Part shown: one piece after another, positions 1-64,000 of the stretch
How the letters are laid out: every line of letters begins with the position of its first letter
How positions within the stretch are numbered: the stretch's first letter is position 1
NCBI GenBank assembly: GCA_012646185.1
Contig: GCA_012646185.1_4706.1
Strand: one strand, 5' to 3'
Origin: a phage
DNA: 64,000 bases
Position numbers and translations under genes: made by a program
The notes under the pieces: generated by a model
The model's database searches: none
What the model was told of the DNA's origin: nothing
Seen by the model: the letters and a program-made list of their open reading frames with translations, nothing else

Positions 1-27
1 GGGGAGAAGGGCTATGCGCTATTTAAC

Positions 28-303
28 TTATCTCGAGGTTAACCACGATTCAATTGTGGTGAGGTTGCTTCGCAATACGCGCCAACTAGGGTGTGGTGGG
101 ATCACAGCACCTTGGTCGATTACGGTTAGCTGAGCCTGGTACTTCTGTTTCATACGGGCTACCGTAGCGTTTACCGAAAGGAAAAGCTGGTAACGTTCGT
201 ACGCCGTCAGTACAGCATCCATTTGGATTGCTTCGGTTGCTAAAACGATTTCGCGTAAGTCCTTTGCGTCCATCGGGACAGTAATGAGTTTATAATGACT
301 CAT
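28..303 (-). CDS. hypothetical protein (91 aa)
   Basis: Intact ORF; AAGGA Shine-Dalgarno about 6 nt upstream of ATG at 303; last gene of a minus-strand operon; no recognisable motif. Confidence 0.55.
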   Translation of the reverse strand: MSHYKLITVPMDAKDLREIVLATEAIQMDAVLTAYERYQLFLSVNATVARMKQKYQAQLTVIDQGAVIPPHPSWRVLRSNLTTIESWLTSR

Positions 304-352
304 AGGGTTTCCTTATCAACCAGGGTATCGCGTTAACAATACCCATCGTCAA

Positions 353-2890
353 TTACTGCTCTTCACGTTCCAGCAGATACTCGGAAGCGGTAATACCGTT
401 TACCGTACGTACTGCTTTCAGACGAGTATCATCGCTCAGAATTACAGTAACAGATTGCAGACCTTTTACTTTGGTTTCGAAGGTCTTGAACACCTGATCC
501 AGCATACGAGCAATGCTTGGGTTGGTTGCAGCAGATGCGTGAGTGTAACCGCTCTGGTTCAGCTTCAGAATCTTGGCGTTGGTCGGTACGCGAACAACAA
601 CATGCGGACGCATCGCGAACACGCTGTGATTGAACCAGTAAGCATCGTTGCTATCTTCGTCGGTAACGATGTCTGGATTAACACGCATATCCTCGATAGC
701 CGCATCCGCCAAACGACGTTCGATTTCGTCAGCATCCAGAGAACCATCTTTCTCCAGTTCTGCACGATACTCACTCATGGCAACCAGATGACGTTCACGA
801 TTCGCTGCGGATTTTTCGTGAGCGGCTTTCAGGTAGTCATGCATGTTGTACAGTTCTGCCATGGAAAGACGAATGTTCCACTGACCTTCGCCGTCACGAT
901 TGCAGTAGAGACACTTCAGCATGTTGACCCAGGTATAGTAGCAATTGGAGAATTCATCTTCAATGAACTTCTGGTCCATTTTAAGATCGTGAATCAGCCA
1001 ACCGGACAGTTCTCCGATATCATCAACGAAGCTAGAGATGGTGGTTTCAGAGAAGTTCTTCGGTACGATACGTTTGATCAGCTTGTTAACGTCTTTGGTC
1101 ATGCTATCATTCAGGAAATGCCAGATACGCAGAGGAATGACATCTCGATACTGTTGCATGATCTGACGATAAGCTTTGATATCGTCGCTACGACCTTTAT
1201 CAATAGACAACGCATCCAGGAATTCATGGATTGCATCCAGCTCTTTGTCGGTATAGGTTCCCAGATAGGAATTGACGGTGGCCAGGAATGCTAATGCGTC
1301 GTTTTGGTTGACGTCGGTGTTGGTCTGCTGAATGATCGCTACTGAAGCTTTGGTTTCAGCATCCTCAACGCTTGACGCTGCGATCGCGTCGGTGACGGTA
1401 AACAGTTTCATTTCGCGCTGCTCACCGACAACGATTGGCTCACGCTGAACCGGCTTGTTAAGACTAACACGAACAACTTCTGCTTGCGCGATACGATCCA
1501 GTTTTGCCATTTCCTGCTCTGCCATACGACGAGCGGTTGGATCTGATTCAAGTTCGATGTATTCCACTTCTTCCTCCGTGAGGGATGTAATGTCAACAAT
1601 GGTTTCATGAAGAATTCCGTTTTCGTCGATACGTGCTCGACGAGCGAAGTGCCTGAAGTCATACAACGTCGGCCAACGACTATTAGGTGCAAAGTCTTTG
1701 GCTTTCAGACGCATCTGCATAAATTCTTCATGTTGAACAACACGACCGTAACGCTTAGCATCTTCGGTCGCATCAATTGGATTAACGGTCTTTGTTGCCG
1801 TAGCGGAACGAGCCGTACGAACCGGTTCAGGTTGAACGGGTTTCTGCTGCCCAGCCTTAACATGCCATTCTGGCTCTTCGTACTGCTCAGCAAATTGCTC
1901 AGCGGCTGCAAAGATATCGTTGATACCACCAATATCTCCTTCAGGATTTGTCGAGTAAATCCGTGGTTGTGGTGCCTCGTAACGCGGCGCTGTAGCAGCA
2001 GGTGCGTCATCAACGATAGGATCGTCATCACCAACATCATACAAACGGTTGAACGCACAATCCTTCGAATCAATGTACGATGGCGTTTGTGGTTGGACAA
2101 CCGTCGGCCGAGGTTGTGTGCCGTATCCTGGTGTTGTTGGAGCCATACCACGCATAACTGCTGGGTTAGGTTGGTATTGTGGTTGCGGGTAGGTTCCACC
2201 ATACATGGCGTACGCAGGCTGTTGCGGTTGACCATACCCGTTGCTAACCATCGCACTTGCTTGCGGACCACGATAAGTCATCCCCATCTGCATCACCTGC
2301 TGCTTCAAACCACGTGACTTCTGAGCGATTTGCGCTAGGCTTCCGCTTTTATTCAGCTGCGTGTACTTGTTCGCGGCTTCCGGGTTAATGCGTGATAATT
2401 CAATCGCGCGATAATATTCCGGGTACTGATTCGGTTCAAAGAGCCACGTTACAAGATGATACAGCGCAACTGTGCTCACAGCAGCAGAGACGATCTGGTC
2501 GTCGGACGCGTTCTGTGGCATCGGGTTGATGTAAGAGAACACGTTCCAACAACAGTCTTCAACAAGCGATTCCATCATCATATCGTTATTGGTATAACGT
2601 GCGACGAACTCGGTTTGTATTTTGTCTTGCTGAGCGAAGTCTTTCAGGACATTAAAGATGGCTTGACGGATTTTGACGATCGTCGCTTCTTGGGTGATGA
2701 AGTTATAGTTCTGCTGATATGAGGGTTGTTGGTATTGTGGTGGTTGATAGGCGTTATTCGGGTATGCGCCGTACGGCGATTGCTGATACTGTTGCTGACG
2801 AACCCGTTCAGCCGCATAATTAACCGTGCTCGTATAGGGGTTTTCGCTATAGCCCATTTGTTGATACATGTTGTTACTGCCATTATACAT
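353..2890 (-). CDS. large protein (845 aa) with Q/Y/P-rich low-complexity N-terminal regions; function unknown
   Basis: Long ORF; N-terminus and residues about 215-270 are runs of Q, Y, P, G (e.g. QQYQQSPYGAYPNNAYQPPQYQQPSYQQNY); AAGGA upstream of ATG; antisense ORFs 455..1294 and 1607..2317 are nested inside it. Confidence 0.8.
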   Translation of the reverse strand: MYNGSNNMYQQMGYSENPYTSTVNYAAERVRQQQYQQSPYGAYPNNAYQPPQYQQPSYQQNYNFITQEATIVKIRQAIFNVLKDFAQQDKIQTEFVARYTNNDMMMESLVEDCCWNVFSYINPMPQNASDDQIVSAAVSTVALYHLVTWLFEPNQYPEYYRAIELSRINPEAANKYTQLNKSGSLAQIAQKSRGLKQQVMQMGMTYRGPQASAMVSNGYGQPQQPAYAMYGGTYPQPQYQPNPAVMRGMAPTTPGYGTQPRPTVVQPQTPSYIDSKDCAFNRLYDVGDDDPIVDDAPAATAPRYEAPQPRIYSTNPEGDIGGINDIFAAAEQFAEQYEEPEWHVKAGQQKPVQPEPVRTARSATATKTVNPIDATEDAKRYGRVVQHEEFMQMRLKAKDFAPNSRWPTLYDFRHFARRARIDENGILHETIVDITSLTEEEVEYIELESDPTARRMAEQEMAKLDRIAQAEVVRVSLNKPVQREPIVVGEQREMKLFTVTDAIAASSVEDAETKASVAIIQQTNTDVNQNDALAFLATVNSYLGTYTDKELDAIHEFLDALSIDKGRSDDIKAYRQIMQQYRDVIPLRIWHFLNDSMTKDVNKLIKRIVPKNFSETTISSFVDDIGELSGWLIHDLKMDQKFIEDEFSNCYYTWVNMLKCLYCNRDGEGQWNIRLSMAELYNMHDYLKAAHEKSAANRERHLVAMSEYRAELEKDGSLDADEIERRLADAAIEDMRVNPDIVTDEDSNDAYWFNHSVFAMRPHVVVRVPTNAKILKLNQSGYTHASAATNPSIARMLDQVFKTFETKVKGLQSVTVILSDDTRLKAVRTVNGITASEYLLEREEQ

Positions 2891-2924
2891 TTCTTACGAT
2901 CCTTTTTATTTATTCGGTTATGTG

Positions 2925-4721
2925 TCAATCGATTATGTCGTGATCGTTAATTTCTACAATTTCTTCATCGAATCGACCGACGTCTTTCTTCAAGCCTGCA
3001 TTGGTTGCTGCAACGTCATTTGCAATTTGTGGGGTAATGATTAACCGACCGCGCTCATCGATAGGTGCGTACATACTGAACTTCTGACGTCCGGTTGGTT
3101 CGGAGTGTGGAAGATTCAGATAGCTTGCACAGAACGGGATGGAACCACTAACCAAACGACTCTCGTCAGCCAATGCAGCACCGCCTGCGTTTTGGCTCTG
3201 GAGAACAACATGCGTGCTCACTTTGAACAGCATGCAATCACCAGGTGACTGAATCGATGTTGCCACTTTCTCACGTTTATCACGATTGCTCTGGATATTG
3301 AGAATCGCTTCCGTTGCAACTTGATTTCGCAACGCCTTCTGTACATCGCGATTGGTCATCTCTTTACGGTTGTTCTGTCGTTTACCACGTTCTGTGGTTT
3401 TAAGATGGAACCCCAGTTTAAAGATGCTCTTACGCACATCCTCCATGACATATTCCAACACCATCAATTCCTTACCGAACATCGTCGTGGTGTCAACACG
3501 ACTCATTTCGATAGTGACATTGTCAATCAGATACGCCATAAATTCATAGAAGTCGTCGCAAGGAATATTTTCCTGTTTGAACTTCTTCTGCTGAATTTCG
3601 TCAACGTAAAGATCGAGACTGTCGATGTGGTGGTTTACATCACGCAACAAACGCGCATCCGCATTGTTGTTATTAAAGATAATCAAACCGAGTAATGTAC
3701 GCCAATGGTCTGGCGCATTCGCGAACTCTTCAACCGGATAGTCTTCCGGAAAACGATCGTAATAACGGTCGATGAGATACAAGAATGCACCGACAAGGCC
3801 AAGAACAATACGTTCCGTGCCTCCACGTCTTACAGCAATTTGAATATCAGGATGTTTGTAACGTACAGCGCTAGCGCTACGGCTTTTACCGCTTTTGCTG
3901 ATACTAAAGCCTTTAGGAATAACCCCCATGGTGCGATAGATTACCCATTGGTCACGCGGAAAATCACGTTCAGCAAGGTTCCGTCCGGTTACGGCTTCGA
4001 CACCTGCAAAACGTCGGAAACACTCACCCACCCCGTACTTCGCAAAGAGATAGTGACCCAGTGTGGTTACGCTGGTGTGGTTGATGTTGTCACCGTTCAC
4101 TTTACTTTGTTTAGTAAGATGATAGATTTGCGACCAGGGTAATGACAGGTAATGACGATAATCGATACCGGTCGGTGTATCGTTGCTCAGGAACTGATAC
4201 GGTGTACGTTTAACCGTGATTTTGTCACGCGGAAGCATGATGAACGCCATGTCTTTCGTGTAACTGATTACGGGGTCAGCGAGTACCGCACTGAGAATGA
4301 AGTTCGCACCACGTAGACGCATTTTACCACCCTGACCTACCGCGGGTAATAGGAGAGGATGTCGGATAATGCAGTAGTCCTTTCCGGGTTCACGACGGTC
4401 ACCTGATTCCATCGCGCCGTACCAGCGGAATTCTAGCATCACCATAAACACATCGGAAGGCGCAAGGTCGAAGGTCAGCTTACCGCTATCCTTCCCTTTG
4501 GTTTTCTTTCCTCCGCTTAAGTAGTGGAACTGTTCGCGGGCCATACAGCGACGCAGGCCATGATACACCAGATCCTTAGGTAAACTATCTTTGCTGTTCC
4601 GCCAAAGACGATCAACATAGGACTCAACATCTTGCATCTTATCGACGACGATGTTGCGTGCTATCTTCTCGTTCATCTTCGGTGCAAGCTCAGCGACAGC
4701 TTTGCAGAATCTAGGATCCAT
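2925..4721 (-). CDS. hypothetical protein (about 598 aa)
   Basis: Long ORF; start moved to ATG at 4719-4721 preceded by AAAGGAG at 6 nt (the ORF-track start at 4724 is a GTG one codon upstream); no catalytic motif recognised. Confidence 0.75.
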   Translation of the reverse strand: MDPRFCKAVAELAPKMNEKIARNIVVDKMQDVESYVDRLWRNSKDSLPKDLVYHGLRRCMAREQFHYLSGGKKTKGKDSGKLTFDLAPSDVFMVMLEFRWYGAMESGDRREPGKDYCIIRHPLLLPAVGQGGKMRLRGANFILSAVLADPVISYTKDMAFIMLPRDKITVKRTPYQFLSNDTPTGIDYRHYLSLPWSQIYHLTKQSKVNGDNINHTSVTTLGHYLFAKYGVGECFRRFAGVEAVTGRNLAERDFPRDQWVIYRTMGVIPKGFSISKSGKSRSASAVRYKHPDIQIAVRRGGTERIVLGLVGAFLYLIDRYYDRFPEDYPVEEFANAPDHWRTLLGLIIFNNNNADARLLRDVNHHIDSLDLYVDEIQQKKFKQENIPCDDFYEFMAYLIDNVTIEMSRVDTTTMFGKELMVLEYVMEDVRKSIFKLGFHLKTTERGKRQNNRKEMTNRDVQKALRNQVATEAILNIQSNRDKREKVATSIQSPGDCMLFKVSTHVVLQSQNAGGAALADESRLVSGSIPFCASYLNLPHSEPTGRQKFSMYAPIDERGRLIITPQIANDVAATNAGLKKDVGRFDEEIVEINDHDIID

Positions 4722-4760
4722 CACACACTCCTTTCAGAAAGTTGCTTAAGCAGATTAAAG

Positions 4761-6197
4761 TTACTTTTTCGATGACGCCTTTTCAAGAATCTTGAAAAAG
4801 GTCATACCTATACCGACAACGGCCGCGGTTATGCTCGCAGCGGCTTTCCAAACATCGACGTTACGTTGACGTCGCGCTTCTTCCGCTTCACGTTGTCTTT
4901 TTGCCTCTTCATCACGTCGACGTATCTCAGCAGCAAACTCGTCGTGCTTACGTTTGGCTTCTTCGTCTCGACGACGAAGTTCAGCGACGAATTCTTCATG
5001 TTTGCGTTTAGCCTCGTCATCACGACGTTTTAAATCAGCTTGATAATCTTCGTGTATTTGTTTACGTAGATCATCTTGACGCTTCATTTCGGCTTGGTGT
5101 TGTTCCATCCTACGTTTTTGTTCGTCTTTAAGCTGATCGAGTTCGGCTTTATGTTGTTCATCGCGCAGCTTTGCGTCGGCGCGATGCGCCTCATGCATCT
5201 GTGCGATAACTGCCTTGTGTTCATCCGCCATACGCCGCATTTCAGCCATCACCCCTTTAAGGGTTTCTTCTGATGCCTTACGTTCGTAGCTACGCTGGTC
5301 GAAATCATTTTTGTAGGCTTCTTTTTGGATGGGGTCGCGCCAATGCAATGCCGATTCACGTGTCGGAAAAACATTGTACTTCCACATCTCTTTTTCCAAA
5401 TCTTCGACCGGTACGAAGATGGAGTCATTATTCCCGAAGGTAACCAACATACCTGGCGCGCCTGCTCCATTCGTTGGTTTTATTTCGAACGCTTTCCCCA
5501 GCACGTTAACCCATAAGCTATACGGATTATGAAAGTCGGGTGGCGTCCAATGGATAGTGAGTTGCGTTCCGAGAATCCGGAAACCCTCTGTTTTTCCCGT
5601 CAAGCTCCGCGCGCACGTTGCGATGTAGGGGTGATCAATCCCTTTCGTAACGTGGTCTGCGCTTTTGTATTCTCCTTTAACTTTTACGATTGCCACGTTG
5701 ATTTGCGCGACATAAGCAGGTTGATTAAAGTTCAGCGTGTTGAGGTCAATTTGACATATTTCATCCAGCGTATCGTACCAGTCTTGCTGGTCTAATAGAC
5801 GCGGCATTTTCTCAGCGTTAACAATACGACGGATATGCGGTTTCCTTATCGCGTAACCTGTGCCGTTTTTAACACGGAGTATATCCCGACGTCTACCCGC
5901 GTAGACGAAGTTTCTGAATGCACCATTCGCATTAGATACGTCATGGCTGTCAACTATTACAGGACTACGAAATTTTGAACGTCGTACGATCCTGAATGTA
6001 TTGCCGTCCTCAACCCTACCAGGAATGTACTGGAACATATTGTCGGAGGTGATAACCAACACGGTATGGCCAGATTCATTAATACATGCCCATCCTAATT
6101 CCAGGTCATATAACGGTTCAGCATAACCGTCAATGCGATAAGCGTGCGTACCATCCCACGGTTCGAACGCGGTATCACATATTGGCATGGAGGGCAT
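4761..6197 (-). CDS. tail-anchored membrane protein with globular N-domain and long E/K/R-rich helical repeat region
   Basis: ORF with GGAGG 6 nt upstream of ATG at 6195-6197; C-terminal hydrophobic segment AAASITAAVVGIGMTFFKIL; preceding region is charged 17-aa repeats (RRDEEAKRKH[DE]EF.AE[IL]). Confidence 0.8.
   Translation of the reverse strand: MPSMPICDTAFEPWDGTHAYRIDGYAEPLYDLELGWACINESGHTVLVITSDNMFQYIPGRVEDGNTFRIVRRSKFRSPVIVDSHDVSNANGAFRNFVYAGRRRDILRVKNGTGYAIRKPHIRRIVNAEKMPRLLDQQDWYDTLDEICQIDLNTLNFNQPAYVAQINVAIVKVKGEYKSADHVTKGIDHPYIATCARSLTGKTEGFRILGTQLTIHWTPPDFHNPYSLWVNVLGKAFEIKPTNGAGAPGMLVTFGNNDSIFVPVEDLEKEMWKYNVFPTRESALHWRDPIQKEAYKNDFDQRSYERKASEETLKGVMAEMRRMADEHKAVIAQMHEAHRADAKLRDEQHKAELDQLKDEQKRRMEQHQAEMKRQDDLRKQIHEDYQADLKRRDDEAKRKHEEFVAELRRRDEEAKRKHDEFAAEIRRRDEEAKRQREAEEARRQRNVDVWKAAASITAAVVGIGMTFFKILEKASSKK
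4850..5030. repeat. imperfect about 51-bp tandem repeat inside CDS 4761..6197
   Basis: Two to three adjacent copies of a unit encoding RRDEEAKRKH-EF-AE; visible as repeated cgacgacgaagttcagcgacgaattcttcatgtttgcgtt-like blocks. Confidence 0.6.
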
Positions 6198-6346
6198 CGT
6201 CAACCTCCATCTGATTGAAAACTATCACGCATAATGCATTTCCCTTTTCTTGTTCTTATCGAGCCGACAGCCGACGGTTTCAGCATCGTTCCTAGCGCGA
6301 GAACGACCTTACGTGTTGTCTATGCCTTATTCATCGCAGGCGTCTG

Positions 6347-6405
6347 TCACCTAGGTAATGTAAGCGTCAAATTTTTTCTATTCGCAACAATAAACGGCAT
6401 AGAAA
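6347..6405 (-). promoter_or_regulatory. conserved intergenic element, copy B (promoter or 5' leader candidate)
   Basis: Shares CACCTAGGTAATGTA...GCATAGAA core with copies at 12829..12888 and 51485..51545; lies between the hairpin after the 740-aa gene and the next minus-strand gene. Confidence 0.4.
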
Positions 6406-6435
6406 CCTCCCCCAACCCTTACGGGCTGAGGGAGG
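6406..6435. terminator. GC-rich hairpin downstream of 6535..8757 (intrinsic terminator candidate)
   Basis: CCTCCC...GGGAGG outer stem with inner CCC/GGG stem and 4-nt loop; member of the recurring intergenic hairpin family. Confidence 0.55.
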
Positions 6436-6534
6436 CTGACTTATGTATCACGGTGCCGGATGAATGTCCGGTGCAATGAAACCATCCGCAACGTTGTCGT
6501 CAAGAATATCGTCCAACGAAGCAGCTACGGTAGT

Positions 6535-8757
6535 TCAGTTAGTCTGAACCGGCAGCTTGATGTTTTCAGTGTAGACCTTACGCAGGTTCACAACGTTAAT
6601 CAGACCCAGCAGCGGGCAGTTGTTAACGAAGCGGCAGCGCGGCTGAACCATGGTTTCTTTAGAAACCTGACCGTTACGGGTAACCTGAGCAACAGATACC
6701 AGTTCCGGTACATACAGGAACATACCGAAGGTCAGCGGATCCGGAGAACCCTGGATACCACGAGACAGGGTCACGAAGATCTTATCGCGCAGCATGACGT
6801 TCGGGTTATCTACAACCACGAAGTTGAAGCTTACACCAACGGTACGGAAATCGCCATCGGTCTGCAGGAACTGCGGGATGTAGTTGTCAGTTGCTACTAC
6901 GCAACGCGGTTTCTCATCAGCGTTGGAAGACAGCAGCTGCAGAGCTGGCTGATAACCAGACTCGGAGTACATGCGGTATGCCATCTCACGAATCACGTTC
7001 ATGATCGCAGCAGACACTTCAGCACGACGTTCTGCAGTGGTGGTACCCTGAACAGATTTCTCCAGGTCCAGATTGATTTCTTCGAACCACGGACGGATCA
7101 GGTAACGACCGAAACCTTCGATCTGGATGTCGCCGAACTGACGGAAGCGAGAGGTCGCAACCGCTTTCAGTGCGTCTTTGTAGCTGAACAGTTTCTCAAC
7201 CATCAGGTTGTCGAAACGTGCGTTAGCAGCTTGGATCAGAACGTCCAGGTCAGCAGCGTTTTCTTCCCAATCCAGCGGACGAGGAATGGAGAACGGAGCC
7301 AGCAGGCCGATTGCGTAACGTTCTTGCTTCATGTTGAAGTCAAGGTGCTTACCGCGCTCACGACGGTTGCTGTTGTTACGGCGGATACGCAGTTCGTAAC
7401 CAACCAGTTTGAAGCTCAGGTCTTCAGCCAGCTGTTTGAACTCTTCGCCCTTACGCGGTTGTTCGATGTTGTCACGATCGACCAGACGATACAGTTCAGC
7501 GTTAGCGCCGTTAACACGCAGACCGGCTTTCTCTACGTTGGAAGAACCGTAAACTTCGATTGCCAGCTGAGCAGCGGATTTCGAATCGATGATGTCCTGC
7601 AGCGCTTCAGCTCGTGCACCTTTAACGTCAACGGTGTTCTCATCAACGAAGATGGAGTGGGTGTCGAACGCCAGGGTCATTTTGCGGAAGTCGCCTTCCA
7701 GGGATTTCTGGAAACCGTTGGTGATCAGACCAGATACGTCGAACGGTACGTAAGAGGTTTTGCTGTGCTTGGTAGATTTGATTTCCACCAGGATTTTGGT
7801 CAGCGTGATCTGGGCGTCCAGCGCGTCGGTGTTGTCGCTGTAACCGTTAGCCAGGATGCTATCGTCTTCAGCGATACCGATCATGTCGATCAGTTTATCA
7901 ACAGCCAGGTAAGACGTTTTATAAGTTACGCCTTTAATTTCGATGTCGCGCGGAGCAACGATAGCTTTGTCAACGAAGTACTGTGCGTTAGCATCGTCAG
8001 CACGATAGATCGGATGCAGATCGGTCACGTCGTTGGACAGAACGTCGTTGTACATGAACGCATCCAGCAGCGGACGACGTACCCAATCAGCCGGAGTACC
8101 GTCAGCGTTACGACGCAGGTGGTTGAACACCAGCGGACGACGGAAAGATACGTCGTAACCGATCTGGTTCGGAGCCAGAACGATGGTGTTGTACAGTTCG
8201 TTACCCATGCGGCTCAGACGAGAAGCCTTCACGTTGAACACAACGGAGTACGGCATCATGTCACGCAGTTCTTTCTGGTCGTAGGACAGCTGAACCAGTT
8301 CTTCAGATTCGCAACCGCAGGAATCAGCAGCCATCATGACGAAGTTAGAGCTGTCAACTTCACGGCCAGACGGAGTGGTGCTGATGTTCATGGAACGTGC
8401 TTGTTTAGCATATTCCACCGGGTTACCATGAGCCAGCATGATCAGTGCTGCTGCACGAGCCTGCTGTGCGTTCATGGTGAACAGCTGTTCTTCAATACGC
8501 TGCTTCTCTTCCGGAGTGGTGGTTTCGAAGCCCAGCATGGACAGAACCGGTTCTTCGGCTTTACGGATGTCGCTGCTGAAGCTCTTAACATCCATTTCGT
8601 TAACCAGTTTGTCCATGGATTTGAAATCAACCTTAGAAGCAGATTCCATAGACAGGAAGGTGTTCTCCAGACCTTTGTCTGCTGGTTTGCTACCATTAGC
8701 GGTCAGGAACTGGCGAGTGGCCGCGACCTGTTGGCTAAGAAGGGTTTTATCATTCAT
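6535..8757 (-). CDS. major virion structural protein, tentatively major capsid protein (740 aa)
   Basis: Strongest codon bias in the window (its antisense strand is stop-free for about 2.3 kb, ORF 6460..8760); AAAGGA 8 nt upstream of ATG; followed by hairpin; size fits jumbo-phage capsid proteins but no motif confirms the fold, and a tail sheath protein is an alternative. Confidence 0.45.
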   Translation of the reverse strand: MNDKTLLSQQVAATRQFLTANGSKPADKGLENTFLSMESASKVDFKSMDKLVNEMDVKSFSSDIRKAEEPVLSMLGFETTTPEEKQRIEEQLFTMNAQQARAAALIMLAHGNPVEYAKQARSMNISTTPSGREVDSSNFVMMAADSCGCESEELVQLSYDQKELRDMMPYSVVFNVKASRLSRMGNELYNTIVLAPNQIGYDVSFRRPLVFNHLRRNADGTPADWVRRPLLDAFMYNDVLSNDVTDLHPIYRADDANAQYFVDKAIVAPRDIEIKGVTYKTSYLAVDKLIDMIGIAEDDSILANGYSDNTDALDAQITLTKILVEIKSTKHSKTSYVPFDVSGLITNGFQKSLEGDFRKMTLAFDTHSIFVDENTVDVKGARAEALQDIIDSKSAAQLAIEVYGSSNVEKAGLRVNGANAELYRLVDRDNIEQPRKGEEFKQLAEDLSFKLVGYELRIRRNNSNRRERGKHLDFNMKQERYAIGLLAPFSIPRPLDWEENAADLDVLIQAANARFDNLMVEKLFSYKDALKAVATSRFRQFGDIQIEGFGRYLIRPWFEEINLDLEKSVQGTTTAERRAEVSAAIMNVIREMAYRMYSESGYQPALQLLSSNADEKPRCVVATDNYIPQFLQTDGDFRTVGVSFNFVVVDNPNVMLRDKIFVTLSRGIQGSPDPLTFGMFLYVPELVSVAQVTRNGQVSKETMVQPRCRFVNNCPLLGLINVVNLRKVYTENIKLPVQTN

Positions 8758-8906
8758 TGAAAGTATCCTTTACAGAATTAACTTATATAAGTCGGTCGAT
8801 AGACCATAGCGTACACGCGTGCATGCGCCACTATAGTATCAGTAAACACTTACCGTTATTGAGGTCGTGATACAACACTAAAAATGCCGCATAACTTTTC
8901 CCTACG

Positions 8907-9527
8907 TCACAAACGACGCAGGCGATAATGGATGGAACGATTGGTGCAATATGAACGGAACAGCGGCAATTGCGCAACTTCCGCAAGACTCATATTAATT
9001 CGCAGGTGTTCAATAACGGCGCTGTAGTTATCAGCAATACGATCGCTCAATAACTCTTCTGCCAATAAAGGAAGACAATCGACAACAATCGCGATCACAT
9101 CCTCATTAACATAACGCACCCGAACACTCAGCGGACGTTTGTCTGGGCTGTAAGTTGGATCCGCCAAACGACGTTCAATATCACGCGGATAGCTCGTCAG
9201 TAAATGGTAATAACCATTGTCATAACGATTGATGTACTCACACAGCACATCAACATTCTTCTCTGGCGGCAAACCTGTTTCGTCATAGTGATACGCAAAC
9301 ATACCACCAAGCAGGTTGTTAAGATGAACCGCAGGGTTCGCTTGTTCGTGTTCTTTCGTGATGAAGAAAGGCACGTTCTGGGCTGCGAAATAAAAACCTA
9401 CATCATTGGGCGATAGTATGCCGAAAAGACTTTTAGGGTCTAATAACACCTGTAAGTCATCACGCGCATTTCGAATAATCGCGTGTTCTACCCAATTCGG
9501 AACGACGAGATATCGGAGTTCCTTCAT
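8907..9527 (-). CDS. hypothetical protein (206 aa)
   Basis: ORF with AAGAGGTAA upstream of ATG at 9525-9527; divergent from 9567..11177. Confidence 0.7.
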   Translation of the reverse strand: MKELRYLVVPNWVEHAIIRNARDDLQVLLDPKSLFGILSPNDVGFYFAAQNVPFFITKEHEQANPAVHLNNLLGGMFAYHYDETGLPPEKNVDVLCEYINRYDNGYYHLLTSYPRDIERRLADPTYSPDKRPLSVRVRYVNEDVIAIVVDCLPLLAEELLSDRIADNYSAVIEHLRINMSLAEVAQLPLFRSYCTNRSIHYRLRRL

Positions 9528-9566
9528 TATGATTACCTCTTTGCAAGTATCGAAAGGATTGAGTCG

Positions 9567-11177
9567 ATGGACCCAAAACAGATAGCCATTAAGATTATTA
9601 CGTTACTGTTTCGTAATGCACAATTGAACCATCCCGATCCCAGTACGATCGAACATGTTAAATCCGTCTTAGATAAAGTCGAACCCCCGAAAAACCATCT
9701 CGCTACAGACGTAGATAGAGAGGTTTTCAACAACCTGATGAATACCATTCATTGGATGTTGGAACAACCATTATCGGAACCTTTCGATAAACAACAGTTG
9801 TTACAAAGGATACGTTTGGATTGCCTTGAACAAAGCAATCTTTACGAGATTCTTGCCGACGGACTGTACGATATCGAAGACGACGCTCATATCAGTAAGG
9901 TCTGTTCGCTCTATTACAATGAATTACGTAATCTGATTACCCGGCGTCGTGTTTTCGAAACCTTTAAAAACACGTACATGGATATCAGTAACGGGCGACT
10001 TGGGGATAAAGAATTTTTCGATGCGATGGCGAATCTGAAATTATCGCTAGACAGTATCGAAATGGATACCGAAAATCCCGAAGAGATGTCGTGTATGATT
10101 GACGGCTTTATCGCTGACAGCGAAGACGATATCGAGAAAGTTGAACGTATGTTCGTCAAAGCGATGGAACGTAACAGTCCTGAAGGTGGATTTGTAACCG
10201 GCTGGCAAGGCTTTAATAAAATGTTGGGGTCGGTCGGCGTTTTACGTCGCGGTACCTTAGGACTGATTGGTGCAATGCAGCACCGGAACAAGTCAGGCGT
10301 GTTGTTAAAACTGTTCACACATCTGGCATTGTACAACAAACCCCATTTCTTTTTCCCAGAGCGAGCAAAGAAAGCATTACTGATTCATTTGTCGACAGAA
10401 AACGAAGTGGAAGAAAACACGCTTCAGATATACAAGAACATGCGAGAACAGGAAACGGGCGAATATGTCGATATTCGTAAGATTGACCCTCGCGAGGCAT
10501 CACGTTATGTGTTGAAGGTGTTCAACGATGCGGGTTTCTCTGTTTGTATGCGTCGTGTTGATGGGATGAGTTATAAACAACTCGCTAATCTCATCGACCA
10601 TTTCGAACGCATGGGTTATGAAGTCATGGCGTTGTTCATTGACTATCTGAAAATGTTCTCATCGGAAGGGTTGGATAGAAATGGACCGACCGGCGCATGG
10701 CTCCAAGAACTCTTCAACAAAGTCCGTAACCTCTGCAGCGTTAAACGTATTTTAGGTATGACGGTACACCAGCTGTCATCCGATGCGAAGATGCGTGCGC
10801 GTGATGGTAACGATGAAGAGTTTGTTGACCAGGTCGCAGGTTTAAGTTACTGGGATGGTTGTAAAGGGATCGACCGTGAGATTGACCTTGAGGTGATTGT
10901 TGATATCGTTAAGGAGCCGGGCAAACGTCAAAGTTGGCAGGTCTTTGCGTTAGGGAAAGACCGTCAACCGGATAACGGTTCAACGAAACCTGAAGACAAA
11001 CATTTCGCGATGCCATTCCAAACCATCGGGATGCTTCCTGATGATTACGGTAAGAAAGCAGTATACTGCCGCAAGGTTGGCGGACAACCTGTCTCCGAGG
11101 GAGGTAAAGGTCCGTGGAACAAGTTCGATGAAAACGCAGCACCGAGTAATGAATTACAATTTGATTTAGAATTTTAA
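9567..11177 (+). CDS. hypothetical protein (about 536 aa)
   Basis: Long plus-strand ORF; start placed at ATG 9567 (AAGGA 8 nt upstream) rather than the GTG at 9483, which would overlap the divergent gene; no clear Walker or catalytic motif. Confidence 0.7.
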   Translation: MDPKQIAIKIITLLFRNAQLNHPDPSTIEHVKSVLDKVEPPKNHLATDVDREVFNNLMNTIHWMLEQPLSEPFDKQQLLQRIRLDCLEQSNLYEILADGLYDIEDDAHISKVCSLYYNELRNLITRRRVFETFKNTYMDISNGRLGDKEFFDAMANLKLSLDSIEMDTENPEEMSCMIDGFIADSEDDIEKVERMFVKAMERNSPEGGFVTGWQGFNKMLGSVGVLRRGTLGLIGAMQHRNKSGVLLKLFTHLALYNKPHFFFPERAKKALLIHLSTENEVEENTLQIYKNMREQETGEYVDIRKIDPREASRYVLKVFNDAGFSVCMRRVDGMSYKQLANLIDHFERMGYEVMALFIDYLKMFSSEGLDRNGPTGAWLQELFNKVRNLCSVKRILGMTVHQLSSDAKMRARDGNDEEFVDQVAGLSYWDGCKGIDREIDLEVIVDIVKEPGKRQSWQVFALGKDRQPDNGSTKPEDKHFAMPFQTIGMLPDDYGKKAVYCRKVGGQPVSEGGKGPWNKFDENAAPSNELQFDLEF

Positions 11178-11203
11178 ACGCAAAAAAAAAAGATTGTGCG
11201 GTT

Positions 11204-11235
11204 CCCTCCTCCAACCCGTAAGGGAAGGAGGAGGG
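11204..11235. terminator. bidirectional hairpin terminator between convergent genes
   Basis: CCCTCCTCC-AA-CCC-GTAA-GGG-AA-GGAGGAGGG; preceded on the plus strand by an A10 run (T10 on the minus strand), the classic intrinsic terminator form for the minus-strand gene. Confidence 0.7.
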
Positions 11236-11251
11236 GTTATGACCGCTTTGA

Positions 11252-11578
11252 TTAACTTATTGTCATGAATTCATTAGGTGAAAATTTCCAGCCGTTCTCA
11301 GTGAGAAGCGTGTTGAGTTTCGCTGCAACGATAAGCCATGCATGCATGGCTGTTACATCGTATTGGCGATTCACTCGACGTTGGTTTTCGATATTGATTT
11401 GCTCCTGTTCAGTGATGTTTGGATAAAGTGCGATAGCGCTAGGTTTACCCAGCGCGCTAGTCATCACCGCCGTACATTCACTGATAATGTTGTTTAAGTG
11501 GTAGTTATACACCGTTCCACGCATGACGCGATGACGGCATTCGATAATAGCGTCGTAAATGATTTCTCGAGTAATCAT
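11252..11578 (-). CDS. hypothetical protein (108 aa)
   Basis: ORF tightly following 11585..11986; no obvious SD, so start is uncertain. Confidence 0.55.
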   Translation of the reverse strand: MITREIIYDAIIECRHRVMRGTVYNYHLNNIISECTAVMTSALGKPSAIALYPNITEQEQINIENQRRVNRQYDVTAMHAWLIVAAKLNTLLTENGWKFSPNEFMTIS

Positions 11579-11584
11579 GATAAT

Positions 11585-11986
11585 TTAAAACATACGGTCG
11601 TTTTTAGCACGGGCGTCCATTACCAGATCGTAGATGCCTGCGGTTCGTAAGCACTCTTCGTAGTAACGATGTGTGCCTTCCTCAGCCATCCACGATAACC
11701 CACGGCTATCCGCAACAATAACCAGTTTGTTATTGTTGAACGCACACACCACACGGTAGGTCGCGTTGTTATTCGGATCGCGAGTGATAAGTTCGTAAAC
11801 GCCGTTAACAGGTTTACTGAATTCACCGTTTAACGGAACGAGTTCGGTAGTACCTTCAGCAAACGTTACGTTGATCGGTGATGGGTCTTTAGCGATAACA
11901 GTATATTCCACATTGTGTTCTTTACTGGTCATAATACCGAAGTAAGAACTCACAGGGGAACGTGGTACACTAAGAATATTAAACAT
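11585..11986 (-). CDS. hypothetical protein (133 aa)
   Basis: ORF with AAGAGGA 8 nt upstream of ATG. Confidence 0.65.
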   Translation of the reverse strand: MFNILSVPRSPVSSYFGIMTSKEHNVEYTVIAKDPSPINVTFAEGTTELVPLNGEFSKPVNGVYELITRDPNNNATYRVVCAFNNNKLVIVADSRGLSWMAEEGTHRYYEECLRTAGIYDLVMDARAKNDRMF

Positions 11987-12056
11987 AGATGTTGTCCTCT
12001 TAATTGGATTTAGATTGTTGGGTGTGTTATTGGGAAATGAAAACGTTGTTTCGGTT

Positions 12057-12626
12057 TTAGACGATGAGTGACCAGGTGGTAAGCACCCCGCTTGCGAATT
12101 CGAGCTTAAGACGTTTACCGATAAGTTGTTGTTGGATCATCTTCTCGGTGATACGTCGATCATGCTGAACCGCTTTATCAAACGCTTCTTTCGCTTCAGC
12201 TTGGTAGAAGTTCGTTTCTTCGTTTTCGTCGATCTCTTCGAGAGCATCGTCGTCGATGTCAGCAAGTTTCACTCGACCGTTTTCATCAGGTTGTTCTGCA
12301 GGTTCATTGTCATACGGCGTGTCTTTTGTTGGTGCGACACGATGTTGCAACTCGACCTGCGTTAACATGATCTCCATCTCACCATCGATAGGAATGATTT
12401 CATCGGCGCTGCCGTTTTCGGTCAGCTCTCGACTTTCCAGTAATGTCGTCGTAACAGAGAACACCTCTTCAACAGGAACCTCATCATCGTCGATGGTGTT
12501 AACCGTATTGCTGGTAACTTCGGCAACAACCATCAAATCAAATGCGTGAGGGTCACCTGGCATTTTGATTCCTGGAAGTTTGTTGAGGTACCAAGGATCA
12601 AGAATCATGATTTCTGGATTAAACAT
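12057..12626 (-). CDS. acidic hypothetical protein (189 aa)
   Basis: ORF with AAAGGTAA upstream; D/E-rich composition. Confidence 0.7.
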   Translation of the reverse strand: MFNPEIMILDPWYLNKLPGIKMPGDPHAFDLMVVAEVTSNTVNTIDDDEVPVEEVFSVTTTLLESRELTENGSADEIIPIDGEMEIMLTQVELQHRVAPTKDTPYDNEPAEQPDENGRVKLADIDDDALEEIDENEETNFYQAEAKEAFDKAVQHDRRITEKMIQQQLIGKRLKLEFASGVLTTWSLIV

Positions 12627-12828
12627 CGTATTTTACCTTTCTATGTTAGGTGGATTGCGGATAGAAGAATCAATGCATAGATTGATAGTTCTTTGTTAGA
12701 AATTATTGCCGAACCGGTTATGGTTATAACGCGTGTTTTCGTATTCTGACGGGTCGCGTATTAATAAGGCCATGACTGTATCCTCGATTATTAAGAGAAA
12801 TTTACAACGATAACAGTAACCGCTGTTA

Positions 12829-12888
12829 TCACCTAGGTAATGTAGTCGCGAAATAAACTGGAGTAATGCGAAATAAGACAGCATAGAA
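12829..12888 (-). promoter_or_regulatory. conserved intergenic element, copy A (promoter or 5' leader candidate)
   Basis: Nucleotide-level match to copies B and C; immediately adjacent to hairpin 12889..12920; the ORF-track 12696..13097 crosses it but its frame is not conserved between copies. Confidence 0.45.
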
Positions 12889-12920
12889 CCCTCTCCCAAC
12901 CCATCAGGGAAGGGAGAGGG
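12889..12920. terminator. GC-rich two-tier hairpin 4 nt after stop of 12925..14292
   Basis: CCCTCTCCC-AA-CCC-ATCA-GGG-AA-GGGAGAGGG. Confidence 0.6.
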
Positions 12921-12924
12921 AATA

Positions 12925-14292
12925 TTAAACGGTTGGGCGAACGGTGTTGTCTTTTTCTGGTGCAAGCCATAACGTGACCGTACCATGGCATGTCCACTGT
13001 GGTTCACGTACAGAAGAACCTGCCATCGTAACAGCACAATCGGTACGCATGATAACCCCGTATGCTTCGCAGAGATTGTTATCCTGCATCCACACAACTT
13101 TAGCAGGCATGCCAGGATACAACAAATCCATGTTTGCGTATTCCCACACCAACTGCATTGTTCTGCCGCGTAATCCAGCAGTATTACTTAATTCACGCCA
13201 TCGGTTATCGGTTACGCGCCCCATCCCTTTCGCCACCTTCACGTTATCGCTACGTTCTTCAGTTACGTACTCGCTAACGTTTACGGTACGACTGATTATC
13301 GTATCACCCCCTTTTGATAATGTCATTCCCTGACTCATCTGACTTGCCGAAACAAAACGCCCGCCCGCATTACCTAACAACGAAGCCGCGTTATTGATGT
13401 CGCTTACCGACGCCCCTCTCGTACATGCAATTTCCACGTATTTGTCACGATTGATCCAGGTCTTGTCCATGCCCGGAAACATATCGGCAGGATAGTTGTA
13501 AAAGATAGCCGTACGGCGGCCATCAGAGAAACGGGTTTCGTCATAGAGAGGATAAATATACAGATACGGGGATTGATAATAACAACCGACATCCGCTGAA
13601 TAAATACCGACCTGGTTCTGGATTTTGTCTACGAGATCCATTGCGTTGGTACCGTGTGGAAGAATAAGCAACTTGAACAGGTTGTCGTTATTCGGTGCAA
13701 CAATATCCACACCCTGCATTTTGAACCCGGTATCGGCTTCAACCGCAGAAAGTATCTTGCTGAATTCGAGCCGTAACACATCCAGCACTTTCGACCCGGT
13801 ATAGTTTTCACCGGTTTCTGATTGCATGAAGCTTTCAAGAACAGGATCGAACAGTTGAAATTGAAGATCGACCATTTGTTCGTAGTCTTTCTTCGAAGAA
13901 TCGGTTGCGGTACGTTCGTCGTTAGCAGACATACGACTGTCTACGGTTGTTAAACAAACCGCCCGGTAGACGTAAGCTTGCGCAGCATCGTCTACGGTTT
14001 GGCGTTGTCCGCGCATCAGGCTGTACGCCTGCACGATGATGCGCATTTTAAGTTGTTGTTGGTATGGTAGAATGTATTTTCCGTAACTGCCCGGTGGGAA
14101 CTTTACAGAAATATAAAGTTCATCCCCTGCGTTACGTTCATAGTCTCGATACGTGTGGACTTGAGTCACTAAAGGAACAGACACCGTCATTGACGGCGTG
14201 ATTAATTCCGCGGTGACTTTATACGCAACAGCAACTGCTTCCTGCGCAAATGTACCGATATACCGTCCTAACGGCGTCTGTTTGTAATCCAT
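12925..14292 (-). CDS. hypothetical protein (455 aa), probably structural
   Basis: Last gene of a translationally coupled minus-strand chain (16200..17765, 14897..16213, 14295..14900, 12925..14292). Confidence 0.75.
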   Translation of the reverse strand: MDYKQTPLGRYIGTFAQEAVAVAYKVTAELITPSMTVSVPLVTQVHTYRDYERNAGDELYISVKFPPGSYGKYILPYQQQLKMRIIVQAYSLMRGQRQTVDDAAQAYVYRAVCLTTVDSRMSANDERTATDSSKKDYEQMVDLQFQLFDPVLESFMQSETGENYTGSKVLDVLRLEFSKILSAVEADTGFKMQGVDIVAPNNDNLFKLLILPHGTNAMDLVDKIQNQVGIYSADVGCYYQSPYLYIYPLYDETRFSDGRRTAIFYNYPADMFPGMDKTWINRDKYVEIACTRGASVSDINNAASLLGNAGGRFVSASQMSQGMTLSKGGDTIISRTVNVSEYVTEERSDNVKVAKGMGRVTDNRWRELSNTAGLRGRTMQLVWEYANMDLLYPGMPAKVVWMQDNNLCEAYGVIMRTDCAVTMAGSSVREPQWTCHGTVTLWLAPEKDNTVRPTV

Positions 14293-14294
14293 GT

Positions 14295-14900
14295 TTAACG
14301 ACCCCGTTGCTGTTGTTGAATGATGAATTCTTCGATCTTCGTACCACGGAATTCGCTGTGACGAACCGCTTGCAGTTGCTCTTCAACGGTTGGGCCTGCG
14401 TTGAGACCGCCACGACGTGCGCGGTTGATGCCGATTTTACGACGCTGACCGATTTCACGTAAACGTGAAGATAATCCGCTCATTTCGGTTGGGTCTTTAA
14501 TACGACCGCGTGCAACGTTCCACAGACCACCCATGAACTCTTCGAGGATACGGCTGGCTTCGAGAGACGGTACGCGTGCGTTGGGATCGTTTTCGAGATT
14601 GTATTTAACGTATTCCGTGTGTTCCAGAAGAAGCATGAACATCTTCATGGCGTTCACGTCAGGATTTGCAATACGCATAGGGACACCACGAGAATGTTTT
14701 TCAGCAGCCTGCGGTACAGTGAGCTGTGCGGGCACCTCTTCGTTCATGGCCATATCGTCGATTTCTGCAACCCCTGAAGAGTAGACACCGCTGACTTCGT
14801 TGGTGTAGTTATCCACCATGAATTTACGGGGAATCCAGAATTCGAATTTACGTTCAAATAGACGTTTGGTTGGGGTATCTTTAACGTGTTGTAGACTCAT
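14295..14900 (-). CDS. hypothetical protein (201 aa)
   Basis: ORF; ATGA start/stop overlap with upstream gene. Confidence 0.7.
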   Translation of the reverse strand: MSLQHVKDTPTKRLFERKFEFWIPRKFMVDNYTNEVSGVYSSGVAEIDDMAMNEEVPAQLTVPQAAEKHSRGVPMRIANPDVNAMKMFMLLLEHTEYVKYNLENDPNARVPSLEASRILEEFMGGLWNVARGRIKDPTEMSGLSSRLREIGQRRKIGINRARRGGLNAGPTVEEQLQAVRHSEFRGTKIEEFIIQQQQRGR

Positions 14901-16213
14901 GGTTCAATAGCTCCTGCTCGTAACAGCATAATAACGAACGGTGTGAAATAATAACGATCTAGCGGAGAAAGCAACGGTATTGCGTCAACCATCTGTTTCA
15001 GTGCCGGATGGCTGATCGCTTTCTCATCGACCATATCACGTACCATACTCTCAATAATCGTCATTGGGGCTTGATTGCGGTAGAAAGCCTCTGTGAAAAC
15101 ATAGTACGGATCGTCCGCTACCGATGGAAACAACGGAACGCCGTCATACTCCATCGATGTAAGGTTGGTCACCAACGGATTTGTCGGTGGTGTGTTTTCA
15201 GGTACAGCCAACTCTTTACCTACGTCTTCACCGAGCGACGTGGTCGCAGGCCACATACAGAACCGCGCACCACTAAAACGAATCCCACCTGCAGCCGGGT
15301 ACTGATAGAAACGCTTTGTTGACAACAGTGTGAATTTCACCGTCAACCGTGCTTCGTCTTCCCGACGTCCGTCCATGACCCATTCAAAGACAGAAATCGC
15401 GTTCGCTTCCTGGCTGTCGTCTACGTTAAGGCGTCCGAAGTTCCATGAAGGTTTTCCTTCAAGCGACGACCATAATTTCGTAAACGCGTTAACGCACCAG
15501 GGATCGTAGGTTGCAGCATCTTGACCAGGAACAAGCAATGTGTTTAATTCACGGCTGTAGAATTCATGGTAGTACGCGTGACAAAGTCCCAGTGCACGAC
15601 GGAGATAATCGTACTTACGATTGTATTTCTCCGTTGCCATTACGGGATGTTTTCCGTGCTTTAACTGGTCTTGGTCGTACAGCGTATCCTCAACGATTTT
15701 CGCTTCCAGTTCGATAAGCTGTTTTTCGTCAAGAATACGTTGGAAGGAAATATCACATTCGTAAGCCGGTGCTAAGCTGATGTTCTTCGGCGTGATTCGG
15801 GTGATCGTGTACACCGCGATACGATGATCGAGACCGGAGATTAACAGCATGTTACCTAAAAGAGGAACCGATACCGCCGGAAGTATACACGTACCCTCGG
15901 ATTGAAAACGTGCGGTCCCGTTGTCGTACGACGGCGTCAATGACGACATTAACTTGATAGGGTAATGTCTGATGCGACGGTACTGCTGCTCGGCAATATC
16001 ACGGTTAGCTTGAAAACTGCTTTGTTCATCATCACGACCGAGAATCTGTTCGTAATAATCACATTCTACGGAATAACCGGATGCGTAATTCACTAACCCG
16101 ATTTGACTATTGTATTGCTCATCCACCACTGCAGAACGATAAACATCGTCGCGAGCCTTCGCGGGTTGTTGGGGGTTGATGATGGGTTTCGCGGGCTTCT
16201 TAGCGAGCGCCAT
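14897..16213 (-). CDS. hypothetical protein (438 aa)
   Basis: ORF overlapping the stop of 16200..17765 by 14 nt. Confidence 0.75.
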   Translation of the reverse strand: MALAKKPAKPIINPQQPAKARDDVYRSAVVDEQYNSQIGLVNYASGYSVECDYYEQILGRDDEQSSFQANRDIAEQQYRRIRHYPIKLMSSLTPSYDNGTARFQSEGTCILPAVSVPLLGNMLLISGLDHRIAVYTITRITPKNISLAPAYECDISFQRILDEKQLIELEAKIVEDTLYDQDQLKHGKHPVMATEKYNRKYDYLRRALGLCHAYYHEFYSRELNTLLVPGQDAATYDPWCVNAFTKLWSSLEGKPSWNFGRLNVDDSQEANAISVFEWVMDGRREDEARLTVKFTLLSTKRFYQYPAAGGIRFSGARFCMWPATTSLGEDVGKELAVPENTPPTNPLVTNLTSMEYDGVPLFPSVADDPYYVFTEAFYRNQAPMTIIESMVRDMVDEKAISHPALKQMVDAIPLLSPLDRYYFTPFVIMLLRAGAIEP

Positions 16214-17765
16214 AGCGTTTCACTCCTACGATGGTACCGACAAGAATTCTCGGTACGAATAAACTACGATGTTTGAACCATGAAGCGGTTGTTGGGATAC
16301 GTTTGATGGCTTCGATAAGCCCGATTAGCGTATAGCATCCCCGACTGTTCTTCCTAGGCCAGTACTTTTTATCTAGACCTAATACTGCAAACAGTTCATC
16401 CACCAGATTGGGATAACAACACAACGCTTCAAGTGTTTCAACCTGTAACTGACTTAAATCTAACAGTATCGCTAGACGAACGTGGTAATCACTCCGTAAG
16501 TCTAACGGATCTTTCGCTTCAAGATCACCAACGTCGGTTAATGTCCACGCGTCTCTTGCGTAGCGGTATTTGCCCTTCCAAACCTCAAGGAAAAAAGGAG
16601 ATTGGTAGTGGCATTTTGACCATTCTGGGTACTCACGGAACCACCGAACAAGATCGGGATGGAATTCACCTTCTTCGGCTAACGAGTCCAACGTCACCAA
16701 TAGGTTAGGTTGTTCAGGATCGATGGCAAGCAGCGCGGTGAAAAGCGTGCTTGATGGAAGTTCGGTTTCCACGCTCGATGGCGGTAGCCATTCATCCAAA
16801 TCAGGATACCGATACGCTTGAATCGATGCGCCCTGTTCAGGCAAGAACGAATCACGAAGAATGTCCTGATACTGCACCACCATACCACCACGACGCGCAC
16901 GGGATTTATCACGCACCGAAAGGCTCGGTTTGTAAAGGTACTCTTCGGGGAGTATCTGTTGGTGTACTTGAACCGGATACCGTGCTACGATGTGTGTTGG
17001 CGTGTCGTACGTGTAACGGTAAGAGAAGGTTGCGTTGTACGAAGAACTGTTCTCATTCTTCTCGGGTTTCGGAGCGTCGGTGAAATCAAATTGACCAGAG
17101 ATCTCTTCTTGCATTTCCCTGATAACCAATTTAACGCTCTTACCGTCACCGGCAACTGTCGTCATGGTGGTTGCACGGTTGTCGAACCCATCCCTAAGGT
17201 ATTCGCTGAACTTATCCCCGTAACCCGCTATTGCTTCTCGGTGTGTATGAATAACTTTTAACAACATGAGAAACTGTGTTGGGATCGCATAGCTGTATTC
17301 GGCGCTAAGAAAGGCGGCAACATGCTGACTTGTGAGCAACCGTTTCATGTCGTACCACCAACGTTCGGCAGTGACCTGATCTTCGAACCGTTTGGTGATC
17401 TGCATGGTTGCAACCATCGTACTGTAAACAGGTACCAGCGATACACCAAGGTTACGGTCTTCAAATACGGGAAGACTGTTTCGTTTGTAAACAGTATCGT
17501 ACATAGAGGCCTGTTCTTCAGGGACAATGTTAAGCTCAATTTGGATAAACCCGTCAGCAGGCCCCTTTACATCCTGATCAACAACTTGCGGCGGTTGCTC
17601 GTTCGCAGCACTCATTTTAGCGTGAAGCGCTTCCCCTCGAAAAAGAATGTTCTCCCGACTATAATCCCACCCGCAAAGCTCGCTGATCTGCCGTAACACC
17701 GCGATTGCAACCGGACGTGTTACCGTCGCGTATACGTCATTGATTTTTCGATCAAGTTTAGGCAT
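16200..17765 (-). CDS. hypothetical protein (about 521 aa)
   Basis: Start moved to ATG 17763-17765 (MPKLDRK), which overlaps the upstream stop by 8 nt; ORF-track start 17792 lies inside the upstream gene. Confidence 0.7.
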   Translation of the reverse strand: MPKLDRKINDVYATVTRPVAIAVLRQISELCGWDYSRENILFRGEALHAKMSAANEQPPQVVDQDVKGPADGFIQIELNIVPEEQASMYDTVYKRNSLPVFEDRNLGVSLVPVYSTMVATMQITKRFEDQVTAERWWYDMKRLLTSQHVAAFLSAEYSYAIPTQFLMLLKVIHTHREAIAGYGDKFSEYLRDGFDNRATTMTTVAGDGKSVKLVIREMQEEISGQFDFTDAPKPEKNENSSSYNATFSYRYTYDTPTHIVARYPVQVHQQILPEEYLYKPSLSVRDKSRARRGGMVVQYQDILRDSFLPEQGASIQAYRYPDLDEWLPPSSVETELPSSTLFTALLAIDPEQPNLLVTLDSLAEEGEFHPDLVRWFREYPEWSKCHYQSPFFLEVWKGKYRYARDAWTLTDVGDLEAKDPLDLRSDYHVRLAILLDLSQLQVETLEALCCYPNLVDELFAVLGLDKKYWPRKNSRGCYTLIGLIEAIKRIPTTASWFKHRSLFVPRILVGTIVGVKRYGAR

Positions 17766-18141
17766 CGATGTCGTCCTCGCTAATTTCCTCACCTCCTTGT
17801 TGTCGATATCCGGTATAATGAATCAGACTGCTCTGTAGAAGCTCTTTAACGAGCCCTAGACGCGTTTTATCTGTTTCATTGGACGTTTCCATTAATGTTT
17901 CTATTTCGTTGTTTAAAACAGCGTATAGCGCTTCTAACGGCAATCCTTGGATGATTGGTTTGATGGTACCTTCCGGTAGTGCCGCAACAGGAATCTGCAC
18001 GACGGTTTCATGTGAGGTATGTGGGTTAATACGGCAAATATACATACCGGGTACTGAATGTCGCGGGCACGCCGCTACCAAGCATGTCTGTTGCTGCGCA
18101 CCGTTAAGTGCGAGTGAGAGAAATTTTGCTTCACGTGTCAT
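17758..18141 (-). CDS. hypothetical protein (127 aa)
   Basis: ORF directly after hairpin 18194..18213. Confidence 0.6.
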   Translation of the reverse strand: MTREAKFLSLALNGAQQQTCLVAACPRHSVPGMYICRINPHTSHETVVQIPVAALPEGTIKPIIQGLPLEALYAVLNNEIETLMETSNETDKTRLGLVKELLQSSLIHYTGYRQQGGEEISEDDIDA

Positions 18142-18193
18142 CGCAGATTCCTGTTTGAAAGATAAGATATCACATGATGGTCGACAGCATAAA

Positions 18194-18213
18194 GCCCACC
18201 CCGAAGGGCGGGC
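18194..18213. terminator. hairpin after 18230..21616
   Basis: GCCCACCC...GGGCGGGC stem with one mismatch; followed on the minus strand by TTTATGCTGT as at other hairpins. Confidence 0.5.
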
Positions 18214-18229
18214 TGTTTATGCGTACGGA

Positions 18230-21200
18230 TTACTTGTAGGCACCGCAATGGGCTTTGATGAGGAAAAGCACCGCTTGCATCGGTTTATTGAACTGTTGCC
18301 ATAACGTCAATGCCGGATGGAACAACCAATCTTCCAGACCAAGAACGATACCGTAGTTAACGACATTATTAACATCGTTCTCAACGTTGAGTTCGCTATC
18401 CAGGAATTTATCGATTGAACGCAGGGTCTGCATGGCGTTGTCAGCAATAAGCCAAGCTTCATGTGCTTCACGAGCCGCACGCAGCACTGCCTCCAGTTCG
18501 CTGATAGTAGCTACCGGTAATTCCTCACTGGTGAGGTCGTCAGAAACCGTAAACTGGCGATTGATACCGGTGTAGATCCACTGCATCAGTTTCGCTGCTT
18601 CCTCGTTCGGGTTGTTACGCGTTGTCGCATAAGTCGCGCTCACCTTCACGATATGCGTTTCACCAAGATACGCTTTGGAACCAACACCTTTACGATCGCT
18701 GTCTTTCCACGGTTGTACGGTAGCGACCATGAGCTTATCCCATTTCTGAATAGGAATACGCTTCAGACCAACAACCGATCCAGCGGATGTTTCGGACTGG
18801 TTGCTCTTCCGCACGTCGCTGAGCTCACGATCGATAGCAACGATTAATTCACGCGTCATGTTACCAAGCATTTTGATTTCACCCAACGCAGCGATGAGCT
18901 TCTTCACGTCAGTAACAGGTTCACCACCGATGGTAAGATGACGGATGAAACGTTTCAGAATAATCCGTTCTGCTGCTGGGTTACCACGACGCGCTTTAGC
19001 CAACGCTTGCTGTGTTTCGGCGAACAGCTTATCCCATGGAGCCGTAGCGGCGGTATAGTAACGATGGTTGGTTTCGATCCAGTTACCGATACGGTTGACC
19101 GCGCTCTTAACGGTATCCATGAATCCTTCCATCGCAATTTCGGTAGCTTCGACGTTACCCTGGAAGTTATCAGGACCGATTTCGCGTGCCGCTACCAGAA
19201 TACCTTCCACCGCACTCACCGCATGACGACCGATAGCCAGATTTCGCTGTGCTTCTTCAGCACGCTCAACGAATTCCACTACCGCAGGATCGTCAACGAT
19301 TTCCGCCTCGGCAACAGCACGCGTACCCGCATCACCTTCCAGCGTTTCGATAGTGACAACCGGATCGTTTTCACCGGCAACATCCTGATACTCTTCCTGT
19401 TTGAGATCGCCGTTATCAGCCGCTGCGACAGCGGTGAGTATACGGACGGTAACATCACCGAGTTCTTTTGCAGCGAATCCGTAAACGGTGCATGCTGTTT
19501 TTGCAAAGTTCATTAGAATGCGTGTACGTTTAACGATGTAACCAACGCCGTAGTCACTACCGCTATTATCGATGTCACGGATTAACTGCTCAGCCGTTTC
19601 TTGAAGGATAGATACTGACTTCAAGAGATCGTCTTCAAACAGTTTCTTCGACACCTCAACCAACATATCAGCATTGATGTTGGGTGGGGTTTTGTCGCCC
19701 TGTTGTTTCATCTCGCTTAATTCATCGCGGAACTTACTGATTCCATCCAAAGCGGCACTGGCGGTATGTCCGAACGCGGCAACTCCTGGCATTGTTGTTG
19801 CTGACAACATATCCGAATCGGCGTTTGGACTTTCGCCTTCTTTAAGATCCTTCAGCTGGTCGAAGAACTTGCGAGATGCTTCAGCGATACGTTTGCTGTC
19901 TTTCACCGCGTTTACGATTTTATCGACGGATTTAGCGTCGTTTGCAAGCAGCGTATCGAGTTTGTTCCATTCGACACCGACTTTCGTCGCATCCTTAGTA
20001 TCGCTTGGCGGAGGAAGCAGTTTTGTCACCGGAGTCGTGCGTTGTTCTTTGGTCAGCTTGTTGGCCTTCTCTTCGATTTTTTTCTTGTTAACACCAAAGA
20101 GATTTTTCAAACGCGCCACGAGGGCTTTTAAGAACTTCGCGACCGCTTCGTAAACCGATTTCAGAATCTGTTTAAAGCGACCCGGCTGCTTTTCCCCGTC
20201 TTCCAGATTGAGATCGCTGTTCAGTGCGACATCAAGCTGTTTGTACGATTCCATGATGTATTCGTCTTTGATTTCAGGACGAATCTCGAAGCTTTCCATC
20301 GGACCTTCAGCCGGACGGAATTCCATTTTCAGTTCGCCTTGCAGGGTAGGGTCGACAATAGCGATAGCTTCACCCTGACCATCAGCGTTAAAGCGTTCAG
20401 CGTAACGAGTACGGCGAACAATAACGCTCTTATCCCCATCAAGACGACGCACCACCATGGTGCCAGGAATGTACGGTTGTTCTGTTTCAATGACGGTTAC
20501 ATCTGTTTCACCCTCACCGAGAATAACAGATGCACGCTGTTCGACAACAGGAACATCTAATACACCACGGGCTTCCAGCTCTTGATGGATTTCGAACGAC
20601 TCTTGTTTCAGATCTTCATCTTCTTCGTTTTCGTCGTCTTCATCATCGTCACCTTTGGTGTTTTCATCATCCTTGGTGGTTGTGTCGTCGGTGGCACCAG
20701 CGTCAGCGTCGGTGTTAGCAGGTTCTTCGGACGCAGGTTCGGTGGTGTTGTCCTCCGTGGACGACCCGTCAGTGTTATCGACATCAACATCACCTTGCAG
20801 TTCTGTTTCCTGAGCAACTGCTTCGGCTTTCTGCTCGCCGGTATTACCATCATTAGCGTCGACAACAGGTTGTTCGTCAGCGACGGTATCTTCAACCTTT
20901 TCTACTTTCTCCACGACACGTTTAATCACGGTGACTTTGATGGGTTCTTCCGTTGTTTTGGTTTCTGACGTCACCTCGGCTGCCGCAGCCGCTGTTTCAG
21001 CAACAGGTTCTGCTTTTTCCGGTTCGACGACATTACCTTTAACACCTTCGGTGGTTTCTGCAGGTTGCGCTGCCTGTTCGATTTGCGCCGGATTGGTTGG
21101 ATCGATGGCGTTAGCCGCATCCTGAATCTTGTTCTTCAGGTTGTCGCGGTCAGCGTTAACGGTCGGGTCGTTGGTCACTTTCGGTGCCGGTGTTTCGGTC

Positions 21201-21616
21201 GGTGCGTTTGCCGGATACGGGTTCTTCGGCTCTTCGCCAGGTGCGGTCGGTACCGCGATCAGAACGAACGGTTGAACATCGTTACCGTCTTCCATGGTTA
21301 CGCCACCGTTGCTCGGTGTGAAACGAATTCGTAAACTACCATCAATAGGACGGGTCACAATAACAGCACGTACGACATCCTCACCGTTCTCATCCGTGCT
21401 ACGAATCACACGAACAGCGTCATCAACGGTAGCCCCTTCCTCGAGCGTATCTGATTCGATCGTCGCTTCGATGCTGTCTGGCCGTGCCGCTGTAGGTAAT
21501 GCGATCACTTGCTCTTCTTTATCAGTAGAAAGCGTTGCTTTGACTTCGATAGGTGTATCGCCGCTTTCCAGGTTAAGATGCGACTTACGCATCAGATCAG
21601 CTAACGATTTTTTCAT
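18230..21616 (-). CDS. large acidic virion-type protein (1128 aa)
   Basis: N-terminal about 330 aa are D/E/T-rich low complexity; contains ESFE-type motifs (LKQESFEIHQ, GPMESFEIRPEIKDEYIMESYKQL) shared with the downstream paralog array. Confidence 0.8.
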   Translation of the reverse strand: MKKSLADLMRKSHLNLESGDTPIEVKATLSTDKEEQVIALPTAARPDSIEATIESDTLEEGATVDDAVRVIRSTDENGEDVVRAVIVTRPIDGSLRIRFTPSNGGVTMEDGNDVQPFVLIAVPTAPGEEPKNPYPANAPTETPAPKVTNDPTVNADRDNLKNKIQDAANAIDPTNPAQIEQAAQPAETTEGVKGNVVEPEKAEPVAETAAAAAEVTSETKTTEEPIKVTVIKRVVEKVEKVEDTVADEQPVVDANDGNTGEQKAEAVAQETELQGDVDVDNTDGSSTEDNTTEPASEEPANTDADAGATDDTTTKDDENTKGDDDEDDENEEDEDLKQESFEIHQELEARGVLDVPVVEQRASVILGEGETDVTVIETEQPYIPGTMVVRRLDGDKSVIVRRTRYAERFNADGQGEAIAIVDPTLQGELKMEFRPAEGPMESFEIRPEIKDEYIMESYKQLDVALNSDLNLEDGEKQPGRFKQILKSVYEAVAKFLKALVARLKNLFGVNKKKIEEKANKLTKEQRTTPVTKLLPPPSDTKDATKVGVEWNKLDTLLANDAKSVDKIVNAVKDSKRIAEASRKFFDQLKDLKEGESPNADSDMLSATTMPGVAAFGHTASAALDGISKFRDELSEMKQQGDKTPPNINADMLVEVSKKLFEDDLLKSVSILQETAEQLIRDIDNSGSDYGVGYIVKRTRILMNFAKTACTVYGFAAKELGDVTVRILTAVAAADNGDLKQEEYQDVAGENDPVVTIETLEGDAGTRAVAEAEIVDDPAVVEFVERAEEAQRNLAIGRHAVSAVEGILVAAREIGPDNFQGNVEATEIAMEGFMDTVKSAVNRIGNWIETNHRYYTAATAPWDKLFAETQQALAKARRGNPAAERIILKRFIRHLTIGGEPVTDVKKLIAALGEIKMLGNMTRELIVAIDRELSDVRKSNQSETSAGSVVGLKRIPIQKWDKLMVATVQPWKDSDRKGVGSKAYLGETHIVKVSATYATTRNNPNEEAAKLMQWIYTGINRQFTVSDDLTSEELPVATISELEAVLRAAREAHEAWLIADNAMQTLRSIDKFLDSELNVENDVNNVVNYGIVLGLEDWLFHPALTLWQQFNKPMQAVLFLIKAHCGAYK

Positions 21617-21631
21617 AAAGCGTTATTCCTC

Positions 21632-22738
21632 TTAAAAGTAATATTTCAGCGCCTCGCGAGAGACATCAAGCATAGCCGCTGTTGAATTCGTAAAGAACTC
21701 GGCATAGCCCACAAGCGGCACCTTGATCCACGCGGTATACGCTGTAAGGTATCGAGAAAGGGCTACCATAGCATCATCAGAAGCAGTAGTAACTGACAAC
21801 TGACCTTGTTGACGATAAACGTCGTTAAGTTTTGCTTGTAGATTCCCTGCGATTTCGAGTAACTCGTTGGCGTACTTTTTGCGATGGTAACTAACCAGTA
21901 AATCAACACCCGTATTTACCGACTCGAGTAGCACACCAACTTGTTCTAATGTTGGCATTGTAACCACCATATCCCGTTCAACGGACGGTACATCCTGGAC
22001 TTCAAACCGTGCGGATTGAATGGCGAGGGACTGTTGAATTGAACCAGAACCTGAGGCGGTAACCTGATCGAGTCGTAGCGTACGGTTACCCAGTAACGTT
22101 ACGTTGACGAGTCTCGATTCGTTCAGCGTACTGTAGACTTTGTGCAATAACGTATACGCGTCACGGTTAATCACATCGATTAATGCGGTATCCGTCTGTT
22201 TTAAGATAATGTCGAGCGCTCTATCTAACGTATTAGCGAACTGCTTGAAATCATCACGGAACGACGAAGACAAGAGATATTCAGCGATTGCCAAATTCTG
22301 TTTGTATAACGTATTCCCAGTTGTGAAGTCGAATCCAAAACTGTTCCCATACCGTAGGTGCGGTGCCAGCGTTGACGAAGCTTCGAAGCTTTGCGCGATG
22401 GGTTTACGACCAACGGCTTTTGTGTAGTGACGGCGGATGTTGCTGAGTTCGAGCTGTAGTGCACGACTACGATCGATAAACCGGGCGATAAAAGCAGTGA
22501 TGTTCCGCAACGTTGTCCAGATCGCATCGATGATGGCTTTGATGATTTTCATCGCAAGCTGATTGTACGATTCCATCGTGAGGAGATCAGCACTTTCTGT
22601 GGTATAACCGGTTGCCGGAATACCGCCTGCTTGCTGATAAATAAGCTGGTGAATTTGTCGTTGCGTTGCTGTCTCTGGCACAGGTAATGTTTTTAACAAG
22701 CTTAACGCTTGAATCTGTCCGTCATAGGTCTGCAGCAT
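21632..22738 (-). CDS. paralog-family protein (about 368 aa), putative internal virion protein
   Basis: Start placed at ATG 22736-22738 (GAGGAA 7 nt upstream); contains MESYNQLAMKIIKAIIDAIW, which resembles the family motif. Confidence 0.7.
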   Translation of the reverse strand: MLQTYDGQIQALSLLKTLPVPETATQRQIHQLIYQQAGGIPATGYTTESADLLTMESYNQLAMKIIKAIIDAIWTTLRNITAFIARFIDRSRALQLELSNIRRHYTKAVGRKPIAQSFEASSTLAPHLRYGNSFGFDFTTGNTLYKQNLAIAEYLLSSSFRDDFKQFANTLDRALDIILKQTDTALIDVINRDAYTLLHKVYSTLNESRLVNVTLLGNRTLRLDQVTASGSGSIQQSLAIQSARFEVQDVPSVERDMVVTMPTLEQVGVLLESVNTGVDLLVSYHRKKYANELLEIAGNLQAKLNDVYRQQGQLSVTTASDDAMVALSRYLTAYTAWIKVPLVGYAEFFTNSTAAMLDVSREALKYYF

Positions 22739-24023
22739 TGCTGGTTTCCTCAAGTTCGAGATGCGCGTCAAGATAATCATTAAGACCGTCGATGACGTCG
22801 CAGACAGTTAACAGGAATCGGGCAAAAGCAACCGCTTGGAAACCGACGACGTTACGCGCGATACCCACACGTTGAACGATAGCGGATGCGGTGGTATCGT
22901 CGTTGTCCATCTGTTGTAGCAAACGCTCGTAAGGTTGAATCCATTCGTCCTGGTCGGCAAGGCTTGCTTCAAGACAACGTTTAAATTCCAACTGGCGTAG
23001 CGTAGACCATAACGTACTTAATGCGTTGATGATCGCGTTGGTTCCGTCGATAACGTCGTTTAACGGTAAGAAACGGAATCCGTCTTTTGCTGATTGGAAA
23101 GATACGGCTTCCCACACAACGCTGAATTGCGTTCCTGTTGCGTCTTCGATGTTGTGTACTTTAAGATAGGAAGCACCAACAGGTACGTCAACGACCAGAT
23201 CGTCTGTTCCGGTAGGCGTTAACGGCTTCTCGCATAACGCCTCGTTAATGACCTCGAGGATATTCTCCCAACAGGCTTCGTTTTCTGCAGCGATACCTTC
23301 TTTGTTATCCGCAGATGGTGCTTTTAGTAGCTGCATTAATAACGGATCGAGTTGACGATGCCATGCTGCGAGGATTCCTGTGTTCGTCACGATGTTTTCT
23401 GCGGTTTGTCGTAAATCAGCAATACTGCTTACGGCACCACCTTTCGGATGAAGATATCGCCAGTTGTAGGGAAAGTTCTCCCAGAATGCGTTATCTTCAT
23501 TAACATCGTATTCGGAAATAGTTTTCAACGCAGCCGCTTTCTTTAATAACGGCTTCACCTGACGAACGAATCGACGATAACAACGATTGCAGATATCGAT
23601 CGCGTAGCGGTATAACTCGTTCATGTAAAGCCATAACGCTCGGGTTGCTTCTTTTGCGGTCTTGTCAAAACTTTCCATGTTCAAGCTCATCCCGCTGGAA
23701 GTTTCCTCTTCCAGACCATCGATGATGTGGTTTGGGTCCATTCCCATTCCGGCTGCTGCGGTTGTTGCGATATGTTTGATGGTGCTGATATCGCGTTCCT
23801 CGACTGCAGCCATGTTTGGGACAATATCCAGCCTGAGTTTATTTAATGTTTGAAGGTGTTGTTCACCTTCTTTCATCATCGTGTTTGTTTCGTCGATTGA
23901 GTGAAACTGATTCTCAATATTACTGGCATCGAGAATGTTGCCAGCGATACCGAACGATTCTACAGGTTCATCATCAATCCCTTGAAACAACGATGTCATG
24001 GGTTGTTGTAACACGTTTTCCAT
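22722..24023 (-). CDS. paralog-family protein (433 aa), putative internal virion protein
   Basis: AGGAG 6 nt upstream; N-terminus SLFQGIDDEP and motif MESFDKTAKEATRALWLYM match the paralogs. Confidence 0.75.
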   Translation of the reverse strand: MENVLQQPMTSLFQGIDDEPVESFGIAGNILDASNIENQFHSIDETNTMMKEGEQHLQTLNKLRLDIVPNMAAVEERDISTIKHIATTAAAGMGMDPNHIIDGLEEETSSGMSLNMESFDKTAKEATRALWLYMNELYRYAIDICNRCYRRFVRQVKPLLKKAAALKTISEYDVNEDNAFWENFPYNWRYLHPKGGAVSSIADLRQTAENIVTNTGILAAWHRQLDPLLMQLLKAPSADNKEGIAAENEACWENILEVINEALCEKPLTPTGTDDLVVDVPVGASYLKVHNIEDATGTQFSVVWEAVSFQSAKDGFRFLPLNDVIDGTNAIINALSTLWSTLRQLEFKRCLEASLADQDEWIQPYERLLQQMDNDDTTASAIVQRVGIARNVVGFQAVAFARFLLTVCDVIDGLNDYLDAHLELEETSNAADL

Positions 24024-24130
24024 TTGGGACTCCTACGTAGGAAAATCTTGGCGGGTGATCATGTCCGCCATTTACCTTCTGAACCGTTGATTCAGAAGTC
24101 AAAAGATAACCGGATACCAACGTCATAAAA

Positions 24131-24162
24131 CCTTCCTCCAACCCAACAGGGAAGGAGGAAGG
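24131..24162. terminator. GC-rich two-tier hairpin
   Basis: CCTTCCTCC-AA-CCC-AACA-GGG-AA-GGAGGAAGG between 22722..24023 and 24173..25462. Confidence 0.6.
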
Positions 24163-24172
24163 GATATAGTGG

Positions 24173-25462
24173 TTATGCTTTTTCGGTTACAGCGTCGAAG
24201 TATTTCGCTGCAGCAAATACAGCATCTGCATATTGACGGTTAGCAACACGGAGGATCTTAGCTGCTAATACCGCGCTCAAGCGCGCCATTTCAGAAATGG
24301 CGCTTATATAAGGACGAACGGTTTCACGATCTGCTTCCGGTAGATTGTCGAGCATACCGTCCCATTTAGTTTTAATTTTCATGCCGTTGAGTTTAGCAGT
24401 ACGTTCGACAGTACTTGTTAAACTTTCTGTCTGGTGAAAATACACGGGGTCAACAACACGAAACGCGTTAAGATACGAAGTCAGTGCGGCTTTCAATTCG
24501 TCGTCGTTATTGAAAATGTTCGCGTTTTCAATACTACCGGTCGCGGTTTCTTCAACTTCGATCTGAATATTCTTCACGAGCGCGCAGGCCTTAATGGTAT
24601 CTTTCTCAGCCATAAGAGCGTCAAGACCTTTAACAACATATCGTTTCCCACCACTTTCTGGTATTTTGAGTCCTTTTAACGCAGGCTTGATGGCGTAAAT
24701 ATAATCGTCCAGAATATCGGCAAGTGTCGTCAAATCGGTTAGTTTATTAACTTTCTTGTTAATGTCGTCAGTTTGGAGTAGTAAAAAAGTGGATGCTTGT
24801 GTGGATGCCGCTAACTGCTCAATATGTTTACGAATCTCCAACGCGTTAACCGTTTTTGCGTTAGGGAACATGCTAATCATATTCCCGGTCGGTTTATTTA
24901 GTTGTTTGATGTGACGCTCGCCTTTATTTACAGCGGTTGCAACATCGGTAATTTTTTTATACGCTACCGCAAGGTTTTTGAAAAGCAGCTGAATCAGCTT
25001 ACATAACTGTTCAGCCATGTTCGCAATGATTACCCAGACTGCGTATAACGCTTGTGCTGCGCGTTCTTTAAAGCCTTCCAGTACAATAGCTTGCCCTTCC
25101 ACCAAACGATCGTCGGCTTGGAACATGTCTTCATCAGACATCCCCAGGTTAGCCGCTGACGTCGAAGCAATCTGACGGATAAGGGCGACGTCACTAGCAC
25201 GTGCTTCCGTGATCGTTGGTGCGATCATGTACGCGGTATCTTCCAGCGTTGCTGAGGTACGCACCGCGATTTCAGCCAGTTCGCTGGATTCATCGATTGT
25301 CTCGTCGGTACGTCGAATCACCAACTCAACTTCGTCCTCTTCGATTTCCGCGTTAGGATCATTTTGCTCCGTCGGAATTGCCGCAAGAAGATCTTCGGCG
25401 CTGAGCAATGCGAGTTCGAATGCGTTTTTATTGACGTTATCAAAAAGAGAGATGCGGGCCAT
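24173..25462 (-). CDS. paralog-family protein (429 aa), putative internal virion protein
   Basis: AAGGA upstream; N-terminus ISLFDNVNKN and block APTITEARASDVALIR...RLVEGQAIVLEGFK align with 25472..26788. Confidence 0.8.
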   Translation of the reverse strand: MARISLFDNVNKNAFELALLSAEDLLAAIPTEQNDPNAEIEEDEVELVIRRTDETIDESSELAEIAVRTSATLEDTAYMIAPTITEARASDVALIRQIASTSAANLGMSDEDMFQADDRLVEGQAIVLEGFKERAAQALYAVWVIIANMAEQLCKLIQLLFKNLAVAYKKITDVATAVNKGERHIKQLNKPTGNMISMFPNAKTVNALEIRKHIEQLAASTQASTFLLLQTDDINKKVNKLTDLTTLADILDDYIYAIKPALKGLKIPESGGKRYVVKGLDALMAEKDTIKACALVKNIQIEVEETATGSIENANIFNNDDELKAALTSYLNAFRVVDPVYFHQTESLTSTVERTAKLNGMKIKTKWDGMLDNLPEADRETVRPYISAISEMARLSAVLAAKILRVANRQYADAVFAAAKYFDAVTEKA

Positions 25463-25471
25463 GTTAGTTCC

Positions 25472-26788
25472 TTAACCTTTTGTATAAGCTTTAACGAGAG
25501 TGTTGATAAATGAGGTCAATGCACGAAGATATTGGTAAGCGAATTGGTTTTCAATACGGTTCTCTTTACCGCAAAGCAGAATCGCACGCTTAACGAGCTT
25601 AGGATAGATCTCAACGTACGGTTGGTAGCTCGCATCAAAATTCTGCTCGTTGAAGCGTTTCATGGTGATTTCCTGGATGCGCTCCATGGTGCGAATTTTA
25701 TTACGAGAGAAGATCTCAGAGAAAGCGCGTCCGCGTTTTGTTACCATCAACAGATCTTTCGCGAACGTCAGTTGTCGAACGCTACGCAAATCGTCAGGTG
25801 TCGGCAGGACGTACGTTTCCGGATCACTATCCCATTCAACATCTTCAACGACAATATCCAAGTCGAGGTAACGTTTAACCGCATCGATGATATTGTCTTT
25901 TGACGCATCGAATTCTTTCAAGAAGACTGCGCCGTTGATGTAACGAATGCGTTTTCCGGAAACCGTTGGGGTGATAACGTCAGTACCTTCCACGGAACCG
26001 CGATTTTCCAGCGTCGATTTGACAGCGTTCAAGAAAGTCAGATAATCAACGGGAAGTTTTTCAACCTTATCTAAATGGAAGTCGATGATGTTTAACCCCA
26101 ACCCATCAATAACTGAATAACCGTCCGATTTAAGGAACATCTGATTGAAGGTATCGATGTTGCTTTTCAGCGCGTCTACACCACCAACGTTGTTACGGTT
26201 AGGGAAAAGTGTCCGCCACTCCGCTTTAAATGCAACTTCTTTATTTTCCTCGTATTTGCCTTTAGGCATTTGTTCGAGGGCTGCAACGGCTTTCTGAAAA
26301 TTGCGCGTCTCGTCGTAAACAAGACGGGTAAGCTTCTCGAAGGCTGCTGCCAGGGTCAGGGCAATATCAACAATGATATCCCAGATCTTTTTCATGGCTT
26401 TTACAACGGTGTCCTTAAACCCTTCAACAACCAAAGCTTCTCCAACCTCAACACGATCGGTTGGCGTCAGCAATGCTTCGGAGGGTAGACCCAGAGCAAT
26501 CGATGCGGATTCTTGCACGTTACGAACCAACGCAACATCACTGTAGTTAGCCGATTCGATAGTCGGAGCAACATCAAAACTGATTTCCCGTAATGCAGCA
26601 ACAGCAGGGAAAGCACGATCAAGTGCATCTTCATGTTCGTCGATTGTCGCCAAACGTAATTCAACGCCATCGGCATCGATGACATCGGCTGTAGGCTCCA
26701 CAGCAAGCGCCTCAGCAACAATAGGATCTTTTTCAAACGCCTCAAGGCTGATATCGCCTTGGGTCGCAAATAGCGGTATGTGTACCAT
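25472..26788 (-). CDS. paralog-family protein (about 438 aa), putative internal virion protein
   Basis: Start placed at ATG 26786-26788 (GGAG 8 nt upstream; MVHIPLFATQGD aligns with paralog N-termini); block APTIESANYSDVALVR...EALVVEGFK. Confidence 0.8.
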   Translation of the reverse strand: MVHIPLFATQGDISLEAFEKDPIVAEALAVEPTADVIDADGVELRLATIDEHEDALDRAFPAVAALREISFDVAPTIESANYSDVALVRNVQESASIALGLPSEALLTPTDRVEVGEALVVEGFKDTVVKAMKKIWDIIVDIALTLAAAFEKLTRLVYDETRNFQKAVAALEQMPKGKYEENKEVAFKAEWRTLFPNRNNVGGVDALKSNIDTFNQMFLKSDGYSVIDGLGLNIIDFHLDKVEKLPVDYLTFLNAVKSTLENRGSVEGTDVITPTVSGKRIRYINGAVFLKEFDASKDNIIDAVKRYLDLDIVVEDVEWDSDPETYVLPTPDDLRSVRQLTFAKDLLMVTKRGRAFSEIFSRNKIRTMERIQEITMKRFNEQNFDASYQPYVEIYPKLVKRAILLCGKENRIENQFAYQYLRALTSFINTLVKAYTKG

Positions 26789-26836
26789 GTGTTGTCTCCA
26801 GTAATGATTCAAAAGATAAACCTGAGCGGCATAGAA

Positions 26837-26868
26837 CCCTCTCCCAACCCGTTAGGGAAGGGAGAGGG
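26837..26868. terminator. GC-rich two-tier hairpin
   Basis: CCCTCTCCC-AA-CCC-GTTA-GGG-AA-GGGAGAGGG between 25472..26788 and 26891..28213. Confidence 0.6.
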
Positions 26869-26890
26869 GATATGTCAGTTTATTAACTGA

Positions 26891-28213
26891 TTACTGCTGT
26901 GCTGCGTCAGCCGGTTTCTCAGCCGCCTGGCCGCCGTACTCTTTCAGCATTTTAGCAACGCCATCCAGGACAGCGTTACCTGCCTGAACACCGTATTTCA
27001 TCAGACCGGTCTGCGGGTTCACATAGCAGGAACGTGCGTCTTTCAGCGCAGACAGTACAGCTTGAACACGCTGTTTTTCCTGAGCGGAAACTTCGCCTTT
27101 CTTAGACAGATCGGCTTCCATATCGTCACCGAATTTAACAGCGTCTTTGAAGCCCTGGGATTTCTTACCGATGTTGCCTTTCAGCGCCAGCAGTTTGTCA
27201 GCCAGTGCTTCAACACCGCTAACCGCAGCAGCCAGCTGGTTCAGGGACAGGACGGTAGCTTCAACTTCTTTTGCTTCGCCGGAGCGTTCCCAGGTTACTT
27301 TACCATCATTGGCTTTGAAACCCCAACCTGCCGGGCCAGCAACGTCAGCAATCGCCGGAGCGTTCAGTTTATCAGCGTACTCGGTGTGAGACTTAGCAAT
27401 AACGGTACCAACGAATTTATCAGCACGATCGTCAGCAGCCTTCATTGCTTTCTCGAAGGTGTCGGCGATTTTGGTCGCGCTGGTAACCAGATCGTCGCCA
27501 CCGGTGTAGCCTGAAACACCGCTACCCAGTTTAACTTTGGTATTTTTAGCAGTGCCTTTACGCTTGGCGATCATTTCTTTCAGTTTAGCAGCACGCGCTT
27601 TCAGTTTGGTCGCGCCGTCGAAGATGCGATCCATGAACTTCACGAAGGTTTCCCAGGAAGTCTTCAGGAAGTTCTTGATGGTTGCCCACAGTTTCTGCCA
27701 CCATTTTTGTTCTTCCAGGAAGATCATGTTGGTTGCATCGTAGCGGGAAGCGGAACCACCGAAGCTTTCGAAGGACGGCATGGTTTCCGGCATTTTGAAA
27801 CCGATAGTACCACACAGACGTTTCAGATTACGCATGTGTTCCTGAGCGGTCTGTGCAGACATACCACCGTCTTTCAGGTAGCTTTCGGTTGCAACAACGG
27901 TTTCCGTCAGTTCATCCATGGCATCATCCATGGCTTCTGCGGTTTCGTCGTCTTTTGCAATTTCGATAACAACAGAATCAACCTGCTCGATATCACCACG
28001 AACTTCGATAGCCAGTTCGGTTTCAGCTGCGGTATCTTCAGCGATTTCAGCACGTTCGGTCAGTTCAGCCACAACGTTTTCATCCGCTGCTGCAGCATCA
28101 GCTGCCGGTTCTGCTTCAACGGTTGCCGCTGCATCCGGATCGATCTCAGCAGCCAGTTGAACCAGCTGTGCGTTAGATGGATTTGCGACAAGACGATCAA
28201 AAATAGAAGGCAT
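26891..28213 (-). CDS. highly expressed paralog-family protein (440 aa), putative abundant internal virion or scaffold-like protein
   Basis: Strong codon bias (antisense frames open: ORFs 27062..27514, 27707..28234); N-terminus MPSIFDRLV and SFESFGG...KLWATI match the family; Ala/Glu/Lys-rich. Confidence 0.8.
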   Translation of the reverse strand: MPSIFDRLVANPSNAQLVQLAAEIDPDAAATVEAEPAADAAAADENVVAELTERAEIAEDTAAETELAIEVRGDIEQVDSVVIEIAKDDETAEAMDDAMDELTETVVATESYLKDGGMSAQTAQEHMRNLKRLCGTIGFKMPETMPSFESFGGSASRYDATNMIFLEEQKWWQKLWATIKNFLKTSWETFVKFMDRIFDGATKLKARAAKLKEMIAKRKGTAKNTKVKLGSGVSGYTGGDDLVTSATKIADTFEKAMKAADDRADKFVGTVIAKSHTEYADKLNAPAIADVAGPAGWGFKANDGKVTWERSGEAKEVEATVLSLNQLAAAVSGVEALADKLLALKGNIGKKSQGFKDAVKFGDDMEADLSKKGEVSAQEKQRVQAVLSALKDARSCYVNPQTGLMKYGVQAGNAVLDGVAKMLKEYGGQAAEKPADAAQQ

Positions 28214-28220
28214 AATTTGT

Positions 28221-28289
28221 TTCCTTTACAATAAATTGCACATTAGCTAATGTGGCTTAAGTGAACCGTCAGCTCACTTAAAAGCCCTT
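28221..28289. promoter_or_regulatory. palindromes upstream of 26891..28213 (operator or promoter-context candidate)
   Basis: Perfect 16-bp palindrome CACATTAGCTAATGTG followed by inverted repeat TTAAGTGA...TCACTTAA in the leader of the highly expressed gene. Confidence 0.3.
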
Positions 28290-28808
28290 AAAACCCGGTG
28301 CCATAGGTTGCCCAAACACCGCATTCAAAGTACATATGATGTCCTGGATGCCATTGTCCCAATGGAGCCAAGTACGCACCATCTCTTCGTCTGACAACGT
28401 GATATAACTCATAAGTTTACCGCTGCTTTCCAGACGTTGGTGTGAACTTAACGACTGACGATCTGACCAGTTATCAATCAATTGTCCAGCAATCTGTACG
28501 TTCGTGTCTCGTCTACCCGTATGAATAAACCGTAGCGTATCACGGATAAACTCCAGACTGGTGAAGTTCAGATTTGGGTTATGGCTGTTCATTTCCACCC
28601 AATCGGTGATGGGGTACATCAAACGATAAAGGGTAGAAAGAACCTGACGTTCATATTTCCAGTCATCGAGAGGAGTACCATCGACCAGACGCTGATACAA
28701 ACTAACAACGTCGCGATCGTAGTTCTCCTGGCGTTTTACACCGTTAACCGGAAATCCGAAGAACCCGGTACCGTATAACGTTAAAGGGACGTCACGAAGT
28801 GCATTCAT
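28278..28808 (-). CDS. hypothetical protein (176 aa)
   Basis: ORF with ATGA overlap to 28805..29707. Confidence 0.65.
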   Translation of the reverse strand: MNALRDVPLTLYGTGFFGFPVNGVKRQENYDRDVVSLYQRLVDGTPLDDWKYERQVLSTLYRLMYPITDWVEMNSHNPNLNFTSLEFIRDTLRFIHTGRRDTNVQIAGQLIDNWSDRQSLSSHQRLESSGKLMSYITLSDEEMVRTWLHWDNGIQDIICTLNAVFGQPMAPGFKGF

Positions 28809-29707
28809 ACAGCTGCCTCTTCTTTTCGTTTAATATCATAACGAAGTTTCTTCAGTCGCTCTTCGTGATATTCGATCTGCTGCTGGATTTTTGGATCGTT
28901 GCCCGCATTCTGCTGTTTTTGCTTCAGTGACAAAATCCAATACTCCAGCGCTTGGGCTTCTTCTTTGGCTGCTTGCAATGACGCTTCTTCACGTTCGCTG
29001 CGCCAGATGCGATAACGGTAAATAAGCGTGTTGGTCATTTGAGTGTCGGACCATGAGCCCATACGCATCGGGTCAGTATTACCTGCGTTGTACAATCCAT
29101 TACCAACACCGTCTTCATCAGAAACCACAACATCCGGGATTTTATCCAACCCAGCAAGGATCTGTTGTTTCTGTCCACATAGCACCTCGGTGGCGATGGC
29201 GAAACCGTACATGTTGGCGGTCAGGTAAGCAATCTCGTTTTTGGTGAAGAACTCACCAAGTGCCTTATCACCACCCGGCATGCTTTCGCAGATGACCGTT
29301 GCACGAAGCAGCGTACGGGCGTAGCTAACGTAGAAGCCCAGGGATTCAACAAGACGTACCAGAGCGGCTTCTTTGAAACTTAGACCGTCAGCAGCAACAT
29401 CGATTTCCAGGTTTTTGTTAACACGTTTAACGATTTCTGGAATCAGGTCGACAGCGTTGCGTAGCGCTAAGTGAACGTTTTCTACCCAGCTTCCAGAGCG
29501 AACGCGGGTTAAACGCTGGTGCAGATCCTTGTCAGCGAGTTTCCATAAGGCGCTTTCCCCTTTTTGGAGAAGCGAAGCGGATGTCTCGTAGTAAGGAATC
29601 GCGGTGTTGTTGATTTCGTCACGGATCGATTCAAGTGCGTCAGCAACACCGGTGCGTTTAAAAAGCGGCTTCAAACCGCGAATGAATTCTTTAAAATCAA
29701 TTGCCAT
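28805..29707 (-). CDS. hypothetical protein (300 aa)
   Basis: ORF; charged helical C-terminus. Confidence 0.7.
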   Translation of the reverse strand: MAIDFKEFIRGLKPLFKRTGVADALESIRDEINNTAIPYYETSASLLQKGESALWKLADKDLHQRLTRVRSGSWVENVHLALRNAVDLIPEIVKRVNKNLEIDVAADGLSFKEAALVRLVESLGFYVSYARTLLRATVICESMPGGDKALGEFFTKNEIAYLTANMYGFAIATEVLCGQKQQILAGLDKIPDVVVSDEDGVGNGLYNAGNTDPMRMGSWSDTQMTNTLIYRYRIWRSEREEASLQAAKEEAQALEYWILSLKQKQQNAGNDPKIQQQIEYHEERLKKLRYDIKRKEEAAV

Positions 29708-29746
29708 GAGTGAGCACCTATGCTATTTCGAAACAGGTTACGTGTA

Positions 29747-30853
29747 TTAACGAATCTGTGGGACGTTTCCGGTACGGAGCGCCTGGAGGATCGTCAGAAG
29801 ATCGGAACCCGAGGTTGACGAACTGTTGGATTTTTCCAGTTGCTTGAAGCTTACGGTGGTCCCTTGATCCAAGCTGTGGAAATAGAAGGTCACCATCTCT
29901 TCAGCTTCGTCGATGATGATCAACTGCATTGCGAGGGCTTCAGCCATGACTTTCTGACGTGTGGTATAGTCAGATAAACGACGTCCGATCTTACGCTCGA
30001 TGGCTTCCTGGTTAGCCTTAGAGATGATATAGGTGGAGGCGATTGCTCCAGAAGAAGGGATCTTTGTGCTCGCTGCAGCTTTTGCGGCATTGATGCGCGC
30101 AGCGTTAACAGCCTTACGGATACCCTCTTTATCCATGCGTGAGATTCGTTTATGCTCACGAACCAGATCGCTAAGCAGGATCATATCGCTCCAGAAAGAT
30201 AGCTCACCGGCCATCATGCGATGCCAACGTGCTCGCCAGGTGTTCTGTGGACCGCCAATCGCTAAAATCGACGCAAGCACTTCCGCTGGCGAACTCGCGA
30301 TACGCATGCTGATGTTCAACGGCATTTTCATCGTTGCCTGACCATCGGTCAGCGTCACGGTTAAGAACTTGCCGGTGACCGCGTTCGCATCTTTGTTCAG
30401 CAATTCGATCGCTGCGTCGCTGGCTCCAACATCGAGGCTATTTTTTTGTTTCCCTTGCAGGTTGAATCCTTTGTCATCAAGGAAAACAAGGCTTTTGCTA
30501 TCCGCACTTTCCAGCGCTAATTTAATAGCCTTATCCGTCAGGTTAGCGTTACGATTTGGGTTAACACGACCCAGCGTTTTATCGACACTGATGTTACCCA
30601 CCTGCATGATGGTATTCAACGCCAGTAAATAGAACCCGGTATACATGTTTTCAGCGGTGCGCATGCAGTTGCCTAACGCATTGCGTGCGTCGCTATAATA
30701 CAACTCACGTTCAAAGATCAACGGCGCGATAACGCGTGAAGGTTGTGAGAGTTCAACCAACGAACCTGGCTGGATAAGTTTATTAACTTCGTAGACTTTA
30801 GCGATACCGGACGCAACAACGTTAACAGCGTCGGCAATTTCTGATGCTACCAT
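29747..30853 (-). CDS. hypothetical protein (368 aa)
   Basis: ORF with AAGGA upstream of ATG 30851-30853; divergent from 30888..32093. Confidence 0.75.
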   Translation of the reverse strand: MVASEIADAVNVVASGIAKVYEVNKLIQPGSLVELSQPSRVIAPLIFERELYYSDARNALGNCMRTAENMYTGFYLLALNTIMQVGNISVDKTLGRVNPNRNANLTDKAIKLALESADSKSLVFLDDKGFNLQGKQKNSLDVGASDAAIELLNKDANAVTGKFLTVTLTDGQATMKMPLNISMRIASSPAEVLASILAIGGPQNTWRARWHRMMAGELSFWSDMILLSDLVREHKRISRMDKEGIRKAVNAARINAAKAAASTKIPSSGAIASTYIISKANQEAIERKIGRRLSDYTTRQKVMAEALAMQLIIIDEAEEMVTFYFHSLDQGTTVSFKQLEKSNSSSTSGSDLLTILQALRTGNVPQIR

Positions 30854-30887
30854 ATTGAAATCCTTATTTACAAATAAAGGAAAGAAA

Positions 30888-32093
30888 ATGTCTAATTACT
30901 ACGACCAAGCTATTCAAACCATTCAGGAGAATAATGCGTCGTTAACACCCGAAGCTGTGGAGGCAGCGGGCAATGCGGTGTTATTCACTGATTCGGATTG
31001 GGCAATAGCGCGGAAGAATATTCGTACCAGTGTCGGTCAAGGGACATACGAGGACAGTATCGCCAGACGGTATCGGAATGTGTCACCTATTCCGGGTAAC
31101 AGTCCGATTCCGATTAACCGCGATCATGCCGGTATTACCTTCTTCACACGACCTAATTTACATCTTACCGACGCGAACTTAAAACGAGATCGACGTTTGT
31201 GGTCGTTACGTACGGATAACCCTAACAGTATTCAGGCTGTTGTCCGTGACTACTTGGACCCTGTGGGTGCCAGAAAGCGGAACCATCGAGGACGTGCCAT
31301 CGTCGATGAGCGCAATCCATTCATAAGTATACTGACGGACAACCTGACGGATATCAGCGGTTTCAATGACATGGAAATGCAGGTCTATCAGGGCAAACCG
31401 GGATTACGCCAAGAAACCGTTGTGATGGCTGACGGTTCGGTGGATATGTTCCAGCCTTATAACCTGAACGCGACATTCAAGAACATCATGGGTAACCCCA
31501 TCATGTTCCTTCATTATATTTGGTTGATTTACATCGCTGGTGTGCATAATGGCGAACTGACGCCAAGCCCTCAGGCCATCATTGATAATGAAATGGATTA
31601 CTGGACAAGATGTTATCGTATCATCCTGGATCCGACTGGGATGTATGTTCGTTATATCTTCGCACCGACCGCGATGTTTCCTGTCGGACTACCGATTGGT
31701 AATATGGCTAACTACAGCATCGATAAACCCTTCACGCAAGATAACGAACGTATCACTATCCCATACCAAGCGGTTGGTAACAACGCATTCGATGAAATTC
31801 TGAAGGATGAATTCAATCGCCTTGTCCTGATGTTCTATTACGGTGAGAACGATACCCGTACGTTCCTTGAAGATGAGGAGTTGGTACCTATCTCACCCTA
31901 CGAGCGTCGAATCATGTCGTATCGTGTCGATATGTATCCATTTATTCATCCGTTGACCTCAGAGCTTCTTTGGTTCGTACCCGCCGATGATTACAACGAA
32001 TTCTATCTGGATCTTGAGCCGTCGGCGTTACCACCGGATACGTTCAGTCGCGATCTTGTCCGTACCACCATTCCGCAAAATTACGAGGGATAA
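30888..32093 (+). CDS. hypothetical protein (about 401 aa)
   Basis: Start placed at ATG 30888 (AAAGGAAAG upstream) rather than TTG 30855. Confidence 0.7.
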   Translation: MSNYYDQAIQTIQENNASLTPEAVEAAGNAVLFTDSDWAIARKNIRTSVGQGTYEDSIARRYRNVSPIPGNSPIPINRDHAGITFFTRPNLHLTDANLKRDRRLWSLRTDNPNSIQAVVRDYLDPVGARKRNHRGRAIVDERNPFISILTDNLTDISGFNDMEMQVYQGKPGLRQETVVMADGSVDMFQPYNLNATFKNIMGNPIMFLHYIWLIYIAGVHNGELTPSPQAIIDNEMDYWTRCYRIILDPTGMYVRYIFAPTAMFPVGLPIGNMANYSIDKPFTQDNERITIPYQAVGNNAFDEILKDEFNRLVLMFYYGENDTRTFLEDEELVPISPYERRIMSYRVDMYPFIHPLTSELLWFVPADDYNEFYLDLEPSALPPDTFSRDLVRTTIPQNYEG

Positions 32094-32096
32094 TAA

Positions 32097-35090
32097 ATGA
32101 GCGTAACCAACAAAGATCTTGCTGAACAGCTCAATCGTTATATGCTTTCACCTATTGAAATGCAGGCTGTTGCAAGCGATATGATCCGTTTGGCCTCTGA
32201 TGGTGAATTAACCCTGGTTGATCCCAGCTGTCCGTTTGTTTATCTGCTGGAGGTTGCAACGGCAACGGCTGCGAACCAGAACGCGCGGGATGAGTCCCGT
32301 GTTCGCGAACTGTATCCAAAACTTGCAACCAACTGGAACCAGCTCTATCGTTGGATGTATGATGAGTCGTACGTCGGACGTTTCGCGATGCCGGGTAAAA
32401 CGGAAATCATTTATTCGTTAGGGTATCAGGAAATCCTCGATCGGGCTGTAGAGATTCCCAACACCATTGCCTCCGATGATTTAAGCCGTTCTTACAGCCG
32501 TAAGTTAGTGATACCACGTACGACGGCGTTTACGGTGGCCGGAATGGATTTCGGGTTACATTATCCCATCGAAATCCAAGTACAAGCGCATGATCAGATC
32601 CGCGTCGTTTATAACACCGATAACATCAGCCCATTGCAAACCTTGGAGAGTAACCAAGTTGAGTACGGGGTTGTTCGTGTAAAAGCGGGTAAAGTGTTGG
32701 TGATGCGTATCCCGCTGTTCCAGTTTAAAACACTGGTAAAAGATGTGCCGTTTAACAGCGTTCACGGGATGAACAGCAGCATTACCTTCGAAGATCAGTT
32801 TTACCATTGTCGTGCGTACATGTCGTCGGATAACGATACCTGGACGGAGATAGCGACAACGCACAGTCAACAGATCTACGATCCGTTAACACCAACCATC
32901 GCGTTACAAGTAGAAGGGAACAAACTTAACTGGCGTGTTCCTGAAATCTATTTGTCTCAAGGTACGATGGATAAAAGCACCATTCGACTTGAGGTGTTGA
33001 CGACGAAAGGGAAAATCAGCGTCGACCCGTCTGATTACGATGTGACCGACTGGAAAGATAATTACATCGATTTGTCGCCAAAAGCCGAACAGAAATACAG
33101 TGCGCCGCTAAGTGCATTCAACATTAAAGGGATTTATAGCGAAGGGGCGTTGTCGGGCGGACGATCTGCGTTAACGTTCGAGGAACAACGTGAACGTGTT
33201 ATGGCAGGTGTGAACAAAACCAAGGTGCCGATCACAGGAACGCAGGTCGAGCTGGTGCTTCAAGATGCGGGTTACGGGATGGTGACCACCATCGACAACG
33301 TAACTAATCGTTCGTTCCTGGCAACCCGAGATTTACCGCAATTGAGCGACAGCGTACCTCAAGCCGGTTCGTTGATGGGGTCTTTCTATACGTCAGCTGC
33401 AGCATTGGTGAAAAGTAAGTTTGTCGCCGATAACGGCGATCGTATTACGATTAAACCTGATTGCTTGTATCGTGACAGTAACGGAAGTATCGCACTGTTG
33501 TCAGACGATGAAATTGACCGTATTAATGCAGGCAACTCTGATGCGAAGTTGAACGCGGTAAACAACGCCATGTTGTTCTACAGTCCGTTTCATTACGTAT
33601 TAGATGCAACAAGCGATTTCGACATCCATGCTTATTACCTGGATGCCCCTAAGATCGGCACGCAAGCATTCCTCGACGCGAACGAGACAATCCCGTTAAC
33701 CGCTATGGTGACCGGATACCGTCTGGATCGTATCGCTGAAGGATATCGTCTAAGCCTCATTGTAGAAGGTAACGACGCGTGGAAGGCGCTCGACGATAAA
33801 AACGTGCACATCCAGCTGGGGTTCAATCCGCGGGGTGAGGGTGATTATGCGACGATGTTAGCATCGCCTACAACCGATGAACAAGGTCGTCGTTTGTTCA
33901 CCTTCGATATCACCACGAATTACGATTTTACACGAATCCTGGCTGATGATTCCACGGCGTATGAACCGTATATCGCATTGACCTCTTTCTCGATGTATGA
34001 ATCGACACCGCGGGCTTACTGGGCATCACTGCAGCAGTATTTGGAAATCTTCCATGTGGTGACGGATTACGCGCCGGAAGATGTCGACGGTATTTTACAC
34101 AGCGCTTCCGATAATTACCTGGTTAAGAAACTCACGCTTCAAAATGGGTATTGTTTCTACCGTGAACGTCTCACCGCAACCTTTGGTTATGATCTGGACG
34201 GTCTTTGGATGCGCTCACGTACGGTGGCCTCGGAGATTACGTATAAACGTTACACCGAGAACATTCCGTGGGTGTATGACGAAGATATTCCAGCGACGGA
34301 TGAGACCGGTTCGGTTATCATTGAGCAAGGCGATGATGGTACGTTGTCGGTTAAATATCTGCATCGTAAAGGTGACCCGAAATTAAACAGTGATGGAAGC
34401 CAAGCCTATCGTTATCTGAAAGGCGACATCATGAAAGATAATTACGGTAATCCGATCCCTGTCGATGAACGTGAGGTTCTGCGTAACCTGGACATGTTCT
34501 TTATCGATGCGTCGTATCTGCTCGCGAACGATACGGACGTGATTGACTATCGTAACACGATTCCTACACAGCTTATTGAGTGGATTCAGAACGATATCAG
34601 CACGTTCAGGAATTTCTGTTATGAGGAAACAGAGATTTCATTGTATCCTAAGCAATCGCTGGGGTATGTGGATGTGATTGTGGAAAACGGATTGGAAACA
34701 ACGCTTCCTGCTGCCTTATCGTTCAACGTGACGCTTTACTTACCGGCTAAGCAATACGCTGACCTGGATTTACGTCAAGTTCTTCAAGCGATGGTATCGA
34801 AAGTCATCAACGAATGCTTAACATCCCGTACGGTGGCTAAAGCAGAAATGATCGCGATGATTCGTGAGGAGGGCGGTGACGACATCCTTAACGTTGAAAT
34901 CGATGATTTTGGGCCAGGTAAGAACCTCAGTGTTTATACCGCGAAGAACGACGGCGTTCGTTGTGCGGTGAAGAAAGAGCTTTATGTTAAAGCGGATGGT
35001 ATCTTGTCCGTACGTGAAGCGATCGATGTGAGTTTTGTGAAACACGCACAAAGCAACAGTTCAGCGCTAGCGCAAGGCCTTCGTGTCTAA
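32097..35090 (+). CDS. large hypothetical protein (997 aa), possibly structural
   Basis: Long ORF with GAGGGA 8 nt upstream; converges on hairpin 35112..35143. Confidence 0.8.
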   Translation: MSVTNKDLAEQLNRYMLSPIEMQAVASDMIRLASDGELTLVDPSCPFVYLLEVATATAANQNARDESRVRELYPKLATNWNQLYRWMYDESYVGRFAMPGKTEIIYSLGYQEILDRAVEIPNTIASDDLSRSYSRKLVIPRTTAFTVAGMDFGLHYPIEIQVQAHDQIRVVYNTDNISPLQTLESNQVEYGVVRVKAGKVLVMRIPLFQFKTLVKDVPFNSVHGMNSSITFEDQFYHCRAYMSSDNDTWTEIATTHSQQIYDPLTPTIALQVEGNKLNWRVPEIYLSQGTMDKSTIRLEVLTTKGKISVDPSDYDVTDWKDNYIDLSPKAEQKYSAPLSAFNIKGIYSEGALSGGRSALTFEEQRERVMAGVNKTKVPITGTQVELVLQDAGYGMVTTIDNVTNRSFLATRDLPQLSDSVPQAGSLMGSFYTSAAALVKSKFVADNGDRITIKPDCLYRDSNGSIALLSDDEIDRINAGNSDAKLNAVNNAMLFYSPFHYVLDATSDFDIHAYYLDAPKIGTQAFLDANETIPLTAMVTGYRLDRIAEGYRLSLIVEGNDAWKALDDKNVHIQLGFNPRGEGDYATMLASPTTDEQGRRLFTFDITTNYDFTRILADDSTAYEPYIALTSFSMYESTPRAYWASLQQYLEIFHVVTDYAPEDVDGILHSASDNYLVKKLTLQNGYCFYRERLTATFGYDLDGLWMRSRTVASEITYKRYTENIPWVYDEDIPATDETGSVIIEQGDDGTLSVKYLHRKGDPKLNSDGSQAYRYLKGDIMKDNYGNPIPVDEREVLRNLDMFFIDASYLLANDTDVIDYRNTIPTQLIEWIQNDISTFRNFCYEETEISLYPKQSLGYVDVIVENGLETTLPAALSFNVTLYLPAKQYADLDLRQVLQAMVSKVINECLTSRTVAKAEMIAMIREEGGDDILNVEIDDFGPGKNLSVYTAKNDGVRCAVKKELYVKADGILSVREAIDVSFVKHAQSNSSALAQGLRV

Positions 35091-35111
35091 AACAAAATAG
35101 CATGAGCATAA

Positions 35112-35143
35112 CCCTCCTCCAACCCGTCAGGGAAGGAGGAGGG
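35112..35143. terminator. bidirectional hairpin between convergent genes
   Basis: CCCTCCTCC-AA-CCC-GTCA-GGG-AA-GGAGGAGGG. Confidence 0.65.
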
Positions 35144-35152
35144 AATATGCTG

Positions 35153-38100
35153 TTATCTTACGTTATTGCTGTTCTGCTGTTCGCTGAACCAACCGTACAC
35201 CTTGAGATCGGTACCGTATTTCAATGCGATATACGCATTCAGTGCGGCACAGAACAAAGACGCGAATGCCCATATCAGCGAAGGATCAACATCTTCCGTT
35301 ACCACCGGGAGAGTATTATCCGGTTCCCATGATGGAGAACTGTCCATGAACGTCGTGACCATTACTCGCCGTTGTTCTTCGGTGGTAAAGTCGCTATGAG
35401 GTTCCAACGCTTCTTTTGCCAGACGTCGATATTCGAACATATGCGTTGCTAAAGCCGATGAGTTACCAGATTCGCCTTCATAGTTCGGATCCACCGCATA
35501 ACAGAGTTCTGTTGAATCTAACAAAGCAACCGCCTGTGTGATGCTGTCGGCAGTGCCTGCACCATAGAGTTCGATAGACCGCGAAAGCTTCTCACAGAAC
35601 GCATCCAACGCGGCAGGATTGGACACCTGAAGGTCAAGGCCTAATGTCCACGGATAGTTACTGAATACACCCGTAAACCGCGGCATAACACCCAACAGAT
35701 GTTGTCCGATTACAGCACGGTTATAAACAGCCCGGTTATAGACTTGAAACGCAGCCTCCAAAGCTTGGTTATAATGACGACGAAGTTCGTCACGAGAGTT
35801 GCGGAACCTGTTTGCCGCAAGACTCGTGGCTGCGACGCTACAAACATCGTAATTGGTGGACGAGAGCACAGTTTCGTTAAGATCGAACGCTTCCTGTTTC
35901 AACGATCCGCTAACCGCTGCTGCTTCGCTGTTTGCTTTATCGACAACAGTACTCAAAGCGTTGATGTAACGTTTAGCTCGGACTTCCAGCCATTGTGCGA
36001 TGCCGAGAACATCCACAGCGGCTTTAGCAAGGTCACGCGCGTTCACGATTTCGTTCTTCAAGGCACCCAACCCTTTATTCTCAGGCGAAGAGGCTTGTTG
36101 ACGAATCATGCTGTTTAACATGGTAAGCAGATTATCCAACTCGTGCCCACTGACCTTGTTACGCGCATCGGTAATCGGCCCTTGCAGGAATTTACGGCAA
36201 CCATCGTTGTATCGAATCAGTTTATCCACATCGATAGATTCGTTCGTGGATTCCTTGAACTGATCCTTCAATTCTTCACGGTAGTCATGGATTTCACTTG
36301 CGAGATTATCGATAGTGATACCATCATGTCCAAGAAGAACTTTATTGAAGTTACCTTTCTCGAATGCCAGAGCAAGACCTTCACGAATCTTAGCGAGTTT
36401 ATCCTGATCAAGTTCACGACCGTTCGATAGCTCTTTCACTTCCGAGCTGATTAATGCCGAAACGTTACCCAGATTGTCGGTAACCCCTTTGAACGCTCCC
36501 GACCAGATCGTTCCTGCTTCAGCGTATTTCGCAATGGTCTGAATACCGACGGTGTGCAGCGACGCTAAACGTTTCTTCGTGCCTTCGGTAAGCAGAGCGT
36601 CTTTAGCTCGCGTAAGCTGGCTGTTATTAGCTTCCGCCTGCTGAATCGCTGCTTTCGCACTTCCATTACGCCAGCTCTTAACCAGCCAATCAACCAAACG
36701 TTTTAGGATGTTGACGGTATATTCCATCGTCCGCCGTAACGTTTCCCACGCGCTTTCTGCGGTATAGATGCCGTACCCTTCCATCTTCAACGCTTTCAAG
36801 CTTGTTTGACGTGCCAGCCATTCTACCGTTGCGGAACAAACGTTTACAAAGGCTTCCAGGTAGGTGTAATAGACGTCTGTTGCCGACGTTTCGTTGAACT
36901 TTGAATGCAGATAGAACTGATCGTAAAGTTCGTCGTCATCGCCGAAGGCATCATAGTTCCACAGTTCTGTATCACAACCTGTACCGCAGAAGACGTCAGC
37001 TGTCGTAAACTCTTTAAGCGCTTTAGCTGCATCATTCGTCAGGAATTTACCCGTTTCGACTACATCGTCGACATTAAGCTTGGGGAGTTCGTCGGTGACT
37101 GGCTCTTCCAACATCAGCATATTGAAGAATGTGCTGTACTTGTATCCGAGCCATTTTGGATAACTGCTTTCAGGGATCGTAGACAACGGCTTGATTTTCT
37201 TGGCTTCAGCCAATGTGTCTTTTGCGACCTGATATTGGTTTTCCCCAGCCTTGACGCGACGTAATGCTTTTTCTTCCAACTGCTTAAGCTTGGCATGGCG
37301 TGCTTGTGCTGGAGCTTCAACAAGTTTTTGTACTGACCGCATTGCAGAAATCGCTTCTTTTAATACGATCATCGGCATACGAACTTTGCCGTCGTCGAAA
37401 CTAAGAGCGCGAGCGACACGTTTACTTACGACAGGCTTATCATGGATATTTCGTTCCACCCATGATTTGTTTGCGTAAGTTTGAGCGATCTGCTGTTGGA
37501 TATTTTCAAGGTATTTCCAGCCGTTGGAAGCTTTGTTATCCAGAAGCGGATTCGGTCCCTTCTTATCGAAAAGTTTCAGAATCGGACCAAAGAAACCTTC
37601 CTGTACGAGTTCGATACGCGTGTATCCGTCAGCCGCTTCGATTTCTTCTTGGGTTTTGTCCCAGAGCTGTTCACTACGGACAGCAGTAGCTGTTTCAGAT
37701 ACCGACATAACAAGCTCGGCAACAACTTCAGCACAGGTCAGTACGGTACGCACGCATTGCACTAGCATACGCTGGTAAACGATACGTGCGTTTTGTAGAC
37801 GTGCGATAACCGCTAAATAACCGATATTGTCAAGACGTTCGTCGGCTTGAGCAGAGTCGACACGTTCTATCAGTTGTTTAACCAGCGCGGCTGTTTCCGG
37901 ATAATCGTTCACGACGTCACGCATAATTCGTGATGCGAAAACCGCGGTACCTAAAACGTTAAGAAGTGTTTTACCGTCCCATTCTTTTGGTGTCGCTACC
38001 GATTCGGTAGGGATGAGATTTCCCGCTTGATCGAAGTATGGCATAAGGACATTGATATCCGTAGACGGTACTGCGGTGATTGCGTTGTACTCTTCATCCG

Positions 38101-38758
38101 CACCATCGTTGCCAGACGGCTGTAATGCAAGTGCTTGTTCAAGGATTTTGCGGTCAACAGCATAAAGCGCCGACAGAGCCTGTGTTACCGCAACCAGATC
38201 AACGATCGGCGACCAGAGCTGTGCGAGCTTACCTTCGTATTTCTGTACAGCGATAGCAAGGTCTTCTTTTACGTCAGGATGATTGATTAAACCACCCAGC
38301 GCTTCATGGATTGCAGAAAAACGTTCAGAATGTGCTTGAGTTAATGCAACAAAATCGTCAACGTACGATGCATTTTCTTCAAGGCGTGCAAGTTCCTGCT
38401 CCAGAAGATCTTTTACTTGCGTGGCGGATGCGTTTCTCAGCTGTTCCCCGATAATCGCGATGGCTTTATCGACAACACGACAAGCTTCATTGAAGCCTGT
38501 CGTTGAAGGTAACTCGGTCCATAATGCCAGCGGCTTACCTTCCATTGCGTCAGGAAGGGAATATGACAACATTGCTAGTTGTTGACGTGATACCTGTTTG
38601 TCACGATGTAACGTTTCTTTCAACGCCAGAAGCTCATCAAGACCCACACTGCTAGGGATCGTGGGATGTGATACGGCGTTGATATTTTCTGTCAATGACT
38701 CAAGAACCAATAAACCATTTTCAGCGGAAGATAACCCTGCTTTAAGGTATTTGTTCAT
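35153..38758 (-). CDS. very large helical protein (1201 aa) sharing ELVQEGF motif with 38840..41632
   Basis: Long ORF; ACGGAG 7 nt upstream; internal RIELVQEGFFGPILKLF; hydrophobic C-terminal segment LIWAFASLFCAALNAYIALKY; a tape-measure role is not excluded. Confidence 0.8.
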   Translation of the reverse strand: MNKYLKAGLSSAENGLLVLESLTENINAVSHPTIPSSVGLDELLALKETLHRDKQVSRQQLAMLSYSLPDAMEGKPLALWTELPSTTGFNEACRVVDKAIAIIGEQLRNASATQVKDLLEQELARLEENASYVDDFVALTQAHSERFSAIHEALGGLINHPDVKEDLAIAVQKYEGKLAQLWSPIVDLVAVTQALSALYAVDRKILEQALALQPSGNDGADEEYNAITAVPSTDINVLMPYFDQAGNLIPTESVATPKEWDGKTLLNVLGTAVFASRIMRDVVNDYPETAALVKQLIERVDSAQADERLDNIGYLAVIARLQNARIVYQRMLVQCVRTVLTCAEVVAELVMSVSETATAVRSEQLWDKTQEEIEAADGYTRIELVQEGFFGPILKLFDKKGPNPLLDNKASNGWKYLENIQQQIAQTYANKSWVERNIHDKPVVSKRVARALSFDDGKVRMPMIVLKEAISAMRSVQKLVEAPAQARHAKLKQLEEKALRRVKAGENQYQVAKDTLAEAKKIKPLSTIPESSYPKWLGYKYSTFFNMLMLEEPVTDELPKLNVDDVVETGKFLTNDAAKALKEFTTADVFCGTGCDTELWNYDAFGDDDELYDQFYLHSKFNETSATDVYYTYLEAFVNVCSATVEWLARQTSLKALKMEGYGIYTAESAWETLRRTMEYTVNILKRLVDWLVKSWRNGSAKAAIQQAEANNSQLTRAKDALLTEGTKKRLASLHTVGIQTIAKYAEAGTIWSGAFKGVTDNLGNVSALISSEVKELSNGRELDQDKLAKIREGLALAFEKGNFNKVLLGHDGITIDNLASEIHDYREELKDQFKESTNESIDVDKLIRYNDGCRKFLQGPITDARNKVSGHELDNLLTMLNSMIRQQASSPENKGLGALKNEIVNARDLAKAAVDVLGIAQWLEVRAKRYINALSTVVDKANSEAAAVSGSLKQEAFDLNETVLSSTNYDVCSVAATSLAANRFRNSRDELRRHYNQALEAAFQVYNRAVYNRAVIGQHLLGVMPRFTGVFSNYPWTLGLDLQVSNPAALDAFCEKLSRSIELYGAGTADSITQAVALLDSTELCYAVDPNYEGESGNSSALATHMFEYRRLAKEALEPHSDFTTEEQRRVMVTTFMDSSPSWEPDNTLPVVTEDVDPSLIWAFASLFCAALNAYIALKYGTDLKVYGWFSEQQNSNNVR

Positions 38759-38773
38759 AAAACACTCCGTTGA

Positions 38774-38804
38774 CCTAGGTGGAGGCCAATAACCTCCACC
38801 TAGG
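38774..38804. terminator. perfect 12-bp stem hairpin
   Basis: CCTAGGTGGAGG-CCAATAA-CCTCCACCTAGG between 38840..41632 and 35153..38758. Confidence 0.65.
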
Positions 38805-38839
38805 GTTGAACAACGCGTACGGTTATACGGTACGCACGA

Positions 38840-41632
38840 TTACGCTAATTTACCGAAACCGGCCTTCTGTAGTTTCTCGTTGATCAGTTTTGCTTCAGCG
38901 AAAACATAATCACGATACGCAGTGACTAATCCGTCCACCCGTGAACGCAAGGCTTCTTCGAAGCTATACCACGCAGCGATTTCACGAATCTGTGCGTTGA
39001 TATAATCAACGGTTGAGCGAAGCTCGGTTGCGTTTTCTTGCGGAATGGCTTTCACCTGGCGAGCAACGTCATTTAAACGACGGAACTGTGTTTCGATTTC
39101 TTTAAACTTACTGTCAGCAAGTTTGCTGAATTCGTCACCGGAACGGGTAAATAACAGATAGCTGTTGCCGTCAAGTGCGGTCGCTAACTGCTGAAGTACG
39201 TTGGTGTCCGGATACACAGGAGTACCGCTTTGCAATACTTTCTCACCGAATTCCGCGAAGTCCTTCGGCGGTAAGTGTGCAGACGTTGTCAATTCGTTGA
39301 AACGGAAAGTCAGCGAACTATCATACAACATCCGGTACGCTTCCATACCCTGTTTCATGGTACCGGCCAGGTTAGCCAGACGCGGAGCAATCTCGCCTTC
39401 TTTAGCGCGTTTCTGGTCTTCTAACGCCCCTTCGAGTTCTTTACACTGGTCGTTCAGATACACGATACGATCGGGACGCAGACGACGCATCTCACGAAGA
39501 ATGGTATCCAGCTTACCTTCCTGGAAATAACCTAACGTTAAAGACGTACACGCTTGCTGAAGACGATCGAAGACCGGTAAGGTTACCATCTCCTTACGGA
39601 TACCATCAACAATCGCAGAAACAGCCGAAAGTTTCTGTTCTGTAGTCAATGGAACATCAGAGGCCGACTTGCTGGGCGCACCAACAACGTTACGCATTGC
39701 GTCGGTATCCTCGGTTTTATCAACCTCTTTACGAACATGCTCATCAGGAACATAAACGTTAGCATTACGTTTCGCCTGCTTGATAGCATCGCTGGCCGCT
39801 TTTTCGGTGGCCGCTACGCTATCGGCACGTTTCTTCAAGAGTTCAATAATCCAGAGCACCAGACGACGAATCGCAGTGTAGGCTGTCGTGATGATGACGC
39901 CGATAACAGCCATCTTCATGATACCGAACGATTCCATGGTCGGCTCTAACGCTTGGTCTGGCATATACCGTTCACGCAGTTCCAGATAGATCTGCTCATC
40001 TGGTTTGCTGACCTCACCACGATGCGAAGTACGATAGATGGCTTCGTCAATCTCAACAAGATCTTTGCGGGCCTGGCGATCGGATTCTGTTAAGTAAGCA
40101 CAACCGGATACATCATCTTCGAAGCTTAAGAATTTGAAAAAGTCACTGACGTCGATCTTGATCTTCTTCGCTTCATTGTCAACGTTAATGAAATCCGTTT
40201 TACGAGACTGCTGTTGAATCTTAATATCCTTTATCGGTTTAAGCGCTTTGTCTTTTAATGCCTGCATGATCTGTTTCCAGCTGGCATCGCGTTCAAGAAC
40301 AAGGAAATAGTTCTTGAGTTCGAATGCGCGATAGCGGACAACAAGTTGTTCTACCTGGACATGAGCGAGTTGTACGTCCATCAGCCAACGCGACAGCGCA
40401 GAAACCAAACGGCTATACGCAAGCAGCGTCTGGTACGTCAGCTTCATGTGTTTCTCGTAGAGCTCAATGTCTCCGCCCTGGATGTCGGCTGTCGGGTTCA
40501 TTTCCTTCGTTGCTTTGAAGACTTGTTCGGCTTCATTCAGCATTTGCTCAAACTTGACTTCATTGAACGCGTTGAATGGTTCGGCCAGTTCGTTCATCCG
40601 ATCGTGTAGTTCGCGAACCCAAGCTTCTTTGTGATTACGAATGACCGCATCAGCGTGGAGTTCGGTTTGATGTTTCTGTACCCATTCTTCAATGATATCC
40701 GCAGCTGCAACAACACCTGTGTTGTCAGAAATCAATGGGATGACGTTAGAGAGCGTACCCGCACATGCTGGCGTTTTCCAATGATCATTAAGTGTGTTGC
40801 GGAACGTAATGATGTCCGTCATTGACGTAGTGATATCGAGGAACGTGTTACCGTTACGACTCATGCTTGTGATGTTTGTGGCAAACGTCTTTTGTTGTTC
40901 TACAACGAATGGAATCAACGCCATCAACCAATCAGCAATACACTGTGCTTTTTCTTTCAGGTTTTTGTCGGCGATTTCTTTGAGATTAATTGCGCCGCCG
41001 TACCCCGCAAGTTCGTTATACACATCGTTCAAGGTCATCTGCGCATCAAGCATTTCTTTGAAACGCGGATAATCTTCCCCTAACGCATCGATGATATCCT
41101 GGATAACGTCGTCGGTTGTAGCGATAAATTTCTTCGTGTCGACTTTAGATTTCCAGATTATTTTCACCGCTTCTTTCATAACGGTGAACATGATCTGCCA
41201 AATACGCTTAATAAGTTCCCAGACTTTCTTCGCACCATCGACAAACAGTTTAGAGATCTTGGCAACGAATCCTTCCTGCACTAACTCAACGCCGTTACGT
41301 GATGGGATTTCCGTGAAGAAAGCATCCGGCAGTTGTTTCGGGAATGCGTCACCAAGACGCATACGCAGTTCCGGTACATCAGCACGAGAAATACCGCGTG
41401 TTACTAATTGTTCGTGAAGACGAACGTTTTCTTCACCAGCAGCCACGAATTCATTAACGTCGAAGGAGACCATTGCTTCCTGATCTTCGGTGGTAACAAC
41501 GCTTGAACCGTCGCTGGTTTGGATGTCTTCGTCAGGGAACGCCATGAGCATACCGTGACGCATTTCAACCACTCCGTAATCGGTTGCTAAACCGAATTCG
41601 TTGTGGTCGGGAGTAATAACTGGGATACTCAT
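38840..41632 (-). CDS. large helical protein (930 aa), paralog-family member
   Basis: ATGA overlap with upstream gene; NGVELVQEGFVAKISKLF...KKVWELIKRIW near residue 115 matches the family motif. Confidence 0.8.
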   Translation of the reverse strand: MSIPVITPDHNEFGLATDYGVVEMRHGMLMAFPDEDIQTSDGSSVVTTEDQEAMVSFDVNEFVAAGEENVRLHEQLVTRGISRADVPELRMRLGDAFPKQLPDAFFTEIPSRNGVELVQEGFVAKISKLFVDGAKKVWELIKRIWQIMFTVMKEAVKIIWKSKVDTKKFIATTDDVIQDIIDALGEDYPRFKEMLDAQMTLNDVYNELAGYGGAINLKEIADKNLKEKAQCIADWLMALIPFVVEQQKTFATNITSMSRNGNTFLDITTSMTDIITFRNTLNDHWKTPACAGTLSNVIPLISDNTGVVAAADIIEEWVQKHQTELHADAVIRNHKEAWVRELHDRMNELAEPFNAFNEVKFEQMLNEAEQVFKATKEMNPTADIQGGDIELYEKHMKLTYQTLLAYSRLVSALSRWLMDVQLAHVQVEQLVVRYRAFELKNYFLVLERDASWKQIMQALKDKALKPIKDIKIQQQSRKTDFINVDNEAKKIKIDVSDFFKFLSFEDDVSGCAYLTESDRQARKDLVEIDEAIYRTSHRGEVSKPDEQIYLELRERYMPDQALEPTMESFGIMKMAVIGVIITTAYTAIRRLVLWIIELLKKRADSVAATEKAASDAIKQAKRNANVYVPDEHVRKEVDKTEDTDAMRNVVGAPSKSASDVPLTTEQKLSAVSAIVDGIRKEMVTLPVFDRLQQACTSLTLGYFQEGKLDTILREMRRLRPDRIVYLNDQCKELEGALEDQKRAKEGEIAPRLANLAGTMKQGMEAYRMLYDSSLTFRFNELTTSAHLPPKDFAEFGEKVLQSGTPVYPDTNVLQQLATALDGNSYLLFTRSGDEFSKLADSKFKEIETQFRRLNDVARQVKAIPQENATELRSTVDYINAQIREIAAWYSFEEALRSRVDGLVTAYRDYVFAEAKLINEKLQKAGFGKLA

Positions 41633-42069
41633 GCATTCTCTCCTTGCAGTGCGTTAGCGAAAGCCGTTGCAAGTTGTGCAACCAGTTTCGGATCAACGCC
41701 TTCGATAACGTCAGGCAGCCCTGCGGTTTCTTGGTCACGAACAGCGGAGGCTAATAACAGCATGGTTTCAGGTGCGGTTGGCTCATGCACCATGCGGTAA
41801 CGCAGGCACCAGAAGTAGCGAGCAACGTCTAACGCATCAGCCAGCCCAATAACCAGCACCTTGTTCAGCTTATCCAACCCTTCACGGATTTTAGGGAGAT
41901 GTTCACGAACGAAAATGCTATCTGCGGTCAGATCTTCTTTTTCAGCGAATACGGGCATGCTGTAACCAGCGATATAACCTGCGGCAATACTTAGCGCACG
42001 GGTCTGTTGTTCGGCTGGGAAATCACGTACCAGGTCTTTCAGCTGAACGGCGAAATCAGAAATATTCAT
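41629..42069 (-). CDS. hypothetical protein (146 aa)
   Basis: ORF with AAGGA 8 nt upstream. Confidence 0.7.
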   Translation of the reverse strand: MNISDFAVQLKDLVRDFPAEQQTRALSIAAGYIAGYSMPVFAEKEDLTADSIFVREHLPKIREGLDKLNKVLVIGLADALDVARYFWCLRYRMVHEPTAPETMLLLASAVRDQETAGLPDVIEGVDPKLVAQLATAFANALQGENA

Positions 42070-42102
42070 GTTAAATTCCTTTATAGTAGAAGGTGAATTA
42101 GG

Positions 42103-43413
42103 TTACGCGACGACAGAGTCGAGTTTCGCTGACACTTTGAACAGATCGTTGTTCATTGTGGAAGAAAGGACTTGTTGAATTTCTTCCTGTTTAACGGCTT
42201 TACGAACCCCAGGACGAAGGATAAGCGTAACCATCTGTGAAAAGGTACGATTATTGTTCATCGCACTCAGCGTTTCATCGATTGTTTTGATGGTATCCAG
42301 CGTCATGGAACGAACATCGCTTGGGATATCACGATCTTTCAAGCGTATAATTAAATCTTGTTTGATTTTACGGAATCGTTCCATGTCGTTATCGTAAATG
42401 CTGTATGTTGGATCTAACCAAACAGAAAGCGCGGTTACGGCCACAACAACCAACACACCGATAGCGCCAACAGAAGCTAAACCTATCGCCATCATAGAGG
42501 CTATAGTAGCATCCATGATGAAGGAGAGCCAGAACATCGTTTTGGACTTCATGGAGTTGGTGCCATAAAGCCGATACATTTTAGCAAGCCCGCTAACGAG
42601 ATACTCCCCACTACCGTGACGCGTAGCGAACTGATCAGCCATGAATTCGGAAGCAACGTCAGTGTATCGACCAGCATTGTTTACATTTCGTAACTGCATT
42701 GCTCTGTTAGACACGTAAACCGTGTACCAGACACTACCATCGTCTGAATCACTGATTTTGTCTACGTCAACGTTGGTATCCAACGTTTTGTTTAACGCTT
42801 TCGCCAGTTCGATACGTTTTACCTTATCGGTTGTTCCCAACAGTTCACGCTGTACGGTCATGATCGAGGCTTCGACACGAACCGTTTCTGATAATGTTTC
42901 AAGGAAAGTAAATGCGTGCCCGATTTCATGCAGCATTATGGCTGCTTTTTCTTCCGGAAGAAAGGGTTCTGTCGCTGTTAGCAGTTCATACGTGATGGCA
43001 GAACGAATCTTCAACTCCTCAAAGATACCGTAAACACGACCTTTTTCTAAATCGACGTAACCGACAGGTGCATCTTTAATCTTCTTAAGGAGTGCGACAC
43101 CATCAGCACCACGCATCCATAACCGATGATAGTCCGCCAGGATCGTGTTGTTTGTCGAAATATCCGGTGGGTACACGTAGGCGTTCATCTGGCCCATTTT
43201 CATGTCGACCGAGAATTCGATGTTCAACCCCGTATAGCGTTTAACCATCTCGGTTAAACGACCGTCCTTGAAAACGTTTAAAACCTCTTTTTTATCCAGT
43301 CCCTGTTTGCTTCTGAAGAACTCGGTCATTTCCTTGAACAAGGAACCATCTTGAAACTTGATGGCTTCCATCGTTAATTCGTCATGACCATACACGCGTT
43401 GTAGTAATGACAT
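42103..43413 (-). CDS. putative membrane-associated zinc metallopeptidase (HExxH)
   Basis: Motif AAIMLHEIGHAFTFLETLSE (HExxH plus downstream Glu) followed by a hydrophobic segment about 40 residues long (MFWLSFIMDATIASMMAIGLASVGAIGVLVVVAVTALSVWL). Confidence 0.55.
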   Translation of the reverse strand: MSLLQRVYGHDELTMEAIKFQDGSLFKEMTEFFRSKQGLDKKEVLNVFKDGRLTEMVKRYTGLNIEFSVDMKMGQMNAYVYPPDISTNNTILADYHRLWMRGADGVALLKKIKDAPVGYVDLEKGRVYGIFEELKIRSAITYELLTATEPFLPEEKAAIMLHEIGHAFTFLETLSETVRVEASIMTVQRELLGTTDKVKRIELAKALNKTLDTNVDVDKISDSDDGSVWYTVYVSNRAMQLRNVNNAGRYTDVASEFMADQFATRHGSGEYLVSGLAKMYRLYGTNSMKSKTMFWLSFIMDATIASMMAIGLASVGAIGVLVVVAVTALSVWLDPTYSIYDNDMERFRKIKQDLIIRLKDRDIPSDVRSMTLDTIKTIDETLSAMNNNRTFSQMVTLILRPGVRKAVKQEEIQQVLSSTMNNDLFKVSAKLDSVVA

Positions 43414-43634
43414 TGTACACTCTCTAAATTTACGTAAATTTAAGGGCTAATGGATCGGCTGGCCGCACCAATCACAATGTGTCCGCTGCTATGCAACGGC
43501 ATTCATAGAAATACCTTTTGACGGTAACATCACCCATCACACCCCAAGCAATAAGAGTGGTCGGTTAAAAACAACAGAACGTGGGGATGATATAGAAAAT
43601 CACCTTTTAACACTTATTACGAGTTTATCAAGCC
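43414..43634. promoter_or_regulatory. divergent intergenic region (strand switch, candidate promoters)
   Basis: 220-bp ORF-free spacer between the divergent starts of 42103..43413 and 43635..45134. Confidence 0.4.
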
Positions 43635-45134
43635 ATGAGCGAACAAGAACGAAAACCTAAGAAGAAACTGCTCGGTATTCAATGTCGACACATCAGCTAT
43701 AACGAAGCGAACGACGGCAGCAAGAACGACCTCATGATCGCAAAAGAGATCATGTTCTTTGATGACAATACGCAAGCGACGAACCTTCGCTTCTTTGAGA
43801 ATTACAAACGTCCGTTTTGGGTGACGGTAGAGAGTAAACGTAAGAACAAATATAAAAAGGAAAGCGAGAAGCTCTCGCATGTGCGTCGCTATGATGTCCG
43901 CCAAAGTGAACTGGTTGAAAAGATCAGTTCGGTGCTTTATAAAAGACGTGCTGACGATAACACCCGTTTACAGCAGCTTGCACGGAGTCCATACCTCTAC
44001 GGCACGGACGTTAGCGCCAGCTGTTATTTAAAAACCCAGTACAACACAAAATGGCCGGAATACGTCGATAAATTACCCGCTTCCATTGCCTGTTTCGATA
44101 TCGAAACCGACGTTGTCCATGGACATGGTAAGATCGTTTGTATGTCTATTACAATGGGATACAATGCGATACTTTGCTATACCAAGGACTTCGTTGGTCA
44201 TATTCCGAATGCGATTGAGAAAACCCATGAGAAGATTCGATATTACCTGGCCGAACGTCTGAATACCAAAGAAGATCCTCATGCGTTCGAAAAATATCAG
44301 TACGATGTGCGAATCGTAGAAAGTCCGGCACAAGCAGTCATCCAATGCATGCAGAAGGTTCACGAATGGCAGCCGGATTATCTCCTTGGCTGGAATATCG
44401 CGTTCGATATTCCGCGCATGCTCCAGGCACTGAACGAGGAAGGGTATCGTCCCGAGGATGTTTTCTCCGATCCTCGTGTACCCCCTAAGTATCGTATTGC
44501 TCGCTGGGTACCACCGAAGACCGACAAGGTATCTGCTTCAGGCCGTAAAACCAACCTTACCCTCGAGCAGACCTGGCCGATGTTTTATACGATGGCTACG
44601 TATCAGGTTATGGATGCGATGTGTGGTTATAAGTTCGTTCGTTTAGGAAGACCGGATGAGGGACGCTATTCACTCGATGCGGTGTTAGAGCGTAATAAAT
44701 GCCATACGAAATTAAAAGCGATTCCTGGTACAGAAGGGTTCACGGAGCTCGCCTGGCACGAAGAGATGCAAACGAACCATCAAATCGACTACGGCGTATA
44801 TAACCTTTGGGATAACCAAGGTATTGAGGCGTTGGACCAGAAAACAAAAGACTATTCGATGACCATCCCGATTCGTTTAGCGGCGTCGGATTTGAAAGAT
44901 TTCAGTTCCAACCCTAAACGTATCTGCGATAAACTTTTCTTCGTGTATCTTAACCGTGGGGAAGTCATGGGATGCACCGCCGACGACATGACCCAGGAAG
45001 AAGATAAGTGGGTTATCTCACGAACCGGACATATCGTCACATTACCATGCGATCTCATGGCGGACAACGGCATTCATCTCTTCTGGGATATGCCTAATTT
45101 AAGGAGCTATATTCGATTATTTGTTGCGGATTAA
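43635..45134 (+). CDS. DEDDy 3'-5' exonuclease domain protein, family B DNA polymerase N-terminal-like
   Basis: Exo I ACFDIETD, Exo II LLGWNIAFDIPRML, Exo III GRYSLDAV in canonical order and spacing; no polymerase palm motifs seen downstream. Confidence 0.65.
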   Translation: MSEQERKPKKKLLGIQCRHISYNEANDGSKNDLMIAKEIMFFDDNTQATNLRFFENYKRPFWVTVESKRKNKYKKESEKLSHVRRYDVRQSELVEKISSVLYKRRADDNTRLQQLARSPYLYGTDVSASCYLKTQYNTKWPEYVDKLPASIACFDIETDVVHGHGKIVCMSITMGYNAILCYTKDFVGHIPNAIEKTHEKIRYYLAERLNTKEDPHAFEKYQYDVRIVESPAQAVIQCMQKVHEWQPDYLLGWNIAFDIPRMLQALNEEGYRPEDVFSDPRVPPKYRIARWVPPKTDKVSASGRKTNLTLEQTWPMFYTMATYQVMDAMCGYKFVRLGRPDEGRYSLDAVLERNKCHTKLKAIPGTEGFTELAWHEEMQTNHQIDYGVYNLWDNQGIEALDQKTKDYSMTIPIRLAASDLKDFSSNPKRICDKLFFVYLNRGEVMGCTADDMTQEEDKWVISRTGHIVTLPCDLMADNGIHLFWDMPNLRSYIRLFVAD

Positions 45135-45165
45135 CCTTCGTTCTGTAAAAACTTACCGATATATA

Positions 45166-45211
45166 GAAATTACTGTGAGATACCAAAGGTACTCGTAAGT
45201 TTAGTAATTTC
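45166..45211 (+). other. hairpin (9-bp stem GAAATTACT/AGTAATTTC, 28-nt loop) between exonuclease gene and HNH gene
   Basis: Read directly from sequence; could be a terminator or part of an intron 5' structure. Confidence 0.4.
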
Positions 45212-45227
45212 TGAGCGGTAGGTAAAT

Positions 45228-46364
45228 ATGTTGGAACATCTTGAACATTTAGACAATGAATACTTAAATTTCACCAATCGTCGTTATCGTATCTTCGAAG
45301 ACGGTACACTTTACGATTACAAAGAGAATTGTAAAGTACCTGTTATAATAGAAGATAACAACTCTTACGTTATTATCGATTGGTATCGTGGGGTTGGTAA
45401 ATACGAATTGGGGATGATCATGCTTACAGCATTTGATCGCATCCACATTCCTAACTATCTTTACGATGAAATTGAATCGTTGTTTATTGATAACGACCCG
45501 ACGAACTTTTCGTATAGTAACCACATCTATCGTTTCCGTAATGGACCGCTGGCTGTGGAAGGGTATCCGGGATATTACTACATCCCGTTTGCCACGTACT
45601 ATGCGCTAAATGAACAAGGTGAATGTTTAAGTCTTTTGTCTGGGGAAGGTATAACGTGGACAATGACGCAGCAAAACGGTACGCGGCGTCCCGGCTATCG
45701 ATACAGAAAGGTAACACCTGATAGCGGTTTTACGGCTCAGCTGTATCGTCATCGAGCGATGATGTTGACGTTTCGTCGTTACGACGCAAGCGTTGTGGAA
45801 ATGACCGTTAATCACAAGAACGGTATTAAAGGCGATGATTGGCTGGATAACCTGGAATGGGCAACCTACAAGGAAAACAACAATCATGCGCGTATAAACG
45901 GTTTATGTGACGGCAAAGCGAAACCTATCAAGATCTTTGATTATAATCGTCATACCGAACGTCATTTCAAGAGCATCGCTGAGGCGGAACGTGCGTATCC
46001 ACACGTAGCAAAAGGACGTTTCAAATGGTGGGTTGAAAATCCACCGAAACGTATACCTGAATGTAACCTCTACATCAAACATGCGTTCGATAATACTCCG
46101 TGGCCTGAATGGAAACTGGGTGATGAACGACGTATTGAAGATGTAGCGGGTATTCCGATTATCGCCCTTAACATGGTTACAGGCGAGAAACGAGTGTATT
46201 CATCGGTTACAGCTGCGGGTAAGGATACGAAAACAAGTTGGATAACAGTACGACGTCACTGTGATAAGCGTGTCGTTCCTGTTAAACAAGCATGGTGTTT
46301 CCGTTATGCTGACGACGTCAAAAACATGCCTGAGTTAACTTCCCTACCAACAATCGAACAGTAA
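45228..46364 (+). CDS. HNH homing endonuclease
   Basis: HNH signature TVNHKNGIKGDDWLDNLEWATYKENNNHA; C-terminal repeated DNA-binding-like modules (SIAEAERAYPHVAKGRFKWW, SVTAAGKDTKTSWITVRR); gene visibly more AT-rich than its surroundings. Confidence 0.85.
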   Translation: MLEHLEHLDNEYLNFTNRRYRIFEDGTLYDYKENCKVPVIIEDNNSYVIIDWYRGVGKYELGMIMLTAFDRIHIPNYLYDEIESLFIDNDPTNFSYSNHIYRFRNGPLAVEGYPGYYYIPFATYYALNEQGECLSLLSGEGITWTMTQQNGTRRPGYRYRKVTPDSGFTAQLYRHRAMMLTFRRYDASVVEMTVNHKNGIKGDDWLDNLEWATYKENNNHARINGLCDGKAKPIKIFDYNRHTERHFKSIAEAERAYPHVAKGRFKWWVENPPKRIPECNLYIKHAFDNTPWPEWKLGDERRIEDVAGIPIIALNMVTGEKRVYSSVTAAGKDTKTSWITVRRHCDKRVVPVKQAWCFRYADDVKNMPELTSLPTIEQ

Positions 46365-46875
46365 CGATAACAGGTCCCCCTACTTGTAATGAGTGGGTGA
46401 ACTCTCTTTAATTGCTGGAAACCTTTAATGCCCCTCCACACCACAACGCAATCCGAAAGGGTAAACGTGATGGTTGTCGAAAGACAGAAAAAAGTTGGAG
46501 GGGATTACCTAAGCTGAAATAAAAGCCGTTACTTTCTGGATATGGAAAGAGTCTAACGGTGCTAAGGGTCCTGCTAGAAATAAGGTAACCGTAGCAGCGA
46601 AGACCCTACGGACTGTCGTGACCGACTCGATGAGTTGGCGTGGTTAACACGGACAGGCTACGGGTAACGTTCAACGACCATCCGGTTGCGCGGAGTAGGA
46701 GAATTAGGATGTTCTCCGAAAAGGGAGAAGTCGGTCGAGGTGTTGTAGAAACACCGTTGCTTTGCTTCGCAAACATAAGACAGGCTAAGATATGGTCTAT
46801 ATTAAATGTAATACTATGATGTATAGAATTTAATGGCTCGATATTAGCAGTTCATATCCAAATGGGCAGATCCTG
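46365..46875 (+). ncRNA. structured non-coding region with group I intron catalytic-core-like elements
   Basis: About 510 nt without a credible ORF; R-like GTTCAACGACCA (46669..46680) and S-like AAGATATGGTC (46788..46798) with complementary GACCAT/ATGGTC halves (P7-like); several local hairpins and a long-range CCCCTCCA/TGGAGGGG complement. Confidence 0.35.
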
Positions 46876-47091
46876 TTGAATCTATCCAGAGCATGTGTTT
46901 TTCGTGAGCTCTCACGCATTGAGGGCGTCTCTGACTACCAATTCAGGAAGCTAGGTATCAACTTTATTACCGGAGGTAAAACGAACGCTGTAGACTTCTG
47001 TAGAATCGTTTATAAAGCACCATCGATGTTTGAGCTCTTAGAACATTTCGATGCGACGCGTCCAAAAGAGGAAGCGCGGACCATCGAATGA
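46876..47091 (+). CDS. doubtful small ORF (71 aa, TTG start); possible 3' exon or spurious
   Basis: Frame open from 46834; no SD; no recognisable motif. Confidence 0.2.
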   Translation: MNLSRACVFRELSRIEGVSDYQFRKLGINFITGGKTNAVDFCRIVYKAPSMFELLEHFDATRPKEEARTIE

Positions 47092-47141
47092 TTCAAGTAG
47101 GTTGATCCTCGTTTAACAAAAAAGAAAACACATGCGAAGCT

Positions 47142-47169
47142 CCTCCCCCTGGCGGAAGCCGGAGGGAGG
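47142..47169. terminator. hairpin with GGAA tetraloop
   Basis: CCTCCCCCTGGC-GGAA-GCCGGAGGGAGG, 11 of 12 pairs; downstream of 47178..47663. Confidence 0.6.
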
Positions 47170-47177
47170 GGTGAGGT

Positions 47178-47663
47178 TTATGCGCGTTCGTTACCAACCG
47201 TTACTTTGTAGTCAGCGTCGGTTAAGAATATAGACAGGAATCCATGTTCTTTGCAAATCTGACTAAGGATGTCAGCAATGATTTCGTTGATCATCGGCTT
47301 GTTTGCAAGGGCATAGATGTACCCGGGTGTAAAAGAAAGTGCGTGATTGATCATAGGCTCATGAGAAGCCAAGATAAGGATCACGTGATGCTTCCCATCG
47401 TCGGTAACGACCGCTTGCGTAGACACGAAGAAATCAGTGAAGCAGCAGCGATCACAGGCTTTAGGTATATACAAGTCACCCAGAGCTTCGTTACGTGCTT
47501 TTACGTGTGTTTCAGGGGTGATGCTGCTAAGTTGATCTTCAGCGAGATCCAAGACATCCTCAATCGTTTTAAGAATAGCGTTGCGGAAATCCTCACGGTA
47601 GAATGGGATGATATCACGATCGTTCATGTAATCGCCGGATTCGATAGTAAAGTTGATGTTCAT
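47178..47663 (-). CDS. small hypothetical protein (161 aa), accessory island
   Basis: ORF with AGGAG 6 nt upstream. Confidence 0.7.
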   Translation of the reverse strand: MNINFTIESGDYMNDRDIIPFYREDFRNAILKTIEDVLDLAEDQLSSITPETHVKARNEALGDLYIPKACDRCCFTDFFVSTQAVVTDDGKHHVILILASHEPMINHALSFTPGYIYALANKPMINEIIADILSQICKEHGFLSIFLTDADYKVTVGNERA

Positions 47664-47773
47664 TGAATGCTCCTAGTGGTTATGTCGATTGATTGATGTA
47701 TTGATTTATGTTTGATGGGGTATACTTGAAACTACAAATAAGGCTCTTGGCGTTGCTGTTATGGTTCAGTTCT

Positions 47774-48226
47774 TTATCCCTTGTTGGATTCGTCAATATA
47801 CTTGGTGTCGTAAGACAAATGCTGAATTAATTTTCTAGGTCTGATGAATATACGACATGTGATAAACACATCAGGATTGTATTGTTCCACGCAACGTCCG
47901 AAGGCTCGTTTTGCGGCGTGACGCATCAACACTAATTCCCGATCGTTCATCTCATCATCAAATTCGATGTGTATCGTGATTTTATCGGGAAATAAATAGA
48001 TAGAGTAATCGCCACCAATACCGCCGTCGTCAAAACGATAATCGTTGTGGTAATGGTGAAGTTTACCTTCGTGTATCGTCTGGTACCACCCGACGTTACT
48101 ATCAAGGCCCATACCCAGGCGTCCGAATGCCTGATTAATAATATCTTCGACGACGGATGCGGGTGTGGGGCCATTGAACAATCTATCCAGACGTTTTTTC
48201 ATCGATTTGTCGTTTTTCATGTTCAT
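47774..48226 (-). CDS. small hypothetical protein (150 aa), accessory island
   Basis: ORF between hairpin 48255..48290 and the 47664..47773 spacer. Confidence 0.65.
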   Translation of the reverse strand: MNMKNDKSMKKRLDRLFNGPTPASVVEDIINQAFGRLGMGLDSNVGWYQTIHEGKLHHYHNDYRFDDGGIGGDYSIYLFPDKITIHIEFDDEMNDRELVLMRHAAKRAFGRCVEQYNPDVFITCRIFIRPRKLIQHLSYDTKYIDESNKG

Positions 48227-48254
48227 TGTTTCTTTTCCTGTGTAGTCGGTATAC

Positions 48255-48290
48255 AGCCCTTCCCCGGCCTTGGTGGCTAGGGAAGGGGCT
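48255..48290. terminator. GC-rich hairpin
   Basis: AGCCCTTCCCC...GGGAAGGGGCT. Confidence 0.5.
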
Positions 48291-48301
48291 ATGCTACGTT
48301 G

Positions 48302-48700
48302 TTATGCTTCGCAATCAGCTGAAGGCGTCGCGCCTTTCTTACCGGCGATACGCCAAATCCGACACGCTGGGTAATGGTTAACCTCTAGAGAGCAAGGAAT
48401 GTTATATTTCTCTTCCAGCGCATAAAGACATTTCGTTAGCTGCTCCAGCGCGTTCTCGTCGTGTCGTAACGCGTGGTGGCCTAATCGATGTTGGTCGTTC
48501 TTTATATACGCCTCGAAGAGAACATGTTGGCGATGTACGCTGACGTTTACAGCCTCGAGTATAGCTTGGTCGAGCATACGACTAAAGCACATCAACGAGT
48601 CAGATACGTTTTCTCGCTTAACCAGATCGATCATGGCGGGAATATACGAATGGTCGATGTTATCGATGACCGCTTTAGCGACGGAATCAGCAACGTTCAT
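48302..48700 (-). CDS. small hypothetical protein (132 aa), tandem paralog of 48736..49131
   Basis: Shared blocks VKAV.DNIDH...MID..K.E, EKYNIP.SLEVN..PA with its neighbour. Confidence 0.7.
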   Translation of the reverse strand: MNVADSVAKAVIDNIDHSYIPAMIDLVKRENVSDSLMCFSRMLDQAILEAVNVSVHRQHVLFEAYIKNDQHRLGHHALRHDENALEQLTKCLYALEEKYNIPCSLEVNHYPACRIWRIAGKKGATPSADCEA

Positions 48701-48735
48701 CTTTTAATCCCTAGTTTGTTATTGATCACGTATAT

Positions 48736-49131
48736 TTACTCTTTGACGTCAGTTGTCGTTTCGACATGCTTCTCACTACTGACGTACCAGAGCAGGTACG
48801 CTGGGAAAAGATTGACCTCTAAGCTAAATGGGATATTGTATTTCTCTTCCATTTTACAGAGATGTTCTTTAAGTAAATTTCTCGCGTCTCTGTCACCACG
48901 AACAGAGTGCCAGTCTAGTTCTTTGTTCTCCTTTACCAGGACCTCTACGATGATACGTTGCTCGTGAACCTCGGTTTTCACAGTGAAAAGTAAATCGCTG
49001 CTATCAAAACGGGTAAAACGAATGTATGAACCAGGTGTTTTTTCTTGTTTAATAATATCGATCATGGTAGAAATGCGCGGATGATCGATGTTGTCGTTAA
49101 CAGCTTTAACGATGGATTCTACAATGCTCAT
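48736..49131 (-). CDS. small hypothetical protein (131 aa), tandem paralog of 48302..48700
   Basis: See paralog; ATGA overlap with the upstream micro-ORF. Confidence 0.7.
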   Translation of the reverse strand: MSIVESIVKAVNDNIDHPRISTMIDIIKQEKTPGSYIRFTRFDSSDLLFTVKTEVHEQRIIVEVLVKENKELDWHSVRGDRDARNLLKEHLCKMEEKYNIPFSLEVNLFPAYLLWYVSSEKHVETTTDVKE

Positions 49132-49226
49132 TTTTTATCCTTAATGTTATCGATATTGACGAGTTCATCAATACGGCACTGTTGGTTGAATTCGATTAAT
49201 CGTTGAACTTTATCTTTGATAGACAT
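49128..49226 (-). CDS. candidate micro-ORF (32 aa, MSIKDKVQRLIEFNQQCRIDELVNIDNIKDKK)
   Basis: Not in the ORF track (below 60 aa); starts 2 nt after the stop of 49229..49687 and ends in an ATGA overlap with 48736..49131. Confidence 0.3.
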   Translation of the reverse strand: MSIKDKVQRLIEFNQQCRIDELVNIDNIKDKK

Positions 49227-49228
49227 GA

Positions 49229-49687
49229 TTACCCATTAGCTCCTTCTTCGTCTGGAGAGTACTCCATTGTGTAGAATTCATAACCATCGGAAAACTTGAG
49301 TGTTAATGTAATAGGGAAATCGCACGGCGTAGCTGATTTCGTAAATGCGTTATTAGCAACATCTGCCAACCGACGTATAGCATCAGTCCCGCTGACGCTG
49401 AATGGTAGTTGTATGTTGATAAGGATACGATGCTTGTAAACATAGAAAACAACGGTACTGTCAAGATAGACGCTATGGAACGGTATTGTTGGGATGCGTT
49501 CCACGATGGTAAAATACGTCCCGTCATTATCGCTATGTCCCACCGACCAAATATCGGATTTGCGTAGATTTTGTTTGAGAGATTCGATGCTTCGAGTGAC
49601 GGTATCAGCAACAGGCGTGACGTAAGCGTCTTTATGCGAGTCGAAAAGTTCGTTGACGTTAGATTCGAATGAAAACGTTGTTGCCAT
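49229..49687 (-). CDS. small hypothetical protein (152 aa), paralog of 49753..50253
   Basis: C-terminal similarity ITLTLKFSDGYEFYTMEYSPDEE versus VILTINGHDGSGLFEFHYDPDNE. Confidence 0.7.
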   Translation of the reverse strand: MATTFSFESNVNELFDSHKDAYVTPVADTVTRSIESLKQNLRKSDIWSVGHSDNDGTYFTIVERIPTIPFHSVYLDSTVVFYVYKHRILINIQLPFSVSGTDAIRRLADVANNAFTKSATPCDFPITLTLKFSDGYEFYTMEYSPDEEGANG

Positions 49688-49752
49688 TTTCTACCTCAAT
49701 GGTTTAACCGATACGTGCCCCACCTAACAAGGGACACGTTATCGTTGATTAA

Positions 49753-50253
49753 TTACTCTTCTGTGTTTTCATTGTCGGGATCGTAGTGGAATTCGAACAG
49801 CCCTGAACCGTCGTGCCCGTTGATTGTTAGTATAACGGGCATATCGAATCCTCGGACACGCGAATGAAAACACTGTGCTAATTTGAGTTTGGCGTATGCC
49901 GCTATTTCATTGACAGCAATACACGATTCACCTGTTATACTCAGTATAACGTCGATACTAACAATGTTGTCGTGCAACGCAAAACGCCAGCGATCGATAC
50001 GATTATTATCTTTATCGGTTGTCTCGTTTACGAGATAGACTTTATCGTCAACCGACAAAGCGGGACTCCAGCAACGATCGTTTATTAAATTCGCCTGGAG
50101 TTTTAGTATCGTCTGATCGATAATATCCCAACACGTAACCAGCGTGGTGTCAGGCACTGAGTAGAGAAGGGCGTGCACTTTATCCTTTATTTTAAGTGCT
50201 TCCGCAGGACGTCCGCAAATACCATGCATTTCAACTTTCTTATTCATATTCAC
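49753..50253 (-). CDS. small hypothetical protein (166 aa), paralog of 49229..49687
   Basis: See paralog. Confidence 0.7.
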   Translation of the reverse strand: MNMNKKVEMHGICGRPAEALKIKDKVHALLYSVPDTTLVTCWDIIDQTILKLQANLINDRCWSPALSVDDKVYLVNETTDKDNNRIDRWRFALHDNIVSIDVILSITGESCIAVNEIAAYAKLKLAQCFHSRVRGFDMPVILTINGHDGSGLFEFHYDPDNENTEE

Positions 50254-50290
50254 TTCTTTCTTAATCTAAATGTTAGTTGGGGTGGAATGC

Positions 50291-50923
50291 TTACATGCTT
50301 TCTAACATATCGATGATCATGGAACCCATACCGAAACTCGGTCTTTCACCGATGTACTCAGCAAGCTGGCGATGGACGTCTTTTGGATTTCCTTCTTCAC
50401 CATCGGCATCGATGTAGACCGAAAAAGAAAATGAATCGGAATCCACGCTGATAACCAGACGACGTTCATTGCGTTCCTTGAGCGTGTCGACGATAGCTGC
50501 TTTCAGTACTGCGATCGCGTTCATCGCGTGCAAGATATCTCCATCGGGTTTCGGCAGATCGATCTTTTCTTTCAGGTCGATATTGATGTTGGTTACAATT
50601 GGGTTGAGGTCGACCTTGACGTAATCGTTAGGGTACATGCGAATAATCGCACGATCGATATCTGAACCGTAAAAGTCAACACGTGGCTTTAACACTTCTT
50701 TGTTTGGATCCATGTTTTCATCCATACCCGCCTGCAAGAAACGTTCTACGTTATCCAGTTCACGATAAACTGACGCTTCGATTTCTTTCAGATAGTTGGC
50801 TGCGGTTTCATGTTCTTTACGCAGCTCGTCTTTAAGGAGCTGTACGGTGACTTCACTGGAACGAATGCTGTTCGCGAATTGGGTAATTGACATATCGAAT
50901 TCCTTAAATTCTCTTGAGTTCAA
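50291..50923 (-). CDS. hypothetical protein (210 aa)
   Basis: ORF; no motif. Confidence 0.7.
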   Translation of the reverse strand: MNSREFKEFDMSITQFANSIRSSEVTVQLLKDELRKEHETAANYLKEIEASVYRELDNVERFLQAGMDENMDPNKEVLKPRVDFYGSDIDRAIIRMYPNDYVKVDLNPIVTNINIDLKEKIDLPKPDGDILHAMNAIAVLKAAIVDTLKERNERRLVISVDSDSFSFSVYIDADGEEGNPKDVHRQLAEYIGERPSFGMGSMIIDMLESM

Positions 50924-50991
50924 TTAATGATGAAAAGCTGTAAAAAAAGGTGGGGCGAACCCCACCAAAACGTCAGACACACGCAGGAAAA

Positions 50992-51417
50992 TTAATTCAG
51001 TGACGCATATAACGCATAACGACTGTAGATCTCAACCGCCGGTCCGTTATGCGTTAACAGACCATCCCGGTTGTAATACTGGAAAAATGAATAACGTTTG
51101 TCGAAGTGATAAACAAAAGCAATGTCTTTGCTGCCAAGACCTGTGATGCGTGGTCTGTTTTTATCTAACAGCGCTTTGACTTTTAACAGTGTTGCCGCAC
51201 GTGCTTTAACGTTAGGGATTAATCCATCACAATCGATATAAACTGTGTAACCTGTTTCAGATGTTGCGACGGTCGTATTGCGATTGACGCGGAAGATTTT
51301 TGTTTCGTATGTACTATCTTCAAGAATTGGGTTTTGTTTTTCGTATTTTCGTTTACGCAGAAATTCTACAACGGTGATATAGTTAGCGGTAATATGCCCG
51401 GTTATAGCTTGTAACAT
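50992..51417 (-). CDS. hypothetical protein (141 aa)
   Basis: ORF preceded by conserved element copy C. Confidence 0.7.
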   Translation of the reverse strand: MLQAITGHITANYITVVEFLRKRKYEKQNPILEDSTYETKIFRVNRNTTVATSETGYTVYIDCDGLIPNVKARAATLLKVKALLDKNRPRITGLGSKDIAFVYHFDKRYSFFQYYNRDGLLTHNGPAVEIYSRYALYASLN

Positions 51418-51484
51418 CTTGACATCCTTTTATATTGGATTGGTTGCAATTGTCTTAAATAGATGATAAGATATTTTGCTCTTA

Positions 51485-51545
51485 TCACTAAGGTAATGTA
51501 GTCGTGAAATAAACTGCGTTAACACGAAATAAAAACAGCATAGAA
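51485..51545 (-). promoter_or_regulatory. conserved intergenic element, copy C (promoter or 5' leader candidate)
   Basis: TCACTAAGGTAATGTAGTCGTGAAATAAACTG...ACAGCATAGAA; a 1-nt indel relative to copy A breaks any shared reading frame. Confidence 0.45.
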
Positions 51546-51585
51546 CCCTCCTCCCACATCCTTCAAGAGGACGGTGGGAAGAGGG
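51546..51585. terminator. long GC-rich hairpin
   Basis: CCCTCCTCCCAC...GTGGGAAGAGGG, 11 of 12 pairs, plus an inner stem. Confidence 0.55.
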
Positions 51586-51590
51586 AGAGA

Positions 51591-51992
51591 TTAAATGTCG
51601 TGGACGGCAATGCCGTTTAACCAGCAATACAGCTTAACGCGACAGGAATACCGCTTCGTTGCGGCAACCATTTCATCGCGTAAACGCTGGTAGATTTCAT
51701 CCTGGTGTTCACGATCAATGGGGTAATCAGCCCAACATTCGATCATGACGTCACCATTCGTCAGAATCGTCGTACGCATCCTGTCCTGGATACGGCGGTC
51801 TTTCCCGGCATTAGGGAAATACATTCCTTCAGTACGAATAAGGTCGCCGCAGGGCATGACTAACCATTCGTTCGTTTTGCCGGTATTCTTATAATCCATT
51901 ACGGCTTGCATTGCGGTGTCAACGCTAAAAGAAACATAATTCCAAACGGATGTCCAACGATAGATTGCGGGTTGTTCGAGTGTTTCGTTCAT
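51591..51992 (-). CDS. hypothetical protein (133 aa)
   Basis: ORF. Confidence 0.7.
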   Translation of the reverse strand: MNETLEQPAIYRWTSVWNYVSFSVDTAMQAVMDYKNTGKTNEWLVMPCGDLIRTEGMYFPNAGKDRRIQDRMRTTILTNGDVMIECWADYPIDREHQDEIYQRLRDEMVAATKRYSCRVKLYCWLNGIAVHDI

Positions 51993-52046
51993 GGAGTGCT
52001 TGTCCTATTTTTATTTTCTGCACAGGATAAATTCAACGGCATAAAG

Positions 52047-52076
52047 CCCTTCCCTGCCCTTATATGGGGCGGGAAG
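52047..52076. terminator. hairpin
   Basis: CCTTCCC...GGGAAG with inner GCCC/GGGC. Confidence 0.45.
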
Positions 52077-52206
52077 AGTTTATGACCGCAATGAGAATCT
52101 CTCACGACAAGCTCACGACGATTATCGCATCACCCCGCGAGTGAGGGAGATCAGGATCACCTCCTACGTCGTAACGACAGTAATCCCGTTAACGTCGCTT
52201 TAGACG

Positions 52207-52833
52207 TTATGCAAAGCGACGCATGTAACCTGCCAGATAGTTACGCGTATCGAAGTAAGCAATTTCAGGAATTGCGATATTAAGGTCGATAGCACGGATT
52301 TCAACTTGGCGACGGCTTTCATCATAGATCGCATCCATCAGACGCAGTACTGTCAGGAAAGCCATGCGGGTATGGTAGTCCAGCGGCATGTTATCGATAC
52401 CGCGATACAGATAACGGTTTGCGTTAAATGCCCCTTCGCTGTTATCTTTCCAGATCTTCAGAATATCAGCAAAGGCGGCGCGGAAAACTTCAGGATTATC
52501 CACATCCAGTAACGCACGGAAAGCAGACATTAAAGACCGCTGATGACGGATCAACGACTGCGGCGTTTGCGGCATGGTCGGACCCATTTCTTCCGCATAT
52601 TTCTGGAACGGAGCAACCAGGGTTGCGGCACGAGAAGCCACGATAGAAACAGCAGGCGATTCTTTCACCGCCGGTTTCGCAGGCTTTTCTTCAACAACGG
52701 TTTCCTTCTTCTCAACAGCGACCGTTTCCGGCTGTGCTACAACATCACCAACCGGAGCATCTGCAACGGTGGTTTCTACCGCAGTAATCTCCTCGTCCAT
52801 TTTTGCAGAACGTTGGTCTTTATTCTTGCTCAT
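52207..52833 (-). CDS. hypothetical protein (208 aa) with Ala/Val/Glu/Pro-rich N-terminus
   Basis: AAGGA 8 nt upstream. Confidence 0.7.
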   Translation of the reverse strand: MSKNKDQRSAKMDEEITAVETTVADAPVGDVVAQPETVAVEKKETVVEEKPAKPAVKESPAVSIVASRAATLVAPFQKYAEEMGPTMPQTPQSLIRHQRSLMSAFRALLDVDNPEVFRAAFADILKIWKDNSEGAFNANRYLYRGIDNMPLDYHTRMAFLTVLRLMDAIYDESRRQVEIRAIDLNIAIPEIAYFDTRNYLAGYMRRFA

Positions 52834-52858
52834 GTTTATTTCCTTTCATTTAACAAGG

Positions 52859-54160
52859 TTAACTAATGTAAAGTTCAGGATCGTAAGGCGCTAACGATAC
52901 ACTGGCGTTATGCATTGCTTTCATCATAGTGTTCATGAAAACGTTGTTTACGCCGGTGATCTCCGCCCCGATCGCGTCTGGGGTTGGAGCCATCGCGTTA
53001 CCGCAACAGGTAGCACAGTATTCCAATGGGCCTGCTTTACAACGTTGAGGATCACGTAACTTGATGGTTTGTCCTTCCAAGGAAGCAAGTAATTCAGCAT
53101 CAATAAGTTTAAGCGCCGCACCGTCGATCATGTAACGGCCGACAAGCAGCTTATCTTTGATGTGGTCGCGGTTTACCGTGAACAGAATATGTTCTTGGGT
53201 ACCGCAGTCGTCCATCGTGATTTTAAGGTTCTGTGTTGCACGCTGTGATTCTTTCGCCGTCTGTCCCGCTAAAGCGGTCAGTGCGCCACGTGAGAACGAA
53301 CCGGCACGTGCACTGTTGTTGTACTCCGCCCAATGGTCGACACGCATCCCTTCAGCCAGGCTGTGTGTGATAACGTTACGTTTACCAGGGTCAACGAAGT
53401 CGGCTTCAACCCCCATCATGATGTGCGTTTTCTTTCGAGTATTACCGAAACTCTTGCCAGGGTTAATATAGAACCCTTCCGATTCATCACCCTTAAAGGA
53501 TTCCTTATCCATTTTGGTTAGCGTGGCTTCGAGTTTAATCAGTTCTTCAGGCGTGAACTTACCTTCCTCTTGTAAGCGTGCTAACTCTTTATCGCGATAG
53601 GCAATAATATCATCATCGACCGTTAACGCTTTATCACTCATTGATGGAACAATTAAACGGTTGATGGCGGTTAATGCGCTGATATTGTTGGTGAATTTCT
53701 TCACTTCGCTTGCGTACAACGGACCAATTGGACGTTCGTTAGGATCAGGTATTCCCTCTTCAGGATCGTCAGCGACGCGTGGCGCAATCAGTGACTCCAG
53801 TGTACCGCTGGTCAACCGTCCTGCCTGATATTCAATCTGAATACCGAAAGCATCATAAAGGACGTACATATTGAACAACGCTTCACCGAAGGTTGTGGTG
53901 GTCGTATTCTTAACCGACGGTAGATCACCAGGTGCGAGCTCCAATGGCTCCCAGAAACTCAACAAGGGTTTTGTTGGCTCGGTTTCCCATTGATGTTCCT
54001 CACCGTCGATGGTAACCGTAACGACGTTACCTTGACGATGTAATTTGGGCTGATACTTCTCAGCACCACCTTCCGTAAAAGCAAACGCGTCGTTAATCCA
54101 TTCAAGGTAACGGTAGTGCCCTTCACGCATCGCGTAAAGGAAATATTCACGAGGTGTCAT
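52859..54160 (-). CDS. hypothetical protein (433 aa) with C-terminal Cys cluster
   Basis: AAAGGAG 7 nt upstream; C-terminal CKAGPLEYCATCCG; no RNAP or DNA polymerase motif found. Confidence 0.75.
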   Translation of the reverse strand: MTPREYFLYAMREGHYRYLEWINDAFAFTEGGAEKYQPKLHRQGNVVTVTIDGEEHQWETEPTKPLLSFWEPLELAPGDLPSVKNTTTTTFGEALFNMYVLYDAFGIQIEYQAGRLTSGTLESLIAPRVADDPEEGIPDPNERPIGPLYASEVKKFTNNISALTAINRLIVPSMSDKALTVDDDIIAYRDKELARLQEEGKFTPEELIKLEATLTKMDKESFKGDESEGFYINPGKSFGNTRKKTHIMMGVEADFVDPGKRNVITHSLAEGMRVDHWAEYNNSARAGSFSRGALTALAGQTAKESQRATQNLKITMDDCGTQEHILFTVNRDHIKDKLLVGRYMIDGAALKLIDAELLASLEGQTIKLRDPQRCKAGPLEYCATCCGNAMAPTPDAIGAEITGVNNVFMNTMMKAMHNASVSLAPYDPELYIS

Positions 54161-54173
54161 GTAACAACTCCTT

Positions 54174-55046
54174 TTAAACCCGGGTCAGGTCACCGTGATA
54201 TGAAACGAACTCTGATAACGCTCGGGTTGCTTCTTTGGATTCTTCAACCATCGGGAAGTTTGCGGTAATAAGTTCTCGTAAGACAGGGACGAGTTCATTA
54301 TCTTCGAGATCGGAAGCTAAGGCGAATGCAATCAGTTCTTGGGTGTATGCATACGGTTGCTGACGTAATGCAGTAAGCTGATCCCGACACTGCGACATTA
54401 GCAGGTCCAGTGGAACCGCTATCGTACCCCCTTCATCAATATACTGGCTGAACACCGGTGGGAACGCATCGCTGATGACACGAATACGTCGACGAATATG
54501 ATCCGGAATCTGGACGTTTTCTTCGTCGGTGATATTTTCGCTGTCTTTCTCCAGCTTCTTGGTCAGTACCTGTTGGATGCGTGGGAGCAAGCTTGAATGC
54601 ACGAAACCGATTAATGGGGTTACGTTAACAGCATCAACGCCGTAAATATGATGCACGCATTCCGCCAGCGCTTCAGCTGTGGTGTAGTCTTCATCTTCAA
54701 CGATAGCGAGTAGAAAAGCGGTATCGTCATGTGTTTCCAGGTCTAATAACGTAGACGCCAGTGCATGAAGATATTTCAGGCTATCCAGAGTTAGCTGTCC
54801 TTCGTTAATTCGGATCCCGAAGGCAAGCAATTGTTGTTTATAAAGTTCGATACATCCGTTTGTTAAAATGATATCTAATTCGTTTAAATCGTATTGTTCC
54901 CCAGCACCTGATAACATCGTACTGCAGAACGTTTCCAGTTGTTCACATTTAAAATCTTGGTATAAACGATGCATGCAGTGCTGTAACAGCGTACGCCTTG
55001 TTTCAGGGATCTTACCTTCTAACAAAGCCAAGACGGAATCAATCAT
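54174..55046 (-). CDS. hypothetical protein (about 290 aa)
   Basis: Start placed at ATG 55044-55046 (GGAG 5 nt upstream) rather than GTG 55052. Confidence 0.7.
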   Translation of the reverse strand: MIDSVLALLEGKIPETRRTLLQHCMHRLYQDFKCEQLETFCSTMLSGAGEQYDLNELDIILTNGCIELYKQQLLAFGIRINEGQLTLDSLKYLHALASTLLDLETHDDTAFLLAIVEDEDYTTAEALAECVHHIYGVDAVNVTPLIGFVHSSLLPRIQQVLTKKLEKDSENITDEENVQIPDHIRRRIRVISDAFPPVFSQYIDEGGTIAVPLDLLMSQCRDQLTALRQQPYAYTQELIAFALASDLEDNELVPVLRELITANFPMVEESKEATRALSEFVSYHGDLTRV

Positions 55047-55142
55047 ATCCACTCCGATGCGGTAAATGTCTACTAGCTCTCATAATCTATTGAAGAAACT
55101 ACCAGCTTACGCCAACTTAGATTAATCAGGAGTAACCATCCC

Positions 55143-55616
55143 ATGCCAGTTTCATCCAAACCAAGAAAAAAATCCGTAGGAAACCCTAAAGCTCAGGAAA
55201 CAACAGCAATTCGTTGGGACGAGTTACGTGAACCTATCGAAAACTGCGAATTGTTATTAGGTACCCTGGGTGCAGCTATTTACCAAGCGACGCAACCCTG
55301 TCGTTTACGATTAACCCAAAACAAACGTGATGAGTTCGTTGCGTTATCAACAAGCACGAATAAAGATCTGACCGAACTTCAAACCGAGTTGACGACGATC
55401 AAGAACTCCATTACGCCGATGTACGGTAAAGAAGTTGATGAACAAAGTATTCTGTTACAGTACAACTACGGGATGTCGTTAATGAACATCCTGGAACGCG
55501 CATCCGATATTCTGCGTCCTGACGTTGCACGCCTAAGCCAACTGCGTGTCGAAGGGATGGAGAACCAGATCCGATTCGCTAACAGTGTTAAATCTCAAGG
55601 AGCCACCGAAGCATGA
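55143..55616 (+). CDS. hypothetical protein (157 aa)
   Basis: ORF after the divergent spacer; ATGA overlap with the next gene. Confidence 0.65.
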   Translation: MPVSSKPRKKSVGNPKAQETTAIRWDELREPIENCELLLGTLGAAIYQATQPCRLRLTQNKRDEFVALSTSTNKDLTELQTELTTIKNSITPMYGKEVDEQSILLQYNYGMSLMNILERASDILRPDVARLSQLRVEGMENQIRFANSVKSQGATEA

Positions 55617-57277
55617 GCGAACAAGAAAAAGAAGTCGTGACGAATCAGGAAGCCACCGAACGTTCAGAGTCGTCCGTTGAAACTACGATTCCGGCAAGTT
55701 CCGAGCCGGTTGGTTCCGCACAGCAGGAAAGTAAAGACGAAGTAGTGGCTCCAGAAGCAACCCGTGAAGAAGAACCATCACATCCACCGCTGGTCGATTT
55801 CTCGAAGGCAACGATACGTTTCCAATGCGAAGACATTCGTCCTAAGAGCCCGAAGAAAACAAAACGCCAGCCGTTGGTGTTACCGTTATATTCTCCGCGT
55901 GTACAGACAACGTATTACCGGGAATACATCAACGAAGCGATGGATACCGTACAAGCCATTGTCGCTCAACGCGGTAAACCGACAGACGAACAGTTTGATA
56001 AATTCAGTAAAGCGGTGGTGCAATCGGTTGCTGATGGACAATACCATCCGCGCGGCCCAGCTCACGATCGCGCGTTGGAACGTAAGGGCAGTCAGTGGAC
56101 TAACGTACCCGTAGACTCATCGGGTGTTGGTCGCGTTATTCCTGGCATCCCGCAACCGAACCATATTCCTGATGATGTCGAAGCGCCGCTGACAGGAACC
56201 GATGCGATCTATTTTGCTATCCGTAATACGAAATCAGGTGCGCCTGCGGTAATGCCGTTATGGCATAGCGGTATTAAGCTGCAGTTCAATCCGCCGTCAA
56301 ATGAACGTGTTGCAATTATGCACGAACGTATTGCCCGCGATAAAATCCTGGGTGGACGTGATAGCACCGGTTTCCTGTTTTCGGCAACCTCGATTATCAC
56401 CATGAAGCACGCAATCGAATTAGCGTTAGAATGCTGTTACATGGCCAACGTACCGAACCTGGATATCCAGCGTTTGAAAGACATTATCCCGGTTACCGAT
56501 GTTCCAGCGTTATTACTGAACGTGTTGGTAACCATGTACCCGTACGGATATCCTTACGTACAGACCTGCTATCAGAATCCAGAAACCTGCGACTATCGTG
56601 TTGAAGATACCGTAAGCTTTGCGAAACTCTATCAAGTTGACAACAGCGCGATAACCAAACGTATGCGACAGATCATGACCGAAGGTCCGGTCATGACCGA
56701 TGAACTTTTGCGTGAGTATGCAAACGAACTGGGTGAAACAAACTCCCGTACGCTGGATCTGTCCGACAACGGTTCTGTTATCATTGAACTTGAAGTACCG
56801 AAGATTTCACGACAAATTGCCATGGGCGAACGCTGGTTAAGCGATACGCTGGAAGATCTGCGTGATATTCTATCGCGTCCGTCAATGACCGAAGAAGAGC
56901 GCGATCGTGTTATTCGTGAACGTCAGTTCTATAGCTGGATGCGTCAGTATGATGCATGGATCAAATCGATGCATGTGTCAGTAAACGGCACCATGCGTCG
57001 TGTAAGCGATGCGGATACAGCAACGGTATTAGCGCAGCTGTCTCGTGATAGCGATCTTCGTGAACGCTATATCGATGGGTTGATGCAATTCATCGGTGAT
57101 TCGACGATTGCGCTCGCAGCGATGCCTGCCTGGAAATGTCCGAAATGTAATGCCGATATTGCTGACAATCTACGTGACCAGAAATACTACGATCTGATTG
57201 CTTTGGATGTACCCCAGCTTTTTTTTACCCTAAACTCCGTCCAATCTCTTCAGGAGGGGATGGACGCGGTATTCTAA
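55613..57277 (+). CDS. hypothetical protein (554 aa) with C-terminal CPKC zinc-ribbon-like motif
   Basis: Long ORF; T8 run at 57219..57226 near the 3' end; the -1 frame is open from there to 57699. Confidence 0.75.
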   Translation: MSEQEKEVVTNQEATERSESSVETTIPASSEPVGSAQQESKDEVVAPEATREEEPSHPPLVDFSKATIRFQCEDIRPKSPKKTKRQPLVLPLYSPRVQTTYYREYINEAMDTVQAIVAQRGKPTDEQFDKFSKAVVQSVADGQYHPRGPAHDRALERKGSQWTNVPVDSSGVGRVIPGIPQPNHIPDDVEAPLTGTDAIYFAIRNTKSGAPAVMPLWHSGIKLQFNPPSNERVAIMHERIARDKILGGRDSTGFLFSATSIITMKHAIELALECCYMANVPNLDIQRLKDIIPVTDVPALLLNVLVTMYPYGYPYVQTCYQNPETCDYRVEDTVSFAKLYQVDNSAITKRMRQIMTEGPVMTDELLREYANELGETNSRTLDLSDNGSVIIELEVPKISRQIAMGERWLSDTLEDLRDILSRPSMTEEERDRVIRERQFYSWMRQYDAWIKSMHVSVNGTMRRVSDADTATVLAQLSRDSDLRERYIDGLMQFIGDSTIALAAMPAWKCPKCNADIADNLRDQKYYDLIALDVPQLFFTLNSVQSLQEGMDAVF

Positions 57278-57369
57278 TCGATCCGCGATACGGGTTACAT
57301 GACGGACAACTTGTTCGTAATGATGAAAAAATCTGGGAATTGCTGTTAGCGCGTAAAGGCGACGGCGGC

Positions 57370-57699
57370 ATGAAACTGAACATCGAAATGGGTATTGCGT
57401 ACGATACCATGTTTGGCTTGTACGATCGTGTTAACGACTGGACGCCGTTGAAATGGGTGGCTCAGCATCCCGCTGAAGATCCCTGGGACAGATTAGGAAT
57501 TAAACCCTTAATCGAGGATTATGTCCGATTCGGTATTAAAGAGTTCATGACGCTGGATGCGTTTTTAAAAGCACCGTATCCTTACGCGCAAACGGTACTC
57601 AAAATCGCACAAGACGAACTGCGGAAACGTAGTGCGGTACTGGACGACGATGAGGACAAGTTACGACGAGAAGAAGAACGTTTACGAAACGGAAAATAA
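57370..57699 (+). CDS. hypothetical protein (109 aa) or frameshift extension of 55613..57277
   Basis: First ATG at 57370; the frame is open upstream to 57178 and overlaps the upstream gene. Confidence 0.5.
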   Translation: MKLNIEMGIAYDTMFGLYDRVNDWTPLKWVAQHPAEDPWDRLGIKPLIEDYVRFGIKEFMTLDAFLKAPYPYAQTVLKIAQDELRKRSAVLDDDEDKLRREEERLRNGK

Positions 57700-57700
57700 A

Positions 57701-58210
57701 ATGGCGAGATTTACCAGTTTGATTGGGTTGGATATTTGGGAAACACCGGCTGACGTTCGGGTTATTCCTGTCAACACCGTCGGTGTGATGGGACGTGGTC
57801 TTGCCAAACAGGCAGCTGATCGTGTGCCCGGTCTTCTTGAAGCGTACCGTAAGCAATGTCAAGATGGGTTTAAGGTGGGCGAAGTCGTATCGTATCAGCA
57901 AGGCGAGAACGATCAGCTCACTTACGTGTTGTTTCCATCAAAATCGGATTGGCGTGAAAGAACACGACGCGAGTATATCGTTAACGGTTTACTGGCGTTA
58001 AAAGCATGGTTACTGGAGCTTCAGTTCGAAAGAGACGGCTTCTCATACCACCGTCCGGCTGAACCGCTGATCGTTGCAATTCCTCCGGTCGGTTCTGGTT
58101 GCGGTAATATCGGTTACGGACAATCCGAAACAATCCAGCCTCAATGGGTACGCACACAAATCAAACAGTATCTTGCCACCGTACCAAACGTTCATTTCTA
58201 CTTGTTCTAA
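57701..58210 (+). CDS. macrodomain (ADP-ribose-processing) protein
   Basis: Motifs VIPVNTVGVMGRGLAKQAA and IVAIPPVGSGCGNIGYG fit the macro fold signature; start at ATG 57701 directly after the upstream stop. Confidence 0.55.
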   Translation: MARFTSLIGLDIWETPADVRVIPVNTVGVMGRGLAKQAADRVPGLLEAYRKQCQDGFKVGEVVSYQQGENDQLTYVLFPSKSDWRERTRREYIVNGLLALKAWLLELQFERDGFSYHRPAEPLIVAIPPVGSGCGNIGYGQSETIQPQWVRTQIKQYLATVPNVHFYLF

Positions 58211-58226
58211 TGCAAAGGTAACATAA

Positions 58227-58258
58227 CCCTCCTCCAACCCGTAAGGGAAGGAGGAGGG
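58227..58258. terminator. bidirectional hairpin between convergent gene blocks
   Basis: CCCTCCTCC-AA-CCC-GTAA-GGG-AA-GGAGGAGGG, identical to the 11204 copy. Confidence 0.65.
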
Positions 58259-58275
58259 CTTATGCTGTTATGCTA

Positions 58276-58650
58276 TTAATGTTCGTTCCAGATGGCATCT
58301 TCCGGTGGAACAATAGGATCTTTCTTCGGCATTGATGGCACTTCATGGCGATGCTTACGAAACTGCCTATCGATAACCTCACGAAGCCGGTACGCGTCAA
58401 CCCATGTTGATTTATTGAACAGCTCCAATGTCACAGTTAATCGTGTTCTTGACATTGAATAGCTTTTCTTCGCAATCAAATTGGGATAATTCAGTTGAGC
58501 GAACCACGCACGTATTTGTGCTTCGGTAAAAGCGATGCTGTAATAACTAAGTTTACCGTCATTAAAATCGTGCGCGTGGGTGTAGCGTCCAGCGTAACGC
58601 CAGACAAGATGCACATTCAGATCGATCCATGGTGGGGTGGTATCAGCCAT
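58276..58650 (-). CDS. hypothetical protein (124 aa)
   Basis: GAGGG 7 nt upstream. Confidence 0.65.
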   Translation of the reverse strand: MADTTPPWIDLNVHLVWRYAGRYTHAHDFNDGKLSYYSIAFTEAQIRAWFAQLNYPNLIAKKSYSMSRTRLTVTLELFNKSTWVDAYRLREVIDRQFRKHRHEVPSMPKKDPIVPPEDAIWNEH

Positions 58651-58659
58651 GTGTTACCC

Positions 58660-59229
58660 TCAACGATTCTTCATCACTTTACCCAGGCTTTCGATATTAT
58701 CCCAAAAGCGATTTTTACTTGGCGCATCGCCGACGATAACCGACATCAAATCACGACGTTCACGACTGATGATGCCTTGTGATTTCCAGATCACCATCGT
58801 CCAGCAAGCTGCCAAAACGAACAGATGGTTAATGCTCGGTTTGGTTTGCGCGACGAACGCAAGCCATGCCCAGATACCGGTGTATACTAGCGTCACTAAA
58901 AAGAGCGAGATTGTTGCAACGACAACAACGAAGTTTTGGACAGCGGGTTGATTAGCCTTATCATGAATAGCGGTAAGATCAGGAAGATTACCTTCAACTG
59001 AACTCGTTTCATCGATTTCCAATTCTTCGATTTCTTTTCGTGTGTCAGGAGCTAATCCAGCATCATCGAGATAGTTTTTTAACCGCTGTATGCTTAATCG
59101 TTGACCGACAGGAATGTTGATGTTGTCGTAACTATTAAGCGCATCAACCAGGGAGCGCCCGTCAACGAGAACCAAGCTCGCAGTACCCATTGTCTGCGGT
59201 TTTATTTTGTAAAGGTCTTTTACTTTCAT
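58660..59229 (-). CDS. predicted membrane protein (189 aa)
   Basis: Two hydrophobic segments (VVVVATISLFLVTLVYTGIWAWLAFV, LFVLAACWTMVIW); lies in the tail-fibre region. Confidence 0.65.
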   Translation of the reverse strand: MKVKDLYKIKPQTMGTASLVLVDGRSLVDALNSYDNINIPVGQRLSIQRLKNYLDDAGLAPDTRKEIEELEIDETSSVEGNLPDLTAIHDKANQPAVQNFVVVVATISLFLVTLVYTGIWAWLAFVAQTKPSINHLFVLAACWTMVIWKSQGIISRERRDLMSVIVGDAPSKNRFWDNIESLGKVMKNR

Positions 59230-59250
59230 CTAGACACCACCTCCAACGTG

Positions 59251-61863
59251 TTAAGCGTCCGGCGTAAAATCAAAAGGAATGTCCGTACGAATGATATCGT
59301 AACGTTTTCCGAGGAAATAAAACTCTTCGGGAACCTGGCCTGGAATGATGCTATCACCGATGAACTGCGGATACGCCCAGATGTACTGAGTGAGTCCTTC
59401 GAACATATCCAGGTTATTTGCGTGGTTACCCATGATACGTTTCCAGAGTTCGCGTTTATACGGTGTTTTAACATCGAATCCATAAAGCGGTGCAAGATCT
59501 TCACCAGGAACAAATCCCAGGTAATAATGGATCTGACTAACCGGGAAACCAAGCGTATCTCGCGGAATGGTGATCGCTTGCTCAGCCTTGGTGACATGCG
59601 TCTCAATAATCCAGTCGTAGCACTCCGAATAGAACCGATCGAATTTCTCTGGATTATACCACGCTTTGGGAAGATTGAGTTTCTCCGTGAACGCATTCGA
59701 CATGATCGTCGGTAAGAACGGAAGAATACCGGTTTTGATCTGCGTGTATTTCGATTTTACCCGGTTAACCAAATTCCAGCAACTGTATCCTAACTGTTCG
59801 TTACAAAACTCAACGTAGAGATCGTAATCACCGCCAGATAATGGGTTGTTAATATCACCGATGTCTGCGGCGTATTTGTTGGGATATCGGTTATTGAAAG
59901 CCAGTTTGGTTTGGTAATCGTAGATACACGGTTTGTTGTTCGCTGTATTGATCCACCACCAGGGTTCACCTACTTGCACACAAATGTCCTGGACATGAGG
60001 GTAGATGATATCAGCAAACGCGGTTAACACATCCCCTAACCATGCCATCGCCTGTTGGTTACATGGAGACAACAACCAAGACGGTGGCGTATATCCGGTT
60101 GCTGCGATGTTTCCTTCCCAATCCTGCTGCGCCCACTCGAACGGACATGCTGTACTCATCAATTCGTAACTTAAACTGATGGTGACAGAGAAATGGTGTT
60201 TTGCGGCGTATGCAGCGAAAGCTTCATGCCACGCGATACAGGGTGGATTTAATACATCTGTGGTGTTCACCAGTAACTTACCCGCACTTGGCGTCCAGAC
60301 AGTATCGTAGAAATGCGACATTCCAACATAATGCACTAATTCATCTTGATACCCCGCATAAACCAGGTTCTCAAATACGCGCTCCGGCGTGATGTTGTAA
60401 TGGTCATCATAAGCGGTTATCGCACGAAGTTCGTGTGGCGTACAATGATGGCGATTAACCGTCATTTCCTGATACACCCCATCGATAGGAAGAATCTCGA
60501 TGGTTAAACCGAGGTCGATCGGTGTTTCCAGATAGGTCGTTTCAGTCGCATCTTCCTTATAATGTCGAGAACTCATGCTGAACATCAACGACGTTACCGA
60601 TTCGAGTTCGATAGGCTCGTCAGCATAGAACCCCGCCATTGCGTCATTGAAATCGATCGTTACGATTGCGCTTGTACCGTCTTCAGAGACGTCGGTCGCA
60701 TATCGGGTTAATGAGATATACTGACGGCTATCGTCTTTGTGTACGATGGTTAAAACCGGCGGGTTTTCGGTATCTGCAAAGTTACGCTGATCGCCAGTAA
60801 ACGTGATCTTCGCTTTAAAGATCAAACCGAATAACGACGTCATGGGATCATACGCAATACAACCGTGATCCAGCGTATCCGTTGTCCGCCATTCTATCCC
60901 GACCAACCCGTTAGCGGTATGGCATCGCATATACGCATTAAGTACCATGTCCTCACTGACAACCGCGAAGTTCTCTGTTGACTGACCGTTGATAATCCAA
61001 TACATCGGTTGCCAGAGGTTACGCGTACCTTTTGCGTAGCGGTAGGTTGGTGCGCCTTTGGGGTTGCCATTATTAAGATGGAATACGGCAGTACCTTGAT
61101 AATGGTCGTTCGTATTAATCGGGACACTGTAAGCATCACCGAGATCCGTACGTTCCACCTTCGCGACTGTTGCGTTTTCAAATAACCCACGCAGCGCGGG
61201 TAAACCGATATCTTCAGGTGCGTTTTCTCGACGAATCGCATCCGCGATGCGGTGGGCTAAGGCGGGGTAAATGGTCTCACCCTGTTGTAGGTTTGCAATA
61301 CCTACAAAGCGATCGGGAGCGATGTCAGCAATCAATAACTCAACATCACCCTTCGTTCTATCGTCATTAAGATATTTCAGTCCGGTAAGGTCAAGATGCT
61401 GAATAAGCGACAACAGGTTGTATTTACGGTTTTCAACAGTTAGTACAAGATCGCCTGCCCAAACCAAACTTCCCTCATCCGCTGTTACTTTAACGGATTG
61501 TCGGCCTGTGGTAGACGTTGTTGTCGTTTTATTTAATTGTCCTTGTAGGAAGTCGGTTGCGAGGTCAAAGGCGATACCGTAACGGTCAGCGACCGCTTGC
61601 ACGATTTCACGTAACTGGGTATCTTCTTCAATGATAATCTTGACAGGTATTCCCAAGAACGCTTTAGCGAGGTCTCGTTTAACCAACGAGACGAATACGG
61701 ATTTGTAGTATCGACTTCCATCTTTCCCTTTAAAAAGAATGGAAGTTGTTTCGGGTGCCGATAGAACACGTGCAAATACGACATCGTCGGAAGTAAGAGA
61801 AAGTCCGTTTTTCTCGTTGACCAATCTTAGTATTTCATTTTGCGCGGTTTCATGTAACTTCAT
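59251..61863 (-). CDS. large tail-module protein (870 aa); function unknown
   Basis: Long ORF with GAGG upstream; Trp-rich C-terminal half (GEPWWWINT); a tail role is inferred only from its position upstream of the fibre/Tfa genes. Confidence 0.75.
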   Translation of the reverse strand: MKLHETAQNEILRLVNEKNGLSLTSDDVVFARVLSAPETTSILFKGKDGSRYYKSVFVSLVKRDLAKAFLGIPVKIIIEEDTQLREIVQAVADRYGIAFDLATDFLQGQLNKTTTTSTTGRQSVKVTADEGSLVWAGDLVLTVENRKYNLLSLIQHLDLTGLKYLNDDRTKGDVELLIADIAPDRFVGIANLQQGETIYPALAHRIADAIRRENAPEDIGLPALRGLFENATVAKVERTDLGDAYSVPINTNDHYQGTAVFHLNNGNPKGAPTYRYAKGTRNLWQPMYWIINGQSTENFAVVSEDMVLNAYMRCHTANGLVGIEWRTTDTLDHGCIAYDPMTSLFGLIFKAKITFTGDQRNFADTENPPVLTIVHKDDSRQYISLTRYATDVSEDGTSAIVTIDFNDAMAGFYADEPIELESVTSLMFSMSSRHYKEDATETTYLETPIDLGLTIEILPIDGVYQEMTVNRHHCTPHELRAITAYDDHYNITPERVFENLVYAGYQDELVHYVGMSHFYDTVWTPSAGKLLVNTTDVLNPPCIAWHEAFAAYAAKHHFSVTISLSYELMSTACPFEWAQQDWEGNIAATGYTPPSWLLSPCNQQAMAWLGDVLTAFADIIYPHVQDICVQVGEPWWWINTANNKPCIYDYQTKLAFNNRYPNKYAADIGDINNPLSGGDYDLYVEFCNEQLGYSCWNLVNRVKSKYTQIKTGILPFLPTIMSNAFTEKLNLPKAWYNPEKFDRFYSECYDWIIETHVTKAEQAITIPRDTLGFPVSQIHYYLGFVPGEDLAPLYGFDVKTPYKRELWKRIMGNHANNLDMFEGLTQYIWAYPQFIGDSIIPGQVPEEFYFLGKRYDIIRTDIPFDFTPDA

Positions 61864-61885
61864 TAAAAACCTCAGCCCTTTAGAA

Positions 61886-62527
61886 TTAAATGTACTGCTT
61901 ACCGCCCACGAAGGAAGTTAACCAGTTCCTGCTGACGAGTTGTGATACCCAGCCTGGAACGGCTCTACCATTCTGGCTCATGATGTTACCACACCAACCA
62001 GGGAATCCGGGACGGATGTAATAGAAAGTTAAATTGTAGAGATGACAGTTCCATACCGCAACGTTATGTTTACCAGAAACCGCTTTAAAGACAAACGCGA
62101 CAGGTAACGGAGACGATAACAATTCAGTCACAGGGACGGCTGACCAGTTCGCATTCGCGTTCCATGGCTGCCAGGTGTGACTACGCGAGTCACCGTTAAC
62201 GTTACCGTTGCTACCGCGTCCGCCCGCGTTCCACCATAGCGACGGACTCATGTTCTTAAGTGAGGTAAATTGCTGTGGTGGAATATTCGGAATGATAACA
62301 GGGTTGGTACCTTGTCCGTGTTTCTTTTCTTTTGCGTTCACATAGCCGTTTATCGATTCGAGGTATTTGGTACCAGGATAATTGTTCTGGACTCGTGTCG
62401 CAATATCACGAACGTCGAACGTCCAGCAGATCATGGTGTTGTAGTAAGCGTCGGTGTTATCATGCCATGAGTTACCATCTTGTAAACGTGCGCCGCTATT
62501 CGGTGTTTTATCTGTACTTATAGCCAT
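61886..62527 (-). CDS. hypothetical protein (213 aa)
   Basis: ORF with AGGA upstream; Asn/Gly/Trp-rich. Confidence 0.65.
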   Translation of the reverse strand: MAISTDKTPNSGARLQDGNSWHDNTDAYYNTMICWTFDVRDIATRVQNNYPGTKYLESINGYVNAKEKKHGQGTNPVIIPNIPPQQFTSLKNMSPSLWWNAGGRGSNGNVNGDSRSHTWQPWNANANWSAVPVTELLSSPLPVAFVFKAVSGKHNVAVWNCHLYNLTFYYIRPGFPGWCGNIMSQNGRAVPGWVSQLVSRNWLTSFVGGKQYI

Positions 62528-62666
62528 GGTCTTGTCCTATACGTTGGTGGTTGAGGTGGCGGATATCGGATGCGTGCTGGACGTGAACCCTATAGTTCGC
62601 GCTATCGCCATTTTCTACCTCGTTTCTATTCTCAAAAAGGAAATTTCATACGATGACGCCATAGCA

Positions 62667-62696
62667 GCTCCTCCTTCCCTGACGGGTTGGAGGAGC
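62667..62696. terminator. hairpin of the conserved family in inverted orientation
   Basis: GCTCCTCC-TT-CCC-TGAC-GGG-TT-GGAGGAGC. Confidence 0.6.
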
Positions 62697-62704
62697 ATAC
62701 TTAA

Positions 62705-63211
62705 TTACTTACTGATAACCTCAACAGAGTTGGGATCAGCGATCAATGCACGGTCGGTAGAACAATTGAAGAAGACCATCCCAACACCATCGCCGTTCGA
62801 GTTCAGGGTTGAACTTGCGTAAGACAGGGTTGGTTTATTCATGCGGTAGAAGCGTTCGCTGGTAGTGGTATTGAACCCCAGATCAACGTAGTCTTTCACC
62901 GTGGTATACAACTGGGTGGACTCGAAAACGGTTACCGGAGAGTCAACGGTAAATTGACTACCTTCGTCCACAACCAGAACTTTATCGTTCCAGATTTCAG
63001 TGGTTGAGAACTTCGGTTTCCAATGTTCGAATTCCTGGGTTGCGCCCCAGCAAGAATAAACAGCGAGATTGCTGTTCTTCTCGACTGGTTTCAAACCCAC
63101 CAGTTGCGTCAGGTCTTTATCCAGGTTCGGTAAACCTTCCAGCGTAGCACACCCACCCAGAGAAAGCACCATCAGCATACCAAGAACGATCGCGCAAAGT
63201 TTCTTTGTCAT
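62705..63211 (-). CDS. predicted lipoprotein (168 aa)
   Basis: N-terminal signal peptide with lipobox MTKKLCAIVLGMLMVLSLGGC; sits beside the tail-fibre genes. Confidence 0.7.
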   Translation of the reverse strand: MTKKLCAIVLGMLMVLSLGGCATLEGLPNLDKDLTQLVGLKPVEKNSNLAVYSCWGATQEFEHWKPKFSTTEIWNDKVLVVDEGSQFTVDSPVTVFESTQLYTTVKDYVDLGFNTTTSERFYRMNKPTLSYASSTLNSNGDGVGMVFFNCSTDRALIADPNSVEVISK

Positions 63212-63252
63212 CGGATTTCCTCATGTGTTAACGGGAGTGATTTCCATAGTAA

Positions 63253-63669
63253 TTACACAGTTGTAGGAAATTCCGGCCAATCGATATTTGGTACAGCATC
63301 GGTATCGACAGCAGTCACCGCATCAATGTAATCCAAAACAGCATTAAGTCGGGTCGTTTCTTCCGGAGTCAGTTTTCGCCCAGCCCGTAATTTTAACTGA
63401 ATAAGATCGATGGAAGCCAGCGCAGAATCAATCAAAGATTGTTTTATCTGTTCTGCCTCGGCGACGAGATCTTCGTGTTGCCGCTCGGGTTCCGGAGGTG
63501 CGGTAAACTCACCATTTGAGTATGACCAACCTATTCCAGGTGACACAGCCTCCTTATCGTCGATATGAACCAACTGCTGATTGTCGAATATATCGAGCTC
63601 TGCTTCACCGTCGTAAACAATCGTGTTTACTACCACTCCATTTTCAATAACAGCGTATAATGTACTCAT
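63253..63669 (-). CDS. tfa: tail fibre assembly protein (Tfa-type chaperone)
   Basis: C-terminal pattern AEAEQIKQSLIDSALASIDLIQLKLRAGRKLTPEETTRLNAVLDYIDAVTAVDTDAVPNIDWPEFP matches the Tfa family; start placed at ATG 63667-63669 (GAGGAG 8 nt upstream), overlapping the fibre stop as TAATG. Confidence 0.75.
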   Translation of the reverse strand: MSTLYAVIENGVVVNTIVYDGEAELDIFDNQQLVHIDDKEAVSPGIGWSYSNGEFTAPPEPERQHEDLVAEAEQIKQSLIDSALASIDLIQLKLRAGRKLTPEETTRLNAVLDYIDAVTAVDTDAVPNIDWPEFPTTV

Positions 63670-64000
63670 TACATAAACTCCTCGATGATGCAAATCCCAT
63701 TAGCACCACGCCCACCAGGCTTAGCGGTTCCTGAGTAAGAGTTATCGTAAGCACCACCACCACCCGAACCAGGCGCGAGGCCGTTATGGGCGGTGCCAAC
63801 ACCAGCGCGACCGCCACCGCCCCAATATGATGCACCCCCACATCCACCGGCGGCAAGAGTACCGGCTTGTCCATCGCTACCGTCTCCACCCGGAATGCGT
63901 ATATCCCCGGTAGTAGGTGCGCCCCCATAGCCACCGCCAGTGTTTGTGACAGTTGTTTTTCCTGCGCCTTGCCCGCCGGGAGCAGTTAGCAGGGATGCAA
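63669..64000 (-). CDS. tail fibre protein, 3' end only (5' end beyond window)
   Basis: Frame not in the ORF track; translates to Gly-rich ...GGGYGGAPTTGDIRIPGGDGSDGQAGTLAAGGCGGASYWGGGGRAGVG...GICIIEEFM; stop at 63669..63671. Confidence 0.65.
   Translation of the reverse strand, partial: ASLLTAPGGQGAGKTTVTNTGGGYGGAPTTGDIRIPGGDGSDGQAGTLAAGGCGGASYWGGGGRAGVGTAHNGLAPGSGGGGAYDNSYSGTAKPGGRGANGICIIEEFM

Follow-up and report, generated by a model that had tools for sequence, protein, structure and literature searches.

The interval 47178-52833 of the window (the whole 64,000-nt stretch of phage DNA analysed here) is a composite, comprising two late genes followed by one early operon. Sequence comparison places the window in a Goslar-like nucleus-forming jumbo phage, with 94% identity to Goslar (NC_048170) and conserved synteny. 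The balance tips slightly towards 47178-51509 being a single early operon of this phage that carries an accessory, host-directed array of paralogs. An earlier note on this DNA had described the interval as an accessory island of ten minus-strand genes and a 32-aa micro-ORF. All these reading frames were found, while the boundaries of the island could not be upheld: g52207 and g51591 are late genes, kept in all 13 Goslar-like genomes compared and lying outside the early module. The early part, 47178-51417, corresponds to Goslar gp075-gp070. The features of the interval are listed below in the order of transcription.

52207-52833, minus strand: g52207, ortholog of the Goslar capsid decoration protein gp77; late, not in the early array
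52036-52089, minus strand: stable hairpin after g52207 (-31.4 kcal/mol, z -5.8, 0/200 shuffles), its stem continuing into CATA...TATG flanks
51591-51992, minus strand: g51591, ortholog of Goslar gp076; late, function unassigned
51536-51585, minus strand: polypyrimidine/polypurine hairpin (51546-51585) with TTCTATGCTG (-29.1 kcal/mol, 0/200 shuffles)
51485-51509, minus strand: 25-nt box TTTCACGACTACATTACCTTAGTGA, putative early promoter of the operon, for the virion RNA polymerase
50992-51417, minus strand: ortholog of Goslar gp075, first gene of the operon; basic (pI 9.5), in 13/13 genomes
50942-50966, minus strand: GC-rich hairpin with a T7 run, inside the operon, resembling an intrinsic terminator
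50291-50893, minus strand: g50291, ortholog of Goslar gp074, 200 aa from ATG 50893; acidic, in 13/13 genomes
49753-50253, minus strand: g49753, family A, slot e, ortholog of Goslar gp073
49709-49744, minus strand: hairpin at the slot f junction (-20.2 kcal/mol)
49229-49687, minus strand: g49229, family A, slot g, ortholog of Goslar gp072; the family A protein modelled
49128-49226, minus strand: 32-aa ORF, 5' remnant of a slot h family A-type gene (143-255 aa in relatives)
48736-49131, minus strand: g48736, family B, slot i, absent from Goslar
48302-48700, minus strand: g48302, family B, slot j, absent from Goslar
48249-48297, minus strand: hairpin at the edge of the 930-bp segment missing in Goslar (-28.1 kcal/mol; indel boundary at 48310)
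47774-48226, minus strand: g47774, divergent family A (subfamily F1), slot k, ortholog of Goslar gp071, found by HMM match
47680-47740, minus strand: non-coding 3' remnant (...FKYTPSNIN) of a family A gene (compare ORF 47680-47796 with the C-terminus of L003:16149-16595)
47178-47663, minus strand: g47178, ortholog of Goslar gp070, last gene of the operon; absent from two genomes (L010, L011)
47142-47169, minus strand: hairpin followed by a T-rich run (-21.5 kcal/mol)

Late genes and the early operon

g52207 is 94% identical over its full length to Goslar gp77 (PDB 11fg), the few small differences lying in its low-complexity N-terminal part (a 4-residue indel). It matches PDB entry 11fg_A, 'Capsid Decorator gp77' (E 7e-126), and PHROG 18957 (E 9.5e-19), and occupies the same genomic position as its Goslar counterpart, beside the gene for the non-virion RNA polymerase beta subunit. 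In Goslar, gp77 was identified as a capsid decorator by cryoEM and virion mass spectrometry (MS) (bioRxiv 10.64898/2026.04.21.720040). The product of g51591 is 97.7% identical to Goslar gp076, found by MS at ~2.6 copies per virion. In a ChmA knockdown the log2FC is -3.6 to -4.7 for Goslar gp077 and -4.5 to -6.1 for gp076 (bioRxiv 10.1101/2023.09.20.558163). Both genes belong to the late, nucleus-dependent class, and the host-takeover or anti-defence reading of the earlier note does not apply to them. Its remark that no product has a recognisable motif agrees with searches of Pfam, NCBIfam and PADLOC, in which the island proteins had no match, and fails for g52207, given the solved structure of gp77. 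Invariance among relatives together with virion products, which the note had set against its own proposal, was found for g52207 and g51591; the central array is hypervariable.

The operon starts at the 25-nt box and runs to a hairpin that it has in common with the convergent DNA polymerase gene (47142-47169, between the ends of g47178 and of polymerase exon 2, the latter at 47091). The gp075 and gp074 orthologs come first, followed by the array of A and B paralogs, with the gp070 ortholog closing the unit. In Goslar, gp070-075 are classed as early, and gp048-069 and gp076-093 as late (Supplementary Table 2 of bioRxiv 10.1101/2023.09.20.558163). According to the ChmA-knockdown RNA-seq of the same study, transcription of gp070-075 is ChmA-independent (log2FC +1.0 to +1.2 for gp075, about +1.06 to +1.09 for gp074, and about +1.0 to +1.2 for gp070), and ChmA-independent transcripts constitute the first-stage programme, executed by the injected virion RNA polymerase in the early-infection vesicle. 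MS detected peptides of gp070-075, evidence of their translation in Goslar. Both data sets, RNA-seq and MS, come from Goslar and not from the window's phage; for the family B genes, which have no Goslar ortholog, it is their position inside the operon that suggests early expression. As a separate observation, gp070, at about 166 copies per purified virion (MS, not validated), could be a packaged protein and not a cytoplasmic effector. Two gene starts probably need correction, judging by the lengths of homologs: g50291, for which the ORF list gives TTG 50923, should begin at ATG 50893 (giving 200 aa, in agreement with Goslar gp074 and with the genes called in relatives), and g49753 at ATG 50247 (164 aa, the length of database homologs).

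The conserved 60-nt element mentioned in the earlier note is real. It consists of a hairpin, TTCTATGCYG, and the ACATTACCT-box at 51485-51585, and recurs at 6347-6416 and 12822-12926. Its hairpin (51546-51585) belongs to a family repeated across the window (repeat families D1-D3; three composite copies aligned), and the structure at 51536-51585 likely terminates the late unit. The 25-nt box occurs three times in the window, each time at a late-to-early gene boundary, and within Goslar 1-92 kb its five copies each lie ahead of one of the five ChmA-independent clusters; all nine loci tested (the window and eight relatives) have one copy before their gp075 homolog. It is by this association that the box is proposed as a putative early promoter, a conserved motif upstream of early operons being the rule in jumbo phages encoding their own RNAP (PMC7598289). 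Six stable hairpins were confirmed, ranging from -14 to -31 kcal/mol in free energy; none of 200 shuffled sequences folded as well for five of them, and 11 of 200 did for the sixth. Nevertheless, the genes are not individually terminated, as had been claimed: there are six hairpins per ten genes and a single promoter box, and the early genes form one operon. The counterpart of the hairpin at 50942-50966 is annotated as a terminator in Goslar, where the read density per nucleotide is similar on either side of it.

The paralog superfamily

The paralogy of the two tandem pairs pointed out in the earlier note was borne out, g48302 and g48736 sharing 38.8% identity over 129 aa (E 7e-30), and g49229 and g49753 22.9% over 153 aa (E 2.5e-6, from a very small database). 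The latter two are bridged by an intermediate paralog from L004 (29% identity, E 1e-14), and in BFVD the model of g49229 has Goslar gp073 as a match (Foldseek E 3.8e-11). Paralogy extends beyond these pairs, with g49229, g49753, and g47774 all homologous by profile comparison (hhalign of family A with F1: probability 95.5%, E 1.6e-8, 121 columns). The models of family A (g49229, pLDDT 86) and family B (g48736, AF2, pLDDT 84, pTM 0.79) have the same order of secondary-structure elements, and in BFVD the g48736 model significantly matches a single protein, Goslar gp073 of family A (E 2.8e-6). The predicted structures of A and B superimpose with TM 0.40-0.48, and a comparison of the A2 and A6 profiles, a weak match (E 0.0016), aligned equivalent elements. 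On these predicted structures and the weak profile match, the g48302/g48736 pair would share the family A fold. The array is old, with 15-39% identity among its paralogs. Nor are the two pairs recent duplications: at 23-39% identity they are old array members, present or absent at fixed slots.

The array products, three A-type and two B-type in the window, are small soluble alpha/beta proteins with GRAVY below 0, in which no membrane or secretion signal was found. A single column of the family A alignment, a leucine, is invariant and a few others are nearly so; no catalytic-type polar motif emerged. The A and B models had no good match to any solved structure and no informative structural match. 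An exhaustive family search of 1.84e9 protein representatives gave 14 matches: the eight inspected were Goslar-type proteins or fragments, three more were known family members, and three were long proteins aligning only over short repeated stretches. A search of 5.8e9 proteins gave 193 and 32 clusters, and among the matches listed those with a named source were Escherichia, Salmonella or Shigella records, or Goslar itself. Judging by these searches, the superfamily appears confined to Goslar-like phages and absent from other chimalliviruses.

Variation among relatives and deletion scars

The proposal that this is a hypervariable accessory locus is supported by the relatives, eleven gene arrangements being found among the thirteen Goslar-like genomes, every genome carrying 3-7 copies of type A and 0-2 of type B. 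Whole cassettes are present or absent, and the order is strictly collinear between genomes, a pattern suggestive of differential loss. None of the 13 genomes lacks slot e, g, or k; at least four slots known in relatives are missing from the window, among them an extra family A cassette of about 470 bp in slot f (window junction 49697/49703, corresponding to L014 8518-8990). The locus is one of only two indel regions in the 56 kb compared with Goslar, which lacks a 930-bp segment with the B genes; the other early clusters of the window are 96-99% identical to Goslar. Such a gene content, differing in almost every relative, marks a dispensable module.

Three deletion scars are visible, two of them in the window. 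The 32-aa ORF matches, with its first 27 aa, the start of a 143-aa gene (L003:15415-15846, 92.6% identity), and its stop codon overlaps the g48736 start (ATGA). It is the scar of a lost paralog, left by a deletion of about 700 bp in slot h at a short microhomology (junction mapped against L014 9537-10240). As to the 47680-47740 remnant, a matching intact family A gene stands before gp070 in relatives. The third scar is in Goslar, which keeps the 3' end of a slot j (g48302-type) gene. The dN/dS of the locus genes is 0.10-0.39, versus 0.01-0.02 for polymerases, so that the array genes are under purifying but relaxed selection; a gene-wide dN/dS below 1 gives no direct arms-race signature. The array content showed no obvious correlation with host genus, few genomes having a named host.

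Possible roles and known systems

The array is probably a dispensable accessory module directed at the host, as its early timing and variability fit the profile expected of host-takeover or counter-defence genes. A more specific proposal, put forward tentatively and at slightly less than even odds, is that the paralogs are binding proteins synthesised in the cytoplasm of the host while the phage nucleus has yet to form. They would differ in the host component acted on, e.g., a defence sensor or a takeover target, and the repertoire would therefore be tuned to the strains met by each phage. A non-enzymatic nature is suggested by the single invariant leucine and the lack of a catalytic-type polar motif. 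No homology to known anti-defence, takeover or toxin families was found in PHROG, Pfam, NCBIfam, or PADLOC. In PhiKZ, about half of the genes are small, non-essential, and clustered in suspected anti-defence regions (PMC12676376).

It is unlikely that the small proteins are instead phage-internal early factors, serving the vesicle, nucleus assembly or the early-to-late switch. Their expression coincides with that of chmA, picA, and other genes of the first stage, and essential early proteins of novel fold do occur in chimalliviruses, e.g., JADA (PMC12931631). However, in nature A and B paralogs can each be dispensed with, and the family is missing from all other chimalliviruses, though the vesicle and nucleus cycle is common to them; this role stays plausible for gp075 and gp074 only, whose average conservation is 94-96%. 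Quite unlikely is a structural module encoding virion-associated or injected proteins, to which the capsid decorator g52207, the MS level of gp070 and the ~8 copies of gp074 would point. Against it, gp071, gp072, gp073, gp075, and gp076 are at trace levels (about 0.4-4 copies per virion), structural genes belong to the late class and gp070-075 to the early one, gp070 is dispensed with in two genomes, and gp070-076 are not mentioned in the main text of the virion-structure paper (bioRxiv 10.64898/2026.04.21.720040). PhuZ, listed beside gp070 in Table S4, has a similar level (about 171 copies), so that, provided PhuZ is no part of the virion, abundant intracellular proteins may have been carried over.

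A role in competition between phages (superinfection exclusion or anti-satellite activity) is improbable, although early expression and strain-level variability would suit it equally well. Many exclusion proteins are membrane proteins, while those of the array are soluble. Goslar-like phages are found in carrier-like states in many isolates, where superinfection is plausible (PMC12768965). That the array is a relic of an old expansion, decaying almost neutrally and without present function, is very improbable. Variation mainly through loss, the scars, and a dN/dS 10-20 times that of core enzymes speak for it; nevertheless, the retained copies are intact in frame in 13 genomes at dN/dS 0.2-0.4, well below 1, the array is transcribed and translated in Goslar, three slots are never lost, and the models are confidently folded.

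Returning to the host-directed module, its operon resembles the first-stage clusters of chimalliviruses in its small, function-unassigned genes, the orthologs gp070-075 being in that class in Goslar (bioRxiv 10.1101/2023.09.20.558163), and the early operons of RNAP-encoding jumbo phages in its conserved upstream box (PMC7598289). It differs from other first-stage clusters in that its Goslar counterpart is an isolated six-gene early block within about 45 late genes, and from the window's other early clusters in that its gene content varies between near-identical genomes. The PF12699 inner-body paralogs (Goslar gp53-58, PhiKZ gp92-97) are likewise tandem, structurally similar, encoded in one operon and in part individually dispensable; they are, however, late, high-copy, packaged, injected, and family-wide, whereas members of the A/B superfamily are expressed early, occur in virions in trace amounts, and are found in Goslar-like phages only. 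Smaller phages carry anti-defence islands, but the array proteins have no sequence or structural relationship to Tad1 or any known anti-defence protein. T4-type phages reportedly have hyperplastic regions of mobile cassettes flanked by promoters and stem-loops. These too are arrays of small early ORFans between core modules, with cassettes present or absent in close relatives, and hairpins also lie at some junctions here (49709-49744, 48249-48297). Unlike them, the array has one promoter in all, not one per cassette, its members are paralogs of one fold and not unrelated ORFans, and it is strictly collinear, one junction being an illegitimate deletion within a coding sequence. With the non-essential regions of PhiKZ (PMC12676376), where dispensability was read from mutagenesis and not, as here, from natural variants, the array shares small, dispensable, clustered genes with suspected roles towards the host or its defences in a nucleus-forming phage.

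Gene content of the locus and its flanks

The ten small minus-strand ORFs and the 32-aa ORF which an earlier note had placed at window 47178-52833 were all found there. The segment 47000-53000 is 94% identical over 84% of its length to Escherichia phage vB_EcoM_Goslar (NC_048170), a chimallivirus, i.e., a nucleus-forming jumbo phage, and matches no other GenBank phage. Goslar was also the sole match of g52207 (genes are designated by their lower coordinates) in a tblastn search of GenBank phages, while megablast of complete E. coli genomes and of plasmids found no close relative of the locus. The Goslar counterparts are gp077-gp070 (g52207, g51591, g50992, g50291, g49753, g49229, g47774, and g47178, in this order), flanked by the DNA polymerase/HNH region (gp068-069) and the gene for the non-virion RNA polymerase beta subunit (gp078). 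The likely true start of g50291 is ATG 50893 (200 aa, the length of its Goslar and database homologs), and that of g49753 is ATG 50247 (164 aa, as in database homologs). The island proteins are all soluble, with pI values of 4.6-6.7 except for gp075 (9.5). No tRNA genes were found in 45-53.5 kb, and the only Rfam match was a group I intron, which splits the adjacent DNA polymerase gene (window 43635-47091, plus strand) as follows:

43635-45131, plus strand: DNA polymerase exon 1, residues 1-502 of the 586-aa protein of a related locus (L007), 98% identity
~45132-46836, plus strand: intron, containing an HNH/NUMOD1 endonuclease ORF (45228-46364)
46837-47091, plus strand: DNA polymerase exon 2, residues 503-586 of the L007 protein, 93% identity

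In L007 the 586-aa polymerase is uninterrupted and the endonuclease ORF is lacking; among relatives this ORF is 368, 378 or 396 aa long. The Intron_gpI match (46326-46817, E 2.3e-8) reaches 42.5 bits, short of the gathering score (50). The junction FVAD/LDISSSYPNG lies in what we take to be the polymerase B motif A region. In the Goslar annotation there are only a 499-aa 'DNA polymerase' and a 'NUMOD1 domain protein', and the intron is unannotated. On the other flank, a few kb upstream of the RNA polymerase beta gene, some relatives carry a 169-aa gene with a weak Pfam match:

L010 1014-1523, L014 1-446, L015 1-453, L016 1-455, minus strand: 169-aa gene with a weak Macro-domain match

The first two genes of the island, g52207 and g51591, are late genes, since their Goslar orthologs belong to the class dependent on ChmA, the nuclear shell protein. 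g52207 matches PDB 11fg_A, 'Capsid Decorator gp77' (E 7e-126). The role of gp77 as a capsid decorator is already known: it sits on the capsid exterior, between two protomers of the major capsid protein (bioRxiv 10.64898/2026.04.21.720040), with 60 copies modelled and ~430 estimated. The virion paper follows RefSeq numbering: with gp022 as YP_009820707, gp077 corresponds to YP_009820762, which is filed under HOV27_gp077. The exact sequence of residues 66-212 of Goslar gp77 is also found in chain 7 of PDB 36za (60 chains, 147 aa), labelled 'Inner-peripheral baseplate spoke gp220', which may be a labelling discrepancy. Four of 13 relatives have an extra gene of 151-163 aa, F8, between gp076 and the hairpin/promoter, a position that assigns it to the late unit. 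Neither the window nor Goslar has F8, for which no kinship with the A and B families of the array was seen.

L003 12597-13052, L004 12555-13046, L013 5125-5580, L015 6595-7050: F8

The early block and its putative promoter

The transcript classes come from Goslar RNA-seq, ChmA knock-down versus control (Supplementary Table 2 of bioRxiv 10.1101/2023.09.20.558163). The log2FC of gp070-gp075 is +1.0 to +1.3, while that of gp048-gp069 and gp076-gp093 is about -2.5 to -8, mostly -3 to -6, with the immediate neighbours, gp069 and gp076-078, at -3.6 to -6.1. The authors of that study ascribe the unchanged class to a first-stage programme of the injected virion RNA polymerase in the early-infection vesicle, and the reduced class to a nucleus-dependent second stage (bioRxiv 10.1101/2023.09.20.558163). 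Six Goslar orthologs, those of g50992 to g47178, keep their level without ChmA, as expected of first-stage genes, which are expressed from 5 min post infection, and form an isolated early block within a long run of late genes; the expression and proteomics data are all from Goslar, in which the two B genes (g48302 and g48736) have no ortholog.

In Goslar, reads per nucleotide are spread almost evenly over gp075 through gp070, so the internal hairpins, including a T-run terminator at 50942-50966, do not strongly partition the operon. The former view that the genes are individually terminated is not supported, as there are six hairpins for ten genes and a single putative promoter box. A sigma-70 promoter scan gave 9 sites, fewer than the 16.9 in shuffled sequence, which fits transcription independent of the host RNA polymerase.

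The 'conserved 60-nt element' and the hairpins that were said to punctuate the island are both real. The element occurs at 51485-51585, 12822-12926, and 6347-6416 and is composite, comprising, on the minus strand, a hairpin, TTCTATGCYG, ca. 28 nt, and ATTTCRCGACTACATTACCTWGGTGA; its hairpin part alone is found at five or six further sites. The hairpins number six, with folding energies of -14 to -31 kcal/mol; for five, none of 200 shuffles did as well. The three copies of the ACATTACCT box in the window lie exactly at the late-to-early boundaries gp041/gp040, gp048/gp047, and gp076/gp075.

Window 6347-6371, 12829-12853, 51485-51509, minus strand: 25-nt box TTTCACGACTACATTACCTWGGTGA
Goslar 2552, 15052, 43251, 49717, 86690, coding strand: 25-nt box TTTCACGACTACATTACCTWGGTGA

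In Goslar (positions 1-92,218 searched, up to 6 mismatches in 25 nt), there are five copies, each directly upstream of one of the five ChmA-independent clusters of this stretch: gp004-001, gp021-014, gp040-037, gp047-044, and gp075-070. The window and eight relatives (9/9 loci tested) have exactly one box per 9-21 kb searched, ca. 40-120 nt upstream of the gp075 homolog. Such placement is in line with the rule, in jumbo phages encoding RNA polymerases, that early operons are preceded by a conserved motif (PMC7598289). The 25-nt box is probably, by association, the virion RNA polymerase (early) promoter of Goslar-like phages. Since two of the five Goslar boxes lack the hairpin and TATG, this part is a separable module, probably the terminator of the upstream late unit.

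Polypyrimidine/polypurine hairpins (CCCTCC...GGAGGG) are also dispersed over the window, and their CATA...TATG flanks extend the stem into TATG on either strand:

11187-11240, 12872-12925, 24114-24167, 26820-26873, 35095-35148, 58210-58263, 51536-51585, 52036-52089, 48249-48297: polypyrimidine/polypurine hairpins

In PhiKZ, late promoters and start sites have TATG as their motif (PMC4666361); the hairpins may be terminators alone, or terminators combined with late promoters or processing sites.

Variability of the array and its protein superfamily

The locus was recovered from 12 further Goslar-like genomes (IMG/VR, ENA metagenomes, Escherichia/Salmonella assemblies), and its genes were assigned to slots, i.e., subfamilies at 50% identity. 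In every genome the order of slots is a(gp077) b(gp076) (r) c(gp075) d(gp074) (p) e (f) g (h) (q) (i) (j) k (l) (m/n/s) (o = gp070), brackets denoting slots present in some genomes and absent in others. The 13 genomes display eleven arrangements, with 3-7 A-type and 0-2 B copies per genome, which bears out the supposition that the locus is hypervariable; the array of the window is e g i j k o. This presence/absence polymorphism lies between conserved syntenic flanks, the RNA polymerase beta subunit and DNA polymerase being 99% identical. Set against L014-type genomes, the window is missing slot f (junction 49697/49703, beside a hairpin) and the body of slot h (junction 49151-49154, at a short microhomology). 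Three deletion scars are visible. One is the 32-aa ORF, which is present as reported earlier and is a slot-h remnant, its first 27 residues matching the start of a 143-aa gene of L003. The second lies near the end of the array:

47680-47740: non-coding remnant, 3' end (...FKYTPSNIN) of a slot m/n/s gene

The third is in Goslar, where 930 bp with h', i, and j are missing and the last few nucleotides of a B gene are kept. The collinear order and the scars indicate that the variation arose largely by differential loss from a larger ancestral array. It is local: in a 56-kb comparison with Goslar, only the array locus and part of one large virion gene did not align, and the other two early clusters of the window are 96-99% identical to those of Goslar. 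The second non-aligning segment (36788-38460) is located inside the ORF 35153-38758 (minus strand), which codes for 1201 aa in the window and 930 aa in Goslar (gp064), suggesting a large late gene with a replaced or inserted domain; gp064 is reduced in the ChmA knock-down, i.e., late.

Both tandem pairs proposed in the earlier note are paralogous: g48302 and g48736 (family B) share 38.8% identity over 129 aa (E 7e-30), and g49229 and g49753 (family A) 22.9% over 153 aa (E 2.5e-6, in a small database). The latter pair is also backed by an intermediate paralog in one relative, and the model of g49229 matches the Goslar ortholog of g49753 in Foldseek (E 3.8e-11, TM 0.68). The remote-homology searches and structure prediction which that note had recommended yielded a wider family and models for A and B. 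An HMM built from clear g49229/g49753 relatives also matches g47774, and profile-profile comparison of family A with the g47774 subfamily, F1, gave a probability of 95.5% (E 1.6e-8, 121 columns); judged by these profiles, A and F1 form one superfamily. The family A model (pLDDT 86, pTM 0.78) begins with two helices at the N terminus, continues with a four-stranded meander and a long helix, and ends in a beta hairpin; its only BFVD match in Foldseek was Goslar gp073. The family B model (pLDDT 84, pTM 0.79) has the same order of elements with one strand fewer, both being H-H-beta sheet-H-beta-beta. Its single significant BFVD match was again gp073, a family A protein (E 2.8e-6, probability 1.0, TM 0.40-0.48); Goslar has no B gene. 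Comparison of A and B with richer profiles aligned equivalent secondary-structure elements (E 0.0016, probability 15.8%, not significant alone). Going by the predicted models, A and B probably belong to one superfamily. hhalign gave no support (probabilities ≤3.6%) to gp070, gp074, gp075, gp076, and F8 as family A members.

An exhaustive HMM search of 1.84 billion representatives gave 14 matches, 11 of them Goslar-type small proteins or fragments and three long proteins aligned only in short repeated stretches. Family A has one invariant column, L41, and the near-invariant K8, L14, W47, I90, A111, and E152; the lack of a catalytic-type polar motif points to binding modules rather than enzymes. 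The statement that none of the ten proteins has a recognisable motif holds for nine, for which Pfam, PHROGs, PADLOC, and NCBIfam scans gave only noise (SLFN_GTPase-like E 0.16, SIR2 E 0.023 with 12 bits, glucokinase E 0.086); it fails for g52207, the capsid decorator, with the only non-noise family-library match (PHROG 18957). In these four libraries no significant HMM match to known defence, anti-defence or takeover families was found, nor was there a significant structural match, and neither PDB profile searches with gp070, gp074, and family A nor a single-sequence search with gp076 gave anything below E 0.2. A PD-(D/E)XK nuclease fold, considered because of weak Cas4/UL24/AddAB/RecC matches, was rejected: scores were low, no structural match was significant, and no catalytic D...(D/E)xK motif is conserved.

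Candidate roles of the array

The locus is a first-stage operon with one putative promoter box, two front genes present in every genome, and gp070 as the closing gene, and its core is a collinear, loss-prone array of what is probably one private fold. It is quite possible, if somewhat short of an even chance, that the paralogs are cytoplasmic, pre-nucleus binding proteins directed against variable host factors, either takeover targets or immune sensors. The rates of protein evolution were computed between the window and relatives.

dN/dS of the array and neighbouring genes
DNA polymerase: 0.01
RNA polymerase beta: 0.02
gp074-gp077: 0.10-0.14
gp070: 0.17
A, F1, and B genes: 0.20-0.39

The three families and gp070 evolve faster than the core genes, with no gene-wide dN/dS above 1, so the genes are functional, under relaxed or diversifying selection. 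That the array is a decaying relic is the least probable reading, and its use in phage-phage competition is scarcely more so. Early roles internal to the phage, which would concern mainly gp074 and gp075, are quite unlikely. Slightly less probable again is that the products are virion or injected proteins, an explanation that applies essentially to gp070, present at ~166 copies per purified Goslar virion. Peptides of gp070-gp076 do occur in virion preparations analysed by MS, but those of gp071-076 amount to traces (~0.4-8 copies per virion), and PhuZ has a listed level similar to that of gp070, so that gp070 may be either packaged or a contaminant. The earlier note would have taken a syntenic, invariant locus with products identified as virion components as a refutation of its reading; among the ten genes such identification holds for g52207 alone, the ortholog of a protein built into the virion. 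Goslar gp070, the ortholog of window 47178-47663 (minus strand), combines the early RNA class with this copy number; the gene is missing in L010 and L011.

Nucleus-forming jumbo phages are of therapeutic interest, as their protein shell hides DNA from most defences. The pre-nucleus vesicle stage is their exposed moment, at which Avs5 and Juk strike, and such systems are only now emerging. To return to binding proteins aimed at the host, it is a rather unlikely but definite possibility that A and B are undescribed early effectors of Goslar-like phages, with up to nine paralogs, each neutralising or hijacking a different host factor, and a repertoire that would set the Escherichia/Salmonella/Shigella host range. 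If so, the targets could be, for example, immune sensors attacking the early-infection vesicle stage, the one phase in which these phages lack the nucleus shield. The locus is a compact collection of early proteins, variable in nature and probably sharing a private fold; its lineage is known from ~237 genomes, found in isolates of Escherichia, Salmonella, and Shigella of clinical and veterinary origin. It is a natural experiment in which array content can be set against the host defence repertoire, and single cassettes can be assayed for counter-defence or takeover. Annotation gains the early-promoter box (assigned by association), corrected boundaries of early and late units, the recognition of the micro-ORF as a scar, and the group I intron. 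No description of the superfamily or its confinement to Goslar-like phages, of the slot map or of the promoter box assignment was found in the Goslar papers examined.

Core modules separated by a hypervariable stretch of small, early, accessory genes are a familiar arrangement. In PhiKZ, about half of the genes are small, non-essential, and clustered in regions suspected to be anti-defence loci (PMC12676376). This likeness, which is not a test of array function, supports by analogy placing the island among loci of that general kind.

Follow-up and report, generated by a model that had tools for sequence, protein, structure and literature searches.

Does the border between two neighbouring genes in this phage separate two proteins, or do both reading frames contribute to one longer product? 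The question concerns a locus in the window, the 64,000-nt stretch of phage DNA analysed here (contig GCA_012646185.1_4706.1, assembly GCA_012646185.1), of which Escherichia phage Goslar is a 97% relative. The plus-strand ORF 55613..57277 encodes a product of 554 aa (62.6 kDa) with 99% identity to Goslar gp081. It is followed on the same strand by an ORF annotated as gp082 (57370..57699; 109 aa, PHROG 12109), whose product is helical with a long charged helix at its end. The first-pass annotation of this DNA proposed that a programmed -1 frameshift, on a run of eight T near the 3' end of gp081, links the two ORFs. Comparison with related phages supports this proposal. A -1 recoding event at the T-run very probably makes a fusion protein, and the run is likely to be a site of programmed ribosomal -1 frameshifting that is kept throughout the nucleus-forming jumbo phages (Chimalliviridae and relatives).

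Full-length similarity and synteny both place gp081 in the phiKZ gp77 / PHROG 4585 family. The phrog_4585 profile matches gp081 end to end (residues 9-546, E = 3.6e-67), and the divergently transcribed RNAP-beta and gp79 genes are syntenic with it in phiKZ, Noxifer and others. A tblastn search with gp081 matched 158 phage records, PHIKZ077 among them. The locus adjoins virion RNA polymerase beta-subunit, helicase and macro-domain genes. All GenBank records inspected annotate two separate genes here, and no annotated slippage was found at the locus in these records.

The T8 run occupies 57219..57226 on the plus strand and is identical in Goslar. Because the 0-frame codons of ORF 55613..57277 across it are CAG CTT TTT TTT ACC, the slippery heptamer T_TTT_TTT (57220..57226, plus strand; CTT TTT TTT being Leu-Phe-Phe, residues 536-538) lies in the X_XXY_YYZ phase, as the first-pass annotation had read it. 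The last -1-frame stop 5' of the slip site, a plus-strand TGA at 57175..57177, sets the 5' limit for a shift. From 57178, the -1 frame is open to a stop at 57697..57699, 140 codons beyond the 0-frame stop at 57275..57277, and its first canonical starts are TTG at 57340 and ATG at 57370. These limits and starts had also been read correctly, and the fusion of about 695 aa predicted from a -1 slip comes to exactly 695 aa (79.1 kDa).

No other T run of at least eight occurs in the 64-kb window. The long ORFs of the window hold 36 in-frame X_XXY_YYZ heptamers, and this one alone has a -1 frame that continues far beyond the 0-frame stop (36 codons at the next best); the slip-site arrangement exceeds chance within the window. 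As a second site, an A_AAA_AAA heptamer in the neighbouring gp080 (55166..55172) was rejected, as its -1 frame stops after 5 codons and even a relative of 88% identity fails to conserve it.

Under the proposed mechanism, most ribosomes on gp081 would read CTT TTT TTT ACC and terminate at the 0-frame stop, giving the 554-aa form, whose last 16 residues would complete its C-terminal helix. A minority, with tRNA-Phe on the two UUU codons, would slip one base 5' on U_UUU_UUU, resume at TAC (57226), read through a Pro/Gly-rich linker and a helical domain of ~120 residues, and stop at 57697..57699 to yield the 79.1-kDa isoform. In this longer isoform the terminal helix would be swapped for the linker and domain (~157 residues), and the slip site would set a fixed short:long ratio of one protein. 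Positions 57226..57277 of the plus strand would thus be dual-coding, with the tail of the gp081 C-terminal helix in the 0 frame (TLNSVQSLQEGMDAVF, then the stop) and a Pro/Gly/Ser-rich linker in the -1 frame (YPKLRPISSGGDGRGIL). The junction peptide of the predicted 695-aa trans-frame protein is YYDLIALDVPQLFFYPK, and trans-frame peptides 5' of the annotated ATG include LRPISSGGDGR, GILIDPR, YGLHDGQLVR and IWELLLAR.

Conservation of the T-run in relatives had been named beforehand as a check on this idea, with homologues lacking both the run and the open -1 frame as the outcome that would tell against it. The opposite was found. The comparison covered 50 related loci, from genomes and metagenome contigs that were sequenced independently and with protein identities as low as ~20%, in phages of 13 host genera (Escherichia, Salmonella, Pseudomonas, Erwinia, Ralstonia, Vibrio, Klebsiella, Serratia, Xanthomonas, Burkholderia, Proteus, Cronobacter and Bacillus). 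The T-run is present in the same codon phase at all 50, 10-39 codons ahead of the 0-frame stop, and at all 50 the -1 frame, followed from the run, stays open past that stop. Elsewhere in the gene, stops make up 1.5-22% of -1-frame codons, and 12 other lineages have the equivalent -1-frame stop a mere 13 nt 5' of the Phe-Phe codons. The -1-frame extension is 150-179 aa long at 49 of the 50 loci; the exception is RVTF4, in which it is split by a further frame change beside a G-run. Conservation extends to the 0-frame tail after the run (FFxLxxxR), where substitutions are mostly synonymous in the 0 frame, and both products therefore appear to be maintained. Across six Goslar-like genomes, the overlap holds 5 variable sites in 57 nt, with none in 57221..57246.

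Selection on the slip site evidently acts at the nucleotide level, beyond what the amino acids need, judging by codon choice. The first Phe codon is TTT at all 50 loci, even in GC-rich genomes where TTT makes up just 14-30% of Phe codons, and the wobble base before it is T at 41/50. In two lineages the second Phe has become Leu (TTG, TTA), and a T7 run is still kept. The heptamers are TTTTTTT (29 loci), TTTTTTC (10), GTTTTTT (5), GTTTTTC (3), TTTTTTG (1), TTTTTTA (1) and ATTTTTT (1), such that U_UUU_UUY is found at 39 loci and U_UUU_UUN at 41. G or A at the first heptamer position, X (9/50), is suboptimal for tandem slippage and counts against a ribosomal shift.

The same fusion could also arise during transcription, if phage or host RNA polymerase stuttered on the run and added one U to some mRNAs. 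Ribosomal and transcriptional slippage predict the same protein and the same signal, so the comparison cannot separate them. The site is a pure homopolymer whose length varies from T5 (3 loci) and T6 (11) to T7 (15) and T8 (21). The modal length, T8, fits RNA polymerase slippage as well, as does the survival of a T7 run where the second Phe is replaced. Nucleus-forming jumbo phages, moreover, are transcribed by divergent multisubunit RNA polymerases of their own. Bacterial RNA polymerase needs a run of ~9 nt to slip efficiently, a requirement that may not hold for phage RNA polymerases. The T5 and T6 runs at 14 of the 50 loci are far below this length and too short for efficient slippage by the bacterial enzyme, and the ribosome is therefore favoured. 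In addition, runs that exceed the six bases of the Phe codons grow on their 5' side, into position X, as the preceding T at 41 loci illustrates; this counts against transcriptional slippage, since position X matters for the re-pairing of tandem tRNAs. Transcriptional slippage is thus an unlikely source of the fusion, and we infer that the slip is most likely ribosomal.

Part of what keeps transcriptional slippage in play is that a conserved stimulatory RNA structure was not found. In the Goslar clade, a candidate stimulatory hairpin starts 9-11 nt 3' of the T-run. In its minimum-free-energy register (57236..57264, plus strand), UCCGUCC at 57236..57242 pairs with GGAUGGA at 57258..57264, and the hairpin contains an SD-like AGGAGG at 57253..57258. 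The 70 nt past the run fold at -25.1 kcal/mol, with z about -3 relative to shuffles. The GC stem reported at first pass (CGTCCA 57238..57243 / TGGACG 57261..57266, plus strand) is indeed complementary and present in Goslar-like genomes, beginning 11 nt past the run; covariation does not support it, however, and minimum free energy prefers the shifted register. RNAalifold on six Goslar-clade sequences gave a consensus of -2.6 kcal/mol with zero compensatory pairs, and thus no covariation-supported structure. Relatives at 52-56% identity form different hairpins that have the 5' arm in common. Single-sequence folds in other lineages gave lineage-specific hairpins with z mostly between -1 and +1, and across lineages the hairpins start 8-11 nt past the run, which is rather distant. 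No downstream structure common to all lineages and no Rfam match were found in the slip-site region, nor was an upstream SD seen by eye near the slip site in the sequences read. The hairpin is a candidate stimulator only, because it is not conserved with covariation.

A further possibility is that phage-specific machinery produces or tunes the recoding, with the short:long ratio of the gp77-family protein shifting during infection as a developmental switch. The phage's own RNA polymerases might stutter on short T-runs, or phage ribosome-binding proteins might modulate host ribosomes. Such tuning is allowed by the variation in run length, by the lack of a conserved cis-acting stimulator and by the early expression of the phiKZ gp77 homolog (PMC11849849). 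As a whole, it is a speculative and rather improbable reading.

The programmed ribosomal frameshift must also be weighed against the arrangement in current annotations, in which the two ORFs are separate genes. The downstream ORF would then be translated from a non-canonical start, by termination-reinitiation or, in Goslar, from ATG 57370, and the T-run would be a footprint of the Phe-Phe pair. The 92 nt annotated as intergenic (57278..57369, plus strand) bear directly on this. In the -1 frame, they span some of the linker and the first residues of the extension domain, and contain a conserved motif, GILIDPRYGL (GHVxxPxFGL in relatives), that aligns across 46 lineages. Of 24 variable sites in this segment among six Goslar-like genomes, 18 fall in -1-frame codon position 3, five in position 1 and one in position 2, a third-position excess with a binomial P of 3.6e-5. 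The annotated gp082 shows the same pattern, with 48 of 61 variable sites at third positions. By this measure, the segment evolves as -1-frame coding sequence.

This coding sequence lacks a consistent start. In 38 of the 46 lineages, the stretch from the slip site to the H..FG motif (conserved as F in 41/46 and as G in 39/46) is free of ATG, GTG and TTG; the other eight do have a start codon ahead of the motif, as two genes would require. Depending on the locus, the first ATG/GTG/TTG falls 8 to 101 codons past the slip site, and no start-codon-enriched column was found ahead of the motif in the alignment of 46 lineages. The TTG at 57340 is CTG in relatives, and the ATG at 57370 is replaced by a Pro codon in 52%-identical relatives. 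An AGGAGG 12 nt 5' of an ATT codon at 57271 could serve a non-canonical start, but relatives have GTT, TTA or ATA in place of the ATT, and at 52-56% identity the AGGAGG is missing. No terminator-like or plus-strand promoter-like site was found in 56900..58400, so the T-run was rejected as an intrinsic terminator tail, as was an internal promoter for gp082.

Profiles and annotations of the downstream protein are similarly uneven. The PHROG 12109 profile exceeds the annotated gp082 ORF by ~48 N-terminal positions, and the length given for the small hypothetical protein ranges from 74 to 150 aa among genomes, according to where gene calling placed a start. An exhaustive HMMER search of 1.84 billion representatives gave 13 matches to the extension, all 92-155 aa with ragged N-termini, and no in-frame fused homolog. 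In a word-index search of 5.8 billion proteins, a junction-spanning query had zero matches, and the extension alone matched just the annotated 109-aa ORF. The absence of a fused protein from the databases searched is in keeping with two genes, as is the annotation of the locus in every record inspected. Neither a Phe-Phe footprint nor independent starts, however, would account for the choice of TTT, the preceding wobble T, the retention of the run at Leu, or a -1 frame never closed between the run and the 0-frame stop at any of the 50 loci, despite the frequency of stops elsewhere. Two separate genes are thus very unlikely. It is strongly supported by these sequence patterns that the annotated gp082 corresponds to the C-terminal two thirds of a 157-aa extension, and is not necessarily a free-standing gene.

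A sequencing or assembly error in the homopolymer, or a recent pseudogenising frameshift of one long ORF, is next to negligible: such runs are error-prone and RVTF4 has its extra frame break, but the same frame relation recurs in 50 independent genomes and contigs with zero in-frame versions, and the 0-frame tail past the run is itself conserved.

The AF2 model of gp081 (pLDDT 69.5, pTM 0.70) is well predicted in a core at about residues 150-550 and has a disordered acidic N-terminus; the sequence carries a CxxC zinc-ribbon-like motif at residues 509-512. In the extension, AF2 gives the linker pLDDT < 50 and predicts the ~120-residue domain after it to be helical. The gp081 model had no fold match among solved structures in the PDB, and the extension model had none among known structures. 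Pfam searches with gp081, the extension and 13 homologs returned nothing consistent, and a PDB sequence search returned noise only. In Goslar LC-MS/MS data, gp081 is represented by 24 peptides and the gp082 region by one peptide with a single spectrum, in a search database of annotated ORFs only; the area/mass ratio is about 0.14 (bioRxiv 10.64898/2026.04.21.720040, Table S4). The preparation also holds non-virion chimallin and PhuZ (bioRxiv 10.64898/2026.04.21.720040). A minor long isoform would fit these data.

Nucleus-forming jumbo phages, across which the gp77-family gene is conserved, serve as models in phage cell biology and are therapeutic candidates. Should the frameshift be real, all of those genomes are mis-annotated at this locus, and what they list downstream as a small hypothetical protein is the C-terminal domain of a longer gp77 isoform. 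Knockout, Tn-seq, localisation and proteomics studies of either ORF would then have to reckon with a second isoform. No published report of the slip site was found in the full-text literature, in which coverage of subscription journals is limited. The principle is not new, as C-terminally extended isoforms made by -1 frameshifting are well known in phages. What the locus would add is a rare case of a U-run/tRNA-Phe signal for -1 recoding that is conserved between phages of Gram-negative hosts and those of Bacillus.

Several known systems offer points of comparison. Transcriptional slippage sites, such as Thermus dnaX A9, Shigella mxiE T9 and those of IS elements, are typically at least 9 nt long. 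They resemble the present site in that an A or T homopolymer within a gene opens the -1 frame to produce a fusion, and differ in that the runs here measure 5-8 nt and keep a fixed phase relative to the codons.

Among ribosomal systems, the T7 gene 10A/10B -1 frameshift, reportedly described by Condron, Atkins and Gesteland in 1991, likewise combines tRNA-Phe codons, a U-rich site near the 3' end of an ORF and a minor, C-terminally extended isoform. In T7, the extension is about 50 aa on a capsid protein, whereas here it would be a ~157-aa linker and domain on a protein whose fold is unmatched; there is no sequence homology, and the present site is conserved family-wide to ~20% identity. The lambda G/GT-type tail assembly chaperone frameshift, reportedly the subject of work by Xu, Hendrix and Duda in 2004, shares a -1 slip shortly before the upstream ORF ends, a downstream ORF without its own start, conservation of the arrangement despite sequence divergence and a fixed short:long ratio as its presumed purpose. 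Nevertheless, G/GT is flanked by the tail tube and tape measure genes, unlike the present locus beside virion RNA polymerase subunit genes; the lambda slippery sequence is a different one, G_GGA_AAG, and the two systems are not homologous. A G/GT identity for this pair was rejected, as the neighbours are not tail genes and Pfam and PHROG chaperone matches are absent.

The tau/gamma frameshift of E. coli dnaX is also a -1 shift of the bacterial ribosome on a homopolymeric heptamer (A_AAA_AAG), with isoforms that differ C-terminally. However, the shifted dnaX product is the shorter one, whereas here it would be the longer. The dnaX stimulators are well defined (an upstream SD-like element and a hairpin 5-6 nt downstream), unlike the more distant, non-conserved downstream hairpin of the present site. 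HIV-1 gag-pol differs more widely, with a eukaryotic ribosome, a defined downstream stem-loop and an unrelated gene. Its slippery site, U_UUU_UUA, nonetheless belongs to the same U-run heptamer class, with tRNA-Phe in the P site, and exactly this U_UUU_UUA is found at the homologous position in Bacillus phage AgentSmith.

Recoding by -1 at a T-run near the 3' end of gp081 (55613..57277, + strand) very probably yields a fusion protein. The first-pass annotation had proposed such a slip, and the layout it described holds: the T8 run lies at 57219..57226 and includes a T_TTT_TTT heptamer (57220..57226) in X_XXY_YYZ phase (gene-frame codons CAG CTT TTT TTT ACC). After a stop at 57175..57177, the -1 frame is open as far as the stop at 57697..57699, with TTG 57340 and ATG 57370 as its earliest ATG/GTG/TTG codons. 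The complementary segments CGTCCA (57238..57243) and TGGACG (57261..57266) are both present, and the conceptual fusion comes to 695 aa (79.1 kDa).

No other run of at least eight T occurs in the 64 kb. Among 36 in-frame heptamers in the window's long ORFs, only at the T8 site does the -1 frame continue far beyond the stop (140 codons, versus 36 at the runner-up, G_GGT_TTT at 8742..8748). This runner-up is found where a 766-aa ORF (6460..8760, +) ends; the opposite strand mirrors that ORF with one of 740 aa (6535..8757, -). The longest homopolymer of the window, A10 (11182..11191), sits directly past ORF 9483..11177 and ahead of a convergent ORF (11252..11578). An in-phase A_AAA_AAA in gp080 (ORF 55143..55616; heptamer 55166..55172, AGA AAA AAA TCC) served as a negative control. 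As a second site it was rejected as a chance look-alike: its -1 frame reaches a stop within five codons, and a Salmonella-assembly relative with 88% identical proteins has an interrupted run (AGAAAGAAA).

Over 55000..58300 the window shares 97.4% identity with Escherichia phage vB_EcoM_Goslar, which is one of the nucleus-forming jumbo phages. In Goslar, the gp081 counterpart is a hypothetical protein of 554 aa and gp082 (109 aa) is annotated from the ATG corresponding to window 57370, with a macro-domain protein gene next; upstream, the genes for the virion RNA polymerase beta subunit and gp079 run in the divergent direction. gp081 matches PHROG 4585 end to end (E = 3.6e-67), with tblastn homologs in 158 phage records, including PHIKZ077. 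The family of gp082, PHROG 12109, has a profile about 48 N-terminal positions longer than the annotated ORF. Goslar's macro-domain gene is annotated from ATG 57650, a 50-nt overlap with gp082 (region 57650..57703). This start may be 17 codons too early; ATG 57701, 1 nt past the gp082 stop, agrees with the 169-aa gene called in relatives and with the Pfam Macro match.

Homologous loci were compared in phiKZ, Noxifer, 34 IMG/VR contigs, five closer relatives found by protein search and contig look-up, and 14 more cultured phages: Xanthomonas LucasX, Erwinia SNUABM_54, Pseudomonas RVTF4, Burkholderia FLC9, Ralstonia RP12 and RSF1, Proteus phage 10, Vibrio sm033 and Yong XC32, Bacillus AgentSmith, Klebsiella FBKp24, Salmonella SA002, Cronobacter CR5 and Serratia Moabite. 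A T-run is found in all 50 non-redundant loci, always at one conserved Phe-Phe position, with its codon phase unchanged and 10-39 codons ahead of the stop. The heptamer is TTTTTTT in 29, TTTTTTC in 10, GTTTTTT in five, GTTTTTC in three, and TTTTTTG, TTTTTTA or ATTTTTT in one each; run lengths are T8 (21 loci), T7 (15), T6 (11) and T5 (3). The first Phe codon is always TTT, a codon that GC-rich genomes use for only 14-30% of Phe. A T7 run is retained even in SNUABM_54 and AgentSmith, where Leu (TTG and TTA, respectively) takes the second position. The run is conserved at the nucleotide level.

The gp77-family homolog of Bacillus phage vB_BspM_AgentSmith (L051; MW749006.1, 901..2604) is annotated as 'putative baseplate hub assembly protein', a name for which the searches made gave no support; the family, and with it the putative frameshift arrangement (here on U_UUU_UUA), thus reaches a Gram-positive host. 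Locus L038 (GCA_007261085.1, AAHLWB010000010.1) is a 180-kb Goslar-like jumbo phage contig within a Salmonella enterica serovar Panama isolate assembly, which suggests a Goslar-type phage carried by, or co-cultured with, Salmonella. Its gp081 is 88% identical, and the gene caller left the gp082 region without any gene.

In 49 of the 50 loci, the -1 frame continues without a stop for 150-179 codons from the run, and the translated extensions can be aligned over their whole length. Elsewhere in the upstream gene, -1-frame stops make up 1.5-22% of codons, and 12 lineages have one as close as 13 nt 5' of the Phe-Phe codons. In none of the 50 loci is there one from the run to the 0-frame stop. The stretch in which a shift can take place is thus short, with the T-run as its sole slippery element. 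The one locus of 50 with an interrupted extension is that of Pseudomonas phage RVTF4 (L046; PQ015378.1), in which the extension shifts frame again at about 2840..2900, beside a GGGG run, leaving the GHV..FGL motif in one frame and the remaining domain, the annotated downstream ORF, in another; this is probably an indel or assembly error. Two Logan assemblies of one 49,041-bp contig, L039 (SRR33371455) and L040 (SRR33371454), differ by an indel near 4540..4615, at the extreme end of the extension ORF (158 vs 180 aa), which in L040 runs into the macro-domain gene; an assembly or population variant is likely.

The first canonical start of the -1 frame lies 8 to 101 codons past the site (for example, +85 in phiKZ-type loci and +101 in locus L023). 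Within the extension, the best-conserved N-terminal motif is GHVxxPxFGL (46-lineage alignment; F 41/46, G 39/46), and in 38 of these lineages no ATG/GTG/TTG separates it from the slip site. This motif precedes any start-codon-enriched alignment column, and its Goslar version, GILIDPRYGL, is upstream of the annotated ATG. PHIKZ076.4 (80 aa) corresponds to just the final 80 codons of a 165-codon extension, and the frame of that extension has no stop all the way back to the T7 run of phiKZ. GenBank calls for the downstream ORF in 17 records range from 74 to 150 aa and leave 'gaps' as long as 218 nt, and none of these records annotates a joined CDS. Searching 1.84 billion representative proteins exhaustively by HMMER, with the 157-aa extension as query, gave 13 matches (92-155 aa, with ragged N-termini), none fused to a gp081-like body. 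No description of a gp77-family T-run site was found in full-text literature, in which subscription journals are incompletely covered.

The 92-nt interval from the gp081 stop to ATG 57370 (57278..57369) has 24 variable sites among six Goslar-like genomes: the window, Goslar itself, two IMG/VR contigs, the 180-kb Salmonella-assembly contig and a Logan contig. By -1-frame codon position, 18 are third, five first and one second (binomial P = 3.6e-5), a pattern seen likewise in annotated gp082 (48/61) and, in its own frame, in the upstream gene (21/25). TTG 57340 becomes CTG in relatives, and those at 52% identity encode Pro in place of ATG 57370. The overlap (57221..57277) has five variable sites only, the first at or after 57247, and three of four changed 0-frame codons are synonymous; the 0-frame tail also keeps an FFxLxxxR pattern across the family. 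Both reading frames are thus preserved, and this points to two products instead of a shifted product only.

In the proposed mechanism, tRNA-Phe on the U-run of the gp081 mRNA would slip -1 on the ribosome. A live alternative is that the phages' own RNA polymerases slip during transcription, and the comparative data do not discriminate between the two. Fourteen loci have only T5-T6, and such runs are too short for efficient slippage by bacterial RNA polymerase. Together with the phase-locked motif and the growth of longer runs on the 5' side (beyond the six bases fixed by two Phe codons they extend into position X, the preceding wobble base, T in 41/50 loci), this makes a ribosomal slip the likely route overall. 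In Goslar-like genomes, the 70 nt past the run fold at -25.1 kcal/mol (z about -3), with a 7-bp stem (57236..57242 / 57258..57264) as a candidate stimulator. Stems of 7-10 bp occur about 10 nt downstream in some other lineages, while in many there is nothing. In Goslar-clade sequences, the arm on the 5' side, CUCC(G/A)UCC, has pairing partners at differing places, and RNAalifold found no compensatory change. The site region had no Rfam match, and no terminator or + strand promoter was predicted in 56900..58400.

The AF2 model of gp081 (pLDDT 69.5, pTM 0.70; N-terminal ~90 residues disordered) places the Phe-Phe pair at the start of the last helix (533-553), so the shifted product would lose this helix. 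It is predicted to gain a disordered Pro/Gly linker and a helical domain that terminates in a long, charged helix. Neither the gp081 nor the extension model matched a solved structure, and neither protein had a consistent Pfam match. The phiKZ homolog appears in a list of early-expressed proteins (PMC11849849). Goslar LC-MS/MS, searched against a database without the trans-frame sequence and on a preparation also containing chimallin and PhuZ, gave 24 peptides for gp081 (estimated 15-35 copies) and one 12-residue peptide for gp082 (estimated 2-5 copies), with an area/mass ratio of ~0.14 (bioRxiv 10.64898/2026.04.21.720040, Table S4). These values are compatible with a minor long isoform.

The frameshift would imply systematic mis-annotation of this locus. 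A -1 shift close to the end of a phage gene, giving a C-terminally extended minor isoform, is a familiar phenomenon, and what is remarkable here is the conservation of the site across a whole jumbo-phage family. Known -1 shifts include T7 10A/10B, lambda G/GT and dnaX.

What the first reader, a model, noticed from the sequence alone, without database searches (positions are those of the whole stretch)
57701..58210. Phage-encoded macrodomain protein
The motifs PVNTVGVMGRGLA and IAIPPVGSGCGNIGYG match the macrodomain fold, which binds or hydrolyses ADP-ribose derivatives. In a virulent phage this suggests reversal of ADP-ribosylation, either countering a host ADP-ribosyltransferase defence or regulating the phage's own modifications. 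It is co-transcribed with small unknown genes.
Basis: partly seen in the sequence, partly recalled or inferred. Interest (0 to 1): 0.6.

Follow-up and report, generated by a model that had tools for sequence, protein, structure and literature searches.

The report
Known anti-DarT macrodomain (AdfM) of Goslar-like phage
This gene encodes a small enzyme that very probably strips a toxic ADP-ribose tag, added by the bacterial DarTG2 defence system, off the phage's DNA. The same protein family (AdfM) was described experimentally in related nucleus-forming jumbo phages in 2026, so the call is correct but not new.

Summary
Window 57701..58210 (+) is a 169-aa ORF carrying both quoted motifs, with one letter dropped in the second. 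The window is a 96-97% relative of the E. coli nucleus-forming jumbo phage Goslar, and the protein is 97% identical to Goslar gp83.

It is a stand-alone macrodomain of the DarG2 class:
- PADLOC DarG scores 3e-22 and NCBIfam antitoxin_DarG 4e-23, both over the N-terminal macro half only.
- The family profile hits DarG macrodomains in the PDB at 1e-42, against 5e-14 for TARG1 and 7e-5 for Poa1p.
- The AlphaFold2 model (pLDDT 87) matches Thermus DarG best (TM 0.85-0.88).
- Both DarG catalytic residues are kept (N25, K81).
- It lacks the DarT-binding C-terminal domain and has no darT neighbour.

Morgan et al. 2026 (Cell Rep) named this chimallivirus family AdfM. They showed that PhiKZ gp104 (31% identical, E=3e-24) removes DarT2 ADP-ribose from DNA, enters the phage nucleus and protects against DarTG2. 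They list Goslar gp83 as a member but did not test it.

Activity and localisation of this protein remain inferred. Novelty: already known. Interest: low to moderate.

The parts
57701..58210 (+). CDS of the stand-alone DarG2-like macrodomain protein (AdfM orthologue; 169 aa plus stop)
57767..57805 (+). First Gly-rich ADP-ribose-binding loop, PVNTVGVMGRGLA. It contains N25 (57773-57775), the equivalent of Thermus DarG N22 and PhiKZ AdfM N23.
   Evidence: Alignments. Morgan et al. report that N23A reduces PhiKZ AdfM activity.
57941..57943 (+). Codon of K81 in the motif FPSKSDW, the equivalent of the catalytic Lys80 of Thermus DarG and K78 of PhiKZ AdfM
   Evidence: Fig. 1 legend; invariant column
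58028..58066 (+). Insertion of about 13 residues (ERDGFSYHRPAEP, aa 110-122) relative to bacterial DarG macrodomains. PhiKZ AdfM has an unrelated insertion at the same place.
   Evidence: Alignment A2. pLDDT dips to 65 in the block covering aa 111-120.
58070..58120 (+). Second Gly-rich (diphosphate-binding) loop, IVAIPPVGSGCGNIGYG. P128, G131, G133 and G135 are invariant in the family alignment.
58115..58138 (+). Insertion of 8 residues specific to the Goslar clade (GQSETIQP, aa 139-146), directly after loop 2
   Evidence: Alignments A1 and A2. The adjacent low-confidence segment is aa 135-141.
58222..58264 (.). GC-rich hairpin between the convergent genes; candidate bidirectional terminator without a U-tract
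   Evidence: dG -31 kcal/mol, z = -5.0. Annotated as a putative terminator in Goslar. Not picked up by the canonical terminator scan.
57370..57699 (+). Upstream 109-aa gene of unknown function (Goslar gp082 orthologue, 100% identical). Its stop lies one nucleotide before the AdfM ATG.
55143..57277 (+). Two further co-directional upstream genes (157 aa and 554 aa; gp080 and gp081 orthologues, unknown function). Together with the 109-aa gene and AdfM they form a four-gene block that is conserved in a distant Goslar-like contig.

Best explanation
The gene encodes the AdfM (anti-DarT factor macro) of a Goslar-like nucleus-forming jumbo phage. AdfM is an orphan, antitoxin-like DNA ADP-ribosyl glycohydrolase derived from the macrodomain of the bacterial DarG2 antitoxin.

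Proposed mechanism: when a host DarTG2 system is triggered, the DarT2 toxin ADP-ribosylates thymidines in single-stranded phage DNA (TNTC-type motifs), which blocks replication and packaging. The phage enzyme binds the ADP-ribose through its two Gly-rich loops and hydrolyses the thymine-ribose bond using the conserved Lys (K81) with Asn (N25), restoring unmodified DNA. It has no DarT-binding domain, so it acts only enzymatically and not by sequestering the toxin. By analogy with PhiKZ, PhiPA3 and Asesino it is probably imported into the phage nucleus by the PicA pathway.

Shown here: the sequence, fold, class and catalytic-residue assignment; orthology to Goslar gp83; homology to PhiKZ gp104. 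Inferred: enzymatic activity, substrate, nuclear localisation and protection phenotype of this particular protein.
For: - Identity to known members. It is 97% identical (164/169) to Goslar gp83, which Morgan et al. 2026 list as an AdfM in their Fig. 1. It is 31% identical over its full length (E = 3e-24) to PhiKZ gp104, which they characterised.
- Experiments on the homologue. PhiKZ gp104 removes DarT2-made ADP-ribose from DNA in vitro and N23A weakens this. It rescues DarT2 toxicity, its deletion sensitises PhiKZ and PhiPA3 to DarTG2 by 3-6 logs, and it localises to the nucleus.
- DarG-specific similarity. PDB phmmer gives DarG Taq 5e-15 and Mtb 2e-11. The family profile gives 7e-42, 9e-42 and 5e-35 for three DarG structures, against 5e-14 for TARG1 and 7e-5 for Poa1p. 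PADLOC DarG scores 2.7e-22 and NCBIfam DarG 3.8e-23, both restricted to the macro half.
- Structure. AF2 pLDDT is 86.8, and the top four Foldseek hits are all DarG (E 5e-14, TM 0.85-0.88), followed by TARG1.
- Catalytic residues. N25 and K81 are invariant in the family alignment.
- Bacterial relatives. The longer relatives (about 290-400 aa) sit next to Pfam DarT genes in at least 13 of about 25 loci.
- Purifying selection. dN/dS is 0.08 against Goslar.
- Relevance to this host. DarTG2 works as a phage defence in E. coli, and another E. coli phage (T4) needs a macrodomain protein to resist it. Goslar has an essential PicA importer.
Against: - Nothing was measured for this protein or for Goslar gp83; the paper only aligns it.
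- Identity to the characterised PhiKZ enzyme is only 31%. It is no closer to PhiKZ AdfM (79.7 bits) than to bona fide bacterial DarG (79.0 bits).
- The Goslar clade carries two insertions next to the ADP-ribose-binding loop 2, modelled with low confidence, which could change substrate range.
- Nuclear import signals are species-specific surface patches with no motif, so localisation cannot be read from the sequence.
- The gene neighbourhood is not shared with PhiKZ.
Confidence: 0.8

Rival explanations
1. It is a macrodomain hydrolase with a different or broader substrate. Candidates are protein-linked (Glu/Asp) mono-ADP-ribose as for TARG1, ADP-ribosylated RNA, O-acetyl-ADP-ribose, or ADP-ribose-1''-phosphate (the Poa1p-like 'phosphatase' given in the Goslar CDD note and in PHROG 335). 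DarT2-modified DNA would not be its main target.
For: Goslar's own annotation cites Macro_Poa1p_like, and PHROG 335 is labelled 'phosphatase'. TARG1 and Poa1p appear among the fold and profile hits. Clade-specific insertions flank loop 2. Macrodomain classes are often promiscuous in vitro (general knowledge of the family).
Against: Similarity to DarG macrodomains exceeds that to TARG1 by about 28 orders of magnitude in E-value and that to Poa1p by about 37. The DarG catalytic Lys and Asn are both kept. The closest characterised homologue acts on DarT2-modified DNA in vitro and in vivo. The 'phosphatase' labels are legacy Appr-1-p names, not tests.
Confidence: 0.1
2. It reverses or tunes ADP-ribosylation carried out by the phage's own ADP-ribosyltransferase (a phage-internal writer/eraser pair).
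For: Some phages do carry both halves: Thermus phage phiMa has a DarT homologue directly upstream of its macro gene. T4-type phages encode ARTs (general knowledge).
Against: No ART or DarT Pfam family occurs among the 54 proteins of the window or in the immediate neighbours. A tblastn with one bacterial DarT found no match in Goslar. In PhiKZ the phenotype of the deletion depends entirely on host DarTG2.
Confidence: 0.04
3. It is a non-catalytic ADP-ribose or nucleotide binder, for example a sponge for ADP-ribose-derived immune signals.
For: Macro folds bind ADP-ribose derivatives generally. Loop 2 is modified by an insertion.
Against: The catalytic Lys and Asn and all Gly-loop residues are conserved under purifying selection. 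The homologue is enzymatically active.
Confidence: 0.03

Closest known systems
AdfM (anti-DarT factor macro) of chimalliviruses: PhiKZ gp104, PhiPA3 gp108, Asesino gp217, Goslar gp83 (Morgan et al. 2026, Cell Rep, PMC13309987)
   Same: Stand-alone macrodomain of 160-170 aa of the DarG2 class, encoded by a nucleus-forming jumbo phage. Same N-terminus, same catalytic Asn and Lys, same Gly loops. It is 97% identical to the listed member Goslar gp83 and 31% identical to the characterised PhiKZ gp104.
   Different: Neither this protein nor Goslar gp83 has been assayed or localised. The genomic neighbourhood differs from PhiKZ. There is a Goslar-clade-specific 8-residue insertion after loop 2 and a different sequence in the insertion after the long helix.
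DarG antitoxin of DarTG2 toxin-antitoxin systems (Thermus aquaticus 5M31/5M3E, M. tuberculosis 5M3I, Thermosipho 7OMU; NCBIfam NF048014)
   Same: Same macrodomain subclass, fold (TM 0.85-0.88) and catalytic residues, and by inference the same chemistry: removal of ADP-ribose from thymidine in ssDNA.
   Different: Lacks the C-terminal DarT-binding domain (only profile positions 7-146 of 338 are matched; 82 bits against a cut-off of 250). No adjacent darT. Encoded by a phage, so it serves as counter-defence rather than self-immunity.
T4 Tk.4, independently named AdfM (HIDEN-SEQ preprint, bioRxiv 10.1101/2025.11.20.689424)
   Same: A phage macrodomain protein that protects an E. coli phage from DarTG2.
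   Different: Only 25% identity over 114 aa (28.9 bits), and it lacks the FP[ST]K lysine. It is a different macrodomain subclass in a phage without a nucleus.
AdfN (T4 30.3, NADAR domain) and the inhibitors AdfA and AdfB
   Same: The same arms race: phage factors that neutralise DarT.
   Different: AdfN has an unrelated fold and acts on DarT1 guanine-ADP-ribose. AdfA and AdfB inhibit DarT directly rather than erasing the mark.
Human TARG1/OARD1 (4J5S and related entries)
   Same: Next-closest solved fold after DarG; the same ALC1/TARG1/DarG-like macro class with a catalytic lysine.
   Different: 15-18% identity and a much weaker profile score (5e-14). It is a eukaryotic protein known mainly as a protein de-ADP-ribosylase.

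Membership tests
Macrodomain (Pfam PF01661) | Score above the Pfam gathering threshold | tested here: met
   25.8 bits against a cut-off of 22, E = 1.1e-5, aa 23-141
Macrodomain (Pfam PF01661) | Three-layer alpha/beta/alpha macro fold with two Gly-rich ADP-ribose-binding loops | tested here: met
   AF2 pLDDT 86.8; 182 PDB hits at E <= 1e-3, and all 50 listed are macrodomains or macro-fold proteins. Loops GVMGRGLA and GSGCGNIG.
DarG2-class macrodomain | Closest to DarG macrodomains rather than to other macro classes | tested here: met
   Profile against PDB: DarG 7e-42, 9e-42 and 5e-35; TARG1 5e-14; Poa1p 7e-5. Foldseek ranks 1-4 are all DarG. PADLOC DarG 2.7e-22.
DarG2-class macrodomain | Catalytic Lys (Taq K80) and Asn (Taq N22) present | tested here: met
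   K81 and N25 align to them and are invariant in A1
DarG antitoxin (NCBIfam NF048014, equivalog) | Full-length match above the curated cut-off, including the C-terminal DarT-binding domain | tested here: not met
   82.3 bits against a cut-off of 250. Only profile positions 7-146 of 338 are covered, and the protein ends at 169 aa.
DarG antitoxin (NCBIfam NF048014, equivalog) | Encoded next to a darT toxin gene | tested here: not met
   Neighbours have no DarT or ART hit. A tblastn with one bacterial DarT found no match in Goslar.
AdfM of chimalliviruses (Morgan et al. 2026) | Stand-alone DarG2-like macrodomain encoded by a chimallivirus, homologous to PhiKZ gp104 | tested here: met
   The window matches Goslar at 96-97% over most of its length, with one ~10-kb stretch at 86%, and carries PhiKZ-type capsid and virion genes. 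31% identity, E = 3e-24, full length to gp104. 97% to Goslar gp83, which is listed as an AdfM.
AdfM of chimalliviruses (Morgan et al. 2026) | Removes DarT2-made ADP-ribose from DNA | not testable with these tools
   Shown only for PhiKZ gp104
AdfM of chimalliviruses (Morgan et al. 2026) | Imported into the phage nucleus (PicA pathway) | not testable with these tools
   Shown for PhiKZ, PhiPA3 and Asesino. The import surface (PhiKZ aa 77-95) has no transferable motif. Goslar does have PicA.
AdfM of chimalliviruses (Morgan et al. 2026) | Protects the phage from DarTG2 | not testable with these tools
   Shown for PhiKZ and PhiPA3 deletion mutants
T4 Tk.4-type 'AdfM' | Orthology to Tk.4 | tested here: not met
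   25% identity over 114 aa, 28.9 bits; Tk.4 lacks the FP[ST]K lysine
Poa1p-like ADP-ribose-1''-phosphate phosphatase (Goslar CDD note; PHROG 335 label) | Closest similarity to Poa1p-type macrodomains | tested here: not met
   Poa1p structures score 7e-5 against 7e-42 for DarG and rank 18 or lower in Foldseek. Poa1p catalytic residues were not examined.

The most novel reading that the evidence does not exclude
The Goslar-clade AdfM is as distant from PhiKZ AdfM as from bacterial DarG, and it has two clade-specific insertions beside the ADP-ribose-binding loop 2. It could therefore be an independently captured DarG macrodomain whose insertions confer something new. One possibility is a widened substrate range, for example other ADP-ribosylated bases or RNA. 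Another is that the insertions form the Goslar-specific nuclear-import surface.
Probability: 0.1. Interest if true: 0.45.

Novelty: already known. Interest (0 to 1): 0.25.

Why it matters
AdfM shows that the phage nucleus is not a sufficient shield against DNA-modifying defences, and that jumbo phages add a stolen antitoxin enzyme as a second layer. For this window the value is in annotation and practice:
- It assigns a specific, testable function to a gene that the original GenBank record of Goslar (MK327938.1) labels 'hypothetical protein' and RefSeq 'macro domain-containing protein', and that carries a 'phosphatase' label in PHROGs.
- It corrects a probable start-codon error in the RefSeq annotation of Goslar gp083.
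- It predicts that Goslar-like phages, which are candidates for therapy against E. coli and Salmonella, resist DarTG2-carrying strains.

It does not open a new question. The family, its mechanism and the membership of the Goslar orthologue are published.

Tried and rejected
- **Conserved partner genes.** I looked for a partner gene shared with PhiKZ. Around gp104, no window neighbour has a PhiKZ homologue. The tightly coupled upstream gp82 has homologues in Noxifer and PhiPA3 that lie about 36-43 kb away from their macro genes. There is therefore no conserved two-gene module outside the Goslar lineage.
- **A phage-encoded ADP-ribosyltransferase.** None was found in the 54 window proteins. A tblastn with one bacterial DarT found no match in Goslar.
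- **Promoters and terminators.** The canonical sigma-70 promoter and rho-independent terminator scans gave fewer sites than shuffled controls and nothing at the gene. Chimallivirus polymerases are not covered by that scan.
- **Equivalence with T4 Tk.4 ('AdfM').** Rejected: it is a different macro subclass.
- **Predicting nuclear import from sequence.** Rejected, because the PhiKZ recognition region has no motif and is species-specific.
- **Canonical DarTG context of bacterial relatives.** I expected the closest bacterial relatives to be mostly canonical DarTG. Only about a third of the 80 loci had long DarG-like proteins; the rest are stand-alone macrodomains of unknown context. The motif-based retrieval (PVNT[VR]G[VA]MG) biases this sample.

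Full report
**Observation.** Window 57701..58210 (+) is an intact ORF of 169 codons plus TAA, beginning MARFTSLIGL. PVNTVGVMGRGLA is present exactly at aa 23-35. The second quoted motif has one residue dropped: the real sequence is IVAIPPVGSGCGNIGYG, aa 124-140.

**What the window is.** A 2-kb piece around the gene matches only Escherichia phage vB_EcoM_Goslar in the phage collection, at 97% identity. The whole window is collinear with Goslar 36871-99218 at about 96-97% identity. The exceptions are a more divergent stretch and two indels.

Pfam hits among 54 window proteins are PhiKZ-type major capsid, internal head proteins, tail tube, head-tail joining proteins, a divergent DnaB and similar families. 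This is therefore a mostly virion-gene region of a Goslar-like chimallivirus, that is, a nucleus-forming jumbo phage. The protein is 164/169 identical to Goslar gp83.

**What the protein is.**
- Pfam Macro passes its threshold only modestly: 25.8 bits against 22.
- Class-specific models are much stronger. PADLOC DarG scores 2.7e-22 (profile positions 8-143 of 329) and NCBIfam antitoxin_DarG 3.8e-23 (positions 7-146 of 338).
- The closest solved sequences are the DarG macrodomains of Thermus aquaticus (5e-15) and M. tuberculosis (2e-11).
- A profile of the protein and 13 relatives hits these and the Thermosipho DarTG at 7e-42, 9e-42 and 5e-35. A wide gap follows to TARG1 (5e-14) and Poa1p (7e-5).
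- An AlphaFold2 model (pLDDT 86.8, pTM 0.85) is confident everywhere except one loop. Foldseek ranks the four DarG entries first (E 5e-14 to 4e-11; TM normalised to the target 0.85-0.88 for the three isolated macrodomain structures), followed by TARG1.
- The two residues that define DarG catalysis are present as N25 and K81 (motif FPSKSDW) and are invariant in the family alignment. In Thermus DarG they are N22 and K80, and in PhiKZ gp104 they are N23 and K78, as given in the legend of Fig. 1 of Morgan et al..
- The protein ends where the macrodomain ends. It has no DarT-binding C-terminal domain, scores far below the DarG equivalog cut-off (82 against 250 bits) and has no darT neighbour.

It is therefore an orphan DarG2-type macrodomain, not a DarG.

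**Independent support from bacterial relatives.** A genome scan returned 80 bacterial loci with relatives at 27-42% identity. About 25 of these encode long proteins of roughly 290-400 aa. Clustering of their neighbours followed by Pfam and PADLOC scans showed that at least 13 are flanked by DarT (PF14487). DarT lies upstream in the canonical order or downstream, and in several downstream cases it is fused to a TIR domain. This macro clade is thus genetically tied to DarT.

**Comparison with what is known.** Morgan et al. 2026 (Cell Rep; PMC13309987) describe exactly this family as AdfM, 'anti-DarT factor macro'. Their findings:
- PhiKZ gp104 removes ADP-ribose from a DarT2-modified TNTC oligonucleotide, and N23A weakens this.
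- It rescues DarT2 toxicity.
- It localises to the phage nucleus, as do the PhiPA3 and Asesino homologues.
- Its deletion makes PhiKZ and PhiPA3 sensitive to DarTG2 by 3-6 logs, with ADP-ribosylated phage DNA and a packaging defect.

Goslar gp83 (YP_009820768.1) appears in their Fig. 1 alignment as an AdfM, but no experiment on it is reported. It is the only paper in the library that mentions Goslar gp83. The window protein aligns end to end with PhiKZ gp104 at 31% identity, E = 3e-24.

A separate preprint gives the same name, AdfM, to T4 Tk.4, which protects T4 from DarTG2 in E. coli K-12. That protein is only 25% identical over 114 residues and lacks the catalytic-lysine motif, so it belongs to a different macro subclass. 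It does show, however, that DarTG2 is a real threat to E. coli phages and that a macrodomain can answer it.

**Mechanism, and what is inferred.** The most likely function is enzymatic erasure of DarT2-made thymidine ADP-ribosylation on replicating phage DNA. This probably happens inside the phage nucleus after PicA-dependent import.
- The class, fold and catalytic residues are shown here.
- Activity, substrate, localisation and phenotype are inferred from the 31%-identical PhiKZ enzyme and from DarG.
- Goslar has an essential PicA. The PhiKZ gp104 import determinant (aa 77-95) is a species-specific surface without a motif, so localisation cannot be predicted from sequence.
- The gene is under purifying selection relative to Goslar: 18 synonymous and 5 non-synonymous changes, dN/dS 0.08.

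**Anatomy and context.** The gene is the last of four co-directional genes of 157, 554, 109 and 169 aa, and its ATG follows the upstream stop by one nucleotide. A strong hairpin (58222-58264, -31 kcal/mol, z = -5) separates it from convergent genes. Goslar's annotators marked it as a putative terminator.

The block gp77-gp82 plus AdfM is conserved in a distant Goslar-like metagenomic contig, where AdfM is 47% identical. It is not conserved in PhiKZ. The upstream gp82 family is not linked to the macro gene in Noxifer or PhiPA3. Co-transcription is plausible but not demonstrated.

The RefSeq start of Goslar gp083 (186 aa, overlapping gp082 by 50 nt) is probably 17 codons too far upstream. The MA start matches PhiKZ gp104 and the distant relatives.

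**Differences from the characterised members.** Relative to bacterial DarG, the protein has an insertion of about 13 residues after the long helix; PhiKZ has an unrelated insertion at the same site. It also has a Goslar-clade-specific 8-residue insertion directly after the second Gly loop, which overlaps and adjoins the only stretches the model predicts with low confidence (aa 111-120 and 135-141).

By BLAST score it is no closer to PhiKZ AdfM (79.7 bits) than to a bona fide DarG with adjacent DarT (79.0 bits). In a library of 1.84 billion representatives, only its own cluster scores below 1e-30, while 2,882 representatives score at or below 1e-3. This leaves room for independent capture or altered specificity. 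Nothing here requires either.

**Rivals.**
- A different substrate (TARG1-like, Poa1p-like 'phosphatase', RNA) is disfavoured by the large gap in profile scores and by the conserved DarG residues.
- A role in a phage-internal writer/eraser pair finds no writer. The part of the genome outside the window was checked only by one DarT tblastn.
- A non-catalytic binder is unlikely given the conserved catalytic residues.

**Verdict.** The feature is an orthologue of an already named member of a published, experimentally characterised family. Novelty: already known. Interest: low to moderate.

Noticed in passing
window 57650-57700; Goslar NC_048170.1 92868-92918: RefSeq annotates Goslar gp083 with a start 17 codons upstream, overlapping gp082 by 50 nt. 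Homologue N-termini (PhiKZ MAEF; 47%-identical relatives starting MA directly after the upstream stop) indicate that the ATG at 57701 is the real start.
   Followed up: yes
window 48302-48700 and 48736-49131 (minus strand): Two tandem paralogous small genes (132 and 131 aa; both begin M..(V/A)(D/E)S(V/I)(A/V)KAV.DNIDH and share EEKYNIP.SLEVN) lie in an insertion of about 930 nt that is absent from Goslar (window 48310-49243 against Goslar 84419-84447). Function unknown.
   Followed up: partly
window 35153-38758 (minus strand) and 38460-48291: The orthologue of Goslar gp064 is 1201 aa here against 930 aa in Goslar, and 36788-38460 has no nucleotide match. The next ~10 kb is only 86% identical to Goslar, against 96-97% elsewhere. 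This suggests a mosaic or fast-evolving segment. The 1201-aa protein has no Pfam hit.
   Followed up: partly
window 6460-8760 (+) opposite 6535-8757 (-): The major capsid gene (740 aa, PhiKZ_MCP, E = 4.5e-216) is shadowed over its full length by a stop-free antisense ORF of 766 codons. This is probably a codon-bias artefact, but its length is unusual.
   Followed up: no
phage records, e.g. phiEco32 EU330206.1 34905-35231, SU10, Paul, SGF2, vB_EcoM_DE15: DarG-like macrodomain genes related to this one (30-38% identity) also occur in E. coli and Shigella phages of about 54-80 kb (the phiEco32/SU10 group and others), which by my own knowledge do not build a nucleus. Most are labelled 'Appr-1-p processing' or hypothetical. 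They are candidate AdfM-type counter-defence genes outside chimalliviruses.
   Followed up: partly
Thermus phage phiMa MH673674.1 26358-26771 and 27047-27466: This 52-kb phage carries a DarT homologue (41.5% identical to a bacterial DarT, E = 7e-24) directly upstream of a DarG-like macro gene. That is a complete DarTG-like module in a phage, and it was the only DarT hit in 50,697 phage records.
   Followed up: partly
L055:3909-5333, and L073, L074, L077, L078 (Anaerolineae/Chloroflexota MAGs): Proteins of 473-477 aa that fuse an N-terminal TIR domain (PF13676, 2e-26) to a DarT domain (PF14487, 3e-14) are encoded just downstream of ~300-aa DarG-like macro proteins. This is a TIR-DarT variant of DarTG.
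   Followed up: partly
P0001: A protein 99% identical to the window protein is deposited as a hypothetical protein of Salmonella enterica serovar Muenchen on an 809-bp contig. This suggests that a Goslar-like phage closer to this window than Goslar itself was present in a Salmonella sequencing sample.
   Followed up: no
window 58222-58264: A strong GC-rich hairpin (-31 kcal/mol, z = -5) without a U-tract lies between convergent genes and is missed by the canonical terminator scan. It is typical of the hairpin-only terminators annotated throughout Goslar.
   Followed up: yes
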